Positions 1 through 58,507 of a stretch of 58,507 nt of DNA are shown one piece after another. The notes under the pieces were generated by a model. The model did not search any database, was not told where the DNA came from, and saw only the letters and a list, made by a program, of their open reading frames with translations. The position numbers and the translations under genes were made by a program. Source of the DNA: an uncultured bacterium (GTDB lineage Bacteria; Oederibacteriota; Muellerivitia; Muellerivitales; Muellerivitaceae); contig CAZHFP010000001.1 in assembly GCA_964531065.1 (NCBI GenBank), forward strand, positions 8,165 through 66,671. The letters are read 5' to 3'. Within the stretch, counting starts at the first letter, position 1, and every line of letters starts with the position of its first letter.

Positions 1-909
1 TGGAAAGAAGGGCACTTGGCGGTGGTCCACTCGGCTGGTTCCCCCGACAGCAGCCGCTCCCACTTTGACGCGCAGGATTATATGGAAACGGGAACTCCGG
101 GGGTGAAGGGAACGGCCGACGGCTGGCTGAACCGTACGGTCGCTTCTTTTCCCAAGGCTGGTTCGGATCCCCTGGCGGCCCTGGCCATTTCCGCCAGGCC
201 TCCTCGAATTCTCCGGGGCGATATCCCGGTGACCTCCATGACCAGCCTGAAGGATTACACCTTTTCTCAGGGAACCGAAGCCGCTAAAACGTTTGAGGAT
301 ATGTATTCTCAGGCCAACGGGTTGCTGGGGAAGGCGGGAATCGCCACGGCGGATTCCATCAAAAAACTTCAATCGCTTTTGTCCACGGGTTCGGACCCAT
401 CCTACGTGGGATATGGCAATGGTACTTTGGGACACGCTCTTTCGGACCTGGCTTCCATTTTAAAGTCCGGCGCGGAAGTCAAAGTGGCTTTCGTGGATAT
501 CGGCGGGTGGGACCATCACACGGGTGAGAGCTATCGGCTGGGTTCACTGCTTGAGGATTGGGGCAAGGGTCTTTCCGCTTTTTGGAAAGACCTGGGCGAC
601 AAGGCCCGGGATGTGGTGGTGATTTCCATGACCGAGTTTGGCCGTACGGTCGCTGAGAACGGCGCCCAAGGCACGGACCACGGCCACGGCGGCGTCATGT
701 TTATGTTGGGCGGGCCCGTCAAGGGCGGCAAGGTCTATGGCAAGTGGGATGGGCTTGAGAGGGAAAATCTCAATGAAGGCCGAGACCTGCCGGTGAACAC
801 TGATTTCCGCCAAGTCATTTGCGAGGCATTGGGGAAGCATCTTGGCGTGAAAAATGAGTCGGCGATTTTCCCGGGCTTCCAGCCAGGTTCCGCTTTAGGG
901 TGGATTTAA
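1..909 (+). CDS. DUF1501-family (sulfatase-like) protein, 5'-truncated by window edge
   Basis: Frame is open from nt 1. Motifs HSAGSPDSSRSHFDAQDYMETG and TEFGRTVAENGAQGTDHGHGG match the DUF1501 signature (SHF...GRT..N..G.DH). Confidence 0.8.
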   Translation, partial: WKEGHLAVVHSAGSPDSSRSHFDAQDYMETGTPGVKGTADGWLNRTVASFPKAGSDPLAALAISARPPRILRGDIPVTSMTSLKDYTFSQGTEAAKTFEDMYSQANGLLGKAGIATADSIKKLQSLLSTGSDPSYVGYGNGTLGHALSDLASILKSGAEVKVAFVDIGGWDHHTGESYRLGSLLEDWGKGLSAFWKDLGDKARDVVVISMTEFGRTVAENGAQGTDHGHGGVMFMLGGPVKGGKVYGKWDGLERENLNEGRDLPVNTDFRQVICEALGKHLGVKNESAIFPGFQPGSALGWI

Positions 910-938
910 GCTTACTAGTTTAATAATAAGGGCGGAGC

Positions 939-1508
939 ATGAAAACCTTAATTACAGTCATCACATTGTTTTTGACATGCCATTGTTTCGGAAACGATTC
1001 AATGGACGCGGGTAAAAATTTAAAATGCGGTCAGTGTTATGTTGATCCTGTGTCGTTGGGTGATTTTAAAATTCAAAATATTATTTATCGACATGGGGTC
1101 GCATTTAAAAATGGGAAAGCCATATATATTGACGCGGCCAAAATGAAAGGGGCGGACGTTTTTCTTTCGTCGGAAGAAAGAAAAGAAAGAAATCACGGAG
1201 TGCTGAAAAACTCGATTCTTGCTTTTCTTGATCAGAATTCGTTGTGGGTTTATGACTCGACAAAAAAAGATCCCTATTTTCAAATTGTTGAATCGAAACG
1301 AGAGTATTGCGTGAAAATAGAAAAATATAAAATGTATTTAAGGAGTGAGAAAAGTAATTGGGAGCCGGTCTCTTTGGAGTACTTAGGGAATTTAAAAAAA
1401 ACGGATATGCGCAGAGAAGAGGATGAGCTTAACTCTTGTATGTTATTGGAAATAAAAACGAAGTGGTTTAGTGGGGTGTATGAAGTTTGGAGTGACGAAG
1501 ACAATTAA
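939..1508 (+). CDS. Hypothetical secreted or lipoprotein-like protein in an AT-rich island
   Basis: 189-aa ORF with an N-terminal hydrophobic signal-like segment (MKTLITVITLFLTCHCFG). It is visibly AT-rich compared with its neighbours. I recognise no family motif. Confidence 0.45.
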   Translation: MKTLITVITLFLTCHCFGNDSMDAGKNLKCGQCYVDPVSLGDFKIQNIIYRHGVAFKNGKAIYIDAAKMKGADVFLSSEERKERNHGVLKNSILAFLDQNSLWVYDSTKKDPYFQIVESKREYCVKIEKYKMYLRSEKSNWEPVSLEYLGNLKKTDMRREEDELNSCMLLEIKTKWFSGVYEVWSDEDN

Positions 1509-1779
1509 TTATTGATGCAATTGAAGTGAACAAAGCGGCCTGACCTGAAAGGGATGATTTGGGAACTGATCGATTGGTTCAAATGTCCAGTGAGCGCAAG
1601 CGGGCGAAGATTAAGTATTAATCAATTGGGTTGAACAGTACAGCCCGTGAAAGCACCCCGGTTTCAGGTTCAACTGAAACTTCAGAGAAAAGTTCAAAAA
1701 AGTTACCGACAAATCCCAAGACCATTTCTAAATGTGTTAAATTTACCGGGTAAATCCACGTCTTTGAAATGGACTGGCT

Positions 1780-4700
1780 TTGAAATTGATCCCCGACCAA
1801 CTCACCAGAATTAAAAGTCTCCCGTCCTCATATCAATTTTCGTTCCTGGCCCTGTTGGCTTTCTTCTTTACTATATGCACTCTTCCAGCTTTCGCCGCTA
1901 CCGCTATCCCCGCCCAGGCCTGGAGCCGGGATATTAATGCCGGGGGCTACACGGACGGCGCCCCTTTGGGGGGCTTTGGAGCGGGAACGGTTACCCGTAA
2001 TTTTGCGGGGGACTTCTACCTGAGCCGGCTGAATATCGCCGCCATGCCTACCACCTGGACTAACAATAATCCCTACACCATCGACAACAACTGTCATTTC
2101 TATATGTACCAGAAACCCTCGGGGCAGGCGGCCGTTACTTACCGCCTGAATGCGGCGGCTTTGGGGTCGGGACAAGCCAACTACTACTCGCTTTTTCCAA
2201 AATCCTGGGTGGACTATTACGGGTCGGACTTTCCCTGCAAGGCCCGGGTCACCCAGTTCACTCCCTTGATCCCCGGCGATTACACCCGAAGCAGTTATCC
2301 TGATGGAATTTTTGAATGGGATCTTTCCAACAACACCTGCCTCGCCACCGATGTGGCCGTCATGCTGACCTGGGATAACACCTTTGGCGGCGCCAACGCT
2401 GCGGTGAGTGTTTCGGGAAGCAATACCGGGCTGGTCTTGACCAGGAGCGGCGCCAGCGCCACCAGTAAGACCCAAGGCGAGTTCACCCTGGCCTGCGCCT
2501 CGAGTTCCGGCGTCACCGTCACCTATCAATCGGCTGCCAGCGTGACGACATTAGAAACATCTTTCGGCGGCGCTGGGCTCCTGGGTAATAGCGTAGGCGC
2601 CAACACGATTGGCGGCATTGCCTTCAAGGTGACTCTGGCTCCGGGCCAATCGGTGAAGATTCCCATTGTCCTATCCTGGGATATCCCGCTGGCACAGCCG
2701 GGAACAGGTGCCCAATGGTACCGGGAGTACACCCGCACCTACGGCAAGACTGGGTTAAATTCTTTTTCCATCGCAAACGACGCCCTGGCCAATTACGCGT
2801 CTTGGGAAAATTCCATCGACAACTGGCAGGGGGGCATCCTGAGCGGTCCTTACCCCGATTGGTTCAAGCAAATGATTTTCAACGAACTTTATTACTACGT
2901 CATCGGGGGAACCCTTTGGGAAGCGGGCCAGTATGGGTCCACCCAATTTGACGCGGGCCCGGATATGTTCACGAGCTTGGAATCCTACGTTTATTCCTTC
3001 TACGGCACCTCCGATGTTCGCTTTTACAGCTCTTGGGCCCTGGCCATGAATTGGCCCAACATCGACAAGCAGGAGGTGGAACAATTCTGCGACAGCGTGA
3101 CCGTCAACGGCGCCCAGGCTTTGCCCAGACCCGTTGCCATCGGAACTTGCGCCCATGATTTTGGAAGTTTGAACGATGTCTTCACCCATTGGAATGATTA
3201 CACCTACCGGGATTCCACTACATGGAAGGACCTGAATTCCAAATTAGTTTTGATGATTTATCGGGACTGGGAACTGACAGGAAAAAGCGACAGCACCTTC
3301 CTGAACTACTGCTGGCCCGCGGTGCAATTGGCCATGGCCAAGGTCCAGAGTGAATGTGTTTCCGCCGGGGTTACTTATAACCTGCCCATCTCCAGCGGTA
3401 TCGACCAAACTTACGATGACCTGGGATTGACGGGTGAAACCGCCTATTGCGGAAGCCTCTATCTGGCGGCCTGTGAGGCGGCTAAGGCCATGGCCACGCA
3501 GGAAGGCAATGCCGCGTTATCCACAACCTACAATTCATGGCTGACCCTGGGTCAATCCGATTTCGAAGGCAACCTCTGGAACGCAACGGGGAATTATTAC
3601 AATATCGACACGGGAAGCGGAGCGGGCGGCGTGACGGGAGTGGCGCGCATTATGAGCGACCAGCTTTGCGGACAATGGTACGCCAAGGCCTGCGGGCTGG
3701 CTGATGTGGTGCCGGCGGCGCATGCCGTCAGCGCTTGGCAGACGGTGGCCGATAACAACTGGGCGAAGTTTGACGCCGGAGCCCATGGCGTGGTGAATGT
3801 CATGACTTCGGCGGGAAACATCGACACCAGCACCCCTCAAAGTCAGGAGGCCTGGGTGGGAACCACCTGGGGAGCGGTGGCGGGAATGGTCCAGCAGGGA
3901 ATGTTCACCCAGGGGGTCTCGGTCGGGAACAGCCTCTACAACAGCATCTGGAACCTGGGTCAAATGTGGTTTCGGACGCCTGAAGCCTGGCGGACCGGGT
4001 TGGGAAGCATTCGCGCGCCTTACTATATGAGGGCCAACGCCATCTGGGCGGTCAAGCACGCCTATGACGTGACGTCCCCTTGCGGCATTTACACCTGCAC
4101 CCCAATTCCCACCAACACGCCGACCCGGACCCCTACCCTGAATTGTCCCGCCACCTCAACGGCCACCTTCACGGCCACACCCACTAAAACTTTTAGCCCA
4201 ACTTCAACCCAAACCTTGGCAGGAACCTTTACCGCGACGGCCACTCCCACTCGATCCGCCACGCCCACAATTACTTTTACACGAACCCCGACTTCTACCT
4301 TCGCCATGACGGCGACTTTTTCTTCAACCCCCAGCGCCACCATGACAAATACCCCGACCCGGACGGCCACGAATAGCCCTACCGCGACGGCGACTCCCAC
4401 TCGATCCGTCACGCCCGCATTTACTTTTACGCGAACCCCGACTTTAACCTTCACCGTGACGGCGACTTTTTCTTCAATACCCAGCGCCACCGTGACCAAG
4501 ACCCCGACCCGGACGGCCACGAATAGCCCCACCGTAACTGTATCTTCAACCGCATCCTTAACCTTTACGAGAACCTCTACCGCAACCTTCAGCCGGACTC
4601 CGACGCCAACCGTGACCCCTAGTTCGACACCAACGGCTACTTATACGCCCACGGTTTCCTCCACCCTGTCTTTTACTTCCACCCGAACCCCGACGGCGGC

Positions 4701-5571
4701 TAACACGATGACCTTTACCTTCTCCTCAACTTCCACGGCCACGCGCACCAACAGTCCTACCCCAACCTTGACGAACAGCCCCACCCCAACCGCTACTTCC
4801 TCATCCAGCAATACACCCATCTCAACTTCAACCGCGACTTCGACAAAATCCGATACTCCCAGCAGTACCTTGACGAATTCCCCGACTGTCACCTCGACAT
4901 CAACTCTATCGGCCACGCCCACCGCCACGGATTCATCCACGAAGACCAATACTTCAAGCTCGACCCCCACCTTAACTTCCACGGCCTCGGCGACGCCGAC
5001 TTGGACCTTCACCGCGACTTTCTCGAATACTTCAACGAGGACTCTGACCGCCACCTCAACTTTCACCAGAACCTTTACGGCCACGGCAACGAATAGTTTT
5101 ACCTCAACGAACTCCGCCACTTCGACTCCAACCTTCTCGAACAGTCCGACGGCAACATTCTCTTTCACCTCGACGCCTTCTCCAACCTTCACGCCCACCT
5201 TTTCGTCGACGCCGACCTTCAGCCCCTCTCCGACAGCCTCAAACAGTCCAACTCCTTCTTTCACTGCCACACCCGTTATTACTTTGGTCGTGATCTCGCC
5301 GCCCTATCCCAACCCGTCCCATGGAACCGCTCCTGTTACGGTGGAAATTAAAACCCCGGGAACAGCGGAAATCCATTGGTCGGTCTTTACCGCGGCCTTC
5401 CGTAAAATCAGGGAAGGGAAGACGATCGTCACGGGCGCTGGGTCGATTGTTTGGGACCTGAAGGATAAAGCGGGCGCGCCCGCTGCCCTCGGCTTGTATT
5501 ACCTAAGGGTGGAAGTGAAGGGGAATACCGGGACCACCCGGAAGATCCTAAAAATACTTATCCGGCCCTGA
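1780..5571 (+). CDS. Secreted GH116 / GBA2-type beta-glucosidase (glucosylceramidase-like) with a long Thr/Pro/Ser stalk and a C-terminal FlgD-Ig-like (CTD-like) domain
   Basis: Signal-like N-terminus. GGFGAGTV, SLFPKSWVDYY, FNELYYYVIGGTLWE and YGTSDVRFYSSWALAMNWPNI resemble the GBA2 N-terminal and DUF608 catalytic domains. A ~390-aa T/P/S low-complexity stretch follows. The last ~95 aa (YPNPS...LYYLRVEV) resemble an FlgD-Ig / secretion-tail beta-sandwich. TTG start is uncertain. Confidence 0.8.
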   Translation: MKLIPDQLTRIKSLPSSYQFSFLALLAFFFTICTLPAFAATAIPAQAWSRDINAGGYTDGAPLGGFGAGTVTRNFAGDFYLSRLNIAAMPTTWTNNNPYTIDNNCHFYMYQKPSGQAAVTYRLNAAALGSGQANYYSLFPKSWVDYYGSDFPCKARVTQFTPLIPGDYTRSSYPDGIFEWDLSNNTCLATDVAVMLTWDNTFGGANAAVSVSGSNTGLVLTRSGASATSKTQGEFTLACASSSGVTVTYQSAASVTTLETSFGGAGLLGNSVGANTIGGIAFKVTLAPGQSVKIPIVLSWDIPLAQPGTGAQWYREYTRTYGKTGLNSFSIANDALANYASWENSIDNWQGGILSGPYPDWFKQMIFNELYYYVIGGTLWEAGQYGSTQFDAGPDMFTSLESYVYSFYGTSDVRFYSSWALAMNWPNIDKQEVEQFCDSVTVNGAQALPRPVAIGTCAHDFGSLNDVFTHWNDYTYRDSTTWKDLNSKLVLMIYRDWELTGKSDSTFLNYCWPAVQLAMAKVQSECVSAGVTYNLPISSGIDQTYDDLGLTGETAYCGSLYLAACEAAKAMATQEGNAALSTTYNSWLTLGQSDFEGNLWNATGNYYNIDTGSGAGGVTGVARIMSDQLCGQWYAKACGLADVVPAAHAVSAWQTVADNNWAKFDAGAHGVVNVMTSAGNIDTSTPQSQEAWVGTTWGAVAGMVQQGMFTQGVSVGNSLYNSIWNLGQMWFRTPEAWRTGLGSIRAPYYMRANAIWAVKHAYDVTSPCGIYTCTPIPTNTPTRTPTLNCPATSTATFTATPTKTFSPTSTQTLAGTFTATATPTRSATPTITFTRTPTSTFAMTATFSSTPSATMTNTPTRTATNSPTATATPTRSVTPAFTFTRTPTLTFTVTATFSSIPSATVTKTPTRTATNSPTVTVSSTASLTFTRTSTATFSRTPTPTVTPSSTPTATYTPTVSSTLSFTSTRTPTAANTMTFTFSSTSTATRTNSPTPTLTNSPTPTATSSSSNTPISTSTATSTKSDTPSSTLTNSPTVTSTSTLSATPTATDSSTKTNTSSSTPTLTSTASATPTWTFTATFSNTSTRTLTATSTFTRTFTATATNSFTSTNSATSTPTFSNSPTATFSFTSTPSPTFTPTFSSTPTFSPSPTASNSPTPSFTATPVITLVVISPPYPNPSHGTAPVTVEIKTPGTAEIHWSVFTAAFRKIREGKTIVTGAGSIVWDLKDKAGAPAALGLYYLRVEVKGNTGTTRKILKILIRP
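4097..5275 (+). repeat. Coding low-complexity Thr/Pro/Ser-rich stalk region inside the GH116 gene
   Basis: The translation is almost entirely T, P, S, A and F (TPTRTPT, TFTRTPT, SPTPT motifs). Confidence 0.9.
4231..4530 (+). repeat. Tandem duplication, 2 x 150 bp (50-aa unit), within the stalk
   Basis: 4231-4380 and 4381-4530 align base for base (accgcgacgg.cactcccactcgatccg...gaatagccc) with only scattered substitutions. Confidence 0.9.
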
Positions 5572-5588
5572 ACCGTGGATAAAACCTA

Positions 5589-5709
5589 TTGAACCACCAA
5601 GGTCACCAAGTTCACCAAGAAAAGCCAAACCCAAATGCTTTCAATTTAATCTTAGATTCAATTCTTATAATAAGCCGTTCTTGGTGCCTTTGGTGACCTT
5701 GGTGGTTAA
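5589..5709. repeat. Palindromic REP/MITE-like intergenic element, copy 1
   Basis: Left arm is TTGAACCACCAAGGTCACCAAGTTCACCAAGA. Right arm is TCTTGGTGCCTTTGGTGACCTTGGTGGTTAA. They form an imperfect ~30-nt inverted repeat around a ~58-nt AT-rich core. Each arm holds three CACCAAG heptamers at ~9-bp spacing. A second copy lies at 51006-51121. Confidence 0.85.
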
Positions 5710-5757
5710 CAGCCGTTATTTGTTTCTTGTCCGGAAATTCTTCCGGTTTTCGATATA

Positions 5758-6780
5758 ATGCCACCCATGAAAAAGATCGCCCCTCTTCGCATCGGAATCA
5801 TCGGCCTAGGCCAAATCGCCGTTCGCGCCCATTTACCCGGCTACAGCAAAACGGAAAATTGCCAGGTGACGGCCCTCTATTCCTCCCGAGAGGCCTACGC
5901 CAAACAGGTCGCCACCCAATATGGCGTGCCCCATATCTATAAAGACTGGCGCCGGTTGCTCGAATCGGACCAGGTCGACGCTGTTTCCATCTGCACTCCC
6001 AACTTCACCCACATGCCTATCGCCCTGAAGGCTTTCCAGGAAGGGAAGCACGTGATGCTGGAAAAACCCATGGCCTTGAATCCGAGCGAGGGTCAAAAAA
6101 TTATTCAAGCCGCCAAGAAAAGCGGAAGAACCTTGATGATTCATCACAACATGCGTTTTGACCCGGCGGTCCGGTCCGCGGAAAAACTGATTCGTAAAAA
6201 AATAATCGGGGATATTTTCGCTTTCAAATGCTCGCTGACCCACCTGGGCCCCCAGGCCTGGAGTCCGAAAGCCAAGTGGTTTTTCAACAAAAAAGAGACG
6301 GGCGGCGGCGCCCTGATGGACCTGGGTCCCCACGTTTTTGACAGCTTAAGATTTCTGCTCAATGACGACGCGCTCTTGGCGGGCGCCGTAGCGGCTCAGG
6401 GGGCGGGCACTTCCTCAAAACAAGGAGAAATCCACTGCAACTGCCTTTTGAAATTTAAAAAAGGCGCGGTAGGATCCGTGACAGTGGGTTGGGCGGATAC
6501 GGTTTACCAGAACCGGTTTTATTTCTACGGCACCAAGGGTTCGCTTTATTTAAATTTGGCCAAAGGTGATCCTATTACGGTGGAATACCGGAGCGAGCCG
6601 GGTAAGGTGTTTCCTCCCTTGGCGAAAGACAGTTTTTATCCCTCCATCTACGAGCATTTCGTCCATTGTGTCCAACACCACAAAGTTCCCTGGGTTTCGG
6701 GCGAGGAAGGTTTGAAGGCCCTGGAGCTAATCGAGGCTGGTTACCGGTTTATCCAGCATGCCGATTCTGCGGCGATTTAA
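5758..6780 (+). CDS. Gfo/Idh/MocA-family NAD(P)-dependent oxidoreductase
   Basis: N-terminal Rossmann motif LRIGIIGLGQIA, then EKPMAL and the typical C-terminal alpha/beta domain; 340 aa. Confidence 0.85.
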   Translation: MPPMKKIAPLRIGIIGLGQIAVRAHLPGYSKTENCQVTALYSSREAYAKQVATQYGVPHIYKDWRRLLESDQVDAVSICTPNFTHMPIALKAFQEGKHVMLEKPMALNPSEGQKIIQAAKKSGRTLMIHHNMRFDPAVRSAEKLIRKKIIGDIFAFKCSLTHLGPQAWSPKAKWFFNKKETGGGALMDLGPHVFDSLRFLLNDDALLAGAVAAQGAGTSSKQGEIHCNCLLKFKKGAVGSVTVGWADTVYQNRFYFYGTKGSLYLNLAKGDPITVEYRSEPGKVFPPLAKDSFYPSIYEHFVHCVQHHKVPWVSGEEGLKALELIEAGYRFIQHADSAAI

Positions 6781-8143
6781 TGACAGGGACTGCCTCCGGA
6801 CTTGGGTCCGGCGTTGGAAGCTGTTGTGGGTTTTTAGCTTAGTCGCAGGTTGTTGGCTGGGTAGGGCATATGCCTCCGATTGCCCCCATTGCCCGGCCCC
6901 GGGGGCGATGGACCCCGAAGCCCAGGCGGAAGTCCTCCAACAGGCCGATGATATTTTCAAGGAAGTTTCCCGCTTAAGAGGCCTGCCGATCAAAAACCCC
7001 GTGGCCAAGAAGTTCGCGGATAAGGCCTTTTTCAGGGAATATTATTCCCGCCTTCTGAACGAACAGTATCCTCCCGAGAAAAAAAGAGCCGCGGAAAAAG
7101 CTTACGCCCTCTTGGGTTTCCTTCCGGGCGGCACCGACCTGATTCAAACCTACCTCGATTCTTTCTTGAGCGTGGCCCAGGGCCTTTATGATCCTGAGTC
7201 CAAAACCCTTTATATCGCCGATTGGATTGACCCGGATAAACTGGAGGGAACCTTGGCCCATGAACTGGACCACGCCCTCCAGGATCAGTATTTTGATTTG
7301 GGAGATTTTCTTAAGAAGGGACAAGACCTTTCTATGGACGCTCAATTCGCCCGGACGAGTGTGATGGAAGGGGAGGCCGCGGCTATCGCCTTGAATTACT
7401 CCTTAGAGGACAAGGGTTCGGATTTCACTCAATTGGTGAATATCGCCGATTGGGTCCGTCAGACTAACCTGATGGAAGAGGCGGGTCAAAAGGCCTTCGG
7501 ACGAAAAGCGGTCTTGAACGAAGCGATCAATTTTCCCTATGTTTATGGTTCCGCTTTTCTTCAAAAGTACATCAAGATTTTCGGCTGGAACGGGATGGAG
7601 AGCCTTTTTCAGCGGCCGCCGACCAGCACCCATCAGATCATGCATCCTGAGGTTTTTTTCCCCCGGCGCGAGAAAACCACCAAAGTTTCCATCGATGATC
7701 TTTCAAAGGATGTTTTAAAAGACTATGCGCTGATTTGGGAAAACACTTTGGGGGAATACGGCTTATCCCTGCTTTTGCGCCAATTCGTTCCGGGGCCAGA
7801 GGCTTTTCGATCGGTGAGGGGATGGCGGGGCGACCGAATTCAGGTTTATGAAACGAAAGACCGGCGCCGTTCCGCTCTTGTCGGTTATATGGTTTTCGCC
7901 GACGCGGGTTCGGCGGAGGATTTTTTTGAAAGCTATCAAACTCTCTTGAGAGGCAAATATAAGATGGAAGGGATTCGGCGTTTGGACGACACCATTTACT
8001 GGTCGATATTGGAAGGGGGCGAGATGGAAGCCTATCTGGAGCGGTTCGGCAAGCGGGTGATTTTTATGGAAGGAACCCGTCCTTCTGACACATCGAAGGT
8101 CCGCGCGGCCCTTTGGAACGTGATTCCAGCGAAAGCAAAGTAA
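6758..8143 (+). CDS. Putative secreted zinc metalloprotease-like protein (HExxH)
   Basis: Signal-like N-terminus (WKLLWVFSLVAGCWLGRAYA) and an HELDH motif in LAHELDHALQDQ. It overlaps the upstream gene by 23 nt. Family not assigned. Confidence 0.5.
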   Translation: MPILRRFNDRDCLRTWVRRWKLLWVFSLVAGCWLGRAYASDCPHCPAPGAMDPEAQAEVLQQADDIFKEVSRLRGLPIKNPVAKKFADKAFFREYYSRLLNEQYPPEKKRAAEKAYALLGFLPGGTDLIQTYLDSFLSVAQGLYDPESKTLYIADWIDPDKLEGTLAHELDHALQDQYFDLGDFLKKGQDLSMDAQFARTSVMEGEAAAIALNYSLEDKGSDFTQLVNIADWVRQTNLMEEAGQKAFGRKAVLNEAINFPYVYGSAFLQKYIKIFGWNGMESLFQRPPTSTHQIMHPEVFFPRREKTTKVSIDDLSKDVLKDYALIWENTLGEYGLSLLLRQFVPGPEAFRSVRGWRGDRIQVYETKDRRRSALVGYMVFADAGSAEDFFESYQTLLRGKYKMEGIRRLDDTIYWSILEGGEMEAYLERFGKRVIFMEGTRPSDTSKVRAALWNVIPAKAK

Positions 8144-8151
8144 CGGCCGCT

Positions 8152-8266
8152 GTCCGTCCCACGCGCTCCGCTCTCCGCGTGACCACCTTTAGGATCACTC
8201 CTCAAGCTTTTGGGTTGGTCATGAGTTTTGCGGTGGACGGAGGGCGTGGGGCGGACATCGGTTTTT
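8152..8266 (+). terminator. Long imperfect hairpin followed by a T5 run (candidate intrinsic terminator or structured RNA)
   Basis: 8152-8170 (gtccgtcccacgcgctccg) pairs with 8238-8256 (cggagggcgtggggcggac): 17 Watson-Crick pairs, 1 G-U and 1 mismatch. An inner helix is gtgaccacc/ggttggtca. TTTTT lies at 8262-8266. Confidence 0.4.
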
Positions 8267-8372
8267 ACCTCCTTGACACTCCATGGGGCGAAACCTACAC
8301 TTAAACAAGAATTAAGAAAGACATGCAACTTTTAACCTCATTGAGGTTTATTTAATGGTACGGAGGCAGAAA

Positions 8373-8702
8373 ATGGGAGCGGCATTACATACAACTGACG
8401 CGGATTTTAAGAAAGATGTCCTGGATTCCAAGGTCCCGGTTTTGGTGGACTTTTGGGCCGAATGGTGCGGCCCTTGCAAAATGGTGGCGCCTGTTTTGGA
8501 CGAGCTGGCGAAGGAATACGAAGGAAAGATCAAGATCGCCAAGGTGAATGTGGACGAGAATCAGCAAGTTTCCATGGAGTTCCACATCCGCAGTATTCCG
8601 ACGCTTTTGTTTTTCAAAAACGGCCAGATGGTTAAGCAGATGGTCGGCGCTCACCCTAAGGCGAAACTAGTTACGGAGATCCAGGAAGTCATTGGGGGTT
8701 AA
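8373..8702 (+). CDS. trxA: Thioredoxin
   Basis: WAEWCGPCK active site and typical length. A GGAGG RBS lies 6 nt upstream of the ATG at 8373. The ORF-track start at 8355 is probably an over-extension. Confidence 0.9.
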
Positions 8703-9243
8703 TTTGCCGGAAAAAAACACTGGAATCTGGGTTTATTTATCGCTGGTGGGAGTTTTCGTTTTAACGGGCTTTGCCGTTTTTTTAAAGCAACGGGCGACCC
8801 AGGACTCCCGGGTTCCGGCGCAAAATCCTCCGGAAGTTTCCCAACCTCAGCCGGGTTCTTCGAACGCGCCACTCCCCAAAGCGGATGATTCCCTGGTTAA
8901 GAACATCTTTGATGGAACCTTTTCCAAGGAAGTTGGAAAATCAAGTCAGCCCGTTTTGGTTGATTTTTGGGCGACCTGGTGCGGGCCTTGCCGTATGTTT
9001 GGCCCCATCGTGGATCAGCTGGCGAAGGATTACAAAGGCCGCTTGAAGGTTTGCCGGGTGGACGTCGATCAGAATCCAAGGTTGTCACAAACCTTTCAGG
9101 TTCGGGCGATTCCTACCGCCATTTTATTTAAAAATGGAAAAGTGATGCAAATGTGGGTAGGCCTCGTTTCCGAAGAGGAACTCAAGACCGGCGTCAATAA
9201 AGTCCTGAAACGCCCTCAAAAACAAAAACCCGCTGAGTCTTAG
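8692..9243 (+). CDS. Membrane-anchored thioredoxin-domain protein
   Basis: N-terminal TM helix ([20 protein letters not shown]), a Pro/Gln-rich linker, then a thioredoxin fold with [12 protein letters not shown] start is uncertain (8692 or 8704). Confidence 0.8.
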
Positions 9244-9313
9244 AAAAATCGAGCGCGCCCTTCTTTTCGCCTCGAATGCCTTATCTTCCCGCACCCGCGG
9301 GGCCACTAAGTGA

Positions 9314-9343
9314 TTGACAGTTTTTCGATGGATTCCTTATACT
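9314..9343 (+). promoter_or_regulatory. Candidate sigma70-type promoter upstream of secDF
   Basis: TTGACA (9314-9319), 18-nt spacer, TATACT (9338-9343), about 45 nt upstream of the secD GTG start. Confidence 0.4.
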
Positions 9344-9389
9344 GCCTCGGCTTTTACGCCTTTTTTAATTTCCGGTTGAAAGGTTTTCA

Positions 9390-10694
9390 GTGACTTTCCA
9401 AAAGTGGATGGCTCTCATCGTGATCGCCCTCGTCGGGGCCTGTCTCTACGCCGTTTATCCGCCCGATAAGAAATTAAAAATGGGTTTGGACATCAAGGGC
9501 GGGCTTCAAATGAACCTTGAAGTGGATCGGGACAAGCTGCAGGGAAAAACCGAGAAGGAAATCTCCGACGCCGCCGATAGGGCGCTGGAAATCCTCCGCA
9601 ACCGCGTGGACGGCCTGGGCATCAGCGAGCCGGTTTTGCAAAGGGAAGGGGCCTATGGCATCGTCATCCAGCTTCCCGGGTTGACCGAGGTGAAACGGGC
9701 CAAAGACATCATCCTTTCCACCGCCCAGCTGGAATTTCGCATGGTTTCCACGACCTACCACCTTTCCGATTATTTGGATAAGGACGGCAAAGTTGACGTC
9801 TCCAAGATTCCTTCGGAAGTTACCTATTTCCCCGGCAAGGAAAAAGCCGATTACCTTTGCGAGAAGGTGCTGCTGACGGGCGAAGCCCTTTCCGACGCCT
9901 ACGTGGATTCGAACTCCTATGGACAGCCCCAAATCGCTTTCAGCTTAAATGTCGATGGCGGCAAGAGGTTTGGCATCATCACGGGCGACAATATCGGCCG
10001 TAATCTGGCCATCATTTTGGATGGAAAAGTATACTCGGCTCCGACGATCCAAAGCCGCATCCCCGGCGGCCACGGTGTTATCACCGGAAGTTTTAGCGAT
10101 GAAGAAGCCAGGGACTTGGCGCTGGTCCTGAGAGCGGGGGCCCTGCCCGCGCCCTTAAAAGTGACAAGCCAATTCGTGGTGGGCCCTACCTTAGGAGCCG
10201 ACTCGGTTCGAAAGGGAACCACCGCCGCCGCTTACGGACTTTTACTGGTTCTTCTTTTCATGGCCATTTACTACCGGGTTTCCGGTCTTATCGCCAACAT
10301 GGGTCTGATCGTCAATATGATTTTGTTGATGGGGATCTTGGCTTACCTGAAGGTGACCATCACCCTGCCGGGTATCGCGGGAATTATCCTGACCTTAGGG
10401 TTATCGGTGGATTCCAACGTTCTTATTTTTGAGCGGATCCGCGAGGAGTTAAAAATCGGCAAGACCGTCCGTGCCGCCATTGAGGCGGGTTACCGAAGGG
10501 CGCTGGTGGCCATTATTGACACCCATGTGACGACGCTTATCTCTGCTGCGGTTCTTTTCCAATTCGGCACAGGCCCGATCAAGGGTTTTGCCGTCAACTT
10601 AAGTCTAGGGGTGGCGCTAAGCTTGTTCACCGCTGTGGTCATTACCAAAATGATTTTTGACGCCCGTAAGGAATATCAAGGACTTAGCATTTAA
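9390..10694 (+). CDS. secD: Protein translocase subunit SecD (short form)
   Basis: N-terminal TM, a periplasmic domain (LGLDIKGG, RVDGLGISEP) and a C-terminal 5-TM SecD/SecF domain. secF follows directly. Confidence 0.9.
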   Translation: MTFQKWMALIVIALVGACLYAVYPPDKKLKMGLDIKGGLQMNLEVDRDKLQGKTEKEISDAADRALEILRNRVDGLGISEPVLQREGAYGIVIQLPGLTEVKRAKDIILSTAQLEFRMVSTTYHLSDYLDKDGKVDVSKIPSEVTYFPGKEKADYLCEKVLLTGEALSDAYVDSNSYGQPQIAFSLNVDGGKRFGIITGDNIGRNLAIILDGKVYSAPTIQSRIPGGHGVITGSFSDEEARDLALVLRAGALPAPLKVTSQFVVGPTLGADSVRKGTTAAAYGLLLVLLFMAIYYRVSGLIANMGLIVNMILLMGILAYLKVTITLPGIAGIILTLGLSVDSNVLIFERIREELKIGKTVRAAIEAGYRRALVAIIDTHVTTLISAAVLFQFGTGPIKGFAVNLSLGVALSLFTAVVITKMIFDARKEYQGLSI

Positions 10695-10706
10695 GAAAGG
10701 TTGACC

Positions 10707-11642
10707 ATGTTCCGCTGGTTTAATGAGCCCAAAATAGATTTCATGAAGCCTCGCCGGTTTTTCATGGCGTTGTCCGCCCTGGGCTGCTTGGCGGGCGTCT
10801 ATGCCTGTCTGCTTTTGTGGCAGGGCAAAGCCAAGTTGGGGACCGATTTCGGCGCGGGCGTGATGCTGCGCATGTCCGCCGCTAATGACGTAGGGATCGA
10901 TAAAATCCGTGAATCCCTTAAACAAGAGGGATTTCCTGAGGCCCAGATCCAACAAGTGAAGGATGATAGCGGTAAAGGGTTCAGCCTTGTCATTAAAATC
11001 AAACACGATCCGTCCAAAGAAGTGGGGAGCATCGGAGATGAAGTTTTGGCTTCCTTTAATAAAAATTTTACCGAAGCCCAATTTAAGCTTGAAGGCAGCG
11101 ATGAGGTGGGGCCGGCGGTTTCCCAGAAGCTCCGGGACGACGCCTTTAAAGCCTTTATCATTGCCATGATTGGAATCCTTCTTTATATCGCTTTTCGGTT
11201 TGATTTTCGTTTCGGAGTGGCGGCCATCATCACGACCGTCCATGATATTCTGGTGATCGTTGGGATCGTGATCTTAACGGGCCGGGAATTCAACCTGCTC
11301 CAAGTCACAGCCCTTCTGACTCTTGCCGGATATTCTTTGAATGACACGGTCGTGACTTTCGACCGTATCCGAGAAAACCTGAAATTCCTGCTCAAAGACC
11401 AGACCTATACCGGGCTCATCAATTTAAGCGTGAACGAGACCTTGAGCCGGACCATTAACACCAGCGGCACGGTCTTTTTAACCCTTTTACCCCTATGCCT
11501 CATCGGCGGCGATACCTTGAAGGATTTTGCCTTTACCCTTCTTTTGGGTGTGGTGGTGGGGACTTACTCCTCAATTTTCGTGGCCAGTCCCATCCTCGTT
11601 GAGTGGAATATCCTGTCAGGCCCCAAAAGCCAGAACAAATAA
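10707..11642 (+). CDS. secF: Protein translocase subunit SecF
   Basis: Has the SecF motif FDRIRENL and multiple TM helices. GAAAGG lies 6 nt upstream of the ATG at 10707; TTG at 10701 is an alternative start. Confidence 0.9.
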   Translation: MFRWFNEPKIDFMKPRRFFMALSALGCLAGVYACLLLWQGKAKLGTDFGAGVMLRMSAANDVGIDKIRESLKQEGFPEAQIQQVKDDSGKGFSLVIKIKHDPSKEVGSIGDEVLASFNKNFTEAQFKLEGSDEVGPAVSQKLRDDAFKAFIIAMIGILLYIAFRFDFRFGVAAIITTVHDILVIVGIVILTGREFNLLQVTALLTLAGYSLNDTVVTFDRIRENLKFLLKDQTYTGLINLSVNETLSRTINTSGTVFLTLLPLCLIGGDTLKDFAFTLLLGVVVGTYSSIFVASPILVEWNILSGPKSQNK

Positions 11643-11687
11643 TCAACCTGTCTTTAAATTCTCTGCTATTTACCGGACAATAAACCC

Positions 11688-12380
11688 ATGTCCAATCCAA
11701 ATGAGTTTTTAGGATCTCTTCAAGAGGTTCGAGGGCGGATCGGTGAAGCTGCCGTCCGATCCCATCGAAAACCGGAAGAGGTGACCCTTCTGGCCGTGAC
11801 TAAAACGTTGTCCGCCGCGACGATCCAAGCGGCCTATGACGCCGGACTGCGGGATTTTGGGGAAAACAGGGTTCAAGAGGCTCTGGAGAAGATGGTTTTG
11901 CTTCCGCGGGATATTCGCTGGCACCTGATCGGTCAGCTTCAAACCAACAAAATCAATAAAACGCTTGGAAAATTTGTCCTAATCCATTCCGTTGATTCGC
12001 TTCGTTTAGCCGAAGCCCTGTCGTCCCGGATCCAGGGGGAGAAGCAGGACGTGCTTTTGGAAGTCAACACCTCCGGTGAAGCGAGCAAATCGGGAACCGC
12101 CCCGGAAGAGGCGGAGGCAGCGGCTGAAAAAATATCCAAGTGTCCAGGCCTTCAGTTGAGAGGTTTGATGACTGTCGGACCCTTAACCGACAATATCCAA
12201 CGGCAAAGGGAAGCCTTTAAAACTCTCAAGGGATTGTTCGACTCACTTCGGGGCAAAAAAAAATGGGAGGAAAACTTCTCGATCCTTTCCATGGGGATGA
12301 GTGGTGATTTTGAGAGTGCCATCGAAGAAGGCTCCACTCTGGTCCGGGTCGGCACGGCCCTCTTCGGATCTCGGGGCTGA
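11688..12380 (+). CDS. yggS: YggS-family pyridoxal-phosphate homeostasis protein
   Basis: LLAVTKT (PLP lysine), HLIGQLQTNK and LSMGMSGDFE.AIE.GST.VRVGTALFG motifs. Sits in conserved yggS-proC-yggT synteny. Confidence 0.85.
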   Translation: MSNPNEFLGSLQEVRGRIGEAAVRSHRKPEEVTLLAVTKTLSAATIQAAYDAGLRDFGENRVQEALEKMVLLPRDIRWHLIGQLQTNKINKTLGKFVLIHSVDSLRLAEALSSRIQGEKQDVLLEVNTSGEASKSGTAPEEAEAAAEKISKCPGLQLRGLMTVGPLTDNIQRQREAFKTLKGLFDSLRGKKKWEENFSILSMGMSGDFESAIEEGSTLVRVGTALFGSRG

Positions 12381-12416
12381 AAAAAGGTTTCGAAACAGCC
12401 CTTTCGCCGGTAAAAT

Positions 12417-13265
12417 GTGGGAACTCGGAAAAAGGAACGGCTCGTGAAAGTAAAACAAAAAACGGTTATCTTCGGGATCGGCGCCATGGGCGGCGCACTG
12501 GTCAAGGGTTGGATCTCTTCCAAGATGATATCCCCTTCCGATATCACAGCGGTGGATCTGGACCCTGAAAAACTTAAGAAGACGGCCAAACAGTTCAAAA
12601 TCAAAACGACATCCGAACCTTCAAAAGCTTTAAAGGGCGCCGGCTTGATTCTTTTGGCAGTGAAGCCCCAGCAGATGGGTGAACTTCTGGCGGGCGCGGG
12701 GGTCCTGTTTCCGCCGAAAGCCCTGATCGTTTCTATCGCGGCGGGAGTTTCCACGGTTCAAATCGAAAAGGGCCTTCCGCAGGGATGCCCCGTGGTGCGG
12801 GTTATGCCCAACACCCCCGCTTTGTTAGGGGCTGGCATGGCCGCGGCCGCTCCCGGCAGCCGGGCCAAGGCTTCCCATGTGAAACTGGCTTTGTCTCTTT
12901 TCGGTGCCGTTGGGAAATCCGTCCAGGTGACGGAGGACCAAATGGACATGGTCACCGCTGTTTCGGGAAGCGGGCCCGCCTATATTTTTCATCTGATTGA
13001 AGTGATGAACGAAGCGGCGGTGAAGGGCGGGCTCGACCCCGCTGTCGCGGAACAGTTGGTCGCCCAAACCGTTTACGGAGCTGCCCGGATGGTTTTGGAA
13101 ACCGGTAAGACGCCGGAACAGTTAAGGATTCAAGTAACCTCTCCGGGTGGCACAACCCAGGCCGCCTTGGAAATAATGGCTCAAAAGGGATTCCGGGAAA
13201 CCATTCATGCCGCTATTGCGGCCGCAGCCAAGCGCGGCGCTGAGTTGCGGCAAGGAAGCAAATAA
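12417..13265 (+). CDS. proC: Pyrroline-5-carboxylate reductase
   Basis: GIGAMGGAL Rossmann motif, VRVMPNTPAL, and the C-terminal VTSPGGTT P5CR signature. The start could be the GTG at 12444. Confidence 0.9.
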   Translation: MGTRKKERLVKVKQKTVIFGIGAMGGALVKGWISSKMISPSDITAVDLDPEKLKKTAKQFKIKTTSEPSKALKGAGLILLAVKPQQMGELLAGAGVLFPPKALIVSIAAGVSTVQIEKGLPQGCPVVRVMPNTPALLGAGMAAAAPGSRAKASHVKLALSLFGAVGKSVQVTEDQMDMVTAVSGSGPAYIFHLIEVMNEAAVKGGLDPAVAEQLVAQTVYGAARMVLETGKTPEQLRIQVTSPGGTTQAALEIMAQKGFRETIHAAIAAAAKRGAELRQGSK

Positions 13266-13266
13266 A

Positions 13267-13560
13267 TTGGGATATTTCATAGCGGATACCGCTTATCTTT
13301 TAGCCCTCCTTTTGGACTTGGCGGCTTTGGGCTTGCTATTGGAATGGGCCCTCCATTACCTTCCCGGCGGAGGATTGAATTCCCTCCGGAAAGTTTTATT
13401 TCAAGCGGTTTTTCCATTGTTGAAATGGAGCGATTCTTACTTGCCGGTTAAATGGGGCGCTTTTAGTTCCCGGGGGCTGATCATGGCGGCTCTACTGCTG
13501 TTGATCGTGCACTATGGGATTCCCTATCTGGTTTGGGTAAGTTATTTCTTGCGCGGTTGA
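13267..13560 (+). CDS. yggT: YggT-family small membrane protein
   Basis: TTG lies 1 nt after the proC stop. About 97 aa with two hydrophobic segments, in the position after yggS-proC. The ORF-track N-terminus (13207) overlaps proC and is probably spurious. Confidence 0.55.
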   Translation: MGYFIADTAYLLALLLDLAALGLLLEWALHYLPGGGLNSLRKVLFQAVFPLLKWSDSYLPVKWGAFSSRGLIMAALLLLIVHYGIPYLVWVSYFLRG

Positions 13561-13598
13561 TGTTCTGGCATTCTTGAACCTGAAAGGAAGGGGTAAAT

Positions 13599-14426
13599 AT
13601 GGCTGAATTATTCGACCAGATCCAAGAGTCGGTCAAGGAAATCCGAAAAACGACCCAGTCGATCCCCAAGGTAGGAATTATTTTAGGCACGGGATTGGGA
13701 GCCCTGGCCCATGAAATCAAGGATCCGGTCGCCATTCCTTACGGCAAGATCCCTCATTTCCCCCTTTCCACCGTCGAGTCCCACGCGGGGGAACTGGTCT
13801 TTGGAAAGCTGGGCAATACCCCGGTGGTGGCCATGAAGGGCCGGTTTCACCGCTATGAGGGCTATACCCTTCAACAGGTGGCGTTTCCCGTGAGGGTGAT
13901 GAAGGCTTTGGGAATTCAATACCTATTGGTGTCGAACGCTTGCGGAGGAATGAACCGCGCGTACAATCCCGGCGACTTAATGATCATCGAGGACCATGTG
14001 AATTTAATGGGGGACAACCCTCTTATTGGAAAAAATGATGATCGTTTGGGGCCCCGCTGGCCGGACATGATTGAACCCTATTCTAAAGAATTGATTGCTT
14101 TAACCGAAAAAATCGCCTGGGAAAAAAGGATTCCGGTTCAAAAGGGTGTTTATGTGGCGGTCACCGGGCCCAATTTGGAAACGAGGGCCGAATACCGATG
14201 GCTGTCGACCTTCGCGGATGTGGTGGGGATGTCCACGGTACCGGAAGTGGTGGCGGCGGTCCATAGCGGGTTAAAAGTATTGGGAATATCCGTGGTCACG
14301 GATAAATGCATCGCGGACACCTTGGAACCGGCGGATATCCAAAAAATTATCAAGCACGCCCAGGAAGCCGAGCCCAAACTGACGATTTTGATGAAGGAAG
14401 TCGCCATCGCGTTGGAAAAAAAATGA
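13599..14426 (+). CDS. punA: Purine nucleoside phosphorylase (PunA/PupG type, trimeric PNP family)
   Basis: VGIILGTGLG, HFP.STV.SHAGELVFG, GRFHRYEGY and VGMSTVPEV motifs. Confidence 0.8.
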   Translation: MAELFDQIQESVKEIRKTTQSIPKVGIILGTGLGALAHEIKDPVAIPYGKIPHFPLSTVESHAGELVFGKLGNTPVVAMKGRFHRYEGYTLQQVAFPVRVMKALGIQYLLVSNACGGMNRAYNPGDLMIIEDHVNLMGDNPLIGKNDDRLGPRWPDMIEPYSKELIALTEKIAWEKRIPVQKGVYVAVTGPNLETRAEYRWLSTFADVVGMSTVPEVVAAVHSGLKVLGISVVTDKCIADTLEPADIQKIIKHAQEAEPKLTILMKEVAIALEKK

Positions 14427-15490
14427 AAAGGCCATTGAAAAAACTACGTCCCATTCGCTGGGAAAGATCCCGGCTTCTTCTTCTGGAACAGCGGCTCCTG
14501 CCCTTTAAGGAAGTCTGGGTTCGCTGCGATTCGGTCGAAATGGTCGCCATGGCGATCGAGGACATGACGGTGCGGGGGGCGCCAGCCATCGGGATCACGG
14601 CGGCTTATGGCGTGGCTTTGGGGGCGGTTCGTTCCAGGGCCAAAACCTCCCAAGCCTTTAAAAAGGAAATAGAAAGGGCCATTGGCCGGCTCCGAAAAAC
14701 CCGGCCTACGGCGGTCAACCTTTTTTGGGCCTTGGACCGGATGGGCCAAAAACTCGGAGCCATGAAGGATCTGGCGGTCGCTGAGCAAAAAAGACTCCTC
14801 GAAAAAGAAGCGGTTCAAATCCACCGGGATGACGAAGCTCTCTGCTCTCGGTTGGGACATTATGGAGCGAAGCTTTTAAAAAAATCTCGGAATGTTTTGA
14901 CCCACTGCAATACGGGGGCATTGGCCACGGGAGGAGATGGAACGGCGCTGGCCGCCATCACCGAAGCCGCGCGAAAAAATAAAAAACTTCACGTCTGGGT
15001 GGACGAGACGAGGCCCTATCTACAGGGGGCCCGCTTGACCGCCTATGAGGTGGCCCACGCGGGAATTGATTTTCACTTGATCACCGATAATATGTCCGCT
15101 TCCTTGATGAAAGCCGGAAAGGTCGACGCGGTCATCGTGGGAGCCGACCGCATTGTGGCGAACGGGGATACCGCGAATAAAATAGGGACCTACGCCCTGG
15201 CGGTTTTGGCGAAAGCCCACGGGATACCCTTTTACGTTTCCGCGCCCACCACCACCCTGGATTTAACTATGAAAACCGGCAGGGAAATCGTGATTGAACA
15301 AAGAAATTCCAAGGAAGTGACCCATCCCCAGGGAATTGCCATTGCTAAAGCCGAATATCCGGTGTATAACCCCGCCTTCGATGTGACGCCGGGGAAACTG
15401 ATTACCGCGATCATTATGGAAAACGGTATTTGTCGGGCGCCCTATCAGCGCTCGCTTCGGAAGGCCCTGGCCTCGGGACTTTATTCCTAA
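14423..15490 (+). CDS. mtnA: S-methyl-5-thioribose-1-phosphate isomerase (eIF-2B alpha/beta/delta-like family)
   Basis: Start MKRPLKKLRPIRWE...LLLLEQRLLP, then MTVRGAPAIGITAAYG and VGADRIVANGDTANKIGTY. The ATG overlaps the punA stop (ATGA). The ORF-track start at 14306 lies inside punA. Confidence 0.85.
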   Translation: MKRPLKKLRPIRWERSRLLLLEQRLLPFKEVWVRCDSVEMVAMAIEDMTVRGAPAIGITAAYGVALGAVRSRAKTSQAFKKEIERAIGRLRKTRPTAVNLFWALDRMGQKLGAMKDLAVAEQKRLLEKEAVQIHRDDEALCSRLGHYGAKLLKKSRNVLTHCNTGALATGGDGTALAAITEAARKNKKLHVWVDETRPYLQGARLTAYEVAHAGIDFHLITDNMSASLMKAGKVDAVIVGADRIVANGDTANKIGTYALAVLAKAHGIPFYVSAPTTTLDLTMKTGREIVIEQRNSKEVTHPQGIAIAKAEYPVYNPAFDVTPGKLITAIIMENGICRAPYQRSLRKALASGLYS

Positions 15491-15906
15491 TGGAAGGGGA
15501 ATCCTTCGAGGGCCCATTCGCGGATGACCGCTATTGCCTCTGCTGCGGCGAGAAAAATCCGATGGGTCTTAAAATGAAGTTTCGGTTTGCGGATGGAAAG
15601 ATTTTTTCGGAGGCGGTGATTCCAAAAGAGTTTCAAGGTTTTTCCGATGTGGTACACGGCGGGGTCTTGGGAACGCTGCTGGACGAGGTGATGGTCAACC
15701 TTTTTTGGCTTCAGGGGGAAAAGGCCGTTACCGTGGAGTACCAGGTGAGATTAAAAGCTCCCTGCCCGGTGAATCAAAAGGTCCATTTGTCGGCTTGGAA
15801 GGTGGAGTCGAAAAGGAACGTCCATTTTACCGCGGCGGAAGCCAGGCTGGAAAATGGCAGTTTGGTCGCGGAAGCCACGGCCAAATGCATGAAGATAAAG
15901 CAGTAA
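15490..15906 (+). CDS. PaaI/hotdog-fold thioesterase-like protein with an N-terminal Cys motif
   Basis: CLCCG near the N-terminus and VHGGVLGTLLDEVM, typical of PaaI-type hotdog proteins. The ATG overlaps the mtnA stop (TAATG). Confidence 0.65.
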   Translation: MEGESFEGPFADDRYCLCCGEKNPMGLKMKFRFADGKIFSEAVIPKEFQGFSDVVHGGVLGTLLDEVMVNLFWLQGEKAVTVEYQVRLKAPCPVNQKVHLSAWKVESKRNVHFTAAEARLENGSLVAEATAKCMKIKQ

Positions 15907-15992
15907 TGCTGTTGCGGTAAATAGGTTTCCTGTTAAACTGTTGTCCGAAAAGAGGCCGATGACGGCCCTAATCTTATTTGGAGGATTCTCGA

Positions 15993-16097
15993 ATGCCTTG
16001 TGGTCGAAAACGCCATCGTGCAAAGATTAAAACCCATAAACGTAAAAAGCACCGTAAAAAGATGCGGGCCTTGCTGCGGCGGCAAGGCAGACTCTAG
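15993..16097 (+). CDS. 34-aa Arg/Lys/His-rich small protein (ribosomal bS22/THX-like, AURKAIP1/COX24-type candidate)
   Basis: Not in the ORF track. GGAGGA RBS at 15980-15985, 7 nt before the ATG. Translation is MPCGRKRHRAKIKTHKRKKHRKKMRALLRRQGRL, with a TAG stop at 16095-16097. Confidence 0.5.
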   Translation: MPCGRKRHRAKIKTHKRKKHRKKMRALLRRQGRL

Positions 16098-16103
16098 TTT
16101 GAC

Positions 16104-18251
16104 TTGGCGTTGGTGAGCCCGGGATCTTGGTTTTCAAACCAAAAAGCCTTTAAATGGTTTGCCCTCGCCTTTATTGTAGCTGCCTTCCTATTGGCTGGCA
16201 GCGGCATTTGCACACGCCAGCCAACCGATGTTTCCACCGGTTGGCTGGTTTTTTCTTGGGTGGTAGCTTTTTTCTGGCTTTACCTCCTCATCCGCCTCAA
16301 AGTTTTTTTAAGCCCCCACCGCTCGCTCATCCTCATTGGCACCATTGTCGCGCTTAATTTGCTTGCCCAAAGCACGGGTGGAGAACAATCGCCCCTCATT
16401 TTCGCTGTGTTTTTGTTGATGGGTATCGCGGCATGGGAAGGGGAGGCCAAATACGGTTTTTGGGTGGCGGTTTTATTCAGCCTCTTAGAGGCTTTTTACC
16501 TGCGCAAGGAAGACGCTCCCCAAGGCATTGCGCTCTACCTTCGCTGGGCCGCTCTCCTCGTTTCGGCTGTATTTTTGGCTAAAGTCGTCAAGACCCGGAA
16601 AGAAAAAGAACAATTAGACCACCACTTGGAATCTCTCAAGAACGAGGCGGTCCAGCTGGCTACGGGCGCCGAACCTTCCTCTTTCAACGTTCCCAAAGAT
16701 AAGCTTTTGATGGAAGAAAACCGTCTTTCGGCGCGGATGGGGACGGTGATGGAGCTTGAGGATTCGCTCACCCGCCAATTGACCCTTTTCCAGAAATCCC
16801 TTCCGGTCCACACGGCGGTTTTTTTCTTGATGACGGCGATTGGGGAAAAAAAGGTCCTGCGCCTGAGGGCCTTTTCCAGCGAATCAAATGATATCGCCTC
16901 GGACGTGACCATTTTGCCGGGGGAAACCTTGATTGGGCTGACAGCCAAAGAGGGGAGGAAGGTTCTTTTAAACCAAATACCGCAGGAAAGCGCTAGGGCC
17001 CTGCCTTACTATTTGAAGCCCAGTTCCATCGCGTCGTTCCTGGCTTATCCTGTTTATTTGAACCAGGCCCAATCGGACTCAAAATCGGGGAGCGAATTAG
17101 AACTGGCGGGTGTTTTGGTTTTGGACCACCCACAAAAGGATTATTTTACCGAACCTAAGCTTGAATTGGTCGAGCAGTTTGGGAAACTGCTGGCGGACAC
17201 CATCCATGGCGCCAGGGTCCTGCATTTTTCAAAGACGAAAACAAGAAATTTGCACGCCCTTTACGAGGTCTCCCATTCTTTTTCGGCCTTGCTGGAAATG
17301 GGCCCGGTCTTGGAAACGGCTTTAAATACGGCCAAGGAAATGTCGCTTTGTGATTCGGCCTATATCGCGCTGGTTGAAGGGGACGGAAAAAAATTTAGGA
17401 TCCTGGCTTGGTGGGAGCGTTCCGTTTCCAGGGATAAGGCCGAATTTTTAGAAGATGAACTGGCTTCCTGGGTTTTGGAAAATAAAAAATCAATCCGTTA
17501 TACCCGGGGGCAAAAAGAAAAAAGCCTGCAGGCTTTCTCCAAGAAGGAAGGGATGCTCGGTTCCACCCAATCTTTTTTGTTAACCCCGCTTTTGGTAGGG
17601 GAGGATGTTTTGGGGGTGATCCGGCTCAACAGTCAAACTCCCGACTCTTACCAGGAATATGACCAAGATATTTTGACCACCTTGGGAAATCAAACGGCGA
17701 TGGCCCTCAAAAACGCCTGGAACGTTCAGGATATCCAGGATATGGCGACCAAGGATGGTTTGACGGGGGTTTATAACCACCGTTATTTCCAGGACAAGCT
17801 TGCCGAGGAACTGGCGAAGGCCGAACGCTACAATAAAGACCTGAGCTTGGCTTTACTGGATGTTGATCATTTCAAGAAATTCAACGATAACTTCGGGCAT
17901 CAGGAAGGGGATAAAGTCCTGAAAATAGTTTCACACATTATCCAAACAACGGTCCGAAATAAAATTGACACAGTGGCCCGTTATGGCGGTGAGGAATTCG
18001 CCATTATTCTTCCGGAAGCCGATGGCAACATGGGAAAGGAATTGGCTGACCGCATCCGAAAGAACATCGAAAGTTATCTTTTTGAAAACAATGGAAAAAA
18101 TCTTTATCGCGTCACGGTTTCGATTGGCGTGGCTTCTTATCCCTTTGACACTCGGGACCAAAAAGATTTAATTCAAATGGCGGATAAGGCCCTCTACGCC
18201 TGCAAAGCCGAGGGCAGAAACTGCGTCAGGCGCTTTAAAGCTTTGGATTAG
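16104..18251 (+). CDS. Membrane-anchored GAF-GAF-GGDEF diguanylate cyclase
   Basis: About 5 N-terminal TM helices, two GAF-like regions, and a C-terminal GGDEF domain (DGLTGVYNHRYF, RYGGEEFAIILPE). TTG start. Confidence 0.85.
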   Translation: MALVSPGSWFSNQKAFKWFALAFIVAAFLLAGSGICTRQPTDVSTGWLVFSWVVAFFWLYLLIRLKVFLSPHRSLILIGTIVALNLLAQSTGGEQSPLIFAVFLLMGIAAWEGEAKYGFWVAVLFSLLEAFYLRKEDAPQGIALYLRWAALLVSAVFLAKVVKTRKEKEQLDHHLESLKNEAVQLATGAEPSSFNVPKDKLLMEENRLSARMGTVMELEDSLTRQLTLFQKSLPVHTAVFFLMTAIGEKKVLRLRAFSSESNDIASDVTILPGETLIGLTAKEGRKVLLNQIPQESARALPYYLKPSSIASFLAYPVYLNQAQSDSKSGSELELAGVLVLDHPQKDYFTEPKLELVEQFGKLLADTIHGARVLHFSKTKTRNLHALYEVSHSFSALLEMGPVLETALNTAKEMSLCDSAYIALVEGDGKKFRILAWWERSVSRDKAEFLEDELASWVLENKKSIRYTRGQKEKSLQAFSKKEGMLGSTQSFLLTPLLVGEDVLGVIRLNSQTPDSYQEYDQDILTTLGNQTAMALKNAWNVQDIQDMATKDGLTGVYNHRYFQDKLAEELAKAERYNKDLSLALLDVDHFKKFNDNFGHQEGDKVLKIVSHIIQTTVRNKIDTVARYGGEEFAIILPEADGNMGKELADRIRKNIESYLFENNGKNLYRVTVSIGVASYPFDTRDQKDLIQMADKALYACKAEGRNCVRRFKALD

Positions 18252-18465
18252 CTAAAAAGCCTTTTAAATCGACAGATGGCTCAAGCGACCCCATATGTAG
18301 TATGGTTTAATTCAACCCTACCAAAAAATGTAGTCGTCGCCAAAAAAGTTAACCGCCCATCCTTTGCCCTTCCTTCTTTCTGTTCAATCCTTTCTTTCTT
18401 CTTACAATGACTCTATCACTGAGCTTAGTAGAGTATTGTCAACCTCCTTAAATCAAGGGTATGGA

Positions 18466-18726
18466 ATGATCCTAACGATAAGAGAAATCGCGACAAAGCT
18501 TGGGGTCCATGAACAAACACTCCGCAATTGGGAACGCCTGGGTTTATTAAAGATTTCGCGCCTGGGCGGAAACCGCACCCGCATTTACAACGAAAAAGAC
18601 CTTCTTCTTTGCAAAAAAATAGCGAATTTTTCGGAACAGGGAATCAACCTGCGAGGAATAAAGGTTCTGCTTGCTCGTGAAAAAAATGAAAAACTGAAGT
18701 TAGTGGGCGCGAATCACCGCCATTAA
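18466..18726 (+). CDS. Small MerR-family transcriptional regulator
   Basis: MILTIREIATKLGVHEQTLRNWERLGLL...R.Y...DL matches the MerR N-terminal winged HTH. About 86 aa from the internal ATG; the upstream part of the ORF-track call is a CT-rich tract. Confidence 0.75.
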   Translation: MILTIREIATKLGVHEQTLRNWERLGLLKISRLGGNRTRIYNEKDLLLCKKIANFSEQGINLRGIKVLLAREKNEKLKLVGANHRH

Positions 18727-18806
18727 ATTTTAAAATCGTGTCAAGAATTAAACGGGGGAGGGGCCGGAAAGACCTGGGAAATGAAGGGTTTTTGAGAGGT
18801 TAGTTC

Positions 18807-18838
18807 TTGACAGAGGTGAAAGCTTTGTCATAATGACA
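18807..18838 (+). promoter_or_regulatory. Candidate sigma70-type promoter of the flgB operon, overlapped by a perfect palindrome
   Basis: TTGACA (18807-18812), 16-nt spacer, and an extended -10 TGtCATAAT (18826-18834). The palindrome TGTCAT-A-ATGACA (18826-18838) overlaps the -10. TGACA-N13-TGTCA spans the spacer. Confidence 0.35.
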
Positions 18839-18970
18839 CTAATTTTTCGCCGCTGACGGAATTTTGAACTTCATTTTCTCTTCATTGGGTCGCGCCTCAG
18901 ATTCGCTTTTGAAAAAGCAGTCCGGTTAGATGGTTGCGCTTGGATTGAAATATCGCCAACAGGAGTTAGC

Positions 18971-19393
18971 GTGGTAAACCCAATCACCTTTATTGACCCC
19001 ATGGCGGTTTTGCAAAAGAGCCTTGATGCGTTAGCTACCCAACATGAAGTCATCGCCAACAACTTGGCCAATCTTGATACCCCGCAGTTCAAGCGTTCGG
19101 TTGTTTCTTTCCAAGATAAGCTCAAGGCCGCAATCAATGTTAACGAGCCTTCGGTTATGTGGAGGACCAATCCGATGCATTTTCCCATCGACAAAAACGC
19201 GTCTCTAGATAATTTCAGGCCGGATGTCCGGACGATCACCGAAACCATCGGCCGCAATGACGGCAATAATGTGGATTTGGAAATGGAATCGGGTCTCTTG
19301 GCCGAAAACAATCTTCTCTATAACAGCGTCGCGGATGTGACAAGCCGCTACATGGCTAATCTAAGACATGCGATCAGCGAAGGGAGGCAATAA
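18971..19393 (+). CDS. flgB: Flagellar basal-body rod protein FlgB
   Basis: AGGAG RBS and GTG start. Has the NLANLDTPQFKR motif and precedes flgC-fliE. Confidence 0.9.
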   Translation: MVNPITFIDPMAVLQKSLDALATQHEVIANNLANLDTPQFKRSVVSFQDKLKAAINVNEPSVMWRTNPMHFPIDKNASLDNFRPDVRTITETIGRNDGNNVDLEMESGLLAENNLLYNSVADVTSRYMANLRHAISEGRQ

Positions 19394-19396
19394 TCC

Positions 19397-19855
19397 ATGG
19401 GAGCACTTTCAGGAATTTTCGCCCCCTTCTCCATAACGGCCTCCGCTTTAACCGCGGAACGTCTCCGGATGGACGTGATATCGAACAACATCGCAAACGC
19501 CAATACCACTAGGACGATGGAGGGCGGCCCCTATGTCCGTCAACGGGTCGTATTCGCTCCGCGCTTTGATCCGACACCCGCTTTCGCGCCGGTTGCGGCG
19601 TTGATGACTCCTGAGGGTCTTCCGGTAGGTGTGCGGGCGGTTGGAATCCAAAAAGATCCCTCTGCGCCGAAAATGGTTTATGATCCGGGCCACCCCGACG
19701 CCAATACGGAAGGTTATGTGGCTTATCCTAATGTGAATATCGTTAATGAAATGGTGGATATGATTTCCGCTACGCGCGCTTATGAAGCCAACATTACTGT
19801 TTTTAACGCGACAAAATCCATGGCGCTTCAAGCCTTGAATATTGGCAAAGCTTAG
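19397..19855 (+). CDS. flgC: Flagellar basal-body rod protein FlgC
   Basis: ISASALTAERLRMDVISNNIANANTTR N-terminal rod motif and the C-terminal EMVDMISATRAYEAN. Confidence 0.9.
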   Translation: MGALSGIFAPFSITASALTAERLRMDVISNNIANANTTRTMEGGPYVRQRVVFAPRFDPTPAFAPVAALMTPEGLPVGVRAVGIQKDPSAPKMVYDPGHPDANTEGYVAYPNVNIVNEMVDMISATRAYEANITVFNATKSMALQALNIGKA

Positions 19856-19898
19856 ATTAGAGAAATTTTGATGGGCCCAAAATCGATTTAAAGGTGTC

Positions 19899-20228
19899 GT
19901 GATGCAAATTCAACCTGTTCAAATGCCGGTCTCCTTGACCCAGGGGGCCATTATGCCCATTCAATCCATCGCGGCTGAAACGGCACAGAACGCCGCCGAG
20001 GTATCGCCGGCTAATTTTAGGGATTTGATGAAAAAGGCTTTGACGGATCTCAATGTCAGTCAAGTGGGGGCGAATGACGCGATAAAAAGTCTGGCGACGG
20101 GCGGCGAGGAAAATCTTCACGACATCATTATTTCGATGGAGAAGGCCAGCATGACCTTGCAGTATGCCATTCAAATCCGCAATAAGCTGTTAGAGGCTTA
20201 CCAGTCGGTGATTCAAATGCAGGTCTAA
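19899..20228 (+). CDS. fliE: Flagellar hook-basal body complex protein FliE
   Basis: C-terminus ...IQIRNKLLEAYQSVIQMQV is the FliE signature. The start may be the ATG at 19902. Confidence 0.85.
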   Translation: MMQIQPVQMPVSLTQGAIMPIQSIAAETAQNAAEVSPANFRDLMKKALTDLNVSQVGANDAIKSLATGGEENLHDIIISMEKASMTLQYAIQIRNKLLEAYQSVIQMQV

Positions 20229-20279
20229 TGGTTTCGGTGGGGTGTGGCTGATGCTTGATCCTATTTTCACGAGGAAAGA

Positions 20280-21932
20280 TTGAACAACTTTTTTCAACAA
20301 CTCATACAGCAGTTTAAGGATGTCTGGAGCCGTTTTAACCGGGTTCAACGGGTTCTTCTGATCGCCGTCCCCTCGGCTCTTTTTTTAGGGCTTTTGTTAT
20401 TTATCCTTATGTCTTCCCGCGCTCAATTTGAGGTTTTGTATTCCAACTTGGAACAAAAGGACGCCGCTGAAGTTACGGCTGAACTCAAAAAGGAAAACGT
20501 ACCCTATCGGTTGGCGACCAAAGACAAGATGATCATGGTGCTGGTGCCGTCGGAAAAGGTTTATGACACCCGATTGACGCTGGCGGGTCAGGGCCTTCCT
20601 AAGGGAACCGGCGTGGGATATGAAATTTTTGACCAGCCCAAGTGGGGTTCGACAGATTTTACCCAAAAGGTTAATTATAAGAGGGCATTGGAAGGCGAAT
20701 TGCAGAGGACCATTGGCAGCCTTCAGGAAATTCAAGGGGCTAGGGTCAGCATCGTCATTCCGGAACCGGAACTTTTTACCGAAAAAGAAAAACCGACAAC
20801 CGCGTCGGTGGTGTTGGAATTAAAACCCGATACCCAGTTGAAGCGGGAGCAGGTCCGCGGAATTGTTCACATGGTTTCTTCCAGCGTGGAAGGCCTTAAG
20901 CCGGAGAACGTCAACGTTATCGACAGCAAGGGAAACATCCTCTCGGCTTTTATTCAAGAGGAGCAGCAGGACGATAACCAGGATCCCTTAAACGGGGGCA
21001 GCGCGCTGACCCAGCAGGCCAAGTTAACCCTGCACCAAATGGAAGTGCAGCAGAGCTTCGAAAAAGATTTGGAAAGAAAAGTCAACCTCATGTTGACCAA
21101 GGTTTTGGGCGGTAACAGCCGTTTCGCCGTGTCGGTTTCGGCGGAATTGAATTTTGATAAAACGGAAAATGATTCCGAGACTTTTGAGCCGGTGGTGGAC
21201 GGTCAGGGAATTGCCCGGTCCACTCAAACGAAGAAAGAACAGTATGTGGGCGATGGAGGTTTTCCTTCCACGCTCGTGGGCGGGGTTCCTGGAACAGATT
21301 CGAACATTCCCGGCTACCAAGCGGTGGCGGGGGCCAACTCCCAATACTCCAAAGAGGAAAACACTACCAACTATGAGATCAATCGTACCGTAAAACACAA
21401 CGTGGTGGCTCCGGGTTCCCCGAAGCGGATTTCGGTCGGTGTTTTTGTGGATAACCTCCAGCCTCAACAGGTGGAGGCGATTAAGTCGGCGGTAGTGGCG
21501 GCGGCTGGTATGGATATCAACCGGGGTGATCAGGTGGCGGTTGAAAATATGCCTTTTGATAACACCCAGGCTTTGGCGAGTTTGAAGGAGACTCAGATGG
21601 AAACCCAACAGAATTTTTACATGACGTTAGGAAAAATTGGCCTGTTGGTTTTGATGGCCTTCGGGGTTTTACTCTTCCTCCGGTCGCTCTTGAAACCCAA
21701 GAAGGAAAAGCAATACGTTGAGTCGGTGGACGATATGTCGGAAGAGCCCGCCATGATGCCTCAAGTCGAGGATATTATCACGACGGATGTGACGGCGGAA
21801 GATTTGGCGCGCGCCGAAGCGGCCCGGGACGCCAAGAAGCGCCAAGCGGTTCGTGAAGAAGTGTTTGAAATGGCTAACAAGAATCCTGAAAATGTCGCCC
21901 AAATTATTAAGAAATGGCTCTCTGAGGAGTAG
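20280..21932 (+). CDS. fliF: Flagellar MS-ring protein FliF
   Basis: 550 aa with an N-terminal TM, a YscJ/FliF-like periplasmic region, a second TM and an acidic C-terminus. Positioned between fliE and fliG. Confidence 0.9.
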   Translation: MNNFFQQLIQQFKDVWSRFNRVQRVLLIAVPSALFLGLLLFILMSSRAQFEVLYSNLEQKDAAEVTAELKKENVPYRLATKDKMIMVLVPSEKVYDTRLTLAGQGLPKGTGVGYEIFDQPKWGSTDFTQKVNYKRALEGELQRTIGSLQEIQGARVSIVIPEPELFTEKEKPTTASVVLELKPDTQLKREQVRGIVHMVSSSVEGLKPENVNVIDSKGNILSAFIQEEQQDDNQDPLNGGSALTQQAKLTLHQMEVQQSFEKDLERKVNLMLTKVLGGNSRFAVSVSAELNFDKTENDSETFEPVVDGQGIARSTQTKKEQYVGDGGFPSTLVGGVPGTDSNIPGYQAVAGANSQYSKEENTTNYEINRTVKHNVVAPGSPKRISVGVFVDNLQPQQVEAIKSAVVAAAGMDINRGDQVAVENMPFDNTQALASLKETQMETQQNFYMTLGKIGLLVLMAFGVLLFLRSLLKPKKEKQYVESVDDMSEEPAMMPQVEDIITTDVTAEDLARAEAARDAKKRQAVREEVFEMANKNPENVAQIIKKWLSEE

Positions 21933-21937
21933 TCTTC

Positions 21938-22957
21938 ATGGCGGAAACTAAGAAAAAAGTTGCGTTAACGGGTGAGCAAAAAGCTGCCGCTCTTCTCATT
22001 TCGCTGGGCCCGGAACTCGCGGCCAAGATTTATCAGCATTTGAAAGAAGAGACGGTGGAGCAGGTCACCCTGCAAATCGCCAATTTGAGAAAAATCACCC
22101 CGGATGAAAAAGACTCGGTGATGCAGGAAGTTCTCAATATCGCGGCGGCTCAGGAATATATATCCCAGGGCGGCGTGGAATACGCCCATGAAATCCTGGA
22201 AAAAGCCTTGGGCGCCAATAAGGCCATGGAAATTATCAACCGCCTGCAGGGCTCTCTGCAGATGACTCCTTTTGACTACATCAAGAGGACCGATCCCCAG
22301 CAGCTTTTGAACTTCATCCAGGCGGAGCATCCTCAGACCATCGCCTTGATTCTGGCCCACTTAACTCCCGAGCACGCCGCCATTATTTTGGGCGCGCTTC
22401 CGGGCGATGTCCAGGTCGACGTGGCCACCCGTATCGCGATTCTGGACCGCGCCGCTCCCGATGTGGTGATGGAAATCGAGAGGGTGCTGGAAAGACGCAT
22501 TTCCTCCATCTTTACCCAGGAGTTTACCGCGGCCGGCGGCGTGAGGTCTTTGGCCGAGGTTCTGAACCGTGCGGATCGCTCGACCGAAAAAGCCATTATG
22601 GAAAAATTGGAAGAGTCCAATCCCGAGCTGGCCGAGGAAGTCAAACGCCTTATGTTCGTCTTTGACGACTTGATCAATTTGGATAACCGGACCATCCAGC
22701 AGATCCTGCGCGAGGTTGACGCTAAGGATTTGGCCTTGGCCTTGAAGGGCTGTAAAGATGAAGTTAAGGAACATATTTTGAAGAACATGTCGAGCCGCGC
22801 GAAAGCCATGATTCAGGAAGACATGGAAGTTATGGGACCTGTCCGGTTGAAGCACGCGGAAGAGGCCCAGCAGAAAATCATCAATGTGGTTCGCCAGTTG
22901 GAAGAAATGGGTGAGATTGTCGTGGCGCGTGGCGGTGAAGAAGAGGTTATGATTTAA
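21938..22957 (+). CDS. fliG: Flagellar motor switch protein FliG
   Basis: LTGEQKAAALLISLG and MFVFDDLINLDNRTIQQILREV motifs; 339 aa. Confidence 0.95.
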   Translation: MAETKKKVALTGEQKAAALLISLGPELAAKIYQHLKEETVEQVTLQIANLRKITPDEKDSVMQEVLNIAAAQEYISQGGVEYAHEILEKALGANKAMEIINRLQGSLQMTPFDYIKRTDPQQLLNFIQAEHPQTIALILAHLTPEHAAIILGALPGDVQVDVATRIAILDRAAPDVVMEIERVLERRISSIFTQEFTAAGGVRSLAEVLNRADRSTEKAIMEKLEESNPELAEEVKRLMFVFDDLINLDNRTIQQILREVDAKDLALALKGCKDEVKEHILKNMSSRAKAMIQEDMEVMGPVRLKHAEEAQQKIINVVRQLEEMGEIVVARGGEEEVMI

Positions 22958-22979
22958 GGCCTTTTAAGGTGGAGTGAAA

Positions 22980-23891
22980 ATGAGCCGCGAGGTTTTATCG
23001 AGCCGCGATTACCAGCCACTGGAACAGGGATATTTGGTCGACAATATTCCATGGCAGGAGGAGATTAAAAAAAGGCTTCGGCAGGCATCGGTGGTGAAGA
23101 TTACCGAAACCAGGCCGACTTTGGGTCCGGAGGAGTTTCAACCTCTTCTTTTGGCGGAGACGCCGGAGGCGATGGAGGAAGTGAAACCCCCTGAGCCGAC
23201 GGCCGAAGAGCTGATGGCTAAGGCTAAAATGGACGCGGAAGAAACCGTGAAGTCCATTGAACAAGCCGCTAAAAAAAATGCTTTTGAAGTGGTGGAACAG
23301 GCCCGGTGGGAAGCGAATGACCTCTTGGCCAAGGCCAAGGAAGAAGTTGAAAAGGAAATTCAACAGTTGAAGGACGCGGCGGGAGAAGAGGGCCGCAAAG
23401 AAGGTTTGGCCAAAGGGTTGGAAGAGGGTTTGGTCAAAGGCCGTGAAAAAGGCCTGGAAGAATATTCGTCGGCTATCAAAAAATGGAATGACTTATTTGA
23501 GAAAACGGTCGAGGAGCGAAAAAACGCCATGGCGGATCTTAAACCGCTATTGGTGGAACTGGTGGGTGAAACACTCTACCGCTGTTTGAAGGACGAAAGT
23601 AAAAAAGGGAGTCAGGTGGTTTTGGAGCTGGCTCGGGAAGCGTTGGCGAAAGCGCAAGACCTGGTTCATTTAAGGCTTCATTTGAACCCGGAAGATGTGG
23701 AAGAGGTTCGTGCCCAGAAAGAGCGCCTGCAGTTGTCCGTCGGCGCCGGGCAAATGGAATTGGTTCCCGACGCCCGGATTGAAAAGGGCGGCTGTGTTTT
23801 GGAAACGGAAGCGGGATCGGTGGATGTTCGTTTATCCACGGTGGTGTCGCAAATAAAAGATTCGTTGAGTTTGGGAATGCAGAGGGCATAG
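22980..23891 (+). CDS. fliH: Flagellar assembly protein FliH
   Basis: Glu/Lys-rich coiled coil followed by a FliH C-terminal domain (...IEKGGCVLETEAGSVDVRL). An RBS precedes the ATG at 22980; GTG at 22974 is an alternative. Confidence 0.85.
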   Translation: MSREVLSSRDYQPLEQGYLVDNIPWQEEIKKRLRQASVVKITETRPTLGPEEFQPLLLAETPEAMEEVKPPEPTAEELMAKAKMDAEETVKSIEQAAKKNAFEVVEQARWEANDLLAKAKEEVEKEIQQLKDAAGEEGRKEGLAKGLEEGLVKGREKGLEEYSSAIKKWNDLFEKTVEERKNAMADLKPLLVELVGETLYRCLKDESKKGSQVVLELAREALAKAQDLVHLRLHLNPEDVEEVRAQKERLQLSVGAGQMELVPDARIEKGGCVLETEAGSVDVRLSTVVSQIKDSLSLGMQRA

Positions 23892-23914
23892 GTGGTGAAG
23901 GGGGAGAGAAAATC

Positions 23915-25255
23915 GTGAATCCAGTCTTAGGTGACATCATTCCTCCTCTGGAAAATTTGAAAAGCCGCATTAGCGAGAGTGAGATCGTCCGGGTGAACGG
24001 GCGGGTTGAGCAGGTGGTGGGATTAGTCATTGAGTCCTCCGGTCCCTCTTCGTCGGTGGGGGAGGCCTGCTGGATCACGGCGGCGGATGGAGCGGGACAG
24101 CCAGTTTTGGCGGAAGTCGTTGGGTTCCGGCAGCACCATGTTTTATTGATGCCCTTGGCTGAAATGAGGGGCTTGGGGCCTGGCAGTGAAGTGGTTAAGA
24201 CGGGAGAGCCGTTTAAAATTCCCGTGGGGAAGGAACTACTCGGAAGGGTGATTGACGCCATGGGGAAACCCTTGGACGGCAAGGGGCCCTTGGGGGCGAT
24301 GAATGAAAAATACTCGATTCATCGGGAGCCTCCCCCGGCCATGGAAAGACGGCGGATTGAGACGCCGATGCCGACGGGCGTCCGGGCCATTGACTCCGTT
24401 TTAACGCTGGGCGAGGGACAGCGCTTAGGCATTTTCGCCGGGTCGGGCGTGGGCAAAAGCACTTTGCTGGGAATGATCGCGAGAAACACCGAAGCTGACG
24501 TCAACGTGATCGCTTTAGTGGGAGAGCGCGGAAGGGAAGTCCGGGATTTTTTGGAAAGAGATCTAGGGGAGAAAGGGCTGGCGCGAAGCGTGGTCGTTGT
24601 GGCGACCTCGGATCAGCCCTCTCTCGTCCGGATCCAGGCCGCGTTGGTCGCGACCGCGGTTGCGGAATATTTCCGCGATCAGGGGAAGCGGGTCATGCTG
24701 ATGATGGACTCGGTAACCCGTTTCGCGATGGCGCAAAGGGAAGTGGGGCTGGCGATTGGGGAGCCGCCGACGACCAAGGGATACACCCCCTCGGTTTTCG
24801 CGCTTTTGCCGAAGCTGTTGGAAAGGGCGGGCACAACGGCCCATCAGGGAAGCATTACCGGTCTTTACACCATCTTGGTGGAAGCCGATGACATGAATGA
24901 GCCTGTGGCGGACGCTTGCCGGGCTATCTTGGACGGCCATGTGGTGCTGTCGAGGGAGTTGGCGGCGCAGAATCATTATCCCGCCATTGATGTGTTGAAC
25001 AGTGTTTCCCGCGTGATGCGGGATATCGTGGGCGCCGAACAGGCGGCCGCGGCCGGGAAGATACGGTCCATTTTATCGACGTATAAGAGCGTTGAGGATT
25101 TGATTTCGATTGGAGCTTATGTCAAGGGGAGTAATCCAAAGGTGGACCAGGCCCTGCTTCTTTTGGAAGCGGTCCAGGGTTTTTTAAAGCAGGGCCGTGA
25201 GGAAAATGCGGGTTGGAAAGAAACTCTTCAAAAAATGAAGAGTTTCCTGAATTAA
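23915..25255 (+). CDS. fliI: Flagellum-specific ATPase FliI
   Basis: Walker A GSGVGKSTLLGM, Walker B VMLMMDSVTR, F1/T3SS ATPase family. Confidence 0.95.
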   Translation: MNPVLGDIIPPLENLKSRISESEIVRVNGRVEQVVGLVIESSGPSSSVGEACWITAADGAGQPVLAEVVGFRQHHVLLMPLAEMRGLGPGSEVVKTGEPFKIPVGKELLGRVIDAMGKPLDGKGPLGAMNEKYSIHREPPPAMERRRIETPMPTGVRAIDSVLTLGEGQRLGIFAGSGVGKSTLLGMIARNTEADVNVIALVGERGREVRDFLERDLGEKGLARSVVVVATSDQPSLVRIQAALVATAVAEYFRDQGKRVMLMMDSVTRFAMAQREVGLAIGEPPTTKGYTPSVFALLPKLLERAGTTAHQGSITGLYTILVEADDMNEPVADACRAILDGHVVLSRELAAQNHYPAIDVLNSVSRVMRDIVGAEQAAAAGKIRSILSTYKSVEDLISIGAYVKGSNPKVDQALLLLEAVQGFLKQGREENAGWKETLQKMKSFLN

Positions 25256-25263
25256 GGGGAAGT

Positions 25264-25761
25264 ATGGCTAAAAAATTCAAATTCCGCCTCGAACAGGTTT
25301 TAGGTTTACGCAAGCAAGTGGAAGAAGTGCGGGTTCGGGAATTGGCCCAGGCGAAGGGAAGACTTTTAGAGATTGAAAAAAATATCCAGGAACACTCCGA
25401 AGCGGAATCGCGCTTTTTGGGTTCCTACGGTGACTTTGAGAAGAGCGGCGGGTTTAGCTCGGACGACGTGATGGCTTACTGTGAATATAAGGATTGGCTC
25501 GTCAGGCAGGAGAAGGGGCTGCGCCGCCAGGAAAAAGAATGGTCGGAAGAAGTGGAGCGCCGTCGCCAGAAGGCGGTCAAGGCTTCGAGGGATAAAAGGC
25601 TATTGGAAAACTTGAAAGAAAAGAAGAAAACGGCTTATGCCGCTGAAGTTTTGACGGAGGAGCAACATTTCTTGGATGAAATTTCGTCGATAGCTTTTGT
25701 CAGGCGTGACCGCGCGCAAAGCGCCGCGGGCGCCGCGTTAGAACTAAATTCGGGGAGGTGA
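25264..25761 (+). CDS. fliJ: Flagellar export chaperone/stalk protein FliJ
   Basis: MAKKFKFRLEQVLGLRK... coiled-coil protein directly after fliI. The ORF-track start at 25213 overlaps fliI. Confidence 0.8.
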   Translation: MAKKFKFRLEQVLGLRKQVEEVRVRELAQAKGRLLEIEKNIQEHSEAESRFLGSYGDFEKSGGFSSDDVMAYCEYKDWLVRQEKGLRRQEKEWSEEVERRRQKAVKASRDKRLLENLKEKKKTAYAAEVLTEEQHFLDEISSIAFVRRDRAQSAAGAALELNSGR

Positions 25762-25765
25762 TATT

Positions 25766-26581
25766 GTGGATATAGCGACAAGTTTGGGACTGTTCCTTGG
25801 AATCGTCGGGGTCGTGGGAGGAGCGATGTTGGACGGAACCCCGCTCCGGGCCCTCGTTCAAGGGGCGGCCTTCGTCATTATTTTCGTTGGAACTTCCGGC
25901 GCGACGATGATGAGCTTTCCTTTCGATACGATGAAAGAATTCTGGCCTGTTTTGAAAAAGGCTTTCAAACGACAGGAGTTGGATCCCGCCGCTATCGTGA
26001 ACCAATTGGTGGGATTCGCCACCAAGGCCCGCCGGGAAGGCTTGTTGGGTCTTGAGGAAGAGGCGGAATCCATTCAGGATCCCTTTTTGAAAAAAGGTTT
26101 GCAGCTCGTGGTGGACGGCACGGACATCGAAATGATCCGCAATATCATGGAGACGGATATCGCCTTCTTGGAATCGCGCCATAAAGTCGGAGAAAGTATT
26201 TTTGGAACCTTAGGCGGATTCGCTCCGACCTTGGGTATCATTGGAACGGTCGTGGGTCTCGTCCACGCCTTGGCGGCCTTCGGATCGGGCGAGGCGGACG
26301 CGGCGGCGCTGGTTTCCGCTATCGCCACGGCCTTTATCGCGACCTTATATGGTATTTCTTTCGCCAACCTGATTTTCCTGCCGATTTCCTTCAAGCTCAA
26401 GCAAAACAGCCAGCAGGAAGTCCTGCTTCGGGAAGTTATGTTGGAAGGCATTTTGGCCATTTCGGCCGGGGACAACCCCCGCATCGTTGAAGAAAAATTA
26501 AAAGCCTTCCTGCCGCCCCGGATGAAGCTGGATATGGAAGCCCAAAAGGCCCAGGGTGAGGACAAGGAAAAAGAAGAATAG
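25766..26581 (+). CDS. motA: Flagellar stator protein MotA
   Basis: MotA/TolQ/ExbB channel motif (TLYGISFANLIFLPISFKL) and 4 TM helices. GTG start after a GGAGG RBS. Confidence 0.9.
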   Translation: MDIATSLGLFLGIVGVVGGAMLDGTPLRALVQGAAFVIIFVGTSGATMMSFPFDTMKEFWPVLKKAFKRQELDPAAIVNQLVGFATKARREGLLGLEEEAESIQDPFLKKGLQLVVDGTDIEMIRNIMETDIAFLESRHKVGESIFGTLGGFAPTLGIIGTVVGLVHALAAFGSGEADAAALVSAIATAFIATLYGISFANLIFLPISFKLKQNSQQEVLLREVMLEGILAISAGDNPRIVEEKLKAFLPPRMKLDMEAQKAQGEDKEKEE

Positions 26582-26621
26582 CTAAAAATCCCTCCGGGGA
26601 AATTGAATTGGAGAATGAGTA

Positions 26622-27380
26622 ATGCCCAAACGTAAAAAGGGAGGCCATGACGGCGGATTGGAGATGGAATCCGGCGGAATGATGCGGTGGCTTCTCACTT
26701 ATGCCGATTTGATCACGCTTTTATTGGCGACGTTCATTATTTTGTTCGCCACGGCTTCGCAAAGCAGGGTCACGATTGAGGAGATCAAAGCTCAGATTCG
26801 GGCCGTTTTCGGTCCGATTCCCGGGAATACGACTATTCTCCAGTCGAACGCCGCCAATGCCGGGGAGCATTACAAAATTATTCCCGGCGAACCGGAAGAA
26901 GGCGGTCCGGAAGGACCTGCCAAGCCTAAGCCGATTGACGTCGGCAAAATTAAGCAGATATTGGACAAGCCCCTGGGGGCCAACAAGGTCAGCATCCGTA
27001 AAGAGGCGCGTGGGTTGGTGATCAGCCTGATGACGGACAAGGTTTTATTCGACCTAGGCGACTATCGGCTTAAGCCCGAAATGAGGGAAGTTCTGAATGA
27101 CGTTTCGAAAATATTAAAACAAAACCCCGGCAAGCAAATTGTCGTGGAAGGACACACGGACGACTTGGCGATCAGGACGAATCGGTTGCCGGGTAATTGG
27201 GAGCTTTCGGCTTTACGGGCAACCACCGTGGTAAAGTATCTAGTGATGGAAAAGGGCTTGGATCCAAGCCGGTTTTCCGCAGCGGGGTATGGGGAGTATC
27301 AGCCTTTGGTACCCAATATTAGTGAAGCAAACCGGCGGATCAACCGCCGGGTTGACATAGTCATCATGAAGTTAGATTAA
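26622..27380 (+). CDS. motB: Flagellar stator protein MotB (OmpA-like C-terminus)
   Basis: WLLTYADLITLLLATFI contains the conserved Asp. The C-terminal OmpA peptidoglycan-binding domain has NRRINRRVDIVI. Confidence 0.9.
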   Translation: MPKRKKGGHDGGLEMESGGMMRWLLTYADLITLLLATFIILFATASQSRVTIEEIKAQIRAVFGPIPGNTTILQSNAANAGEHYKIIPGEPEEGGPEGPAKPKPIDVGKIKQILDKPLGANKVSIRKEARGLVISLMTDKVLFDLGDYRLKPEMREVLNDVSKILKQNPGKQIVVEGHTDDLAIRTNRLPGNWELSALRATTVVKYLVMEKGLDPSRFSAAGYGEYQPLVPNISEANRRINRRVDIVIMKLD

Positions 27381-27396
27381 TAAAGGAGGGGTGAAA

Positions 27397-27873
27397 ATGG
27401 CAGATCAAGGAGATAAGGGCACAAAAGGGTTACTGAGTCTTTTGTTGGTTTTGAGCGTCGTGAGTGTTTTGGGGATTATTACCCTGGCCCTGGGAATGTT
27501 CATGGGATGGGGCTCCAAAACTGAAACCGCGAAAGAGGCTAAAATTATCGAGCAAAAGCCCGAGCCGGGTAAAGTTTATGATTTGGGAACCTTTATCGTG
27601 AACTTGGCCGATGAAGAGGCCTCCCGGTATGTCCGGACCCAGATTGAATTAGAATACAGCAAAGTCAATTTAGAGCTGGACAAGGAGATCAAGGAAAGGG
27701 ACCCGCAGTTCAAGGATCTGGTCAACACCCTTTTGAACGACCGGAAAGCCGCGGAGTTGTCGACCTCGGAAGGAAAAGAACGCTTCCGCAGGGAACTCCA
27801 ACTTAAGATCAACGAATCCCTGAAGTACGGCGCCGTGACGAATGTGTTTTTGACCCTGTTTGCGATACAGTAA
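27397..27873 (+). CDS. fliL: Flagellar basal body-associated protein FliL
   Basis: Single TM followed by the FliL domain (VYDLGTFIVNLADE...RYVRTQIELE). AAGGAGG RBS upstream of the ATG at 27397. Confidence 0.85.
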   Translation: MADQGDKGTKGLLSLLLVLSVVSVLGIITLALGMFMGWGSKTETAKEAKIIEQKPEPGKVYDLGTFIVNLADEEASRYVRTQIELEYSKVNLELDKEIKERDPQFKDLVNTLLNDRKAAELSTSEGKERFRRELQLKINESLKYGAVTNVFLTLFAIQ

Positions 27874-27909
27874 GCCAGCTCATTAAAGCGAAGGAAGGGA
27901 GGGAGACAA

Positions 27910-28944
27910 ATGGACGACTTATTATCCGACGGTGAGGTAAGCGCTCTACTTTCTGAATTGGACGTTGGTATGACCGGCTCGGGCGGTTCCGAGGCATCTA
28001 GTTCATCGGCATCGACGGCTCCCGAAGCGGGAATCACGGTTGACGAGATGGGCCGGAAAATCAAGACCTACGACTTTAATCGGCCCAATCGTTTTTCCAA
28101 GGACCACATGAGGACCTTGGAGATGCTCCACGAGATATTCTCCCGCGGGTTTACGGCTTCCGTGGCGGCGTACTTGCGCACCGTGGCTGAAATCAAGGTG
28201 GTGTCCGTTTCCCAATTGCCGTTCCGGGAATACACCATGTCGCTTCCTCGGCCCGATTGCATTTTCGTGCTGAAAATGGAACCGTTGGATGGGGCTTTCC
28301 TTTTGGAGATTAATCCGGAGTTGGTCTTGACCTTGATCGACCGCATTTTGGGCGGTCCCGGCAAGGCGCCGACCGCGTCCAGGGAATTGACCCTGATTGA
28401 ACAGTCCGTCATTGAAAAAATTGTTAACCGGGGCCTGGAAGCCCTTCAGGAAGCTTGGCTTAAGGTCGGACATTTCCAGCCGAAATTAACCGGCTATGAG
28501 ACGACCGCTCAGTTTGTCCAGGTGGTCGCCCCCAGCGAAATAACGGCTGTCATCGAGTTTGAGGTTAAGGTTAATGAGGTAACCGGAAAAATGTCGATGT
28601 GCATCCCTTATGTGGTCTTGGAACCGATTATTGGCGACTTGTCCGCCCAGAAATGGTTCACGGTCGGCAAGAAGGAATCCACGGCCGAAACAGTGGAAAG
28701 TTTGACGAAAGTCATGAGAGAAACCAGCGTTCCCATCGTCGTCAGGGCGGGGGAAACAAAAATTACGGTTCAAGAGATGCTCCGCCTCAAGGCGGGGGAT
28801 GTGATTCGGCTGAACACGAGCCCTCATCATGAGATCAATGTGTTGATCGAAAACTTGGTGAAGCTCAAGGGCCGGCCCGGCGTCTCCTCGAAGAAGAAAG
28901 CTCTTCAAGTGACCCAGGTTTGTTCTGTGGATAATAAATCCTAA
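27910..28944 (+). CDS. fliM: Flagellar motor switch protein FliM
   Basis: LSDGEVSALL N-terminal CheY-binding-like peptide, YDFNRPNRFSKDHMRTLEMLHE, and a C-terminal SpoA-like domain. Confidence 0.95.
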   Translation: MDDLLSDGEVSALLSELDVGMTGSGGSEASSSSASTAPEAGITVDEMGRKIKTYDFNRPNRFSKDHMRTLEMLHEIFSRGFTASVAAYLRTVAEIKVVSVSQLPFREYTMSLPRPDCIFVLKMEPLDGAFLLEINPELVLTLIDRILGGPGKAPTASRELTLIEQSVIEKIVNRGLEALQEAWLKVGHFQPKLTGYETTAQFVQVVAPSEITAVIEFEVKVNEVTGKMSMCIPYVVLEPIIGDLSAQKWFTVGKKESTAETVESLTKVMRETSVPIVVRAGETKITVQEMLRLKAGDVIRLNTSPHHEINVLIENLVKLKGRPGVSSKKKALQVTQVCSVDNKS

Positions 28945-28965
28945 GTTTGTGTAAAGGGTGAGAAG

Positions 28966-29916
28966 TTGGAACTGAATAAACTTCAAAACTTTGGCGAAGC
29001 GGCAGCCGTCGGATTGGCTCAAACCTTGAGTTCGCTCATGGGGCGGGACGTATCAGTGGTTTTGTCCAAGGTTTCCAATGAAGACACCCCGCTGGTCGCC
29101 GCCGGCCTTGAATCATCTTATTTGGTCGCGCTCTTAAAGGGCTCGGGCGGTGTGGATGGTTCGGCCCTGCTGCTGACGAAGGAGAAAAATTCATCGGTTC
29201 TAGCTGATTTATTGATCGGCCAAGACGGGACAAGCGCTCCTGAAAAAATGACCGAACTGCATCTCTCGGCTTTTGGGGAAGTGGTTCATCAGATGGCCGA
29301 GGTTTTTTCCACCGAGGGAAAAAAGATAGCCGGTTCGAAAGTCCTCTGGGAAGCCGGCGATCCTCTGACCCTTGATTCTTCGGCCGCGGGCGCTCAGTTG
29401 TCTCAACTGGGTACGACGCTTACGGTTTTCAATTTTAATTTTGATGTTCAGGGTCTTTTGGCGGGTGAAATTTTATTTTGTCTTCCTGAGTCGGTCGCTT
29501 CTCGTTTTTCGACCGGGTCGGGAAAACCAGCGGCCGCCGTGGCCGCGGGAAATGTTCAATCTGGTGTTTCAACGGTAAACACCCAATCGCGAGCGGGAGG
29601 TGCTTTTGTGCAACAATTAGAAAATGAATTCTCGGGTTCAGCCAGGCCGGCGGGGGGAAATATTGGTCTTTTGCTCGATGTCCCCTTGAAGTTGACGGTG
29701 GAACTGGGCCGCACCACGAAATTGGTAAAAGAAATTTTGGCCCTGGCGCCAGGATCCGTGGTGGAGCTTGATAAATTGGCCGGCGAAGCGGTTGATATTT
29801 TGGTCAATGAAAAGCTGATCGCCAAAGGGGAAGTGGTTGTGATCGACGAAAATTTTGGCGTTCGAATCACTGAAATCATCAATCCCGAGGAACGGCTGCA
29901 CGCGGTTCAGGCTTAA
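28966..29916 (+). CDS. fliN: Flagellar motor switch protein FliY/FliN (long form: CheC-like N-terminus plus SpoA C-terminus)
   Basis: C-terminal LLDVPLKLTVELGRT...LAPGSVVELDKLAGE.VDILVNEKLIAKGEVVVIDENFGVRI is the FliN/SpoA domain. 316 aa with a FliY-like N-terminal extension. TTG start. Confidence 0.85.
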   Translation: MELNKLQNFGEAAAVGLAQTLSSLMGRDVSVVLSKVSNEDTPLVAAGLESSYLVALLKGSGGVDGSALLLTKEKNSSVLADLLIGQDGTSAPEKMTELHLSAFGEVVHQMAEVFSTEGKKIAGSKVLWEAGDPLTLDSSAAGAQLSQLGTTLTVFNFNFDVQGLLAGEILFCLPESVASRFSTGSGKPAAAVAAGNVQSGVSTVNTQSRAGGAFVQQLENEFSGSARPAGGNIGLLLDVPLKLTVELGRTTKLVKEILALAPGSVVELDKLAGEAVDILVNEKLIAKGEVVVIDENFGVRITEIINPEERLHAVQA

Positions 29917-29944
29917 GATAAGGGTATTAGGACCGTACATTTCC

Positions 29945-30640
29945 ATGCCCATGAACCGTTCGATTTTCGTGAACCCCTGGACGCTAACCACCTTAATCGG
30001 ATTAGTTCTAGGGGTTTGTCTTTTTCAGCTGTTGACTCCGGCGAAAAGTTTGGCCATTGATTCCAACAGCCCGATTTTTGAAAAAAATCAAAATGTCCCG
30101 TCGGGCGATAAAGAAAAAGGCGGACAGCCGCTAGCTCTGCCTGAAGAAGCGCCCAATCCTTCCCCTGGTTTTTTTTCCACGCTCGCCCGGATACTGTTGG
30201 CGCTTACCCTCATTGTGGGACTCATCATCTTGACCGTTTGGGGCGTTAAATTCGCTTGGGAAAAGCAGGGGTGGGGAAACTTAAACGAAGCCGGAAAGCC
30301 GATGAAGGTGCTGACTTCCACTTATCTGGGCCCTCGGAAAACCATCCACTTGATCGAGGTCGGAAAACGCTTGTTGGTGGTCGGGGTTGGGAAAGATGAG
30401 ATAAACCGATTGGATGTCATCACCGACCCGGAAGAGGTGGAGACCCTGCGCCAGGCGACCCATCATGGATTTCCTAAAATATTTAACGGGATTATGAAGA
30501 AGCACGAAACGGTTGAGGGGGAAGCCGAAACAAAGCGGATCCTCTCGGAGAGCAATGAGCTGGTGGGCGGATATGTCAAAAAATTAAAGGGCTTCACCAA
30601 AAGCAAAAAAAGCGCGATTCAAGAAAAGGGCGAGAATTGA
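29945..30640 (+). CDS. fliO: Flagellar biosynthesis protein FliO (FliZ-like)
   Basis: TM helix LLALTLIVGLIILTVWGV followed by KTIHLIEVGKRLLVVGVGKDEI, the FliO pattern. Positioned before fliP. The ORF-track start at 29855 overlaps fliN. Confidence 0.7.
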   Translation: MPMNRSIFVNPWTLTTLIGLVLGVCLFQLLTPAKSLAIDSNSPIFEKNQNVPSGDKEKGGQPLALPEEAPNPSPGFFSTLARILLALTLIVGLIILTVWGVKFAWEKQGWGNLNEAGKPMKVLTSTYLGPRKTIHLIEVGKRLLVVGVGKDEINRLDVITDPEEVETLRQATHHGFPKIFNGIMKKHETVEGEAETKRILSESNELVGGYVKKLKGFTKSKKSAIQEKGEN

Positions 30641-31395
30641 CAAAACGGAATTTTATTTTGATGGGTGGATTCGCGCTTCTTTGCTTCCTCGCGTCCGCGC
30701 AAGGGTCTCTCGCGGCGGATATTCCCTTTCCTTCAATCAAACTAGGGGTCGATCAAGCCAAGACGCCGCAAGACGTGGCCATGAGCATTCAAATTATCCT
30801 TGTGCTGACCGTTCTTTCGCTGGCGCCGGCTATTTTGATCATGACCACTTCCTTTACGCGGATCGTCATTGTCTTGTCTTTTTTGAGACAGGGGCTGGGT
30901 ACCCAGCAGGTGCCGCCGAACCAGGTTTTGATCGGGCTGGCGCTTTTTCTCACTTTTTTTACCATGCAGCCGACCTTTGAGCGCGTTGATCAAGAGGCTT
31001 TGACGCCCTACCTGGCCGGTAAAATGACCACGGCGGAAGCTTTTAAGAAGGCCGAAGAACCCATGAGGCAATTTATGTTTAAACAAACCAGGGAAAAAGA
31101 TTTAGCTCTGTTTGTGGCCTTGTCCAAGTCGAGCCGGCCCCGCACGCCGGCGGATATTTCGACATGGGTTTTGATCCCGGCGTTCGTCATCGGAGAGCTC
31201 AAAAAAGGGTTTGAGATGGGATTTATTATTTTTGTGCCTTTTCTCATCATTGACATGGTGGTGGCTTCCGTTTTGATGTCCATGGGGATGCTCATGCTCC
31301 CGCCGGTTTTAATTTCTCTGCCGTTCAAAATATTGCTTTTCATCATGGTGGATGGATGGAATTTGATAGTCCGTTCCATAGCCTTAAGTTTTTGA
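30637..31395 (+). CDS. fliP: Flagellar export apparatus protein FliP
   Basis: Conserved FliP core (ILIMTTSFTRIVIVLSFLRQGLGTQQVPPNQVLIGLALFLTFF). The TTG overlaps the fliO stop; ATG at 30661 is an alternative start. Confidence 0.95.
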   Translation: MTKRNFILMGGFALLCFLASAQGSLAADIPFPSIKLGVDQAKTPQDVAMSIQIILVLTVLSLAPAILIMTTSFTRIVIVLSFLRQGLGTQQVPPNQVLIGLALFLTFFTMQPTFERVDQEALTPYLAGKMTTAEAFKKAEEPMRQFMFKQTREKDLALFVALSKSSRPRTPADISTWVLIPAFVIGELKKGFEMGFIIFVPFLIIDMVVASVLMSMGMLMLPPVLISLPFKILLFIMVDGWNLIVRSIALSF

Positions 31396-31416
31396 TTTTG
31401 AAACGAGGGGTTTCAA

Positions 31417-31686
31417 ATGACGGTTGAATTTATCGCGGACTTGGCCAATCGGGCCCTTTGGATCACCCTGCTGATATCGGCCCCCATTTTGGGTTTGGGC
31501 TTGGCGGTGGGTGTGGCGGTTTCCATATTTCAAGCGGTGACCCAGATCCAGGAAATGACCTTGACCTTTATCCCGAAGATCATCGCCATTTTTTTCGCCA
31601 TTCTTGTTTTCGGGAAATGGATGATGCTGGTCCTGTTAAACTTCACTTCCAATCTTTGGATCAATCTCCCCAATTATTCCAAGTGA
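31417..31686 (+). CDS. fliQ: Flagellar export apparatus protein FliQ
   Basis: 89 aa with two TM helices and the motif AVTQIQEMTLTFIPK. Confidence 0.95.
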   Translation: MTVEFIADLANRALWITLLISAPILGLGLAVGVAVSIFQAVTQIQEMTLTFIPKIIAIFFAILVFGKWMMLVLLNFTSNLWINLPNYSK

Positions 31687-31693
31687 GGGCCTG

Positions 31694-32479
31694 TTGCCAA
31701 CCAATCCGTTCCAATTTGACCCCCAGGATGTCGTCGCCTTTATTTTAGTCCTGATGAGAATGGCGGGAGTTTTTTTAACCGCGCCTGTTTTTTCCGGCAA
31801 GAATATTCCCGTGGTGACAAAGGCTTCCTGGATTTTGTTAATCGCCTTTCTCATTTTTCCGGTGGTTGATTTTAAGCCCCAATCGCTGCCTCCAGCGGGC
31901 ATCCCTTTGGCGTTGGGCGTCGTCAGGGAAATGCTCATTGGTTTTTGCATTGGACTGGGCGCCACCCTTATTTTTACCGGTATTCAATTGGCGGGGCAAA
32001 TCGCCGATATCCAGATGGGGTTGGGTATGGTCAATATCATTGATCCTATTACCAGCACCCAAATATCCGTCATGGGTCAATATTATTATATGATCGCCAC
32101 GGTTGTTTTCTTAATTGTGGATGGGCACCATATTTTATTAAGGGCGCTCGCCGATAGTTTTGCGCTTATTCCTTTGGGCCATGCCCAGTTTACCCCTGCC
32201 TTAGGGATAAAAATGATGGCGATGTTTTCCCAAGTTTTTTTTATTGCCTTGAGGGTGGGAGCGCCGGTCATTGGCGCGCTTTTTATCACCAATATGGCCT
32301 TGGGAGTGGTTGCCCGCACCGTGCCCCAGATGAACGTGTTTATCGTCGGTATGCCCTTAAATCTCGCGGTAGGATTTTTAATTACCGCCCTTTCGATGAG
32401 CTTTTTTGTTTATATCCTGCAGGGTCTATTCCAAGGCATGTATCGTGATTTGGCTGTTTTGATCCAGGCTCTGCGGTAG
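31694..32479 (+). CDS. fliR: Flagellar export apparatus protein FliR
   Basis: 261-aa polytopic membrane protein with LVLMRMAGVFLTAPVF and GMPLNLAVGF motifs. TTG start. Confidence 0.9.
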   Translation: MPTNPFQFDPQDVVAFILVLMRMAGVFLTAPVFSGKNIPVVTKASWILLIAFLIFPVVDFKPQSLPPAGIPLALGVVREMLIGFCIGLGATLIFTGIQLAGQIADIQMGLGMVNIIDPITSTQISVMGQYYYMIATVVFLIVDGHHILLRALADSFALIPLGHAQFTPALGIKMMAMFSQVFFIALRVGAPVIGALFITNMALGVVARTVPQMNVFIVGMPLNLAVGFLITALSMSFFVYILQGLFQGMYRDLAVLIQALR

Positions 32480-32548
32480 GCCGCTAGGGTTGTGTCAGGA
32501 TTGAAGTGAGACCGGTTGGGGTCCCTATTTTGAGAAACGAGGTTGTTC

Positions 32549-33619
32549 ATGGCTGATCCGGGCAAAACTGAAAAGGCGACGCCCAAACGGCGGGAGGAAG
32601 CCCGGGAGAAGGGGCAGGTGCCCCGTTCAGTCGAGGTTAATTCCGCCGTCATTCTGTTGACGGCCTTGCTGACTTTTCGTTACGCGGGCCCCTATATGGT
32701 GGATTCCATGAATCAGCTCGCGGTATTTTCCTACCAAAACATGAATATGACCCTGGGGATGGAGAGCCTCTATTCGCTTGGATTGTTTTACATGTGGCAA
32801 ATCGCCAAAATTATCGCGCCCGTGTTGGGGATGATTTTGTTGGTGGGGCTCATGGCGAATTATATGCAAGTTGGAGTTTTGTTCACCTTGAAGCCGCTCG
32901 TCCCGAAGTTCAGCAACGTCAGCCCCCTTTCCGGGTTTAAAAAACTTTTTTCCCGCAGGTCGCTGGTTGATTTTTTTAAGTCTATTTTAAAACTCTTGTT
33001 GATCGGCTGGGTGGTTTATAAGGGCGTTAAAGGCGCCCTGCCGGATCTGGTCCCCACCATGGACATGCAGGGCGCCGAGGCTTTAAAGTTTGTGGGAAGG
33101 CTCACCCTCACCATCCTCAATCGGGCCATTCTTGCTTTGGCGGTTTTGGCGGTTTTGGATTTTTTTTACCAGCGATGGGAATATGAAGATGGGTTAAAGA
33201 TGACCAAGCAGGAAATTCGGGACGAGTTTAAGCAATCGGAAGGCGATCCCATGATCAAGGCCAGGATAAGGCAGATCCAAAGGGAGATGGCCCGGCGCCG
33301 GATGTTTGAGTCCGTCCCTCGGGCGGATGTTGTCATTACCAATCCAACCCACGTGGCGGTCGCGTTGGAATATAAAGAGGGGATGTCGGCGCCGGTTGTT
33401 TTGGCCAAGGGAGAGCGGGTCGTGGCGGAAAAAATCAAGGAAATGGCCAAGAAAAACCGTATTCCGATCGTGGAAAATCCACCTCTGGCCCGGGCCCTGC
33501 TGAAACAATGCCCGGTAGGGGCGCCTATTTCCCCGGATTTATTCGAAGCGGTGGCGGAAATATTGGCTTTTGTTTATCGAATGAACAAGCAAAAAACGGG
33601 GACAAGGGTGGGTGTTTAA
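32549..33619 (+). CDS. flhB: Flagellar export switch protein FlhB
   Basis: MADPGKTEKATPKRREEAREKGQV N-terminus, 4 TM helices and the NPTH autocleavage motif (VVITNPTHVAVAL). Confidence 0.95.
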   Translation: MADPGKTEKATPKRREEAREKGQVPRSVEVNSAVILLTALLTFRYAGPYMVDSMNQLAVFSYQNMNMTLGMESLYSLGLFYMWQIAKIIAPVLGMILLVGLMANYMQVGVLFTLKPLVPKFSNVSPLSGFKKLFSRRSLVDFFKSILKLLLIGWVVYKGVKGALPDLVPTMDMQGAEALKFVGRLTLTILNRAILALAVLAVLDFFYQRWEYEDGLKMTKQEIRDEFKQSEGDPMIKARIRQIQREMARRRMFESVPRADVVITNPTHVAVALEYKEGMSAPVVLAKGERVVAEKIKEMAKKNRIPIVENPPLARALLKQCPVGAPISPDLFEAVAEILAFVYRMNKQKTGTRVGV

Positions 33620-33807
33620 CCAACAGCCTTGGATTGGCCAAAAAAAGCGGTTTAATTTTTTTCAAAAAATGACGCAGGGCTTGTTGAGAAACGTGAAAAT
33701 AAAGGAATTTTTGCCGGGGTTGGGCTTCATTTAGTATTGGGGTAGGACCGAATCCTCCTGCTACAATGTCTGTTCGTTCTGACCCGCTGGACCGAAAGGT
33801 TTTTCGA

Positions 33808-35889
33808 ATGGCTGAAGCCACGACCATGAATACGATTCAAAAAAACAGCGATCTTTTCTTCGCTTTCGCGGTGGTGATGGCGATCATCATGGTGGTTATT
33901 CCACTTCCGCCATTTTTGCTGGATATCCTCATTTCCCTGAATATTACCATGGCCTTGGTGGTGGTATTGATCACCATGTATACCTTGGAACCGCTCCATT
34001 TTTCCATTTTCCCGACCCTGCTTCTGATTACCACTTTGTTTCGGCTGGCCTTAAGCATTTCCGCCACTCGATTGATTCTTCTGCATGGAACCGACGGTTC
34101 TCAAGCCGCCGGCCGAGTGATTGAGTCCATTGGAACGGTCGTAGTAGGAGGGAGCTATTGGGTTGGTTTTGTGGTTTTCCTGATTCTCATCATTATTCAA
34201 TTTGTCGTCATCACCAGCGGCGCCCAGCGCGTGGCGGAAGTGGCGGCCAGGTTCACCTTGGACGCTATGCCGGGAAAACAGATGGCCATTGACGCGGATT
34301 TAAATTCCGGACTCATCACCGATGATCAAGCCCGCAATAGACGAAAAGAAGTAGAACGGGAAGCGGACTTTTATGGAGCGATGGATGGAGCCAGCAAGTT
34401 TGTGCGCGGTGACGCGATCGCGGCCATTGTCATCATCATCATCAACGTGTTGGGGGGCTTTGGAGTGGGCTTTTGGAGCCAAAGCATGAGCTGGGAAGAG
34501 GTGCTGCAGCGTTACACGTTATTGTCCATTGGAGACGGCTTGGCGACTCAAATTCCAGCCCTGTTACTTTCCATGGCGACCGGTATCGTGGTCACCCGTG
34601 CGGCATCGGACAGCAACCTGGGAACGGATTTGGTCCGGCAAATTACCGCTCACCCGAAGGCCCTTTGGATCGCCGCCGGAGTGTTGTTCGCGCTGGGCCT
34701 GGTTCCGGGAATGCCCTGGGCGTTCCTTTTCATATCGGCGTTGACCGGCCTGCTGGCTTATTTTATTGATAACGCGGTCCGCACTGAGGCCGACGCCGTC
34801 GAAAAAGCGAAAGCTCAAACCGCTCCCGACAAGAAAAAAGAACCGGAGAATGTCTCGTCCCTTCTTCAGGTGGACCATTTGGAAGTTGAAATCGGCTACA
34901 GTCTCATCCCGTTGGTGGATGAGGCCCAGGGCGGCGATCTATTGGAACGGATCACGGGAATTCGCAGGCAAATGGCCACCGATTTGGGGCTGGTGGTCCC
35001 GCCCATCCGCATCCGGGACAACATGCAGCTTCAGCCTTCCGAGTACATCATTAAGATCAAGGGAGTTGAGGTGTCGCGGTGGAAGATTATGCCGGGCCAC
35101 CTTTTGGCCATGGCGACGGGAACGGATATGCCGAAAATTCAGGGTATTGAAACCAAAGAACCCACCTTCAATTTGGTCGCCTATTGGATTACCGATGAGG
35201 AAAAGGCGATGGCGGAACAAGCGGGTTATTCGGTGGTGGATGCTTCCACGGTCATTGCCACCCATTTGACCGAGGTTATCCGAAATCACGCATATGAATT
35301 CCTGACGCGCCAAAGCGTTTCGAAATTGCTGGATGGCGTCAAAAAAGATTCCCCGGCGGTGGTGGAGGAACTGGTCCCAAGCCATCTTCCTATCGGCGAC
35401 CTTCAAAAAATCCTCCAAAATCTTCTGAAGGAACATATTCCGATCCGCGATTTGGAAAGTATCTTGGAGTCGGTGGCGGACCATGTGCGGGAAACCAAGG
35501 ATGTTCAGCTTTTGACCGAATATGCCCGGAAAGCTTTGTCCCGGTCTATCACCAAACTTCATCAAGCGGCCGATGGAAAAGTTTATGCCTTGACGCTGGA
35601 TCCCCGGTTTGAAAAGAAAATCCAGGATTCGGTGCAGGCGGCCGAAGGCGGCTCCGCCACCGCGTTAGATCCCCGGGTTTTACAACAAATGTTCCGGAGC
35701 CTTTCCGCTGGGATCGAAAAAATGGCCGCGGCCAACCGCCAACCGCTGGTGCTTTGTTCGCCGGGTGTCAGGCCCTATTTCAAAAAACTGATCGAGCGGT
35801 TTATTCCCCATTTGACGGTTTTGTCCTTTAGCGAGCTGCTGCCCCGCACAGAAATACAATCCATCGGTCTTATCGAGGCGGGCGAATGA
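33808..35889 (+). CDS. flhA: Flagellar export gate protein FlhA
   Basis: FHIPEP-family membrane domain and a large cytoplasmic domain. The ATG at 33808 gives a typical N-terminus; the ORF-track start at 33766 is also possible. Confidence 0.95.
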   Translation: MAEATTMNTIQKNSDLFFAFAVVMAIIMVVIPLPPFLLDILISLNITMALVVVLITMYTLEPLHFSIFPTLLLITTLFRLALSISATRLILLHGTDGSQAAGRVIESIGTVVVGGSYWVGFVVFLILIIIQFVVITSGAQRVAEVAARFTLDAMPGKQMAIDADLNSGLITDDQARNRRKEVEREADFYGAMDGASKFVRGDAIAAIVIIIINVLGGFGVGFWSQSMSWEEVLQRYTLLSIGDGLATQIPALLLSMATGIVVTRAASDSNLGTDLVRQITAHPKALWIAAGVLFALGLVPGMPWAFLFISALTGLLAYFIDNAVRTEADAVEKAKAQTAPDKKKEPENVSSLLQVDHLEVEIGYSLIPLVDEAQGGDLLERITGIRRQMATDLGLVVPPIRIRDNMQLQPSEYIIKIKGVEVSRWKIMPGHLLAMATGTDMPKIQGIETKEPTFNLVAYWITDEEKAMAEQAGYSVVDASTVIATHLTEVIRNHAYEFLTRQSVSKLLDGVKKDSPAVVEELVPSHLPIGDLQKILQNLLKEHIPIRDLESILESVADHVRETKDVQLLTEYARKALSRSITKLHQAADGKVYALTLDPRFEKKIQDSVQAAEGGSATALDPRVLQQMFRSLSAGIEKMAAANRQPLVLCSPGVRPYFKKLIERFIPHLTVLSFSELLPRTEIQSIGLIEAGE

Positions 35890-37091
35890 GAATAAAACGC
35901 TATGAAGCTCCCACGATTCAAGAGGCCTTAATGAAGGTGAAAAAAGATTTAGGCCCCGAAGCGGTCATTCTTTACACGAAGACCTTCCGCAAGGGAGGCA
36001 TGCTGGGGATGTTCGGAAAGCCCATGGCTGAAATTACCGCGGGGGTTGATTTGAATCTCGCGGAGGATATGGCTAAGCGGAAGGGCAGTGTGGCGGTCGC
36101 GCCCCCCCTGTTGGATCGAAGTGAAATGGTGATCAAAAAAACCATCCCGTCCCCTTCGGCTCCGGGCCCCGCGCCGTCCCTGGGTTCCTTGGATCCGGCG
36201 AGGGCCAAGGTCAAGGCTCTTCAGCGAGAACTCAATGAAATGAAAACGTCCAGCGTGGCCAATGTGTTGAGGGACTTGAATCAAGTGGATACGGCGGCGC
36301 TGCTGTCCGAGGGATTCTCGAAAATCAAAAAAAAGCTGATCCGGCAGGAAGTTGAAGATTTTCTCATTCAAAAAATAATCAAAGGGATGATCGCGGAGAA
36401 GGTCGACCCGGAAAAAAACGAAGAAGTGTTTCAATGGCTTGACCGTTATGTTCGCGGGGTCCTAAAAATCGCCCCGCCCGCGGCGCCGTCGAATTTTCAA
36501 AAAGTAATTGCGTTCGTGGGGCCGACGGGCGTTGGGAAAACAACGACCTTGGCGAAGCTCGCGGCGCGGTTTAGTTTAATTGACCGGAAAAAAGTTGCGA
36601 TGGTGACCGCGGATACCTACCGCATCGCCGCGACGGAGCAGTTGAAAACCTATGGAAAAATTATGGGAATACCCGTTGAGGTTGCGGACTCTTCGCAGGA
36701 GATTGTTAATATTTTGACCAAGTATAAAAATATGGATTTGGTTTTGATTGATACGGCGGGCCGAAGCCCCTCCAGCGACGAGCAGCTGGAAGAACTTAAA
36801 GAATTCATCGCCCGAAGCCAGGCTGACGAGATTCATTTGGTGTTGTCGGCAACGACAAAATATTTCGATATGCTTAGGATCATCGAACGATTTGGAGTGT
36901 CGGTTCCCATCAACCGGATGATATTCACCAAACTGGACGAAACCAGGTTTTATGGAGCCTTTTTGAATCTGATGAATAATTTCCAAATTCCATTGTCGTT
37001 TTACGCCACGGGCCAGAATGTGCCGGATGATTTAGAGGTTCCGGAGAACAACTCCTTGTCCGAAAGAATAACCAAAGCTCTTCTGGCTTAG
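35886..37091 (+). CDS. flhF: Flagellar SRP-type GTPase FlhF
   Basis: GPTGVGKTTTLAKLAA, DTAGRS and TKLDET GTPase motifs. ATGA overlap with flhA. Confidence 0.9.
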   Translation: MRIKRYEAPTIQEALMKVKKDLGPEAVILYTKTFRKGGMLGMFGKPMAEITAGVDLNLAEDMAKRKGSVAVAPPLLDRSEMVIKKTIPSPSAPGPAPSLGSLDPARAKVKALQRELNEMKTSSVANVLRDLNQVDTAALLSEGFSKIKKKLIRQEVEDFLIQKIIKGMIAEKVDPEKNEEVFQWLDRYVRGVLKIAPPAAPSNFQKVIAFVGPTGVGKTTTLAKLAARFSLIDRKKVAMVTADTYRIAATEQLKTYGKIMGIPVEVADSSQEIVNILTKYKNMDLVLIDTAGRSPSSDEQLEELKEFIARSQADEIHLVLSATTKYFDMLRIIERFGVSVPINRMIFTKLDETRFYGAFLNLMNNFQIPLSFYATGQNVPDDLEVPENNSLSERITKALLA

Positions 37092-37099
37092 GGGGGGAT

Positions 37100-38008
37100 A
37101 TGCAGGATCAAGCGGAGCGGCTTCGACAATTAATGGATCGTTTGAACCAGCCCTTGACTTCAGAGGCGCCTGAGCCCGCCGCCTCGTCCCGCTGCCGGAT
37201 CATTACGGTGACCAGCGGCAAGGGAGGCGTGGGGAAAACGAACCTTTCCGTCAATTTCGCCTTGGCCATGGCGGCGCGGGGAAAAAGTGTTTTGCTATTT
37301 GACGCGGATATGGGTTTGGCGAACGTGGATGTGATGCTGGGCATGATCCCCCAGTACACGCTTTTAAACGTTTTAAATGGACAGAAAAGCCTTTCGGAAA
37401 TTATTCTCGAAGGTCCGGGCGGCATTAAGCTGGTGGCTTCAGGTTCGGGAGGGGTTCAGGAGCTCGCTGATTTGAACGAGTCCCAGAGGGTAAAATTTTT
37501 AGACGCCCTCATGGAGCTGCAAAACCAATCGGATATTATTTTAATCGACACGGGAGCGGGTCTCCACCGCAATGTGCTGGCTTTCGTGATCGCGGCCGAA
37601 GAAGTGGTGATTGTCACCACGCCCGAACCGACGGCGCTGATGGACGCCTATGGCATGATCAAAATACTGTACCGCGAAAAAGGAAACCCGGTCATCAACA
37701 TCGTGGTGAATATGGCGGGCAATCAAACCGAGGCAGATGAGGCGGGAAAGAAGCTGGTCATCCTTTCCAAGCGGTTTTTGGGATTGGATATCGAGTATCT
37801 CGGATTTGTTCCGAGGGACCCGAGCATGCTGAAGGCCGTTCGGGAGCAAAAACCGGTCCTTTTGTCTGCGCCGCTTTGCCCCGCGGCGGTGAGTATGAAT
37901 CGATTGGCGGAAATGATCATAACCGGAAAGGCCCGGCGCGACGAAGGCGACCTGATTAATTTTTTTAAAAAAGTCACTCATATTTTCGGAAGCAAGCGCA
38001 AGGGTTGA
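37100..38008 (+). CDS. flhG: MinD-type ATPase FlhG (FleN/YlxH)
   Basis: Deviant Walker A SGKGGVGKTN, MinD/ParA fold, immediately after flhF. Confidence 0.9.
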   Translation: MQDQAERLRQLMDRLNQPLTSEAPEPAASSRCRIITVTSGKGGVGKTNLSVNFALAMAARGKSVLLFDADMGLANVDVMLGMIPQYTLLNVLNGQKSLSEIILEGPGGIKLVASGSGGVQELADLNESQRVKFLDALMELQNQSDIILIDTGAGLHRNVLAFVIAAEEVVIVTTPEPTALMDAYGMIKILYREKGNPVINIVVNMAGNQTEADEAGKKLVILSKRFLGLDIEYLGFVPRDPSMLKAVREQKPVLLSAPLCPAAVSMNRLAEMIITGKARRDEGDLINFFKKVTHIFGSKRKG

Positions 38009-38077
38009 TCGGACGAGGGAGTGTGGCGGGGTTGAAGCGGAATGGGTTTGAGTTTTTGAAATTGGGTTTTAAAAAAA

Positions 38078-38503
38078 ATGCGGGGGAAACCGATGGCGAA
38101 AAAAGAAAAAGACCGTCTTTATTACGAAATCACGAAGGAAAAAGCCTATGGCAATTTCCAAATGTACCTGGTGGGCGGGTCGGCGGGATCGGTTTTAGGA
38201 TTCCTGATCATTTCGTTAGTAGGAGCTTACGAGGGAATGGAGATGGATAGTTTGGTTCTCGCTTTTTTGGTCGCGAGCTTTTTGGGATTTTTCTTCGGCG
38301 TCATGATCATGTGGATCGCGATTACCTATATTGAAAAACTTATTCCAACCTCCAGCCTAACTTCGGGAGGCGTGGACGCGTCAGTCCCGGCGGAAGCGGC
38401 GCCTCTCGCGGAATCGGAAGCCGCACCCAGCGTTGAATCGGAGGAATCCAAGGGTAAATCCGTTGATTTTGTTTTTCCTGAACTTTCGCCCGATAACCAA
38501 TAG
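38078..38503 (+). CDS. Hypothetical small membrane protein between flhG and fliA
   Basis: 141-aa ORF (or from the ATG at 38093). Basic N-terminus, two hydrophobic helices and an acidic Ala/Glu/Ser-rich tail. No recognisable family. Confidence 0.5.
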   Translation: MRGKPMAKKEKDRLYYEITKEKAYGNFQMYLVGGSAGSVLGFLIISLVGAYEGMEMDSLVLAFLVASFLGFFFGVMIMWIAITYIEKLIPTSSLTSGGVDASVPAEAAPLAESEAAPSVESEESKGKSVDFVFPELSPDNQ

Positions 38504-38508
38504 CGAAA

Positions 38509-39354
38509 ATGGAGACCTCGGGAAGCTTGAATTCGCTTTGGGCAAGCTTTCTAAAAAAGAAAAGTGATTTAACGGCTAGGGAAGGCTTGGCCAAAACCTA
38601 TTTATTTTTGGTCGAAGCGGAAACCCGGAGATTGTTGGCCCGGCTGCCCGTGAGGGCTTACTGGGAAAAAAAAGACGATTTGGGATCGGCCGGCGTCATT
38701 GGCTTATTACAAGCCTTGGATCATTTCACGCCGCCCAAGGACAAACGCCACGATCCGGGCCGGGCTTTCGAGGCTTACGCGCGGTACCGAATTCGCGGGC
38801 AAATGGTCGACGAACTTCGGAGTTTGGATTTTGCCAGGCGTAATTTAAGAAAGCAAGCTCGGGCCATTCAGGAGGCTGAAAAAAAACTGGAGACTCGCCT
38901 GGGAAGATCCCCGCGGGAAGAAGAAACCGCGAAGGCCTTGGGCATTCCTTTGGATGAGCTTTATGACTGGCTCGCCGAGATTAATATGCTCAATTTGCTG
39001 TCCTTGGACGCGGAAATGGGCGGAGGCGGAGGCGAAGGAGGCTCCTGGGCGGACGTATTGCCGGACTCCAAGGCCGAGAATCCACTTGATAAAGTTGAGA
39101 AACAAGAGAAAATTGAACAAGTCGCGGACGCGTTAAAGGCTTTAGGCGATTCGGAGCAAAAAGTCCTTCATCTTTACTATGTCGAGGCTTTGACGTTTAA
39201 AGAAATTGGGAAAGTTTTAAATGTAAGCGAATCGAGGATTTGTCAGATTCACCACCTGGCTGTTTTCCGGCTCCAGGAGAGGGTAAGTGAAGGCCGGAAG
39301 CTGGGCGGGGTTCGGGGTCGAGAGGGGTTGGGGGATCGTTCTTTTGATAAGTAA
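38509..39354 (+). CDS. fliA: Flagellar sigma factor FliA (sigma-28 / SigD / WhiG family)
   Basis: Region 2 (YARYRIRGQMVDELR) and the region 4.2 HTH (LTFKEIGKVLNVSESRICQIHH). Located after flhF-flhG, as in fla/che operons. Confidence 0.9.
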   Translation: METSGSLNSLWASFLKKKSDLTAREGLAKTYLFLVEAETRRLLARLPVRAYWEKKDDLGSAGVIGLLQALDHFTPPKDKRHDPGRAFEAYARYRIRGQMVDELRSLDFARRNLRKQARAIQEAEKKLETRLGRSPREEETAKALGIPLDELYDWLAEINMLNLLSLDAEMGGGGGEGGSWADVLPDSKAENPLDKVEKQEKIEQVADALKALGDSEQKVLHLYYVEALTFKEIGKVLNVSESRICQIHHLAVFRLQERVSEGRKLGGVRGREGLGDRSFDK

Positions 39355-39462
39355 AAGAGGGATAACGGAATAAATTAAAACGTGTTATGGGACGGCCTGG
39401 ATGCCCGTCGGCCCATAAACTGGATGAAGCCTCGAAAAAACGATAACGCAAAGGTGGAGAGC

Positions 39463-40917
39463 ATGCAAGAATTGGTCTTTGTGGAAATCAACGACGATGA
39501 AATGCAGGCGAAGGTAACAGTGGTTCCTCCTCAAGCGGAAACGGACCGGTTCTCCACGGTTGATGATGTTCGTGAAGCCCTCAAGCGGCGGAATGTGGTT
39601 TACGGAGTCGATGAAGCGCGAATGGCGGAAATCTCGGCGAAACTTTCCCAATTCGCGGCCTCTAAAAACATTAATGAACCTATCGAAATGGATATCGCCT
39701 TTGGAACCCCTCTGGCCAATGGGGAAGACGCCCGGGTGGAGTATCTCTATAAAAAAGCTGAAGAGGAAGCTCCCGCGGTAGTGGAGCCGGAAGAAACCGA
39801 GGACGGCCGCATCGATTACAAGGCGGCGCACAAGATCGACAACATCCTAAAGGGTACCCTGCTGGCGCGTAAAATCCCGCCGACCAAGGGCCTGCAGGGC
39901 ATGACCGTGACCGGCAAGGCAACCCAGGCCAAGGATGGGGTGGATATCGAGGTGAAGATCGGAAAGGGCGTAGTTATTTCTCCGTCCAATCCCGATGAGT
40001 ATCTCGCCGACGCGGACGGCCAAGTCATTGTGAAGGATAACAAGATTTCCGTGCTTGCCCTCTACGAGGTTCCGGGTGATGTCAATCTTTCCACCGGTAA
40101 TATTGATTTTATCGGAACGGTCGTGGTTCGGGGCGACGTGAAGGACGGGTTTAAGGTTTTCGCCGGCGAAGATATCATTGTGAATGGGGTTGTGGAAGGG
40201 GCCGAATTAAAGTGCAACGGAAAAATGACGATTGGAGGAGGTGTCAGCGGCAATGATAAAGCGAAAATCACCTGCCCAGGCGACGCGAACATCAAATATA
40301 TCCGAAATGCCACAGTGGATGTTGGCGGAAATTTAACCACGGCCCAGGCCATTATGCACAGTAAGGTCACGGTGGGGAACAAAGTCAATGTCGCCGGTAA
40401 AAAGGGAGTCATCGTCGGAGGACAGGTCATCGCGGGCCGGGAAGTTTTCGCCGCGTCCATGGGTTCCAATTTCGCCACTCCAACCGAGGTCATTGTTGGG
40501 GAAGCGGTGGGGTTACGAGATGAGCTTCAGAAGATGGAAACCGAGCTGAAAGCCGCCGTTGAAAATCTTGATAAAACAAAAAAAGGAATCCAGTTTTTAA
40601 AGGATCTTTCGACCAAAATGGGCGGAGCCCTTCCGCCTGACAAGAAAGAACTGCTGACCAAATTGACGAGGGCTCAGTTTGCCCTGATGGCTTCCACCAA
40701 GTCCTTGGCTGAAAAAAAGCAGGAGGTGGAGAAGAAAGAGCAGGAGGGCGCGGAGGAACGCCGCCGGCACGCGAAAGTTATGTGCATGGGGGTGATTCAT
40801 ACGGGGGTTAAAATAACCATTAATAAGGCCTCCCGGCAAATCTCGGAAGAACTGAAGTATTGTACTTTGACCGAATCGGACGGTGAGGTTAAGGTCGGTC
40901 CGTTTAAAGGTAATTAA
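39463..40917 (+). CDS. fapA: FapA-family (DUF342) flagellar assembly protein
   Basis: Beta-helix repeats (GNIDFIGTVVVRGDVKDGFKVFAGEDIIVNGVVEGAELKCNGKMTIGGGV) and a C-terminal coiled coil are typical of DUF342/FapA. An RBS (AAGGTGGAG) precedes the ATG at 39463. Confidence 0.75.
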   Translation: MQELVFVEINDDEMQAKVTVVPPQAETDRFSTVDDVREALKRRNVVYGVDEARMAEISAKLSQFAASKNINEPIEMDIAFGTPLANGEDARVEYLYKKAEEEAPAVVEPEETEDGRIDYKAAHKIDNILKGTLLARKIPPTKGLQGMTVTGKATQAKDGVDIEVKIGKGVVISPSNPDEYLADADGQVIVKDNKISVLALYEVPGDVNLSTGNIDFIGTVVVRGDVKDGFKVFAGEDIIVNGVVEGAELKCNGKMTIGGGVSGNDKAKITCPGDANIKYIRNATVDVGGNLTTAQAIMHSKVTVGNKVNVAGKKGVIVGGQVIAGREVFAASMGSNFATPTEVIVGEAVGLRDELQKMETELKAAVENLDKTKKGIQFLKDLSTKMGGALPPDKKELLTKLTRAQFALMASTKSLAEKKQEVEKKEQEGAEERRRHAKVMCMGVIHTGVKITINKASRQISEELKYCTLTESDGEVKVGPFKGN

Positions 40918-41040
40918 GCGTGCCGTGATTTTCTTCGAAATCTTCGCGGAAGAGGCTGCTGGCGGGCTTGAGGCTGTTGGTTGGGAATCAAAGGGCGATG
41001 GTATAGACGACAAAAACTCATATTGATATAAGGGCCTGAA

Positions 41041-41703
41041 ATGGATCTGTTTTCAATTCTTCAAATGTTCTTTGACGCTGTTTTTCTTTTCGGGGTTCTG
41101 TTTTTATTTCATTACACGGTCCATCATTCGGAGAAAAAGAAAGAAGAATCCGAAATTTTAAAAAACGTGCAGGTTCAGGAAATGAAGGAAAATCTTCAGG
41201 AACTTTTGCTGACCCTGAAACAGCTGGGGAAGGAAGTTTCCGATAATATTCAGGAGCAGGTGAAAGAAGCTGAGGAAAAAACCGAATTATTTAAAAAGAT
41301 TCTACAGAAGCTCCAAAAGGATTTGAGCAAGACCGTTCGTTTGGCGGAAGAGGTGGGCGCGGAAAAAAACAGATTGGAAGAAAAGTTCAGCGTTATCCAA
41401 ACGGCGAAGTCGAAGGCTTCTCCCGCGTTAAACCCGGCGGAAGACCATCCCTTGAAATCGATGGAAAAAATGAGTTTGGATTTTAAAGACGGGTCTGAAA
41501 ACGGAACAAAATTGGGAAGGGTTCCCAAGCGGTCCGGCCGGGTCGGGGCGGTCGGTTTTTCTTCGTCCCTCGTCCGGGAAGTTTACCGGCTGGTCGATTC
41601 CGAAATGGACATCAATGAGATTATTCGGCGGACAAAATTAAGCCGAGCGGAAGTACAGTTGATTTTAAATTTGCGCGATAATCGCTTCACGACGCCGAAT
41701 TGA
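41041..41703 (+). CDS. Membrane-anchored coiled-coil protein with a C-terminal HTH-like motif (DUF2802/DUF6115-like, flagellar-locus associated)
   Basis: N-terminal TM (FFDAVFLFGVLFLFHY), a Glu/Lys coiled coil, and the C-terminal INEIIRRTKLSRAEVQLILNLR. This resembles the small HTH-like module seen in flagellar-locus DUFs. The family assignment comes from memory only. Confidence 0.45.
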   Translation: MDLFSILQMFFDAVFLFGVLFLFHYTVHHSEKKKEESEILKNVQVQEMKENLQELLLTLKQLGKEVSDNIQEQVKEAEEKTELFKKILQKLQKDLSKTVRLAEEVGAEKNRLEEKFSVIQTAKSKASPALNPAEDHPLKSMEKMSLDFKDGSENGTKLGRVPKRSGRVGAVGFSSSLVREVYRLVDSEMDINEIIRRTKLSRAEVQLILNLRDNRFTTPN

Positions 41704-41755
41704 GAGTGCCGTTTCGCAGGGTTTGAGCTCATGGAACCCGTAAGGATGCCGCGGT

Positions 41756-42412
41756 ATGGAGCGTGTTTTTCCGCTGGGATGGGGAGAGGCTTCGCCGCCG
41801 AGGGGGTCGGGCGTTCTAAATCGTTTTGCCGCCTTGGCTGGAAGCGCCAAGGTTGGTGTGGTCGAAAAGGTAGTGGGGCCCGGAACCTATGTCATTCGAA
41901 TGGATGACGGCGGTTTAGTGGAGGCCCGGGGTCCGAGGACATTGAAGCTGGGAAGTCCGGTGAGCGTTACGGCGCCTGCCGAAAGCGCGAAAGTTTTGGG
42001 ATCGACGGCGGATGCCGCCGTGTCCAACCGTGAGGCGGCGGAAGGCCTCCAGTGGTTCGCTTTGATCCCTCTTGCTTTCGGGGGAAAGAAAGCGGCCGCG
42101 CGTCTGGATGTCTATGTCGAAAAGGAAAAGGAAGGAACCAGGACAAAAGTTGACCCGGCGATTTATTTCGTCTTCACGATTCAAACGGAAGAGTGCGGTG
42201 AAATTCAGTGGAGTATTCATTTGAAGGGGCGCCAGGTGACGCTTCATGTTTTCGCCCGGCCCGGGGATGGGAAAAAAGGATTTTTGAGTCAAATGATCCT
42301 TGAGATTGAGGCGGCCTTGAATAAACGGGGGTTTGTCTTGACGGCGCCGGCCCTTTTGTTGAACCGGCCCTTTAAAGTTCCTACGGGTTTTCGCCTGAAT
42401 GTAAGGGGCTGA
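41756..42412 (+). CDS. Short FliK C-terminal (Flg_hook)-like domain protein
   Basis: 218 aa. LQWFALIPLAFGGKKAAARLDVYV...IQWSIHLKGRQVTLHVFA...EIEAALNKRGF follows the FliK C-terminal pattern (L.P..LG...v.l...v.f.a......L...L...G). It lies next to the FlhB-C paralog. Confidence 0.45.
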   Translation: MERVFPLGWGEASPPRGSGVLNRFAALAGSAKVGVVEKVVGPGTYVIRMDDGGLVEARGPRTLKLGSPVSVTAPAESAKVLGSTADAAVSNREAAEGLQWFALIPLAFGGKKAAARLDVYVEKEKEGTRTKVDPAIYFVFTIQTEECGEIQWSIHLKGRQVTLHVFARPGDGKKGFLSQMILEIEAALNKRGFVLTAPALLLNRPFKVPTGFRLNVRG

Positions 42413-42416
42413 GTCC

Positions 42417-42719
42417 ATGAGTCCTTCTTTGGGGCCTGGGAAGCGCAGAAGTCTGCGGAAAACGGCGGTGGCGATTCAATATGACCGCGCGACGATGCCG
42501 GCTCCCCAGCTGGTGGCGAAGGGGCGTGGGATTGTGGCCGAGAAATTGATAACGATGGCCCGGGAAAATGGGATTCCCATCGTGGAAGATAAGCTGCTGG
42601 TGGAAATGCTGGATAAGTTGAATTTAAATCAGCAGATTCCCGGGGAACTGTACCAGGTGGTCGCTGAGATATTGGTAGCGGTTTATAAGGCGGAGGCCGG
42701 GCTTAAAAAGAGATCTTGA
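42417..42719 (+). CDS. FlhB C-terminal-domain-only paralog (EscU/YscU/HrcU-like, YlqH type)
   Basis: 100 aa. AVAIQYD...APQLVAKGRGIVAEKLITMARENGIPIVEDKLLVEMLD...IPGELYQVVAEILVAVYK aligns with the post-NPTH part of FlhB in this window (VAVALEYK...APVVLAKGERVVAEKIKEMAKKNRIPIVENPPLARAL). Confidence 0.8.
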   Translation: MSPSLGPGKRRSLRKTAVAIQYDRATMPAPQLVAKGRGIVAEKLITMARENGIPIVEDKLLVEMLDKLNLNQQIPGELYQVVAEILVAVYKAEAGLKKRS

Positions 42720-42817
42720 CGGATTCAACAGCGTTGGATTTTAACGCGAGAAGGGTGACTGGAACGGTGCTAAAACAACATCAATTATTGAAAAACCTTT
42801 TTTCCTCAAACCGCAAA

Positions 42818-44905
42818 ATGATTTGGGGGGGATGCGCCCTGGGACTCCAATTATTTTTACTTTCAACGACCCTGGCTTATTCACAAACGCCCCCCGTTTT
42901 CCCTGTTTTTGACCGCAAGGAGACCTTTGGAATTGGACCCCGAGCCATGGGCATGGGGGGAGCCTTCACGGCGGTGGCCGATGACGCCTCGGCGGCCTAT
43001 TGGAACGTGGCCGGATTGGCCCAGCTTTCGGCTTATGAAATATCCATTTCCAGCGCGCCGGTTTATTTCGATGATAAGGTCAATGGCCATCCGGCTTTTG
43101 GGTTCCCCTGGTTCGCCTCCTTGCAGCTAATGCTTCCAGTGGCCAAGGATAACACCTTTGGTATTTCTTATTTCCGCCCCTTCCATCCCCAGAGGGATTT
43201 TTACGCGGGCACGGATGTCGACGCCACATCCCGGCAAGAGGGAAGCTACCTTCAAAACCCAAGTTTCCAGGAGGACGACCTTGTTTTGTCCTACGCGGCG
43301 AGGTTTTCGGGAGTCAAGAATTTTTCGATCGGCTTGAACGTCAAGCGCATCACCAACGACCAATATTACATCCGGTACTTCGGCGATCCTAAATCAACCC
43401 TTGGACAGGAATTGCAAAGCCCCATCCGCGTCATCGGTTTCGGGGTGGACTTGGGGATCTTGTACCGCATTCCCATTACCAAATATTCCGAAGAGTTCCG
43501 TGTGGGCTTATCCTTAAGGGATATGGTGACCACCACGACCTACGCCAATAAATTTACCCTAACCTCGCCCTCCTCCGAGGGCATTACGTTTGGGGAAGGC
43601 TCCGGCTCGGAAGCCTCGGTTGCCCCCGAAATCACCTTGGGAATAGCCTACAAAAATAATTTCCTGTTCAAAGTGCGCAATATTACGGCCTTAGATTTTG
43701 ACCAGATATCATCCGCTAACGTCCCCGGGAACGGCGACAACTTGATCCTTCGTTTCGGGACGGAATTTTGGCTCTTCAGGGATGCTTTAGGGCTCCGGAC
43801 CGGTTATTCGACCTTCCTCAGCCGGCCAGGATTTATGTCCGTGGGTTTGAGCGTCCGGGCGCTCAACGGTGATTTTCAAACCGACTTGGCCTATCTTCTT
43901 CCAGTCGCGCCTTCCGCCAGTGTTTCGGAAGGTTCGGCCATTGGTAATTTGAGCTCGAGCGGGATTAACTTTGAGCCCTTCCAAATTGGAGTGGCCTACC
44001 GCTTTGGCGGCGGGGAAGAGATTCCGCCCGCGAAGGTCAAGGCTTTCGTCCGGCCATCCGCTTTTACGCCCTCCGCCGGTGAAAAGGCGGTTTTTTATTT
44101 GGACACGACTGAGGATGTATCCCTTAATCATTGGAGCGTTTTAATTTACGATCAATCCAACCACTTGGTGAGGGGCCTCCGGGGCATTGGCTCCCCTCCC
44201 ACCAAATTGCTGTGGGGCGGAGAAAATGACCAGTATGAACCCTTGCCGCCGGGAGTTTATACCTGGGCCTTCCAAGTCACGGATCAATTGGACCATGTGG
44301 GTTCCACGCCGGTTCAAACGGTCGAAATATTAGGCCCTTCATCGGCGGAGGCCGTGAAGGATCCCAGCAAGTTAATGGCGATCCGGCAGCAACAAGCCGC
44401 TCTTTTGGTTCAGGAAAGGCAAAAATTAACGGCCCTGGCCCAGCAAAGCCTTAAAGATCTCTTGGGTGTGCCGGAAGCCACGCCCACCACAGCCAACGCG
44501 TCAGCACCCCCCGTGGATGCGTCCGGAAATACCCTGGTTCCGGAGGCTGGCTCGGTGCCTTCTATTGGCTTCAATAATGTCGCAAAAGACCAGGTTTTGA
44601 ATACCCATTTTGATAAGAACCTGGACGGGAACCCGATTCTGGTTGTCAGCTACAAATCCAACCTAACTTTTGTGCCCTATCTCTACCAGGAGGCGGCCGA
44701 AGTCATTAAAACCAGCGTTAATTCGGTTGGAACTGGTTTAAAAGGGATATCGACTCATGTATATTATGGGAAAAATGAGCTTACCCTGGAGACGACAACC
44801 CAGGCCGCGGCTAACTATGCCTCGGGAAAGATCGACCAACTAAAATTGTTACAATTGTCGGATATTAAAATAAACGGCGCGAAGGTAGGACCGAATGGTT
44901 ATTAG
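42818..44905 (+). CDS. Outer-membrane beta-barrel protein (PorV/FadL/UPF0164-like) with an FlgD-Ig-like domain and a C-terminal extension
   Basis: Signal peptide MIWGGCALGLQLFLLSTTLAYSQ. GPRAMGMGGAFTAVADDASAAYWNVAGLA is the PorV/UPF0164-type N-terminal motif, followed by alternating beta-strand patterns to about aa 432. The Ig-like segment (44027-44338) carries PPGVYTWAFQV. A coiled coil and an unknown C-terminal domain follow. TTG at 42716 is an alternative start. Confidence 0.65.
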   Translation: MIWGGCALGLQLFLLSTTLAYSQTPPVFPVFDRKETFGIGPRAMGMGGAFTAVADDASAAYWNVAGLAQLSAYEISISSAPVYFDDKVNGHPAFGFPWFASLQLMLPVAKDNTFGISYFRPFHPQRDFYAGTDVDATSRQEGSYLQNPSFQEDDLVLSYAARFSGVKNFSIGLNVKRITNDQYYIRYFGDPKSTLGQELQSPIRVIGFGVDLGILYRIPITKYSEEFRVGLSLRDMVTTTTYANKFTLTSPSSEGITFGEGSGSEASVAPEITLGIAYKNNFLFKVRNITALDFDQISSANVPGNGDNLILRFGTEFWLFRDALGLRTGYSTFLSRPGFMSVGLSVRALNGDFQTDLAYLLPVAPSASVSEGSAIGNLSSSGINFEPFQIGVAYRFGGGEEIPPAKVKAFVRPSAFTPSAGEKAVFYLDTTEDVSLNHWSVLIYDQSNHLVRGLRGIGSPPTKLLWGGENDQYEPLPPGVYTWAFQVTDQLDHVGSTPVQTVEILGPSSAEAVKDPSKLMAIRQQQAALLVQERQKLTALAQQSLKDLLGVPEATPTTANASAPPVDASGNTLVPEAGSVPSIGFNNVAKDQVLNTHFDKNLDGNPILVVSYKSNLTFVPYLYQEAAEVIKTSVNSVGTGLKGISTHVYYGKNELTLETTTQAAANYASGKIDQLKLLQLSDIKINGAKVGPNGY

Positions 44906-46472
44906 AGTTCTGGCGGCGACTCTTTTAGTTTTTTCCCTTTGCGGTTCGAAGGGATTCGCCGGTGTATTCGATAAAGGCGGTTTTTCGGGTATCGGCGCCA
45001 GGCCGATCGGCTTAGGAGGCGCCTTTTCGACCATCGCGGATTCCGGGGACGCTATTTTCTACAATCCCGCCGGACTGGTGCAGGTCTTACGCCCCGAAGT
45101 TTCGGGAATGGGCGCTGTCCTCGCCAACGGAAAAGAAGACCAATTTGAATTGGCCTATGTCCAGCCCTTTGGGGATCAATTGGCTTGGGCCTTCGCGATG
45201 CAGCAGTTGTCGTTCAATGACATTTCCCAAAATGAGCGGATCTTTTACGGAACCTTCGCCACTCCCTTGGCGATCGATAAATCGATATCTTTCGGCGTCA
45301 ACATCAAGCTTTTGTCGGTTGATTCCTCTTCGCCCGGTTTCCAGGCCAGTGGGCTGGGGTTGGATATGGGTTTTCTATACCACCTTCCCATCTTAAACCC
45401 CCGCTACGGAAAGCAGATCAACCTGGGGTTGTCGGCCGAGGACCTGGATACCAAAATCAAATGGCAAGCTGGAAACGAAGACCAAATTCCCTTGCGGGTC
45501 CGGGGCGGGTTCAGCTACGAGTTTACGGATGACCTCGTGACGGCTTTTGAATTTTCCGATTTTAACGACCCCAATTTGGGCGCGCACCACACCCTGCTTT
45601 TGGCCGGCATTGAAGGATGGTTTTTTGAGGATCAATTAGGGTTGCGGACCGGCTATGCGGCTTTTCAAACACTGGATGGGCAGTTTACCGCTGGCATCAG
45701 CTATCGGTCGAAAACTTGGGGAATTGACTATGCTTATATCGGCCACGCGCAATTCTTAGGTTCTTCCCACCGCATCTCCGCCAATTGGCGGTTCGGCGAT
45801 TCTTTCCTGGGGAAAGTGAAAAGCTTTATTCCGGAGGGCGTAACGGCCTATGTCGAAGGGGATATTATTACTTTAAGGTGGAACAACTCGCCGTCGCTTT
45901 CCTTGGCGGGCTACAACGTTTATTTCAGCAAAACCACCGGCAGCGGCTATGTTAAAATCAATCAAAAGGCCATCAAGGCGAATTATTATTCCTTGCGCGG
46001 TTTGGAAAAAAACACCAAGTATTATTTTGTCGTCAGTTCGGTGACGAACACCATACCTCCGGTTGAAAGCCAATATTCCCGCGAAATTTTCGCCGGAACC
46101 ACGGCCGCTCCGGGCGCTCCTGTGGTGGTCCAAAGCGATGTTCAAAGTGAAGGGGTGATCGACATCGCCAAAATGGTGGGAATGGCTGGTTTTCCTGATC
46201 CTGCCAAAAGTAATTTAAAGGGTTATAATATTTACCTCTCAGAGGTATCGGGAGGCCGGTTTGACAAGGTCAATGTTCAACCCCTCGCCAATCTACCGAC
46301 TTATCTGGTGCGAAAGTTAAAAGTCGGCCAGAAATACTTCTTTACCTTTACCTCCGTTGGATTGGATGGCTCGGAAAGCGCCCACTCCAGGGAATCGGGC
46401 GTCGTGGCCTTGCCTTATAGCGCGGTTATTCAGTCGTCTGGAACTAATGCCGCTCAACCTGCAGCCAAGTAA
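44895..46472 (+). CDS. Outer-membrane beta-barrel protein (paralog of the upstream gene) with two C-terminal fibronectin type III-like domains
   Basis: Signal/lipobox-like MVIRVLAATLLVFSLCGS. GARPIGLGGAFSTIADSGDAIFYNPAGL and shared strands (GLGLDMGFLYHLPI, LGLRTGYAAF) show paralogy to 42818-44905. FN3-like segments (LRWNNSP...GYNVYFS...YYFVVSSV; GYNIYLSE...YFFTFTSV) span about 45825-46412. It overlaps the upstream gene by 11 nt. Confidence 0.65.
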   Translation: MVIRVLAATLLVFSLCGSKGFAGVFDKGGFSGIGARPIGLGGAFSTIADSGDAIFYNPAGLVQVLRPEVSGMGAVLANGKEDQFELAYVQPFGDQLAWAFAMQQLSFNDISQNERIFYGTFATPLAIDKSISFGVNIKLLSVDSSSPGFQASGLGLDMGFLYHLPILNPRYGKQINLGLSAEDLDTKIKWQAGNEDQIPLRVRGGFSYEFTDDLVTAFEFSDFNDPNLGAHHTLLLAGIEGWFFEDQLGLRTGYAAFQTLDGQFTAGISYRSKTWGIDYAYIGHAQFLGSSHRISANWRFGDSFLGKVKSFIPEGVTAYVEGDIITLRWNNSPSLSLAGYNVYFSKTTGSGYVKINQKAIKANYYSLRGLEKNTKYYFVVSSVTNTIPPVESQYSREIFAGTTAAPGAPVVVQSDVQSEGVIDIAKMVGMAGFPDPAKSNLKGYNIYLSEVSGGRFDKVNVQPLANLPTYLVRKLKVGQKYFFTFTSVGLDGSESAHSRESGVVALPYSAVIQSSGTNAAQPAAK

Positions 46473-46482
46473 GGAGATTTAG

Positions 46483-47268
46483 ATGCCTAGTGGACTTTAC
46501 ATAGCGGCCTCGGGAATGGATTCGACCATCACCCGGGAAAACGTCATCGCCAATAACTTGGCCAACTCGAGCACCGTTGGGTTCAAGCAAAACCGGGCGG
46601 TGGACATCGCGTTTCCAACTTATATGATCGCCCGCCTCCACGACCAGAAGATGAAAGTGATGGACGGAACCGCGGAACTGCGCCCCAATATCGGGTTCAT
46701 GGGCGGGGGCGTGATCCCTCAGGAAGTCGCCACCGATTATTCACAAGGGTCCCGGCTTGAAACTAAAAATCCCCTCGATTTCGCCCTAACGGGCCCCGGT
46801 TTTTTCACGGTCCTGTCGCCGGAAGGAAAAACTTATTTGACCCGGGCGGGGAGCTTCAGTTTGGATGCTAATGGAACGCTCGTGACTCAGGACGGGCTTC
46901 CGGTGATGGGCCATAACGGCGAGATCACCATTGATGGTTCCACCGTTTCGGCGGACGAAGAGGGAAATCTCACGGTCGATGGAAAGGCCCAGGACCAGCT
47001 GCTCGTCGTCAAGGTCAAGGATCAAAACCAGCTTTTCAAAGTAGGCCATTCGCTGTTCGAGGCGACGCCTCAAAATAAAATCGACATGTCGCCGGACGAT
47101 ATCCAGGTTCAACAGGGTTTTTTGGAACAGTCCAACGTGAATTCGATCACGGAAATGGTCAATATGATTGAAGTGCAAAGGTCTTACGAGCAGAACGCGA
47201 AAATCATTTCAATGTATGACCAGGTGCTGGGAGAAGCTTCGTCCCAGATTGGGTCGTTGAGGGCTTAA
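46483..47268 (+). CDS. flgF: Flagellar basal-body rod protein FlgF (FlgG-like)
   Basis: GLYIAASGMDSTITRENVIANNLANSSTVGFK N-terminus and LEQSNVNSITEMVNMIEVQRSYEQNAK C-terminus. Confidence 0.85.
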   Translation: MPSGLYIAASGMDSTITRENVIANNLANSSTVGFKQNRAVDIAFPTYMIARLHDQKMKVMDGTAELRPNIGFMGGGVIPQEVATDYSQGSRLETKNPLDFALTGPGFFTVLSPEGKTYLTRAGSFSLDANGTLVTQDGLPVMGHNGEITIDGSTVSADEEGNLTVDGKAQDQLLVVKVKDQNQLFKVGHSLFEATPQNKIDMSPDDIQVQQGFLEQSNVNSITEMVNMIEVQRSYEQNAKIISMYDQVLGEASSQIGSLRA

Positions 47269-47427
47269 GCGCTGGACCCGCCGGGCCGAAAGGCTTGACG
47301 GGAGTGTCGTAAAACGGCCGGACTGCAAAGCGGAGGCCGTTCTCACTGCCGAACGATAGACGCGGTGAAAAAATCGGGAACCAAAGTTGAAGTAAAGCTT
47401 ACGGTTCGCGAATCTTGAGGAGGCTTT

Positions 47428-48219
47428 ATGCAGTCTTTGTACACGGCAGCGACGGGAATGCAGGCGCAAAGTTTAAACATTGATACCATCTCCAACAATC
47501 TCGCCAACGTCAGCACCAACGGCTTTAAAAAACAGCGGGTGGACTTTCAGGATCTTTTGTACCTGAACCTGAAACCTTCCGGCACGCCCACCTCTCCTGA
47601 GACGAATGTTCCGGTCGGCATTCAAGTCGGCGAAGGCGTCAAGCCGGTCGACACGAAGCGTATTTTTACCCAGGGAAGCATCTCCAACACCAATAATCCG
47701 CTGGACCTGTTGATTGAGGGCGATGACAGCTTTTTCAAAGTTGTCCAGCCGGATGGCCAAACCGTTTTCACCCGTGACGGGTCCTTTACCCGGGATGGAA
47801 ATGGAAACGTGGTTAACGCGGACGGTTATTTCATGGACCCGCCGATTCAGATTCCCGGGGACGCCTCGCTCGTTCAAGTTACCCAAGACGGCAGGGTCAT
47901 GGTCACGACCGCCGGACAAACCCAGCCGGCCCAGGTGGGCCAATTGGAATTAGCCCGTTTCGTGAACCCGGCGGGATTAACAGCTCTTGGTCACAATAAT
48001 TTCGAGACCACGGCCGCGTCCGGCGATCCCATTGAAGGGACTCCCGGCTCGGTAGGGTTCCCGTCCCTCCAGCAGGGTTCGCTGGAATTGTCCAACGTGG
48101 ATGTGGTCACCGAAATGGTTAATTTGATCGTCGCTCAGCGTTCCTACGAGATTAATTCGAAGGCGGTCACGACATCGGATCAAATGATGCAGACGGCTAC
48201 GACTATGGTTACTTTGTAA
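47428..48219 (+). CDS. flgG: Flagellar distal rod protein FlgG
   Basis: MQSLYTAATGMQAQSLNIDTISNNLANVSTNGFKKQRVDFQDLLY and LELSNVDVVTEMVNLIVAQRSYEINSK. GAGGAGG RBS. Confidence 0.95.
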   Translation: MQSLYTAATGMQAQSLNIDTISNNLANVSTNGFKKQRVDFQDLLYLNLKPSGTPTSPETNVPVGIQVGEGVKPVDTKRIFTQGSISNTNNPLDLLIEGDDSFFKVVQPDGQTVFTRDGSFTRDGNGNVVNADGYFMDPPIQIPGDASLVQVTQDGRVMVTTAGQTQPAQVGQLELARFVNPAGLTALGHNNFETTAASGDPIEGTPGSVGFPSLQQGSLELSNVDVVTEMVNLIVAQRSYEINSKAVTTSDQMMQTATTMVTL

Positions 48220-48226
48220 TTCATTG

Positions 48227-49210
48227 ATGATCCGAAAAATTTTTAATATTGGTTTTTTGTTTTTTTTCTGCCTTCATTCTTGGCTTTGGGCTGAGGTGAA
48301 TCAGTCGGTTTTGATCCGGCTGCCGGAAAAGGCGACTGTGGTTGGGCCCGAACTGGCCTTGGGCCAGGTGGCCGAAGTCATCGGTGAAAACAAGATGGTG
48401 CTTGAAAAGGTCCGCCGGTTGAGCTTGGGAAGGGCGGCTCTGGCGGGAAATGTCCTGAAGGTGACCCCGGGATTCATCAAGATCAAGCTCCGCCAAGAAG
48501 GCTATTCTTTGAAGGATTTTTCTTTCGAGGGGGTTGAGACCACGGAGGTTCTCACCCAGAGTGTTCAAATGTCGACGGCCGATCTGCTGCCTGAGGTGAA
48601 GGCTTTTGTGCTGAAGGAATTGCGGGAGTCGCCGGAGAACGTGGAAGTCCGGCTGGCGGGTCCCGAAAAAAAAATGATGCTGCCTGCCGGCGATTTGAAA
48701 ACAACCTTTCGGCCCCCTCTCTCGGGTAAATTCGAGGGGACTTTGCTCTTGACCAGTGAGCTGGAAGTGGACGGCCGTTTGGCGAAAGTACTGCCCTTAA
48801 GGGTCGTGGTGGAGGTTTATCATCCGGTGGTGGTCGCCCAAAAGGGCGTGGAAAAAGGGGACAAGTTTACCCGGGAAAATGTGGCGCTGGTGAGGAAACC
48901 CACTTCGGCGCTCTTGTCGGGTTCCATTGACCAACTCAGCAGTGTGCTGGGAAGAACCGCGGGGGCCCCGCTGGCGCCCGGAACGGTTCTGCGCATGACC
49001 CAGATTTACGATCCGCCGGTGGTGAAACATGGGGATCTTTTGGAGGCGGTGGTACGCCGGGGAAACGTGGAAATCACCGTCCAGGTCCGGGCCGTGGAAG
49101 ACGGCAAGGCCGGGGACAGGATCCGGGTAGAGAACACGGAGTCGCATAAGGTTTTGGCTGGCAAGGTTTTGGATGAGAAAACGGTCTTGGTCGAACAGGG
49201 CGAGCCGTAG
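48227..49210 (+). CDS. flgA: Flagellar P-ring assembly chaperone FlgA
   Basis: Signal peptide, a SAF-like domain, and the C-terminal GD.L...V.RG.VEITVQVRAVEDGKAGDRIRVEN... typical of FlgA. Confidence 0.8.
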   Translation: MIRKIFNIGFLFFFCLHSWLWAEVNQSVLIRLPEKATVVGPELALGQVAEVIGENKMVLEKVRRLSLGRAALAGNVLKVTPGFIKIKLRQEGYSLKDFSFEGVETTEVLTQSVQMSTADLLPEVKAFVLKELRESPENVEVRLAGPEKKMMLPAGDLKTTFRPPLSGKFEGTLLLTSELEVDGRLAKVLPLRVVVEVYHPVVVAQKGVEKGDKFTRENVALVRKPTSALLSGSIDQLSSVLGRTAGAPLAPGTVLRMTQIYDPPVVKHGDLLEAVVRRGNVEITVQVRAVEDGKAGDRIRVENTESHKVLAGKVLDEKTVLVEQGEP

Positions 49211-49231
49211 CCTAAGAGGAGGGTTGGGGTC

Positions 49232-49840
49232 ATGAAAAAAAGTTTACTCGTTTTATTCATCGGCTTGGCCGCTTTCGCGCCCGGCCAAAACTTAAGGGCT
49301 GATTCGCTTTATCCAGTCGAGGGATCAAGCTCGGTTTATACCGAGAAGCGGGCAAGGCGCGTGGGCGACGTGATCACGGTGATGATCCAGGAAACCAACC
49401 AGGCTACCAACGCCGCCAGCAGCAACGACCAGAAGTCTGGAAGTGTTGTGGTCGGCGCCGGTTCCGGATTTTTGGGCTCCAGCTTTTTAAACAGCAACAC
49501 AACCGGTAACATCGGCCTTGGCGGCGGCACCTCCCATCAGGGGCAGGGAACCTCCAGCCGGAGTTCGAACGTGACGGGGCAAATGACGGCGAAAATCATA
49601 TCCGTGCTTCCCAGCGGGAACTACCTGATCGAGGGAAGCCGATATGTCGAAGTAAATGACGAGAAACAAACCATTGATGTGACGGGAGAAATCCGGCCCG
49701 ATGATATTTCGAGCGATAACACAGTTGTGTCGACTCGGGTCGCCAACGCGAGAATTAAGTTCACGGGAACCGGTCCGGCGTCGGAAACGGCCAAGCCGGG
49801 TCTTTTAACCAGGGTCTTGGGCTGGCTGGGGCTCTTTTAG
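49232..49840 (+). CDS. flgH: Flagellar L-ring protein FlgH
   Basis: SLYP....SVYTEKRARRVGDVITVMIQE and GNYLIEGSRYVEVNDEKQTIDVTGEIRPDDI motifs. The signal peptide has no lipobox Cys. Confidence 0.9.
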   Translation: MKKSLLVLFIGLAAFAPGQNLRADSLYPVEGSSSVYTEKRARRVGDVITVMIQETNQATNAASSNDQKSGSVVVGAGSGFLGSSFLNSNTTGNIGLGGGTSHQGQGTSSRSSNVTGQMTAKIISVLPSGNYLIEGSRYVEVNDEKQTIDVTGEIRPDDISSDNTVVSTRVANARIKFTGTGPASETAKPGLLTRVLGWLGLF

Positions 49841-49857
49841 AAAATGGGAGAATGCGC

Positions 49858-50976
49858 ATGAAAATTAAAAATTTATCCTTAAATCTTACGGTCGCTCTTT
49901 TGGTTTTAATGGGGGCCGCCTTTTCCAGCGCAGCTCAGGTCCGTTTGAAAACCATTGCCAAGGTGAAGGGTGTCCGGGAGAACCAATTGATTGGATACGG
50001 ATTGGTCGTGGGTCTTCAACGAACAGGGGACACCCAAAGGGTGGTTTCCACCCTGCAAAGCATCACCAACATGCTTTCTCAATTTGGAATCGCGATCAGT
50101 CCCTCCCAAATCCGGACTCAAAACGTGGGAGCCGTCATGGTGACGGCCCAATTGCCGGCCCTTTTGAAATCCGGGGATAAGATTGACGTAACGGTTTCTT
50201 CCATCGGCGACGCTCGAAGCCTTCAAGGCGGGACTTTATTAATGACGCCTCTTCAGGGGCCGGACGGACAGGTTTATGCCGTGGCCCAAGGGCCTTTGGC
50301 CGTGGGGGGCTTCAGCGATAATTCTGGGGAGTTTCCCTTAATTCAAGTTAATCACACGACCGCGGGCCGGGTTCCCAACGGAGCCTTAGTGGAAAGGGAG
50401 GTTCCCTCAACGTTTGTCGATAATGACACCGTTTCCATTCTTTTGGATAAGCCGGATTTTGGACAAGCCTCCATGGCGGCCCAGGCCCTTAACCAGCAGT
50501 TTGGCGAACCGGTGGCCCGGGCGGTTGACGGCGGGCAGATTGATGTGAAGATTCCCCATAACTACCAGGATAATGTCGTGGAATTCGTCGCGGCGGTGGA
50601 AGACACGGCGGTCATGACCGACGCTCCGTCCAACCGAGTTGTTGTCAATGAAAGAACGGGAACCGTGGTCTTGGGCCAGGATGTCCGGATTGACGGATTG
50701 GCCATCGCCCACGGAAACTTAAGATTGGTCGTCAAGAAAACGACTCAAGTGAGCCACGACGCGGTTTTTGGCCACGATGAGTTAACCCATTCGACAACGG
50801 TTTCGGTGGATGATTCGGGCAAAAAGGGGAATCTGGTGGTCTTGCCGGAAGGCGCCACCTTGATTGATGTGGTGGAAGCCATTAACGCGGTGGGGGCCAC
50901 GCCCCGGGATTTGATCTCGATTCTCCAAGCCATTAAAGAAGAAGGCGCTTTGCACGCCGAGCTGGATATTATCTAA
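49858..50976 (+). CDS. flgI: Flagellar P-ring protein FlgI
   Basis: RLKTIAKVKGVRENQLIGYGLVVGLQRTGD and LLMTPLQGPDGQVYAVAQGPLAVGG motifs. ATG at 49852 is an alternative start. Confidence 0.95.
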   Translation: MKIKNLSLNLTVALLVLMGAAFSSAAQVRLKTIAKVKGVRENQLIGYGLVVGLQRTGDTQRVVSTLQSITNMLSQFGIAISPSQIRTQNVGAVMVTAQLPALLKSGDKIDVTVSSIGDARSLQGGTLLMTPLQGPDGQVYAVAQGPLAVGGFSDNSGEFPLIQVNHTTAGRVPNGALVEREVPSTFVDNDTVSILLDKPDFGQASMAAQALNQQFGEPVARAVDGGQIDVKIPHNYQDNVVEFVAAVEDTAVMTDAPSNRVVVNERTGTVVLGQDVRIDGLAIAHGNLRLVVKKTTQVSHDAVFGHDELTHSTTVSVDDSGKKGNLVVLPEGATLIDVVEAINAVGATPRDLISILQAIKEEGALHAELDII

Positions 50977-51005
50977 AGAACGATAAAAAAATAGTAAAAA
51001 GGCGG

Positions 51006-51121
51006 TTGAACCACCAAGGTCACTAAGTTCACCAAAAAAGAAAAACAAAAACCGAATTTGGACGGATTTGAACAACTTGGCTTATGTAGTTCTTGGTGTA
51101 CTTGGTGACCTTGGTGGTGAA
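51006..51121. repeat. Palindromic REP/MITE-like intergenic element, copy 2
   Basis: TTGAACCACCAAGGTCACTAAGTTCACCAA ... TCTTGGTGTACTTGGTGACCTTGGTGGTGAA. Same arms and architecture as 5589-5709, with a diverged AT-rich core. Located between flgI and the flgJ-like gene. Confidence 0.85.
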
Positions 51122-51162
51122 ATAGGTTTTTGCTTGAGTCTCTTAATCATAAGGACGACATA

Positions 51163-51633
51163 ATGGGTTTTTCAATTCAACCAACATCCCTAATGCCCTT
51201 GCCCCTCTCCATGGACGCGAAGGGTTTTCCGGTTCAAGCCCTGCAACAGGCCTTGTCGCTCCAGCCGTCCTTAGGTTCCGCGGCGGCGGGTCAGGCGATG
51301 GGTTTGCCCTCCTCCGGACCGTCATTACCGTTGGATTTGAAGCCCTCCGCTTTAAATCCGCTCAAGGGTCCCGCTGTTCATTCGGACGCGGAGCTTAAAA
51401 AGGTTTCCAAAAATTTCGAATCGATTTTTATGAGAATGCTTTTTAAGGAGATGCGGAACTCGGTCCAGAAATCCGACGTGTTTGGAAGTTCCCGAGCGAT
51501 GGAATTTTTCGAGAACATGCAGGACGAACAATTATCCGAAAGTCTGGCTTCGGCGGGCGGATTGGGCATCGGCAACATGATTTACCAGAAACTCAAGGCC
51601 TCCACCGTCCCCCACCAGAAAACGTTTAGTTGA
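51163..51633 (+). CDS. flgJ: FlgJ-like rod-binding domain protein (no muramidase domain)
   Basis: ELKKVSKNFESIFMRMLFKEMRNSV...FFENMQDEQLSESLASAGGLGIGNMIYQKL matches the Rod_binding domain. AAGGA RBS precedes the ATG at 51163. Confidence 0.75.
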   Translation: MGFSIQPTSLMPLPLSMDAKGFPVQALQQALSLQPSLGSAAAGQAMGLPSSGPSLPLDLKPSALNPLKGPAVHSDAELKKVSKNFESIFMRMLFKEMRNSVQKSDVFGSSRAMEFFENMQDEQLSESLASAGGLGIGNMIYQKLKASTVPHQKTFS

Positions 51634-52052
51634 AGCTGGCCAATTGCTCGCGCTGCGGAAGGGTTTACTCCGCGGTACCGGGAGGCAGGGATGTCTGCCA
51701 GGCCTGCCTGAAGGAAGAAGACGAGAATTACCTCAAGATTTTCCACTATCTTTCCACCCGCCCCGCCGCGACCGCCCAAGAAATCGCTCAAGCCACTGAA
51801 ATTGACGTCAAAGAAATCTACCGTTATGTCCGTGAAAACCGCCTGCGGCTGGTCAAGGGGGATACGGGCCTCATTTGCGAAGGCTGCGGTATTCCGATCG
51901 CTCAGGGTAAAATCTGCGATAAATGCCGTCAAAAGCTGTCCGAAGCCTTAAAAAATGATATCGACAAATATAAACCCTTAAAATCAAAGGATTCTCCCCG
52001 TAAAAGGGATGAGCCGCCGGATCCCAAATATTTAAAGGACCGGCGGGGATAG
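51630..52052 (+). CDS. YvyF-like flagellar-operon zinc-ribbon protein
   Basis: CSRCGRVY....VCQAC and CEGCG.....KICDKC form two CxxC pairs. It sits directly upstream of flgM-flgN-flgK, as yvyF does in Bacillus. TTG start overlaps the upstream stop. Confidence 0.6.
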   Translation: MKLANCSRCGRVYSAVPGGRDVCQACLKEEDENYLKIFHYLSTRPAATAQEIAQATEIDVKEIYRYVRENRLRLVKGDTGLICEGCGIPIAQGKICDKCRQKLSEALKNDIDKYKPLKSKDSPRKRDEPPDPKYLKDRRG

Positions 52053-52225
52053 ATAAAATCCTTAAAAAGCCTTTAAAAACAATGGGATAGGGTAAAAACC
52101 GTCATTTTTGGGCTTTTTAAAGGAAAAAGACATGGTCCTTCCTAACCACCGGAGTTTATTTGGTTTTCCCTCAAGTTTTCCCAAGCCCGGTCGTTAGGTT
52201 TTCTAGAAAACCAAAGGAGTCTTCT

Positions 52226-52519
52226 ATGCGTATCGATAGTTTTCAAAATATTCCGGCCATCCTTCAATCTTTCAAGGCCGACAAATCCACGAAATCCAAT
52301 CCGGAAAATGAAACGACGGGATCTTCTTCCTCAGTTTCCTTAAGCGCTTTTGGGGAGGTCTTGCAGTCGCTGCAAAGGGAATCAGCCCAAACCGCTTCTT
52401 TGAGAAACGCCAGGGTCGATCAATTGGCTAAAGATGTCCGGTCGGGAGATTTGGAAGTGGATGTGGTGAAGTTGGCGACTAAATTAATTAATTTGAACGT
52501 TATTGATACAAAAGGATAA
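52226..52519 (+). CDS. flgM: Anti-sigma-28 factor FlgM
   Basis: AAAGGAG RBS. 97 aa with a disordered Ser-rich N-terminus and the C-terminal RVDQLAKDVRSGDLEVDVVKLATKLI, typical of FlgM. The ORF-track start at 52160 is probably too early. Confidence 0.8.
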   Translation: MRIDSFQNIPAILQSFKADKSTKSNPENETTGSSSSVSLSAFGEVLQSLQRESAQTASLRNARVDQLAKDVRSGDLEVDVVKLATKLINLNVIDTKG

Positions 52520-52522
52520 ATC

Positions 52523-53008
52523 GTGATCGATTTATTTCAATCTTTGATCCATTGTTTGAGCGAGGAGGCGGCCCGCTACCGCGCCCTGAAGGTTTTTGCC
52601 GAACAGCAAAAAGAATTGCTGGTCGCCGGGAACACCGATGTCTTGCCGGACAACGTCCGCTTGGAAGAAAAAGAAGTATTTGCCTTGGGCCCGATCATCG
52701 CTCGGCGCAACGAATGTTTGAACCGGTTGGCGAAGGGATTTGGTTTGAAGACCTTGAACTTGACCGAGGCGCTCCAGCGGGCGCCGATGGAAATTATCGA
52801 GGAATTGAAAAAAGCCACGATCGAATTGGTCCGCTCGGCTAAAGGGTTGGAAGAAACGAATCAAGGGAACGAAAAGTTACTTCAAAACGCTCTGGCTTAC
52901 GTTAATTTTTCTTTGAAAGTTATCGCGAGCGGTGGAAAAAAACAGGCTTTCGCGCCTACGGTAAAAACGGAAGAAAATAAACCTTCTTTCGTGAACCGGG
53001 TCGTTTGA
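52523..53008 (+). CDS. flgN: FlgN-like flagellar export chaperone
   Basis: 161-aa helical protein between flgM and flgK, with an N-terminus LIHCLSEEAARYRALKVFAEQQKELLV like FlgN. GTG start. Confidence 0.6.
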   Translation: MIDLFQSLIHCLSEEAARYRALKVFAEQQKELLVAGNTDVLPDNVRLEEKEVFALGPIIARRNECLNRLAKGFGLKTLNLTEALQRAPMEIIEELKKATIELVRSAKGLEETNQGNEKLLQNALAYVNFSLKVIASGGKKQAFAPTVKTEENKPSFVNRVV

Positions 53009-53018
53009 GGAGGATGAC

Positions 53019-55286
53019 ATGCTGCCCACTTCGTTAAGTATGGAAACCATCTCCAGGGGATTGTTCCTCCAGGAGCTCAACCAAGATGTGGTGGCCTCCA
53101 ACATCGCCAACACCTATCAGGATTCCCAGGGCTATTTGGTGAACAGCCTGCAAAGAGTGAATTCCACCGATGGGCTTTCGCTTTTCACGGGAAATGCTTT
53201 GGGACAAAACGCCGTGGGAACGGGCCCCTTGGTTTCTCAAATCACCCGCCTGCGGAATATGTTCCTCGACACGCAAATCCAGCAAGTCAGTTCGACGGTG
53301 GGAAGCGCCGAAATTGTAACGGGGGCCTTGAGCCAAATTAACGGCATCATCAACGGCGCGAGCGGCACTTTGAACGCGGCATTAACCAAGTTTGCCGGAG
53401 ATTGGGCCACCTTGGGGGCGAATGCCAGCCCCGCTACCGATCTGGCTGACCGCGCGGCGGTTGTCTCAGATGGCGTTGCTTTCGCCACACTCGCCAACAC
53501 CCAATACACCCAATTGGAAAACATGCAAATTGGTTACAACGGCCAGATCAACCAAACGGTTAGCGACATCAATCAGCTTCTTCGGCAGCTGTCTGGTTTG
53601 AACAAGCAACTGCTGGCTTCTCCGGCGGGAGTGAACGTGAACAGCCTCTTAGACGCCCGGGACTACGCCTTGGACAAGCTCTCCAGGCTGGTCAATATCC
53701 AATCCAACATCGGAACGGCGGGAACCGTCAGCGTGTATTTGGGCGGCAGCACCCTGACGCTGGTCGATGGAGCGGGAGCGTCGATCCTCCAGACCAATGT
53801 CTTGAACGGGCACAATCCGGGTTTAGTGGATATCACGATCCAGTCCGCGGAGGGAACGGTGACGTTTCCGGATGCCAATACCTGGATCACGGGCGGCAAC
53901 TTGGGGGGGGAACTCCAGGCCCGGGACGTGGTGCTGGAAGGCTATAAGGACCAAGTCGACGAGATCGCGACCTCGGTCATGAACGTTACGAACCTGATCC
54001 ACCAGTCCGGTTACGCCGCCGACGGTGTAACGACCGGAACGGCTTTTTTCACCGGGACCGGAGCTCAGGATATCAATGTGAACGCGTCACTGGTGGCTGA
54101 TCCGACCCATCAGTTGTTGGCAGCCTCCCTTGTGCCGACAGCGGACGCGGTTAATTACCCGATTTACCAAGGAACCGTCGCTAAGTACTTGGGAAATTTA
54201 CCCAACCTCTTGGCCAATAATTACGTGACCAGTCAGCCGCAAATCGGCGCGGTCAATCCGGCTGCCCCCATCGGTGGGCAACCTTTTACCTTCCCGCCTA
54301 CTCCGGGGGTGGGCCAGTTCACTGTCAACGGAAGTCCAGTGGTCTACAATACCGCGGTGGATTCCATTGATAGCATCCTAGCTAAAATCAACGCTGCCGC
54401 GCCGACGGTGGACGCGGTTTACGACGCCACAAATCAGGTCTTTGTCATGCTCTCCAACAACCCTATTACGATCGTGAATATTGCGGGTAATTTTGCAGGA
54501 GGCTTGACTCCCTGGGCCAACATCAAAAATGTTATCACCAGCTCGCTTCGTATGAACAATGGATTTGCGGTTGGAGATCCGAAAATCAACGAGAACAGCC
54601 CCAATCCCCCTGGCTACATGAATTCCACGGTGCCTGAAGTATGGCCCCCCATTCCTGGATTTCGCGCTGTTGGACCTAATTCCCAGGCCTTCCGGATTAC
54701 GCCTGGAACTGGCGGGACCTTTACCATTTACAGTTCTTCTTTGCCCGGGGGACAGGTTCAGATTTCCTGGACTAATACTGCCCTCAATCCCTCAAACTTG
54801 GCGACTATCCTGAACCAAATTTCCACCGCAACCGGGAATCAGGTGACGGCCAGTTTTAATTCCAACACGCAAACGATCACGCTTTACCAAAACACCCCCC
54901 AACCTTTCCAGATCATCGACAACACGGGTAATTTCACCGACTTTACAGGTTTAAATGAATCAACTTCCCCCCTGGGGAGCCTGACGTCCGGGGTTTTGAC
55001 CCAAATTAAAAGTGATCTCTCGAACCAGGGTCTCATCCAGGGGCAGGCCCAGGCTTCCTTAGACCAGCTTAATAACGCCCAAGCGGATGTCGCGGGATTG
55101 AATACCAGCACCGATGGAACCGGTCATGGTGTTCCGCTCGCCACCCTTCAGCAGCAGGCGGTGCAATCCTTGGTGGCTTATAACGCTTCATTGGACATGA
55201 TGCAGGTGATCGACCAGATGTATGAGGATTTGGTGGGGATTGTGGGCGGAACCACTACGTCGAATAATTTCTTTCAGCACCATTGA
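53019..55286 (+). CDS. flgK: Flagellar hook-associated protein 1 FlgK (long form)
   Basis: N-terminal rod/hook-family motif (VVASNIANTYQDSQGY) and the C-terminal LQQQAVQSLVAYNASLDMMQVIDQMYEDLVGI. 755 aa. GAGGAGG RBS. Confidence 0.85.
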   Translation: MLPTSLSMETISRGLFLQELNQDVVASNIANTYQDSQGYLVNSLQRVNSTDGLSLFTGNALGQNAVGTGPLVSQITRLRNMFLDTQIQQVSSTVGSAEIVTGALSQINGIINGASGTLNAALTKFAGDWATLGANASPATDLADRAAVVSDGVAFATLANTQYTQLENMQIGYNGQINQTVSDINQLLRQLSGLNKQLLASPAGVNVNSLLDARDYALDKLSRLVNIQSNIGTAGTVSVYLGGSTLTLVDGAGASILQTNVLNGHNPGLVDITIQSAEGTVTFPDANTWITGGNLGGELQARDVVLEGYKDQVDEIATSVMNVTNLIHQSGYAADGVTTGTAFFTGTGAQDINVNASLVADPTHQLLAASLVPTADAVNYPIYQGTVAKYLGNLPNLLANNYVTSQPQIGAVNPAAPIGGQPFTFPPTPGVGQFTVNGSPVVYNTAVDSIDSILAKINAAAPTVDAVYDATNQVFVMLSNNPITIVNIAGNFAGGLTPWANIKNVITSSLRMNNGFAVGDPKINENSPNPPGYMNSTVPEVWPPIPGFRAVGPNSQAFRITPGTGGTFTIYSSSLPGGQVQISWTNTALNPSNLATILNQISTATGNQVTASFNSNTQTITLYQNTPQPFQIIDNTGNFTDFTGLNESTSPLGSLTSGVLTQIKSDLSNQGLIQGQAQASLDQLNNAQADVAGLNTSTDGTGHGVPLATLQQQAVQSLVAYNASLDMMQVIDQMYEDLVGIVGGTTTSNNFFQHH

Positions 55287-55305
55287 GCCGGATAAGGATT
55301 AAATC

Positions 55306-58260
55306 GTGAAAAACGCGGTTAACGACATTTTAAACTCCTTGTTTTCCTCTGACAAGACGGCCCTGTCCCAGAGTAAGGGGTCTGTTTCGTCAAAAGGGTC
55401 CCAGTCCAACGGGAGCACCTTTGAGGATGTGTTGTCCCAATTAGCTTCCCAAGAGGCGGGGTCTTCCGCTTCTCAAGGAGCCGGCTCCGGGCCCGCGGTT
55501 CAGGCGCAATCTTCCTCCCCCAGTGACACTTCTACTTCCGGAAACGGAATCGTTTCGGGATCGGTAACTTCCTTGTCGGAAACCGACATCCGGATCACCG
55601 AACATGTCAAAGTCGATAATTTGAACCAGTTGGCCCAGGCGGAACAGGCCCTGGTATCCTTGGCCGCGGGTTTGTCAAAACTGCTGGGCGCCCTCGCGGG
55701 TGTTCAGGGAATGGATCCGGCCCAAGCGCAAAACGCCTTAGTGGCCTTGTCGGGCGGAAAAATTACCGCCCAAGACGCCCAGTCCCTGCTGGCTTCGCTG
55801 CAAGCTTTGGTTTCTCAGACACCGGATTCAAAAAATCCACTTCTCTTGTCCAATGATCAGCAAAGCGCCTTTTTAAACCAGATGCTCCAGCAAATGCTCC
55901 AAAATCAACAGGTGCTTTTCGGCGCGTTAACGCCCGGAGCCGATGGATCCGCTTCTTCCGCCGTCAATGGAACGGCAGGGTCGGGCGCCATTCCTACCAC
56001 AGATGTTTTTCTCAAGATGTCTTTCTCAGACACCCAAATCGTCCAGTTTCAACAGACCAACACCCAAAGCTCCAGCGTCTTCATTGATTTGCAAACCTTT
56101 AAAATGTCAGCCACCTTTATCCAAGCGGGACAAACCGCCAATGGGGGATCGACGTTACAGCCTCTCGCGGCGTCGGACTCGCTTACCGGGGCCCTTAACC
56201 AAATTTTTTCCAACCAGCCTTCCTTCAATTCTTCTTCTGTTTCGTCCAGTACGGTTAACAGCCAAGGCGCTTTGATCAACGCGGCCCAGCCCCTGGATGA
56301 TTTAAGCAAAAATCTTAAAAACTTGGTCCAGCTTTTAGTCGGAGCCGGCGCCAGCCAAGCGGTTTTAACGACCTTTATGAACCAGCAAAAGAACTTGTCC
56401 AACGCTGATTTAAATCAAGGCCTGTCCCAAAACCTTTCATTGGATAATCTGGTTAAGTCCTTGGCTCCAGCCTCGGCGATTCCGCCGACCCCGCCGACCG
56501 GCGCGGCTTCCGCGGAAATCAACAACACGGTTCATACTCAGTCGTCTTTCTCTAGCGAATTATTCGTGGAGGAGATGTTTGCTCAAGTTTCGGTCGCTGG
56601 GCAGGCGCAGGGAGGTTCGGCGGTTTCCACCAATGGTTCCAACCCTCAGCCTTCGGGCTTGGAAGTGAGCAGCCTTAACGCGATCAATGACGTGGTGGCG
56701 CGGCTGAATGTTCTCTCGCTTCAGGCGGGAGGAGCCCTTACGGGGAATCCGGCGAACAACGAGGGCAAATCGTCCCCGTCCCTTGAACAGCTGATCAGCG
56801 CCTTGAACGCCGCTCCCTCGGCCCCGACCCTTCCGGCCGATGCCTTTTCCGACCATCCACAAAATAATCCATTGACGACAACGCCACCGGTTCTTTTGAA
56901 TCCTCCGGCCGCCGTACCTGTTTCGGCCTCCAACATTGGAAATGATTTGGTTAACCAAGCGGCTTTAGTGAACGAGGCTGTCGCGGCCGTGAGCCAGGCT
57001 CTTCAAACCCAGGCGTCGCAGAACCAGTCGGCTCCTCCACAAAACAACGCGGCGACGGTGGCCCTGGTTACTCCGGCCCAGCCTGTCCAAACTTCAATTT
57101 CCGTCGGGCAGGAAAGCATCAACCCTTCCGACAGCCTTTTGGGGAACGCGCCGGTGAGCCATCTGTTGGTGGGGCCCTCCAACGCGGTTTTTGAAAATAA
57201 TTTTATTCCCAACGTCTCCAACGTCCTTTCGCCCTTGACCGTTCAAACGCCGGTGGGCTTAAGCCCCGCGGTTCAAACCGTGACGGTTCCCAACGAGGCC
57301 GTGACTGCCCAGGCTCCGCCCGTTTCGCCTGTTTCACCCACGGTACAGGAAGTGGTCGCTCCCACTCCGGTCGACGTTCAGGTGAAAGTGGCCAATCCAA
57401 CGGACGTTTCGACCCTTCCGAACGCCCTCGTCCCGGCCGCCACTACTCCGGGAACAACGGTTTCTGCTTCAACGGCCCAAAACGTTTCCGCTTCGGTTGT
57501 TACGGGCGAAGTGGTGAAGTTGGCGGGTCAAACCCCGAACCCGGTAAGAAACATCGACAACGCGAACCAGATTACCGTCAATAATGTTTCGGCGGTTTCG
57601 GCGGTCCAACCCATTAACCCCCAGGCGGTGACGGCGGTGACGGACGGCTCCAGCTTGACGACCGGCCTCAATATAAATTTTGACCAATCGAAAAACACCA
57701 ATAACAATTCCTCGGATCTCTCGTTAAATTCAAATCTATTACCGGTGGTCGCGGCCGCGATGGGGGACAAGGTCAACGGCGGCGCCCTGGCCAATAACGT
57801 CTCGAATCTTAAAGTCGACAGCCTCCAAATTTTGAATCAGGTTTCCGATCAAATCACTGCCCACGCCTCGGAAGCCAAGGCGGTTTCCCGCTTAAGCTTC
57901 CAGCTGATTCCGGAAAGCCTTGGCCGGGTGACGGTGCAAATAGCCTTGGTGGATCAGGCGGTTTCAGCGAAGATTATTGTTTCCAACCCGGAGGTCAGGG
58001 AAGCCCTTCAACACCACATGGTGGATTTGAAAGCGGCCCTGAACCAAGCCGGCCTCCAAATTGACCAATTACAGGTCCAAATCCAGGGAGGGTCCTCCAA
58101 CCTCCTGGCTCAGTATTACCAGTACCAGCAAGAGGGTTTTGGCAATGGTTCGTCCCAATCCTCCGCTAATACCGCTGGGGACGACTCAAAAACCATTGAA
58201 AACACGGGGGATTTAGGGATGATGTCAGTCCGGATGTCCTTGTTGGACGTCCTGGCCTAA
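55306..58260 (+). CDS. fliK: Flagellar hook-length control protein FliK (984 aa, very long)
   Basis: The C-terminal Flg_hook signature SRLSFQLIPESLGRVTVQIALVDQAVSAKIIVSNPEVREALQHHMVDLKAALNQAGLQIDQLQV lies at about 57880-58110. The preceding ~850 aa are Q/S/A/P/V/N-rich and look low-complexity. flgD follows. Confidence 0.8.
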   Translation: MKNAVNDILNSLFSSDKTALSQSKGSVSSKGSQSNGSTFEDVLSQLASQEAGSSASQGAGSGPAVQAQSSSPSDTSTSGNGIVSGSVTSLSETDIRITEHVKVDNLNQLAQAEQALVSLAAGLSKLLGALAGVQGMDPAQAQNALVALSGGKITAQDAQSLLASLQALVSQTPDSKNPLLLSNDQQSAFLNQMLQQMLQNQQVLFGALTPGADGSASSAVNGTAGSGAIPTTDVFLKMSFSDTQIVQFQQTNTQSSSVFIDLQTFKMSATFIQAGQTANGGSTLQPLAASDSLTGALNQIFSNQPSFNSSSVSSSTVNSQGALINAAQPLDDLSKNLKNLVQLLVGAGASQAVLTTFMNQQKNLSNADLNQGLSQNLSLDNLVKSLAPASAIPPTPPTGAASAEINNTVHTQSSFSSELFVEEMFAQVSVAGQAQGGSAVSTNGSNPQPSGLEVSSLNAINDVVARLNVLSLQAGGALTGNPANNEGKSSPSLEQLISALNAAPSAPTLPADAFSDHPQNNPLTTTPPVLLNPPAAVPVSASNIGNDLVNQAALVNEAVAAVSQALQTQASQNQSAPPQNNAATVALVTPAQPVQTSISVGQESINPSDSLLGNAPVSHLLVGPSNAVFENNFIPNVSNVLSPLTVQTPVGLSPAVQTVTVPNEAVTAQAPPVSPVSPTVQEVVAPTPVDVQVKVANPTDVSTLPNALVPAATTPGTTVSASTAQNVSASVVTGEVVKLAGQTPNPVRNIDNANQITVNNVSAVSAVQPINPQAVTAVTDGSSLTTGLNINFDQSKNTNNNSSDLSLNSNLLPVVAAAMGDKVNGGALANNVSNLKVDSLQILNQVSDQITAHASEAKAVSRLSFQLIPESLGRVTVQIALVDQAVSAKIIVSNPEVREALQHHMVDLKAALNQAGLQIDQLQVQIQGGSSNLLAQYYQYQQEGFGNGSSQSSANTAGDDSKTIENTGDLGMMSVRMSLLDVLA

Positions 58261-58334
58261 CAGGTTGTTTTTGTGTTAAAGGTTTTAGGGAAAAGGCCGT
58301 TAGATATAGTGAAGTTTGAAAGAGGGGTGACAGT

Positions 58335-58507
58335 ATGGTACCAGGAGTTGGAAGTACAGCAGGTGCGGGAAGCAGCAATGCAGCCAATGCGGTTGCGAGC
58401 GCTGTGGGTAGTGATTCCTTTGTGTCTCAGAATACGTTTTTAACGCTTCTGATCACGCAATTGAAGAATCAAGATCCCATGAACCCGCAGGACAGCAGTC
58501 AGTTTGT
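58335..58507 (+). CDS. flgD: Flagellar hook capping/assembly protein FlgD, 3'-truncated by window edge
   Basis: MVPGVGSTAGAGSS...SQNTFLTLLITQLKNQDPMNPQDSSQF is the conserved FlgD N-terminal motif. The frame is open to the window end. Confidence 0.85.
   Translation, partial: MVPGVGSTAGAGSSNAANAVASAVGSDSFVSQNTFLTLLITQLKNQDPMNPQDSSQF

Follow-up and report, generated by a model that had tools for sequence, protein, structure and literature searches.

PorV/FadL-like barrels heading the flagellar rod and ring genes of FCPU426/Goldbacteria: a probable outer-membrane anchor or collar of the motor

Layout of the barrel genes in the flagellar operon

Why should two outer-membrane barrels be encoded among flagellar rod and ring genes? 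In the window, a stretch of 58,507 nucleotides from an uncultured bacterium, two consecutive genes (barrel 1 and barrel 2) had been predicted to lie within a co-directional flagellar operon. The layout bears this out, with an FlhB-C-like gene on the 5' side and flgF-flgG-flgA-flgH-flgI-flgJ on the 3' side (Table 1). According to the ORF list, the two barrel genes, both on the + strand, overlap by 11 nt, and a gap of 10 nt separates the barrel 2 stop from the flgF start (46483). These six genes occur in identical order as an outer-membrane module in the diderm Firmicutes, the flgF-flgG-flgA-flgH-flgI-flgJ 'diderm' cluster (PMC5007114). In FCPU426/Goldbacteria, in contrast, the two barrel genes stand at the head of the module, which thereby becomes an eight-gene unit.

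Residues of barrel 1 are numbered here from ATG 42818, the start given in the original prediction. The true start is probably further upstream, since a positively charged n-region (NRK) precedes the Met at 42818 and the translation from TTG 42716 agrees with the N-terminus of an orthologue (P0002). This TTG overlaps the stop of the preceding gene as TTGA. The signal peptides of both proteins were assigned by eye. Orthologues of barrel 1 show a hydrophobic stretch followed by ...AYSQ or AxA, and the signal peptides of barrel 2 orthologues finish with AxA/FDKGG.

Table 1. Features of the barrel genes and of the adjoining flagellar genes (window positions; a slash marks the cleavage site)
Feature	Position	Strand	Basis
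flhB_rel, FlhB C-terminal-domain-only gene	42417..42719	+	Bac_export_2 E 7.7e-21; TIGR00789 E 1.6e-25
Barrel 1 gene, longest ORF from TTG	42716..44905	+	ORF list; orthologue N-termini compared
Barrel 1 signal-peptide hydrophobic core and AYS/Q cleavage site	42818..42886	+	MIWGGCALGLQLFLLSTTLAYS/Q; by eye
Barrel 1 N-terminal hatch motif GPRAMGMGGAF..ADD..A..WN.AGL	42929..43033	+	Conservation; invariant columns M46-L67
Barrel 1 14-strand beta-barrel, residues 73-396	43034..44005	+	AF2; Foldseek; PorV_fam E 4.9e-20
Barrel 1 Ig-like (FlgD_ig-type) beta-sandwich	44027..44338	+	AF2 strands 408-504, pLDDT about 90
Barrel 1 single long helix, residues 516-549	44363..44464	+	AF2
Barrel 1 disordered Pro/Ala/Thr-rich linker, ~40 aa	44465..44569	+	pLDDT <50 at residues 549-579
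Barrel 1 C-terminal ~110-aa alpha/beta orphan domain	44570..44902	+	AF2 pLDDT 85-92
Barrel 2 gene	44895..46472	+	ORF list
Barrel 2 signal peptide	44895..44963	+	MVIRVLAATLLVFSLCGSKGFAG/VFDKGG; by eye
Barrel 2 N-terminal hatch motif including FadL-type NPAG	44964..45095	+	Invariant G29..G60, N57-P58-A59-G60
Barrel 2 compact 14-strand barrel, residues 68-300	45096..45794	+	AF2; Foldseek; PorV_fam E 3.7e-22
Barrel 2 FN3 domain 1	45831..46100	+	Pfam fn3 E 9.4e-9, residues 313-385; AF2 strands 314-401
Barrel 2 FN3 domain 2	46152..46412	+	AF2 strands 420-504; tandem-FN3 Foldseek matches
flgF (rod)	46483..47268	+	Flg_bb_rod, LlgE_F_G_D1, Flg_bbr_C
flgG (distal rod)	47428..48219	+	Pfam
flgA (P-ring chaperone)	48224..49210	+	ChapFlgA E 1.5e-24
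flgH (L-ring)	49232..49840	+	FlgH E 1.3e-48
flgI (P-ring)	49852..50976	+	FlgI E 1e-128
flgJ-like rod-binding protein	51130..51633	+	Rod-binding E 2e-14

Fold, appendages and conservation of the two proteins

The two proteins had been described as paralogues, each a PorV/FadL-like barrel with Ig or FN3 domains appended, and profiles, AlphaFold models and fold searches all agree with this description. Their best profile is the NCBIfam family PorV_fam (NF033709), at 72 bits for barrel 1 and 79 bits for barrel 2, both under its cutoff of 90 bits; against the PorV, PorQ and PorV2 equivalog profiles they score 21-50 bits, far below cutoffs of 220-325. One barrel 1 orthologue (P0046) is named 'PorV/PorQ family protein' by NCBI. 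The AlphaFold2 models (mean pLDDT 78 for each) contain 14 long strands apiece. For both barrels the best PDB matches in Foldseek are the PorV chains 8gl6_F and 6h3i_F (E 6e-11 to 4e-10, TM (target) 0.63-0.66; barrel 2 on 6h3i_F E 4e-10, rmsd 3.9 over 328 columns), followed by FadL, TbuX and TodX. HMM cross-scores make barrel 1 and barrel 2 each other's nearest relatives.

The N-terminal motif reads GPRAMGMGGAFTAVADDASAAYWNVAGL in the translation of barrel 1 and GARPIGLGGAFSTIADSGDAIFYNPAGL in that of barrel 2. Both share the strand motif LGLRTGY, accompanied by GVDLGILYRIPI in barrel 1 and GLDMGFLYHLPI in barrel 2, and the final strand of barrel 2 terminates with ..WRF-G. The hatch is the best-conserved part of barrel 1 (identity 87% in the main tier, 69% in the distant tier) and reaches 78% and 57% in barrel 2. 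The predicted surface loops are long and variable in barrel 1, where L4 and L5 show just 27-30% identity in the main tier, and very short in barrel 2 (4-18 aa).

Toluene_X, UPF0164 and TraF_2 were matched in 20-30 of the 49 barrel 1 family members. The FadL/TodX/TbuX channels and Treponema UPF0164 belong to the same superfamily and share the NPA(G) hatch motif, with fold matches to FadL/TodX/TbuX at E about 1e-8. Compared with these channels, however, the present barrels are much smaller (about 235 aa for the 14 strands of barrel 2), carry added C-terminal domains, and have no fatty-acid or aromatic-degradation context.

Behind its barrel, barrel 1 carries an Ig-like sandwich for which FlgD_ig gives only E 0.18 in the window protein; the same profile is matched in 20 of the 49 family members, with a best E of 1.9e-6. 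The following helix is possibly a coiled coil, judging from the model. What had been taken for a ~150-aa domain is resolved by AF2 into the disordered linker and the alpha/beta domain of Table 1. The profile of this orphan domain has no PDB or Pfam match, and it finds only 25 matches among 1.84 billion representatives, all of them fragments or at the C-terminus of barrel-1-like proteins of 650-770 aa; the domain is restricted to the barrel 1 family. The two FN3-like domains predicted for barrel 2 are borne out by the fn3 profile match and by two FN3 folds in the AF2 model, and the first of them matches PDB 3mpc (E 8e-6). A 14-strand barrel has both termini on the periplasmic side, so the C-terminal appendages of the two proteins would hang beneath the outer membrane. 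All of them are predicted to be periplasmic and not surface-exposed, as judged from topology and from relatives bearing peptidoglycan-binding OmpA, LysM and SPOR domains in the same position.

Barrel 1 has about 75 clusters of full-length orthologues, with identities of 51-80%. Barrel 2 orthologues show 57-89%, falling to 36-42% in the deep tiers, and one (P0121) is 100% identical to the window protein. Identity in the Ig domain falls from 76% in the main tier to 41% in the distant one, and the identity of the predicted periplasmic Ig (76%) and FN3 (72-78%) domains equals or exceeds that of the barrel. In two deep loci (L009 and L012) the identity to the window is 39% for barrel 2 and 27-29% for barrel 1, against 40% for FlgF, 37-41% for FlgH and 22-23% for FlgA. 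By these sequence comparisons barrel 2 changes at much the same slow rate as FlgF and FlgH.

Linkage to flagellar genes across lineages

The original prediction had named two outcomes that would speak against a flagellar role, namely orthologues without any flagellar neighbours or orthologues that invariably adjoin T9SS genes. A neighbourhood survey of the orthologues instead favours the flagellar link. Wherever downstream DNA suffices, the pair lies directly 5' of flgF-flgG(-flgA-flgH-flgI), with L019 (P0195, deep lineage, 36% identity) as the sole exception, where no flgF was found within 1.2 kb downstream. The order barrel 1-barrel 2-flgF-flgG-flgA-flgH-flgI is identical in seven of the eight GTDB species loci, the eighth being cut, and the pair also precedes the flagellar genes in the metagenome loci L020-L023 and L025, in the deep clade L009, L012 and L027-L030, and in L018. 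The linkage spans three deep lineages with GC contents of 40-69%; the deep loci show 44-49% identity to the window in FlgI and 48-59% in FlgG. Four upstream contexts are observed, namely the flhB-C-like gene in the main tier, TPR and a 493-aa protein (L009), mutL-miaA (L012) and isocitrate dehydrogenase (L027). The FlhB-C-terminal-like gene was not found 5' of the pair in the latter three loci and is confined to the main FCPU426 tier.

As a control, no flagellar match was obtained in any of 67 generic PorV-like loci, which together cover 607 kb and of which 35 are 8 kb or longer. A cousin barrel with one FN3 domain (P0077, L100) has non-flagellar genes downstream, and PorV-like barrels fused to Ig, FN3, TPR, OmpA, LysM or SPOR domains occur outside flagellar loci as well; the architecture by itself is therefore not flagellum-specific. 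Flagellar genes are present in Goldbacteria and absent from their sister clades, Firestonebacteria and Elusimicrobia (PMC7031533). To be noted, gene linkage is evidence of shared function or regulation, not of a structural role.

A possible role at the L/P-rings and its alternatives

We consider it moderately probable that the pair consists of tandem-duplicated 14-strand barrels of the PorV/FadL superfamily, recruited in FCPU426/Goldbacteria as dedicated parts of the flagellar outer-membrane module. Because the pair stands in front of the rod and L/P-ring genes throughout this lineage, it probably represents a novel type of anchor or collar for the motor in the outer membrane. Judging from their signal peptides, the PorV_fam matches, the AF2 models and the Foldseek results, both proteins would take the Sec route and end up as barrels in the outer membrane. 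The Ig domain, helix, linker and orphan domain of barrel 1 and the FN3 pair of barrel 2 would then extend below the membrane. The overlapping or 10-nt-spaced genes in conserved order suggest that the barrels are produced jointly with the distal rod, FlgA, FlgH and FlgI. Next to the L/P-rings they would form an anchor or collar embedded in the membrane, with their periplasmic domains contacting the ring, peptidoglycan or each other, so that the bushing would be fixed in the outer membrane and the membrane protected during rotation. A disk or collar around the L-ring, as the original prediction proposed, would be one possible form of it; the results have no bearing on the sheath anchor that the prediction also named.

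In proteobacteria, the lipid anchor of FlgH ties the L-ring to the membrane. The FlgH of the window has no cysteine anywhere and is thus not a lipoprotein; a lipobox is absent from FlgH in all lineages examined, and the orthologue N-termini finish with ..A/DS(L/I)(Y/W)P. The barrels may supply the membrane anchoring in place of this lipid.

Lineage-specific additions to the L/P-rings are known from the Vibrio H-ring (FlgO, FlgP, FlgT), the Campylobacterota basal disk (FlgP) and H. pylori FapH, all with genes close to flagellar ones; they tie the motor to the outer membrane and keep the envelope intact (PMC13521929, PMC11756786). By analogy, the barrel pair most likely works like these accessories, and the best reading is a lineage-specific basal-body accessory embedded in the outer membrane, which would play a part like that of the H-ring or basal disk with proteins of another family. 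Pfam, NCBIfam and Foldseek searches show no sequence or fold relation between the two groups. The known H-ring and basal-disk components are either lipoproteins or soluble in the periplasm, with an N-terminal lipid as anchor (PMC13521929), whereas the anchor here would be an integral beta-barrel, next to an FlgH itself non-lipidated. That a FadL/PorV-type barrel can serve another outer-membrane machine as a permanent structural component, and not as a transporter, has a precedent in the 14-strand BamG of the Bacteroidota BAM complex (PMC12578637), and BAM chains (9n2d_B, 9hiv_F, 9hjm_F) are among the barrel 1 Foldseek matches. BamG differs in that it serves another machine, has no periplasmic Ig/FN3 appendages and binds surface lipoproteins with its extracellular loops.

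The pair could instead be transient assembly factors that leave once their work is done. By thinning or remodelling the outer membrane, or by chaperoning FlgH oligomers, they would let the non-lipidated L-ring insert and the rod and hook penetrate the membrane. The operon and conserved linkage shared with the P-ring chaperone gene flgA and the missing lipid anchor of FlgH would suit such a role, as would the lateral wall opening of FadL-family barrels and their place beside the insertion machinery in the Bacteroidota BAM (PMC12578637). We nevertheless regard this as rather unlikely, since barrel 2 is conserved like the structural FlgF and FlgH and well above the chaperone FlgA in the deep clade, and the large conserved periplasmic Ig and FN3 modules suit a scaffold better.

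PorV binds its cargo with surface loops, and the present barrels share with PorV (LptO) and PorQ of the T9SS, themselves partner barrels of a large outer-membrane machine, the best profile, the best folds and the hatch G.R..GMGGA...AD...A...NPAGL. They might accordingly be shuttles or anchors for T9SS-like CTD proteins, or FadL-like channels for hydrophobic molecules given the retained NPAG motif, merely riding in the operon. The lineage appears to have CTD-type cargo, as the C-terminus of the GH116 protein (1780-5571) weakly matches the T9SS type A sorting domain TIGR04183 (E 0.0017, 18 bits, below the 23-bit cutoff). A FadL homologue of H. pylori, hp0839, whose locus number follows that of the motor accessory gene fapH (hp0838), has been discussed as an outer-membrane homeostasis factor (PMC12472139). 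Yet the scores fall far short of the PorV, PorQ and PorV2 equivalog cutoffs, and PorV lacks the C-terminal Ig/helix/orphan or FN3-FN3 extensions. The surface loops of the pair are tiny or poorly conserved while the periplasmic domains are conserved. No T9SS gene adjoins the pair in the loci examined, a separate PorV/PorQ paralogue adjoins a Por_Secre_tail protein elsewhere in an FCPU426 genome, which weakens the hitchhiking shuttle, and hitchhiking would not predict a linkage to flgFGAHI that persists over four upstream contexts and deep divergence when ordinary PorV-like loci have none. The T9SS shuttle is disfavoured, and this whole explanation is improbable.

Very improbable, finally, is a general tether between the outer membrane and peptidoglycan or periplasm, co-regulated with flagella for envelope stability and placed outside the motor. 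Related barrels (P0082, P0209, P0215, P0230, P0086) do carry OmpA, LysM, SPOR or TPR fusions in non-flagellar loci, and the 40-aa linker could be long enough to bring the orphan domain of barrel 1 to the cell wall, but no peptidoglycan-binding domain was recognised in barrel 1 or barrel 2. The tight conserved position between export-gate and rod/ring genes and the family-restricted orphan domain both point to a specific partner.

Gene layout around the two barrel genes

The window carries one long co-directional flagellar supercluster on the forward strand, and two genes for outer-membrane barrels (barrel 1 and barrel 2) are embedded in it (see the table). The gene positions in the original prediction, the 11-nt overlap between the two genes and the 10-nt gap before flgF are all exact in the ORF list, and both translations show the proposed N-terminal and strand motifs. 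Barrel 1 probably starts upstream of the ATG at 42818, because a charged signal-peptide n-region (NRK) precedes this Met. Translation from the TTG at 42716 aligns with the N-terminus of the orthologue P0002, and a gene starting there would share bases with the stop codon of the FlhB-C-like gene (TTGA). A promoter and terminator scan of 40900-47500 gives counts equal to the shuffled expectation, with no terminator at the gene junctions of this region, and no sigma-28 or sigma-54 motif is recognized by eye in the 98-nt stretch 42720-42817. From the arrangement of the genes, the pair would be co-transcribed with the rod and L/P-ring genes.

Features of the window, in order along the forward strand
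Feature	Position (nt)	Strand	Content or source
GH116 protein	1780-5571		
461-aa protein	6758-8143		
GAF-GAF-GGDEF diguanylate cyclase	16104-18251		
Supercluster, first block	flgC at 19397	+	flgC, fliF, fliG, fliH, fliI, fliJ, motA, motB, fliL, fliM, fliN/Y, fliO, fliP, fliR, flhB, flhA, flhF, flhG
Full flhB	32543-33619	+	
Supercluster, second block		+	141-aa membrane protein, fliA, fapA, DUF2802 protein, 218-aa ORF, FlhB-C-terminal-domain-only gene
141-aa membrane protein	38078-38503	+	
218-aa ORF	within 41756-42719	+	
Supercluster, third block		+	barrel 1 and barrel 2, between the FlhB-C-like gene and flgF
Barrel 1	42716/42818-44905	+	ORF list
Barrel 2	44895-46472	+	ORF list
Supercluster, last block		+	flgF, flgG, flgA, flgH, flgI, flgJ-like, YvyF-type protein, flgN, flgK, 984-aa FliK-like protein
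flgH	49232-49840	+	
984-aa FliK-like protein	55306-58260	+	

Other genes of the window are also worth recording. The 218-aa ORF shows a faint match to the FliK C-terminal domain (Flg_hook, E 0.056) and is followed by the FlhB C-terminal-domain-only gene (TIGR00789); together they look like a second, split hook-length/export-switch pair beside the full flhB. The 984-aa protein is unusually long for FliK, and its sole match is the FliK hook-length-control domain at residues 855-931. The 141-aa predicted membrane protein between flhG and fliA has no family match, and its position is kept in all FCPU426 loci at 44-77% identity. Just upstream of the supercluster, the GAF-GAF-GGDEF protein may give c-di-GMP control of motility. 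The 461-aa protein matches two families, the Hvo_1808 surface proteins (NF038145, E 1e-33, below cutoff) and the putative metallopeptidases of DUF6782.

Fold and appendages of the barrel pair

Both proteins are divergent members of the PorV/FadL superfamily. Against the NCBIfam PorV/PorQ subfamily model NF033709 (326 positions), barrel 1 scores 72.4 bits (E 4.9e-20, model 10-310) and barrel 2 scores 79.3 bits (E 3.7e-22, model 11-325), a significant homology over nearly the full model, yet under the curated cutoff of 90 bits. The PorV equivalog scores of 21.3 bits (barrel 1) and 28.3 bits (barrel 2) are far under the cutoff of 250 bits (NF033710). The PorV2 scores of 50.2 and 31.9 bits are likewise under their cutoff (NF052325, 325 bits), as is the 28.6 bits of barrel 2 for PorQ (NF033711, 220 bits), which barrel 1 does not match. 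One orthologue is labelled "PorV/PorQ family protein" by NCBI. A single-sequence PDB search returns nothing for barrel 1 and only FN3 matches for barrel 2; since it is uninformative on the barrels, a fold search on models was needed. The AlphaFold2 models, for which 49 and 51 homologues were aligned, have a mean pLDDT of 78 and 14 long strands each. For both, the top Foldseek match in the PDB is PorV of the SprA-PorV translocon (8gl6_F, 6h3i_F), with E 6e-11 to 4e-10 and TM (target) of 0.63-0.66 (rmsd 3.9 for barrel 2), followed by FadL, TbuX and TodX and then by the FadL-like BamG chains of the Bacteroidota BAM. A 14-strand FadL-type fold nearest to PorV is thus found in both models, and the predicted assignment to PorV/FadL-like barrels is correct at the superfamily level, with scores below the cutoffs for PorV membership.

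The FadL relationship is also visible in the hatch, the conserved N-terminal motif. In barrel 2 the NPA hatch residues N57-P58-A59-G60 are invariant or nearly so; in barrel 1 N63, A65 and G66 are invariant, and the window protein has Val instead of P. Toluene_X (PF03349) is not matched by the window barrels in Pfam up to E 1 and is weakly matched by 20 of the 49 barrel 1 family members (best 1.5e-6). That the two barrels are paralogous, as was predicted, is borne out by HMM cross-scores between their families, with medians of 118 and 128 bits; generic PorV-like proteins score mostly at or below 71 and up to 123. Because each HMM scores the other family above the generic proteins, the two are each other's closest paralogues, which would fit an old tandem duplication.

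Behind its last strand (...AYRF-GGG), the barrel 1 model contains an Ig sandwich (residues 408-504), a 34-residue helix, a disordered linker of ~40 residues and an alpha/beta domain of ~110 aa that is modelled with confidence. In barrel 2, ...WRF-G is followed by two FN3 domains, recognized by Pfam, the PDB search, AlphaFold2 and Foldseek. The Ig-like and FN3 appendages of the original prediction are therefore present. Its unplaced ~150-aa domain of barrel 1 is really the linker plus the ~110-aa domain, and the latter lacks a PDB or Pfam relative, with only chance-level profile matches. When 1.84 billion representative proteins are searched exhaustively with its profile, the ~110-aa domain turns up only 25 times, always at the C-terminus of 650-770-aa proteins with the barrel 1 architecture, or in fragments. 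FlgD_ig is matched at E 0.18 in the window protein and at E 0.01 or better in 20 of the 49 family members, and for two members the T9SS CHU_C C-terminal domain is matched in its place. A link of the Ig domain to FlgD (hook cap) was considered and rejected, as it is a generic sandwich and similar barrel-plus-Ig proteins occur in non-flagellar loci; the FlgD N-terminal domain is absent from barrel 1 and its family in profile searches.

The chain of a 14-strand barrel begins and ends on the periplasmic side, and the appendages of both proteins are accordingly predicted to be periplasmic. This is supported by homologous barrels in which the place of the appendages at the C-terminus is taken by TPR domains or by domains that bind peptidoglycan (OmpA, LysM or SPOR), as in P0082, P0213, P0209, P0215, P0230, P0086 and others. 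Within the main tier of close FCPU426 relatives, conservation is highest in the hatch motifs (78-87% identity), the Ig domain (76%) and the FN3 domains (72-78%); in barrel 1 it is lowest in the predicted surface loops L4 and L5 (27-30%). With strand 1 taken as outward, barrel 2 has predicted surface loops of just 4-18 aa. The constraint thus sits on the periplasmic side. C-terminal fusions of PorV-like barrels to OmpA, LysM, SPOR, TPR, Ig or FN3 domains recur across many uncultured lineages (P0082 at L015 10001-11632; P0213, P0209, P0215, P0230, P0086-P0097), which suggests that a barrel anchor plus a periplasmic module is a general architecture.

Linkage to rod and ring genes in related lineages

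The phyletic range of the pair is narrow. Its close relatives are genomes of candidate division FCPU426, whose 16S cluster was placed with Goldbacteria by Doud et al. (PMC7031533); in that study flagellar genes are present in Goldbacteria and not in the sister clades Firestonebacteria and Elusimicrobia. In the deep clade of related loci (L009, L012, L027-L030), the best named relatives of the L012 MutL are Candidatus Goldbacteria at 52-54% identity, followed by a drop to 40%, which approximately places L012 in Goldbacteria. The barrel 2 family includes at least four deep lineages: the main tier (57-100% identity to the window), the deep clade (~40%, and 48-89% among its own members), P0184 (42%) and P0195 (36%). 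Between the window and the deep clade, identity is 39% for barrel 2, 40% for FlgF, 37-41% for FlgH, 48-54% for FlgG and 48-49% for FlgI; it is 27-29% for barrel 1 and 22-23% for FlgA. Judged by these values, barrel 2 evolves like a structural ring or rod protein.

The neighbourhood survey that had been proposed gives a consistent picture. The order barrel 1, barrel 2, flgF, flgG, flgA, flgH, flgI is intact in 7 of the 8 GTDB species loci, and the eighth contig ends inside the pair. In the deep clade and in L018, a further deep locus, the pair again lies immediately before flgF-flgG, and flgA, flgH and flgI come next wherever the contig extends. FlgI of these deep loci is only 44-49% identical to the window protein, and their GC content ranges from 40% to 69%. 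The upstream neighbours vary: L009 has TPR proteins and a 493-aa protein there, L012 has mutL-miaA, L027 has isocitrate dehydrogenase, and the main tier has the FlhB-C-like gene. As the downstream order holds, the conserved unit is barrel 1, barrel 2 and flgFGAHIJ. These six flg genes form the "diderm" flagellar module of diderm Firmicutes (PMC5007114), whereas here two barrel genes stand in front of them. As a control, 67 ordinary PorV-like barrel loci from the metagenome scan (25-32% identity; 607 kb in total, with 35 loci of 8 kb or more) were searched with the flagellar proteins of the window, and none of the 67 has a match. By comparative genomics including this negative control, the flagellar association of the pair is strongly supported.

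The exception is L019, a 3-kb contig of the P0195 lineage with a barrel-ending ORF, a barrel 2-like gene and a small membrane protein, and no flgF in the remaining 1.2 kb. Its barrel 2 lineage (L019 47-1805, 65% GC) is the most divergent one, and the upstream ORF ends like a bare barrel (...DLSYGF*). This locus would be either a variant arrangement or a non-flagellar offshoot. P0077, a barrel with one FN3 domain and a TPR-like tail, has non-flagellar genes downstream. Ahead of the pair in L009 (261-7554) are an SLT lytic transglycosylase, a SPOR protein, a 324-aa FlgD_ig protein on the opposite strand, two TPR proteins and two unannotated proteins, which may be further periplasmic motor accessories. 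A 493-aa upstream gene common to L009 and L027 was rejected, the L027 ORF being a spurious high-GC frame.

Possible roles at the outer membrane

Flagellar motors of different lineages differ mainly in the accessory rings around a conserved core. Salmonella FlgH is tethered to the outer membrane by a lipid. In Vibrio, too, N-terminal lipidation ties each of FlgH, FlgO and FlgP to the outer membrane (PMC13521929). FlgH of the window has no cysteine and no lipobox, and the FlgH signal peptide in nearly all related loci (L001-L012, L020-L030) ends in ...A|DS(L/I)(Y/W)P without a lipobox. FlgH of FCPU426/Goldbacteria-type loci is thus probably not lipidated. The L-ring, if so, would be without a lipid anchor, which would make barrels from the same operon an obvious substitute; the loss of the anchor may be tied to the pair.

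Two secreted PorV-type barrels with 14 modelled strands and conserved Ig/helix/orphan and FN3-FN3 modules are encoded in a tightly packed, conserved unit that also includes the genes of the distal rod and the L/P-ring. The pair is likely to have some dedicated function in the flagellum, probably as a lineage-specific motor accessory from a protein family not previously tied to flagella. We somewhat favour a permanent structural part of the motor, in which the pair would assemble next to the L/P-ring as an anchor or collar embedded in the outer membrane. A collar role is plausible and would be analogous to that of the H-ring in Vibrio, the basal disk in Campylobacterota and FapH in H. pylori, the last of which keeps the outer membrane tight while the motor turns (PMC11756786). 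For the sheath anchor of the original prediction, nothing pertinent is seen in the data. The likeness would be one of role and not of homology, as the pair has no match to FlgO, FlgP, FlgT or FapH in Pfam, NCBIfam, PDB and Foldseek searches. More tentatively, the barrels could form a stoichiometric outer-membrane ring around a non-lipidated L-ring, with the Ig and FN3 domains building a periplasmic cage.

A transient role, in which the pair assists assembly of the L-ring or penetration of the outer membrane, seems unlikely. The original prediction also offered PorV-like shuttles for CTD cargo such as the GH116 protein, and it is quite improbable that the pair rides in the operon as a T9SS-like shuttle or as a FadL-like channel. 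The GH116 protein (1263 aa; DUF608, E 8e-88; ~500 extra C-terminal residues) does have a weak match to the T9SS type A sorting domain at its C-terminal end (TIGR04183, E 0.0017, 18 bits, below the cutoff of 23), and the FCPU426 lineage may have CTD-type sorting. However, no T9SS component (SprA/Sov, PorU, PorZ, PorK-N) or CTD cargo is found beside the pair in the window and all related loci. The natural candidate for such sorting would be P0085, a 589-aa PorV/PorQ paralogue in a non-flagellar locus (L013 10001-12385) of the FCPU426 genome GCA_040756875.1, where the next gene downstream encodes a 192-aa protein that weakly matches Por_Secre_tail. Furthermore, PorV of the T9SS binds the CTD signal via its extracellular loops, and the periplasmic constraint on the pair is the opposite of what a cargo-binding PorV predicts. 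A general envelope tether is very improbable.

To our knowledge, every addition to the motor that is coupled to the outer membrane is a lipoprotein or a soluble protein of the periplasm. Should the pair be a motor accessory, it would be one built from integral PorV/FadL-type barrels and a novel structural means of securing the bushing in the outer membrane. The PorV family would then serve envelope machines in general as a docking barrel, in flagella as well as in the T9SS and the Bacteroidota BAM, and the almost unstudied FCPU426/Goldbacteria lineage would gain a first functional handle on its cell-envelope biology. If the ring around the L-ring exists, it would be the first flagellar motor anchored in the outer membrane by beta-barrel proteins instead of lipoproteins, and the partner barrel of one rotary envelope machine (T9SS) would be reused by another (the flagellum). 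Our full-text literature search found no paper that links PorV or FadL barrels to flagellar structure, or that treats flagella of FCPU426 or Goldbacteria beyond gene presence. A FadL-type barrel as a fixed subunit of another outer-membrane machine is known from BamG (PMC12578637). The FadL homologue hp0839 of H. pylori is discussed solely as an outer-membrane homeostasis factor (PMC12472139); by its locus tag, this gene would adjoin the motor accessory gene fapH (hp0838).
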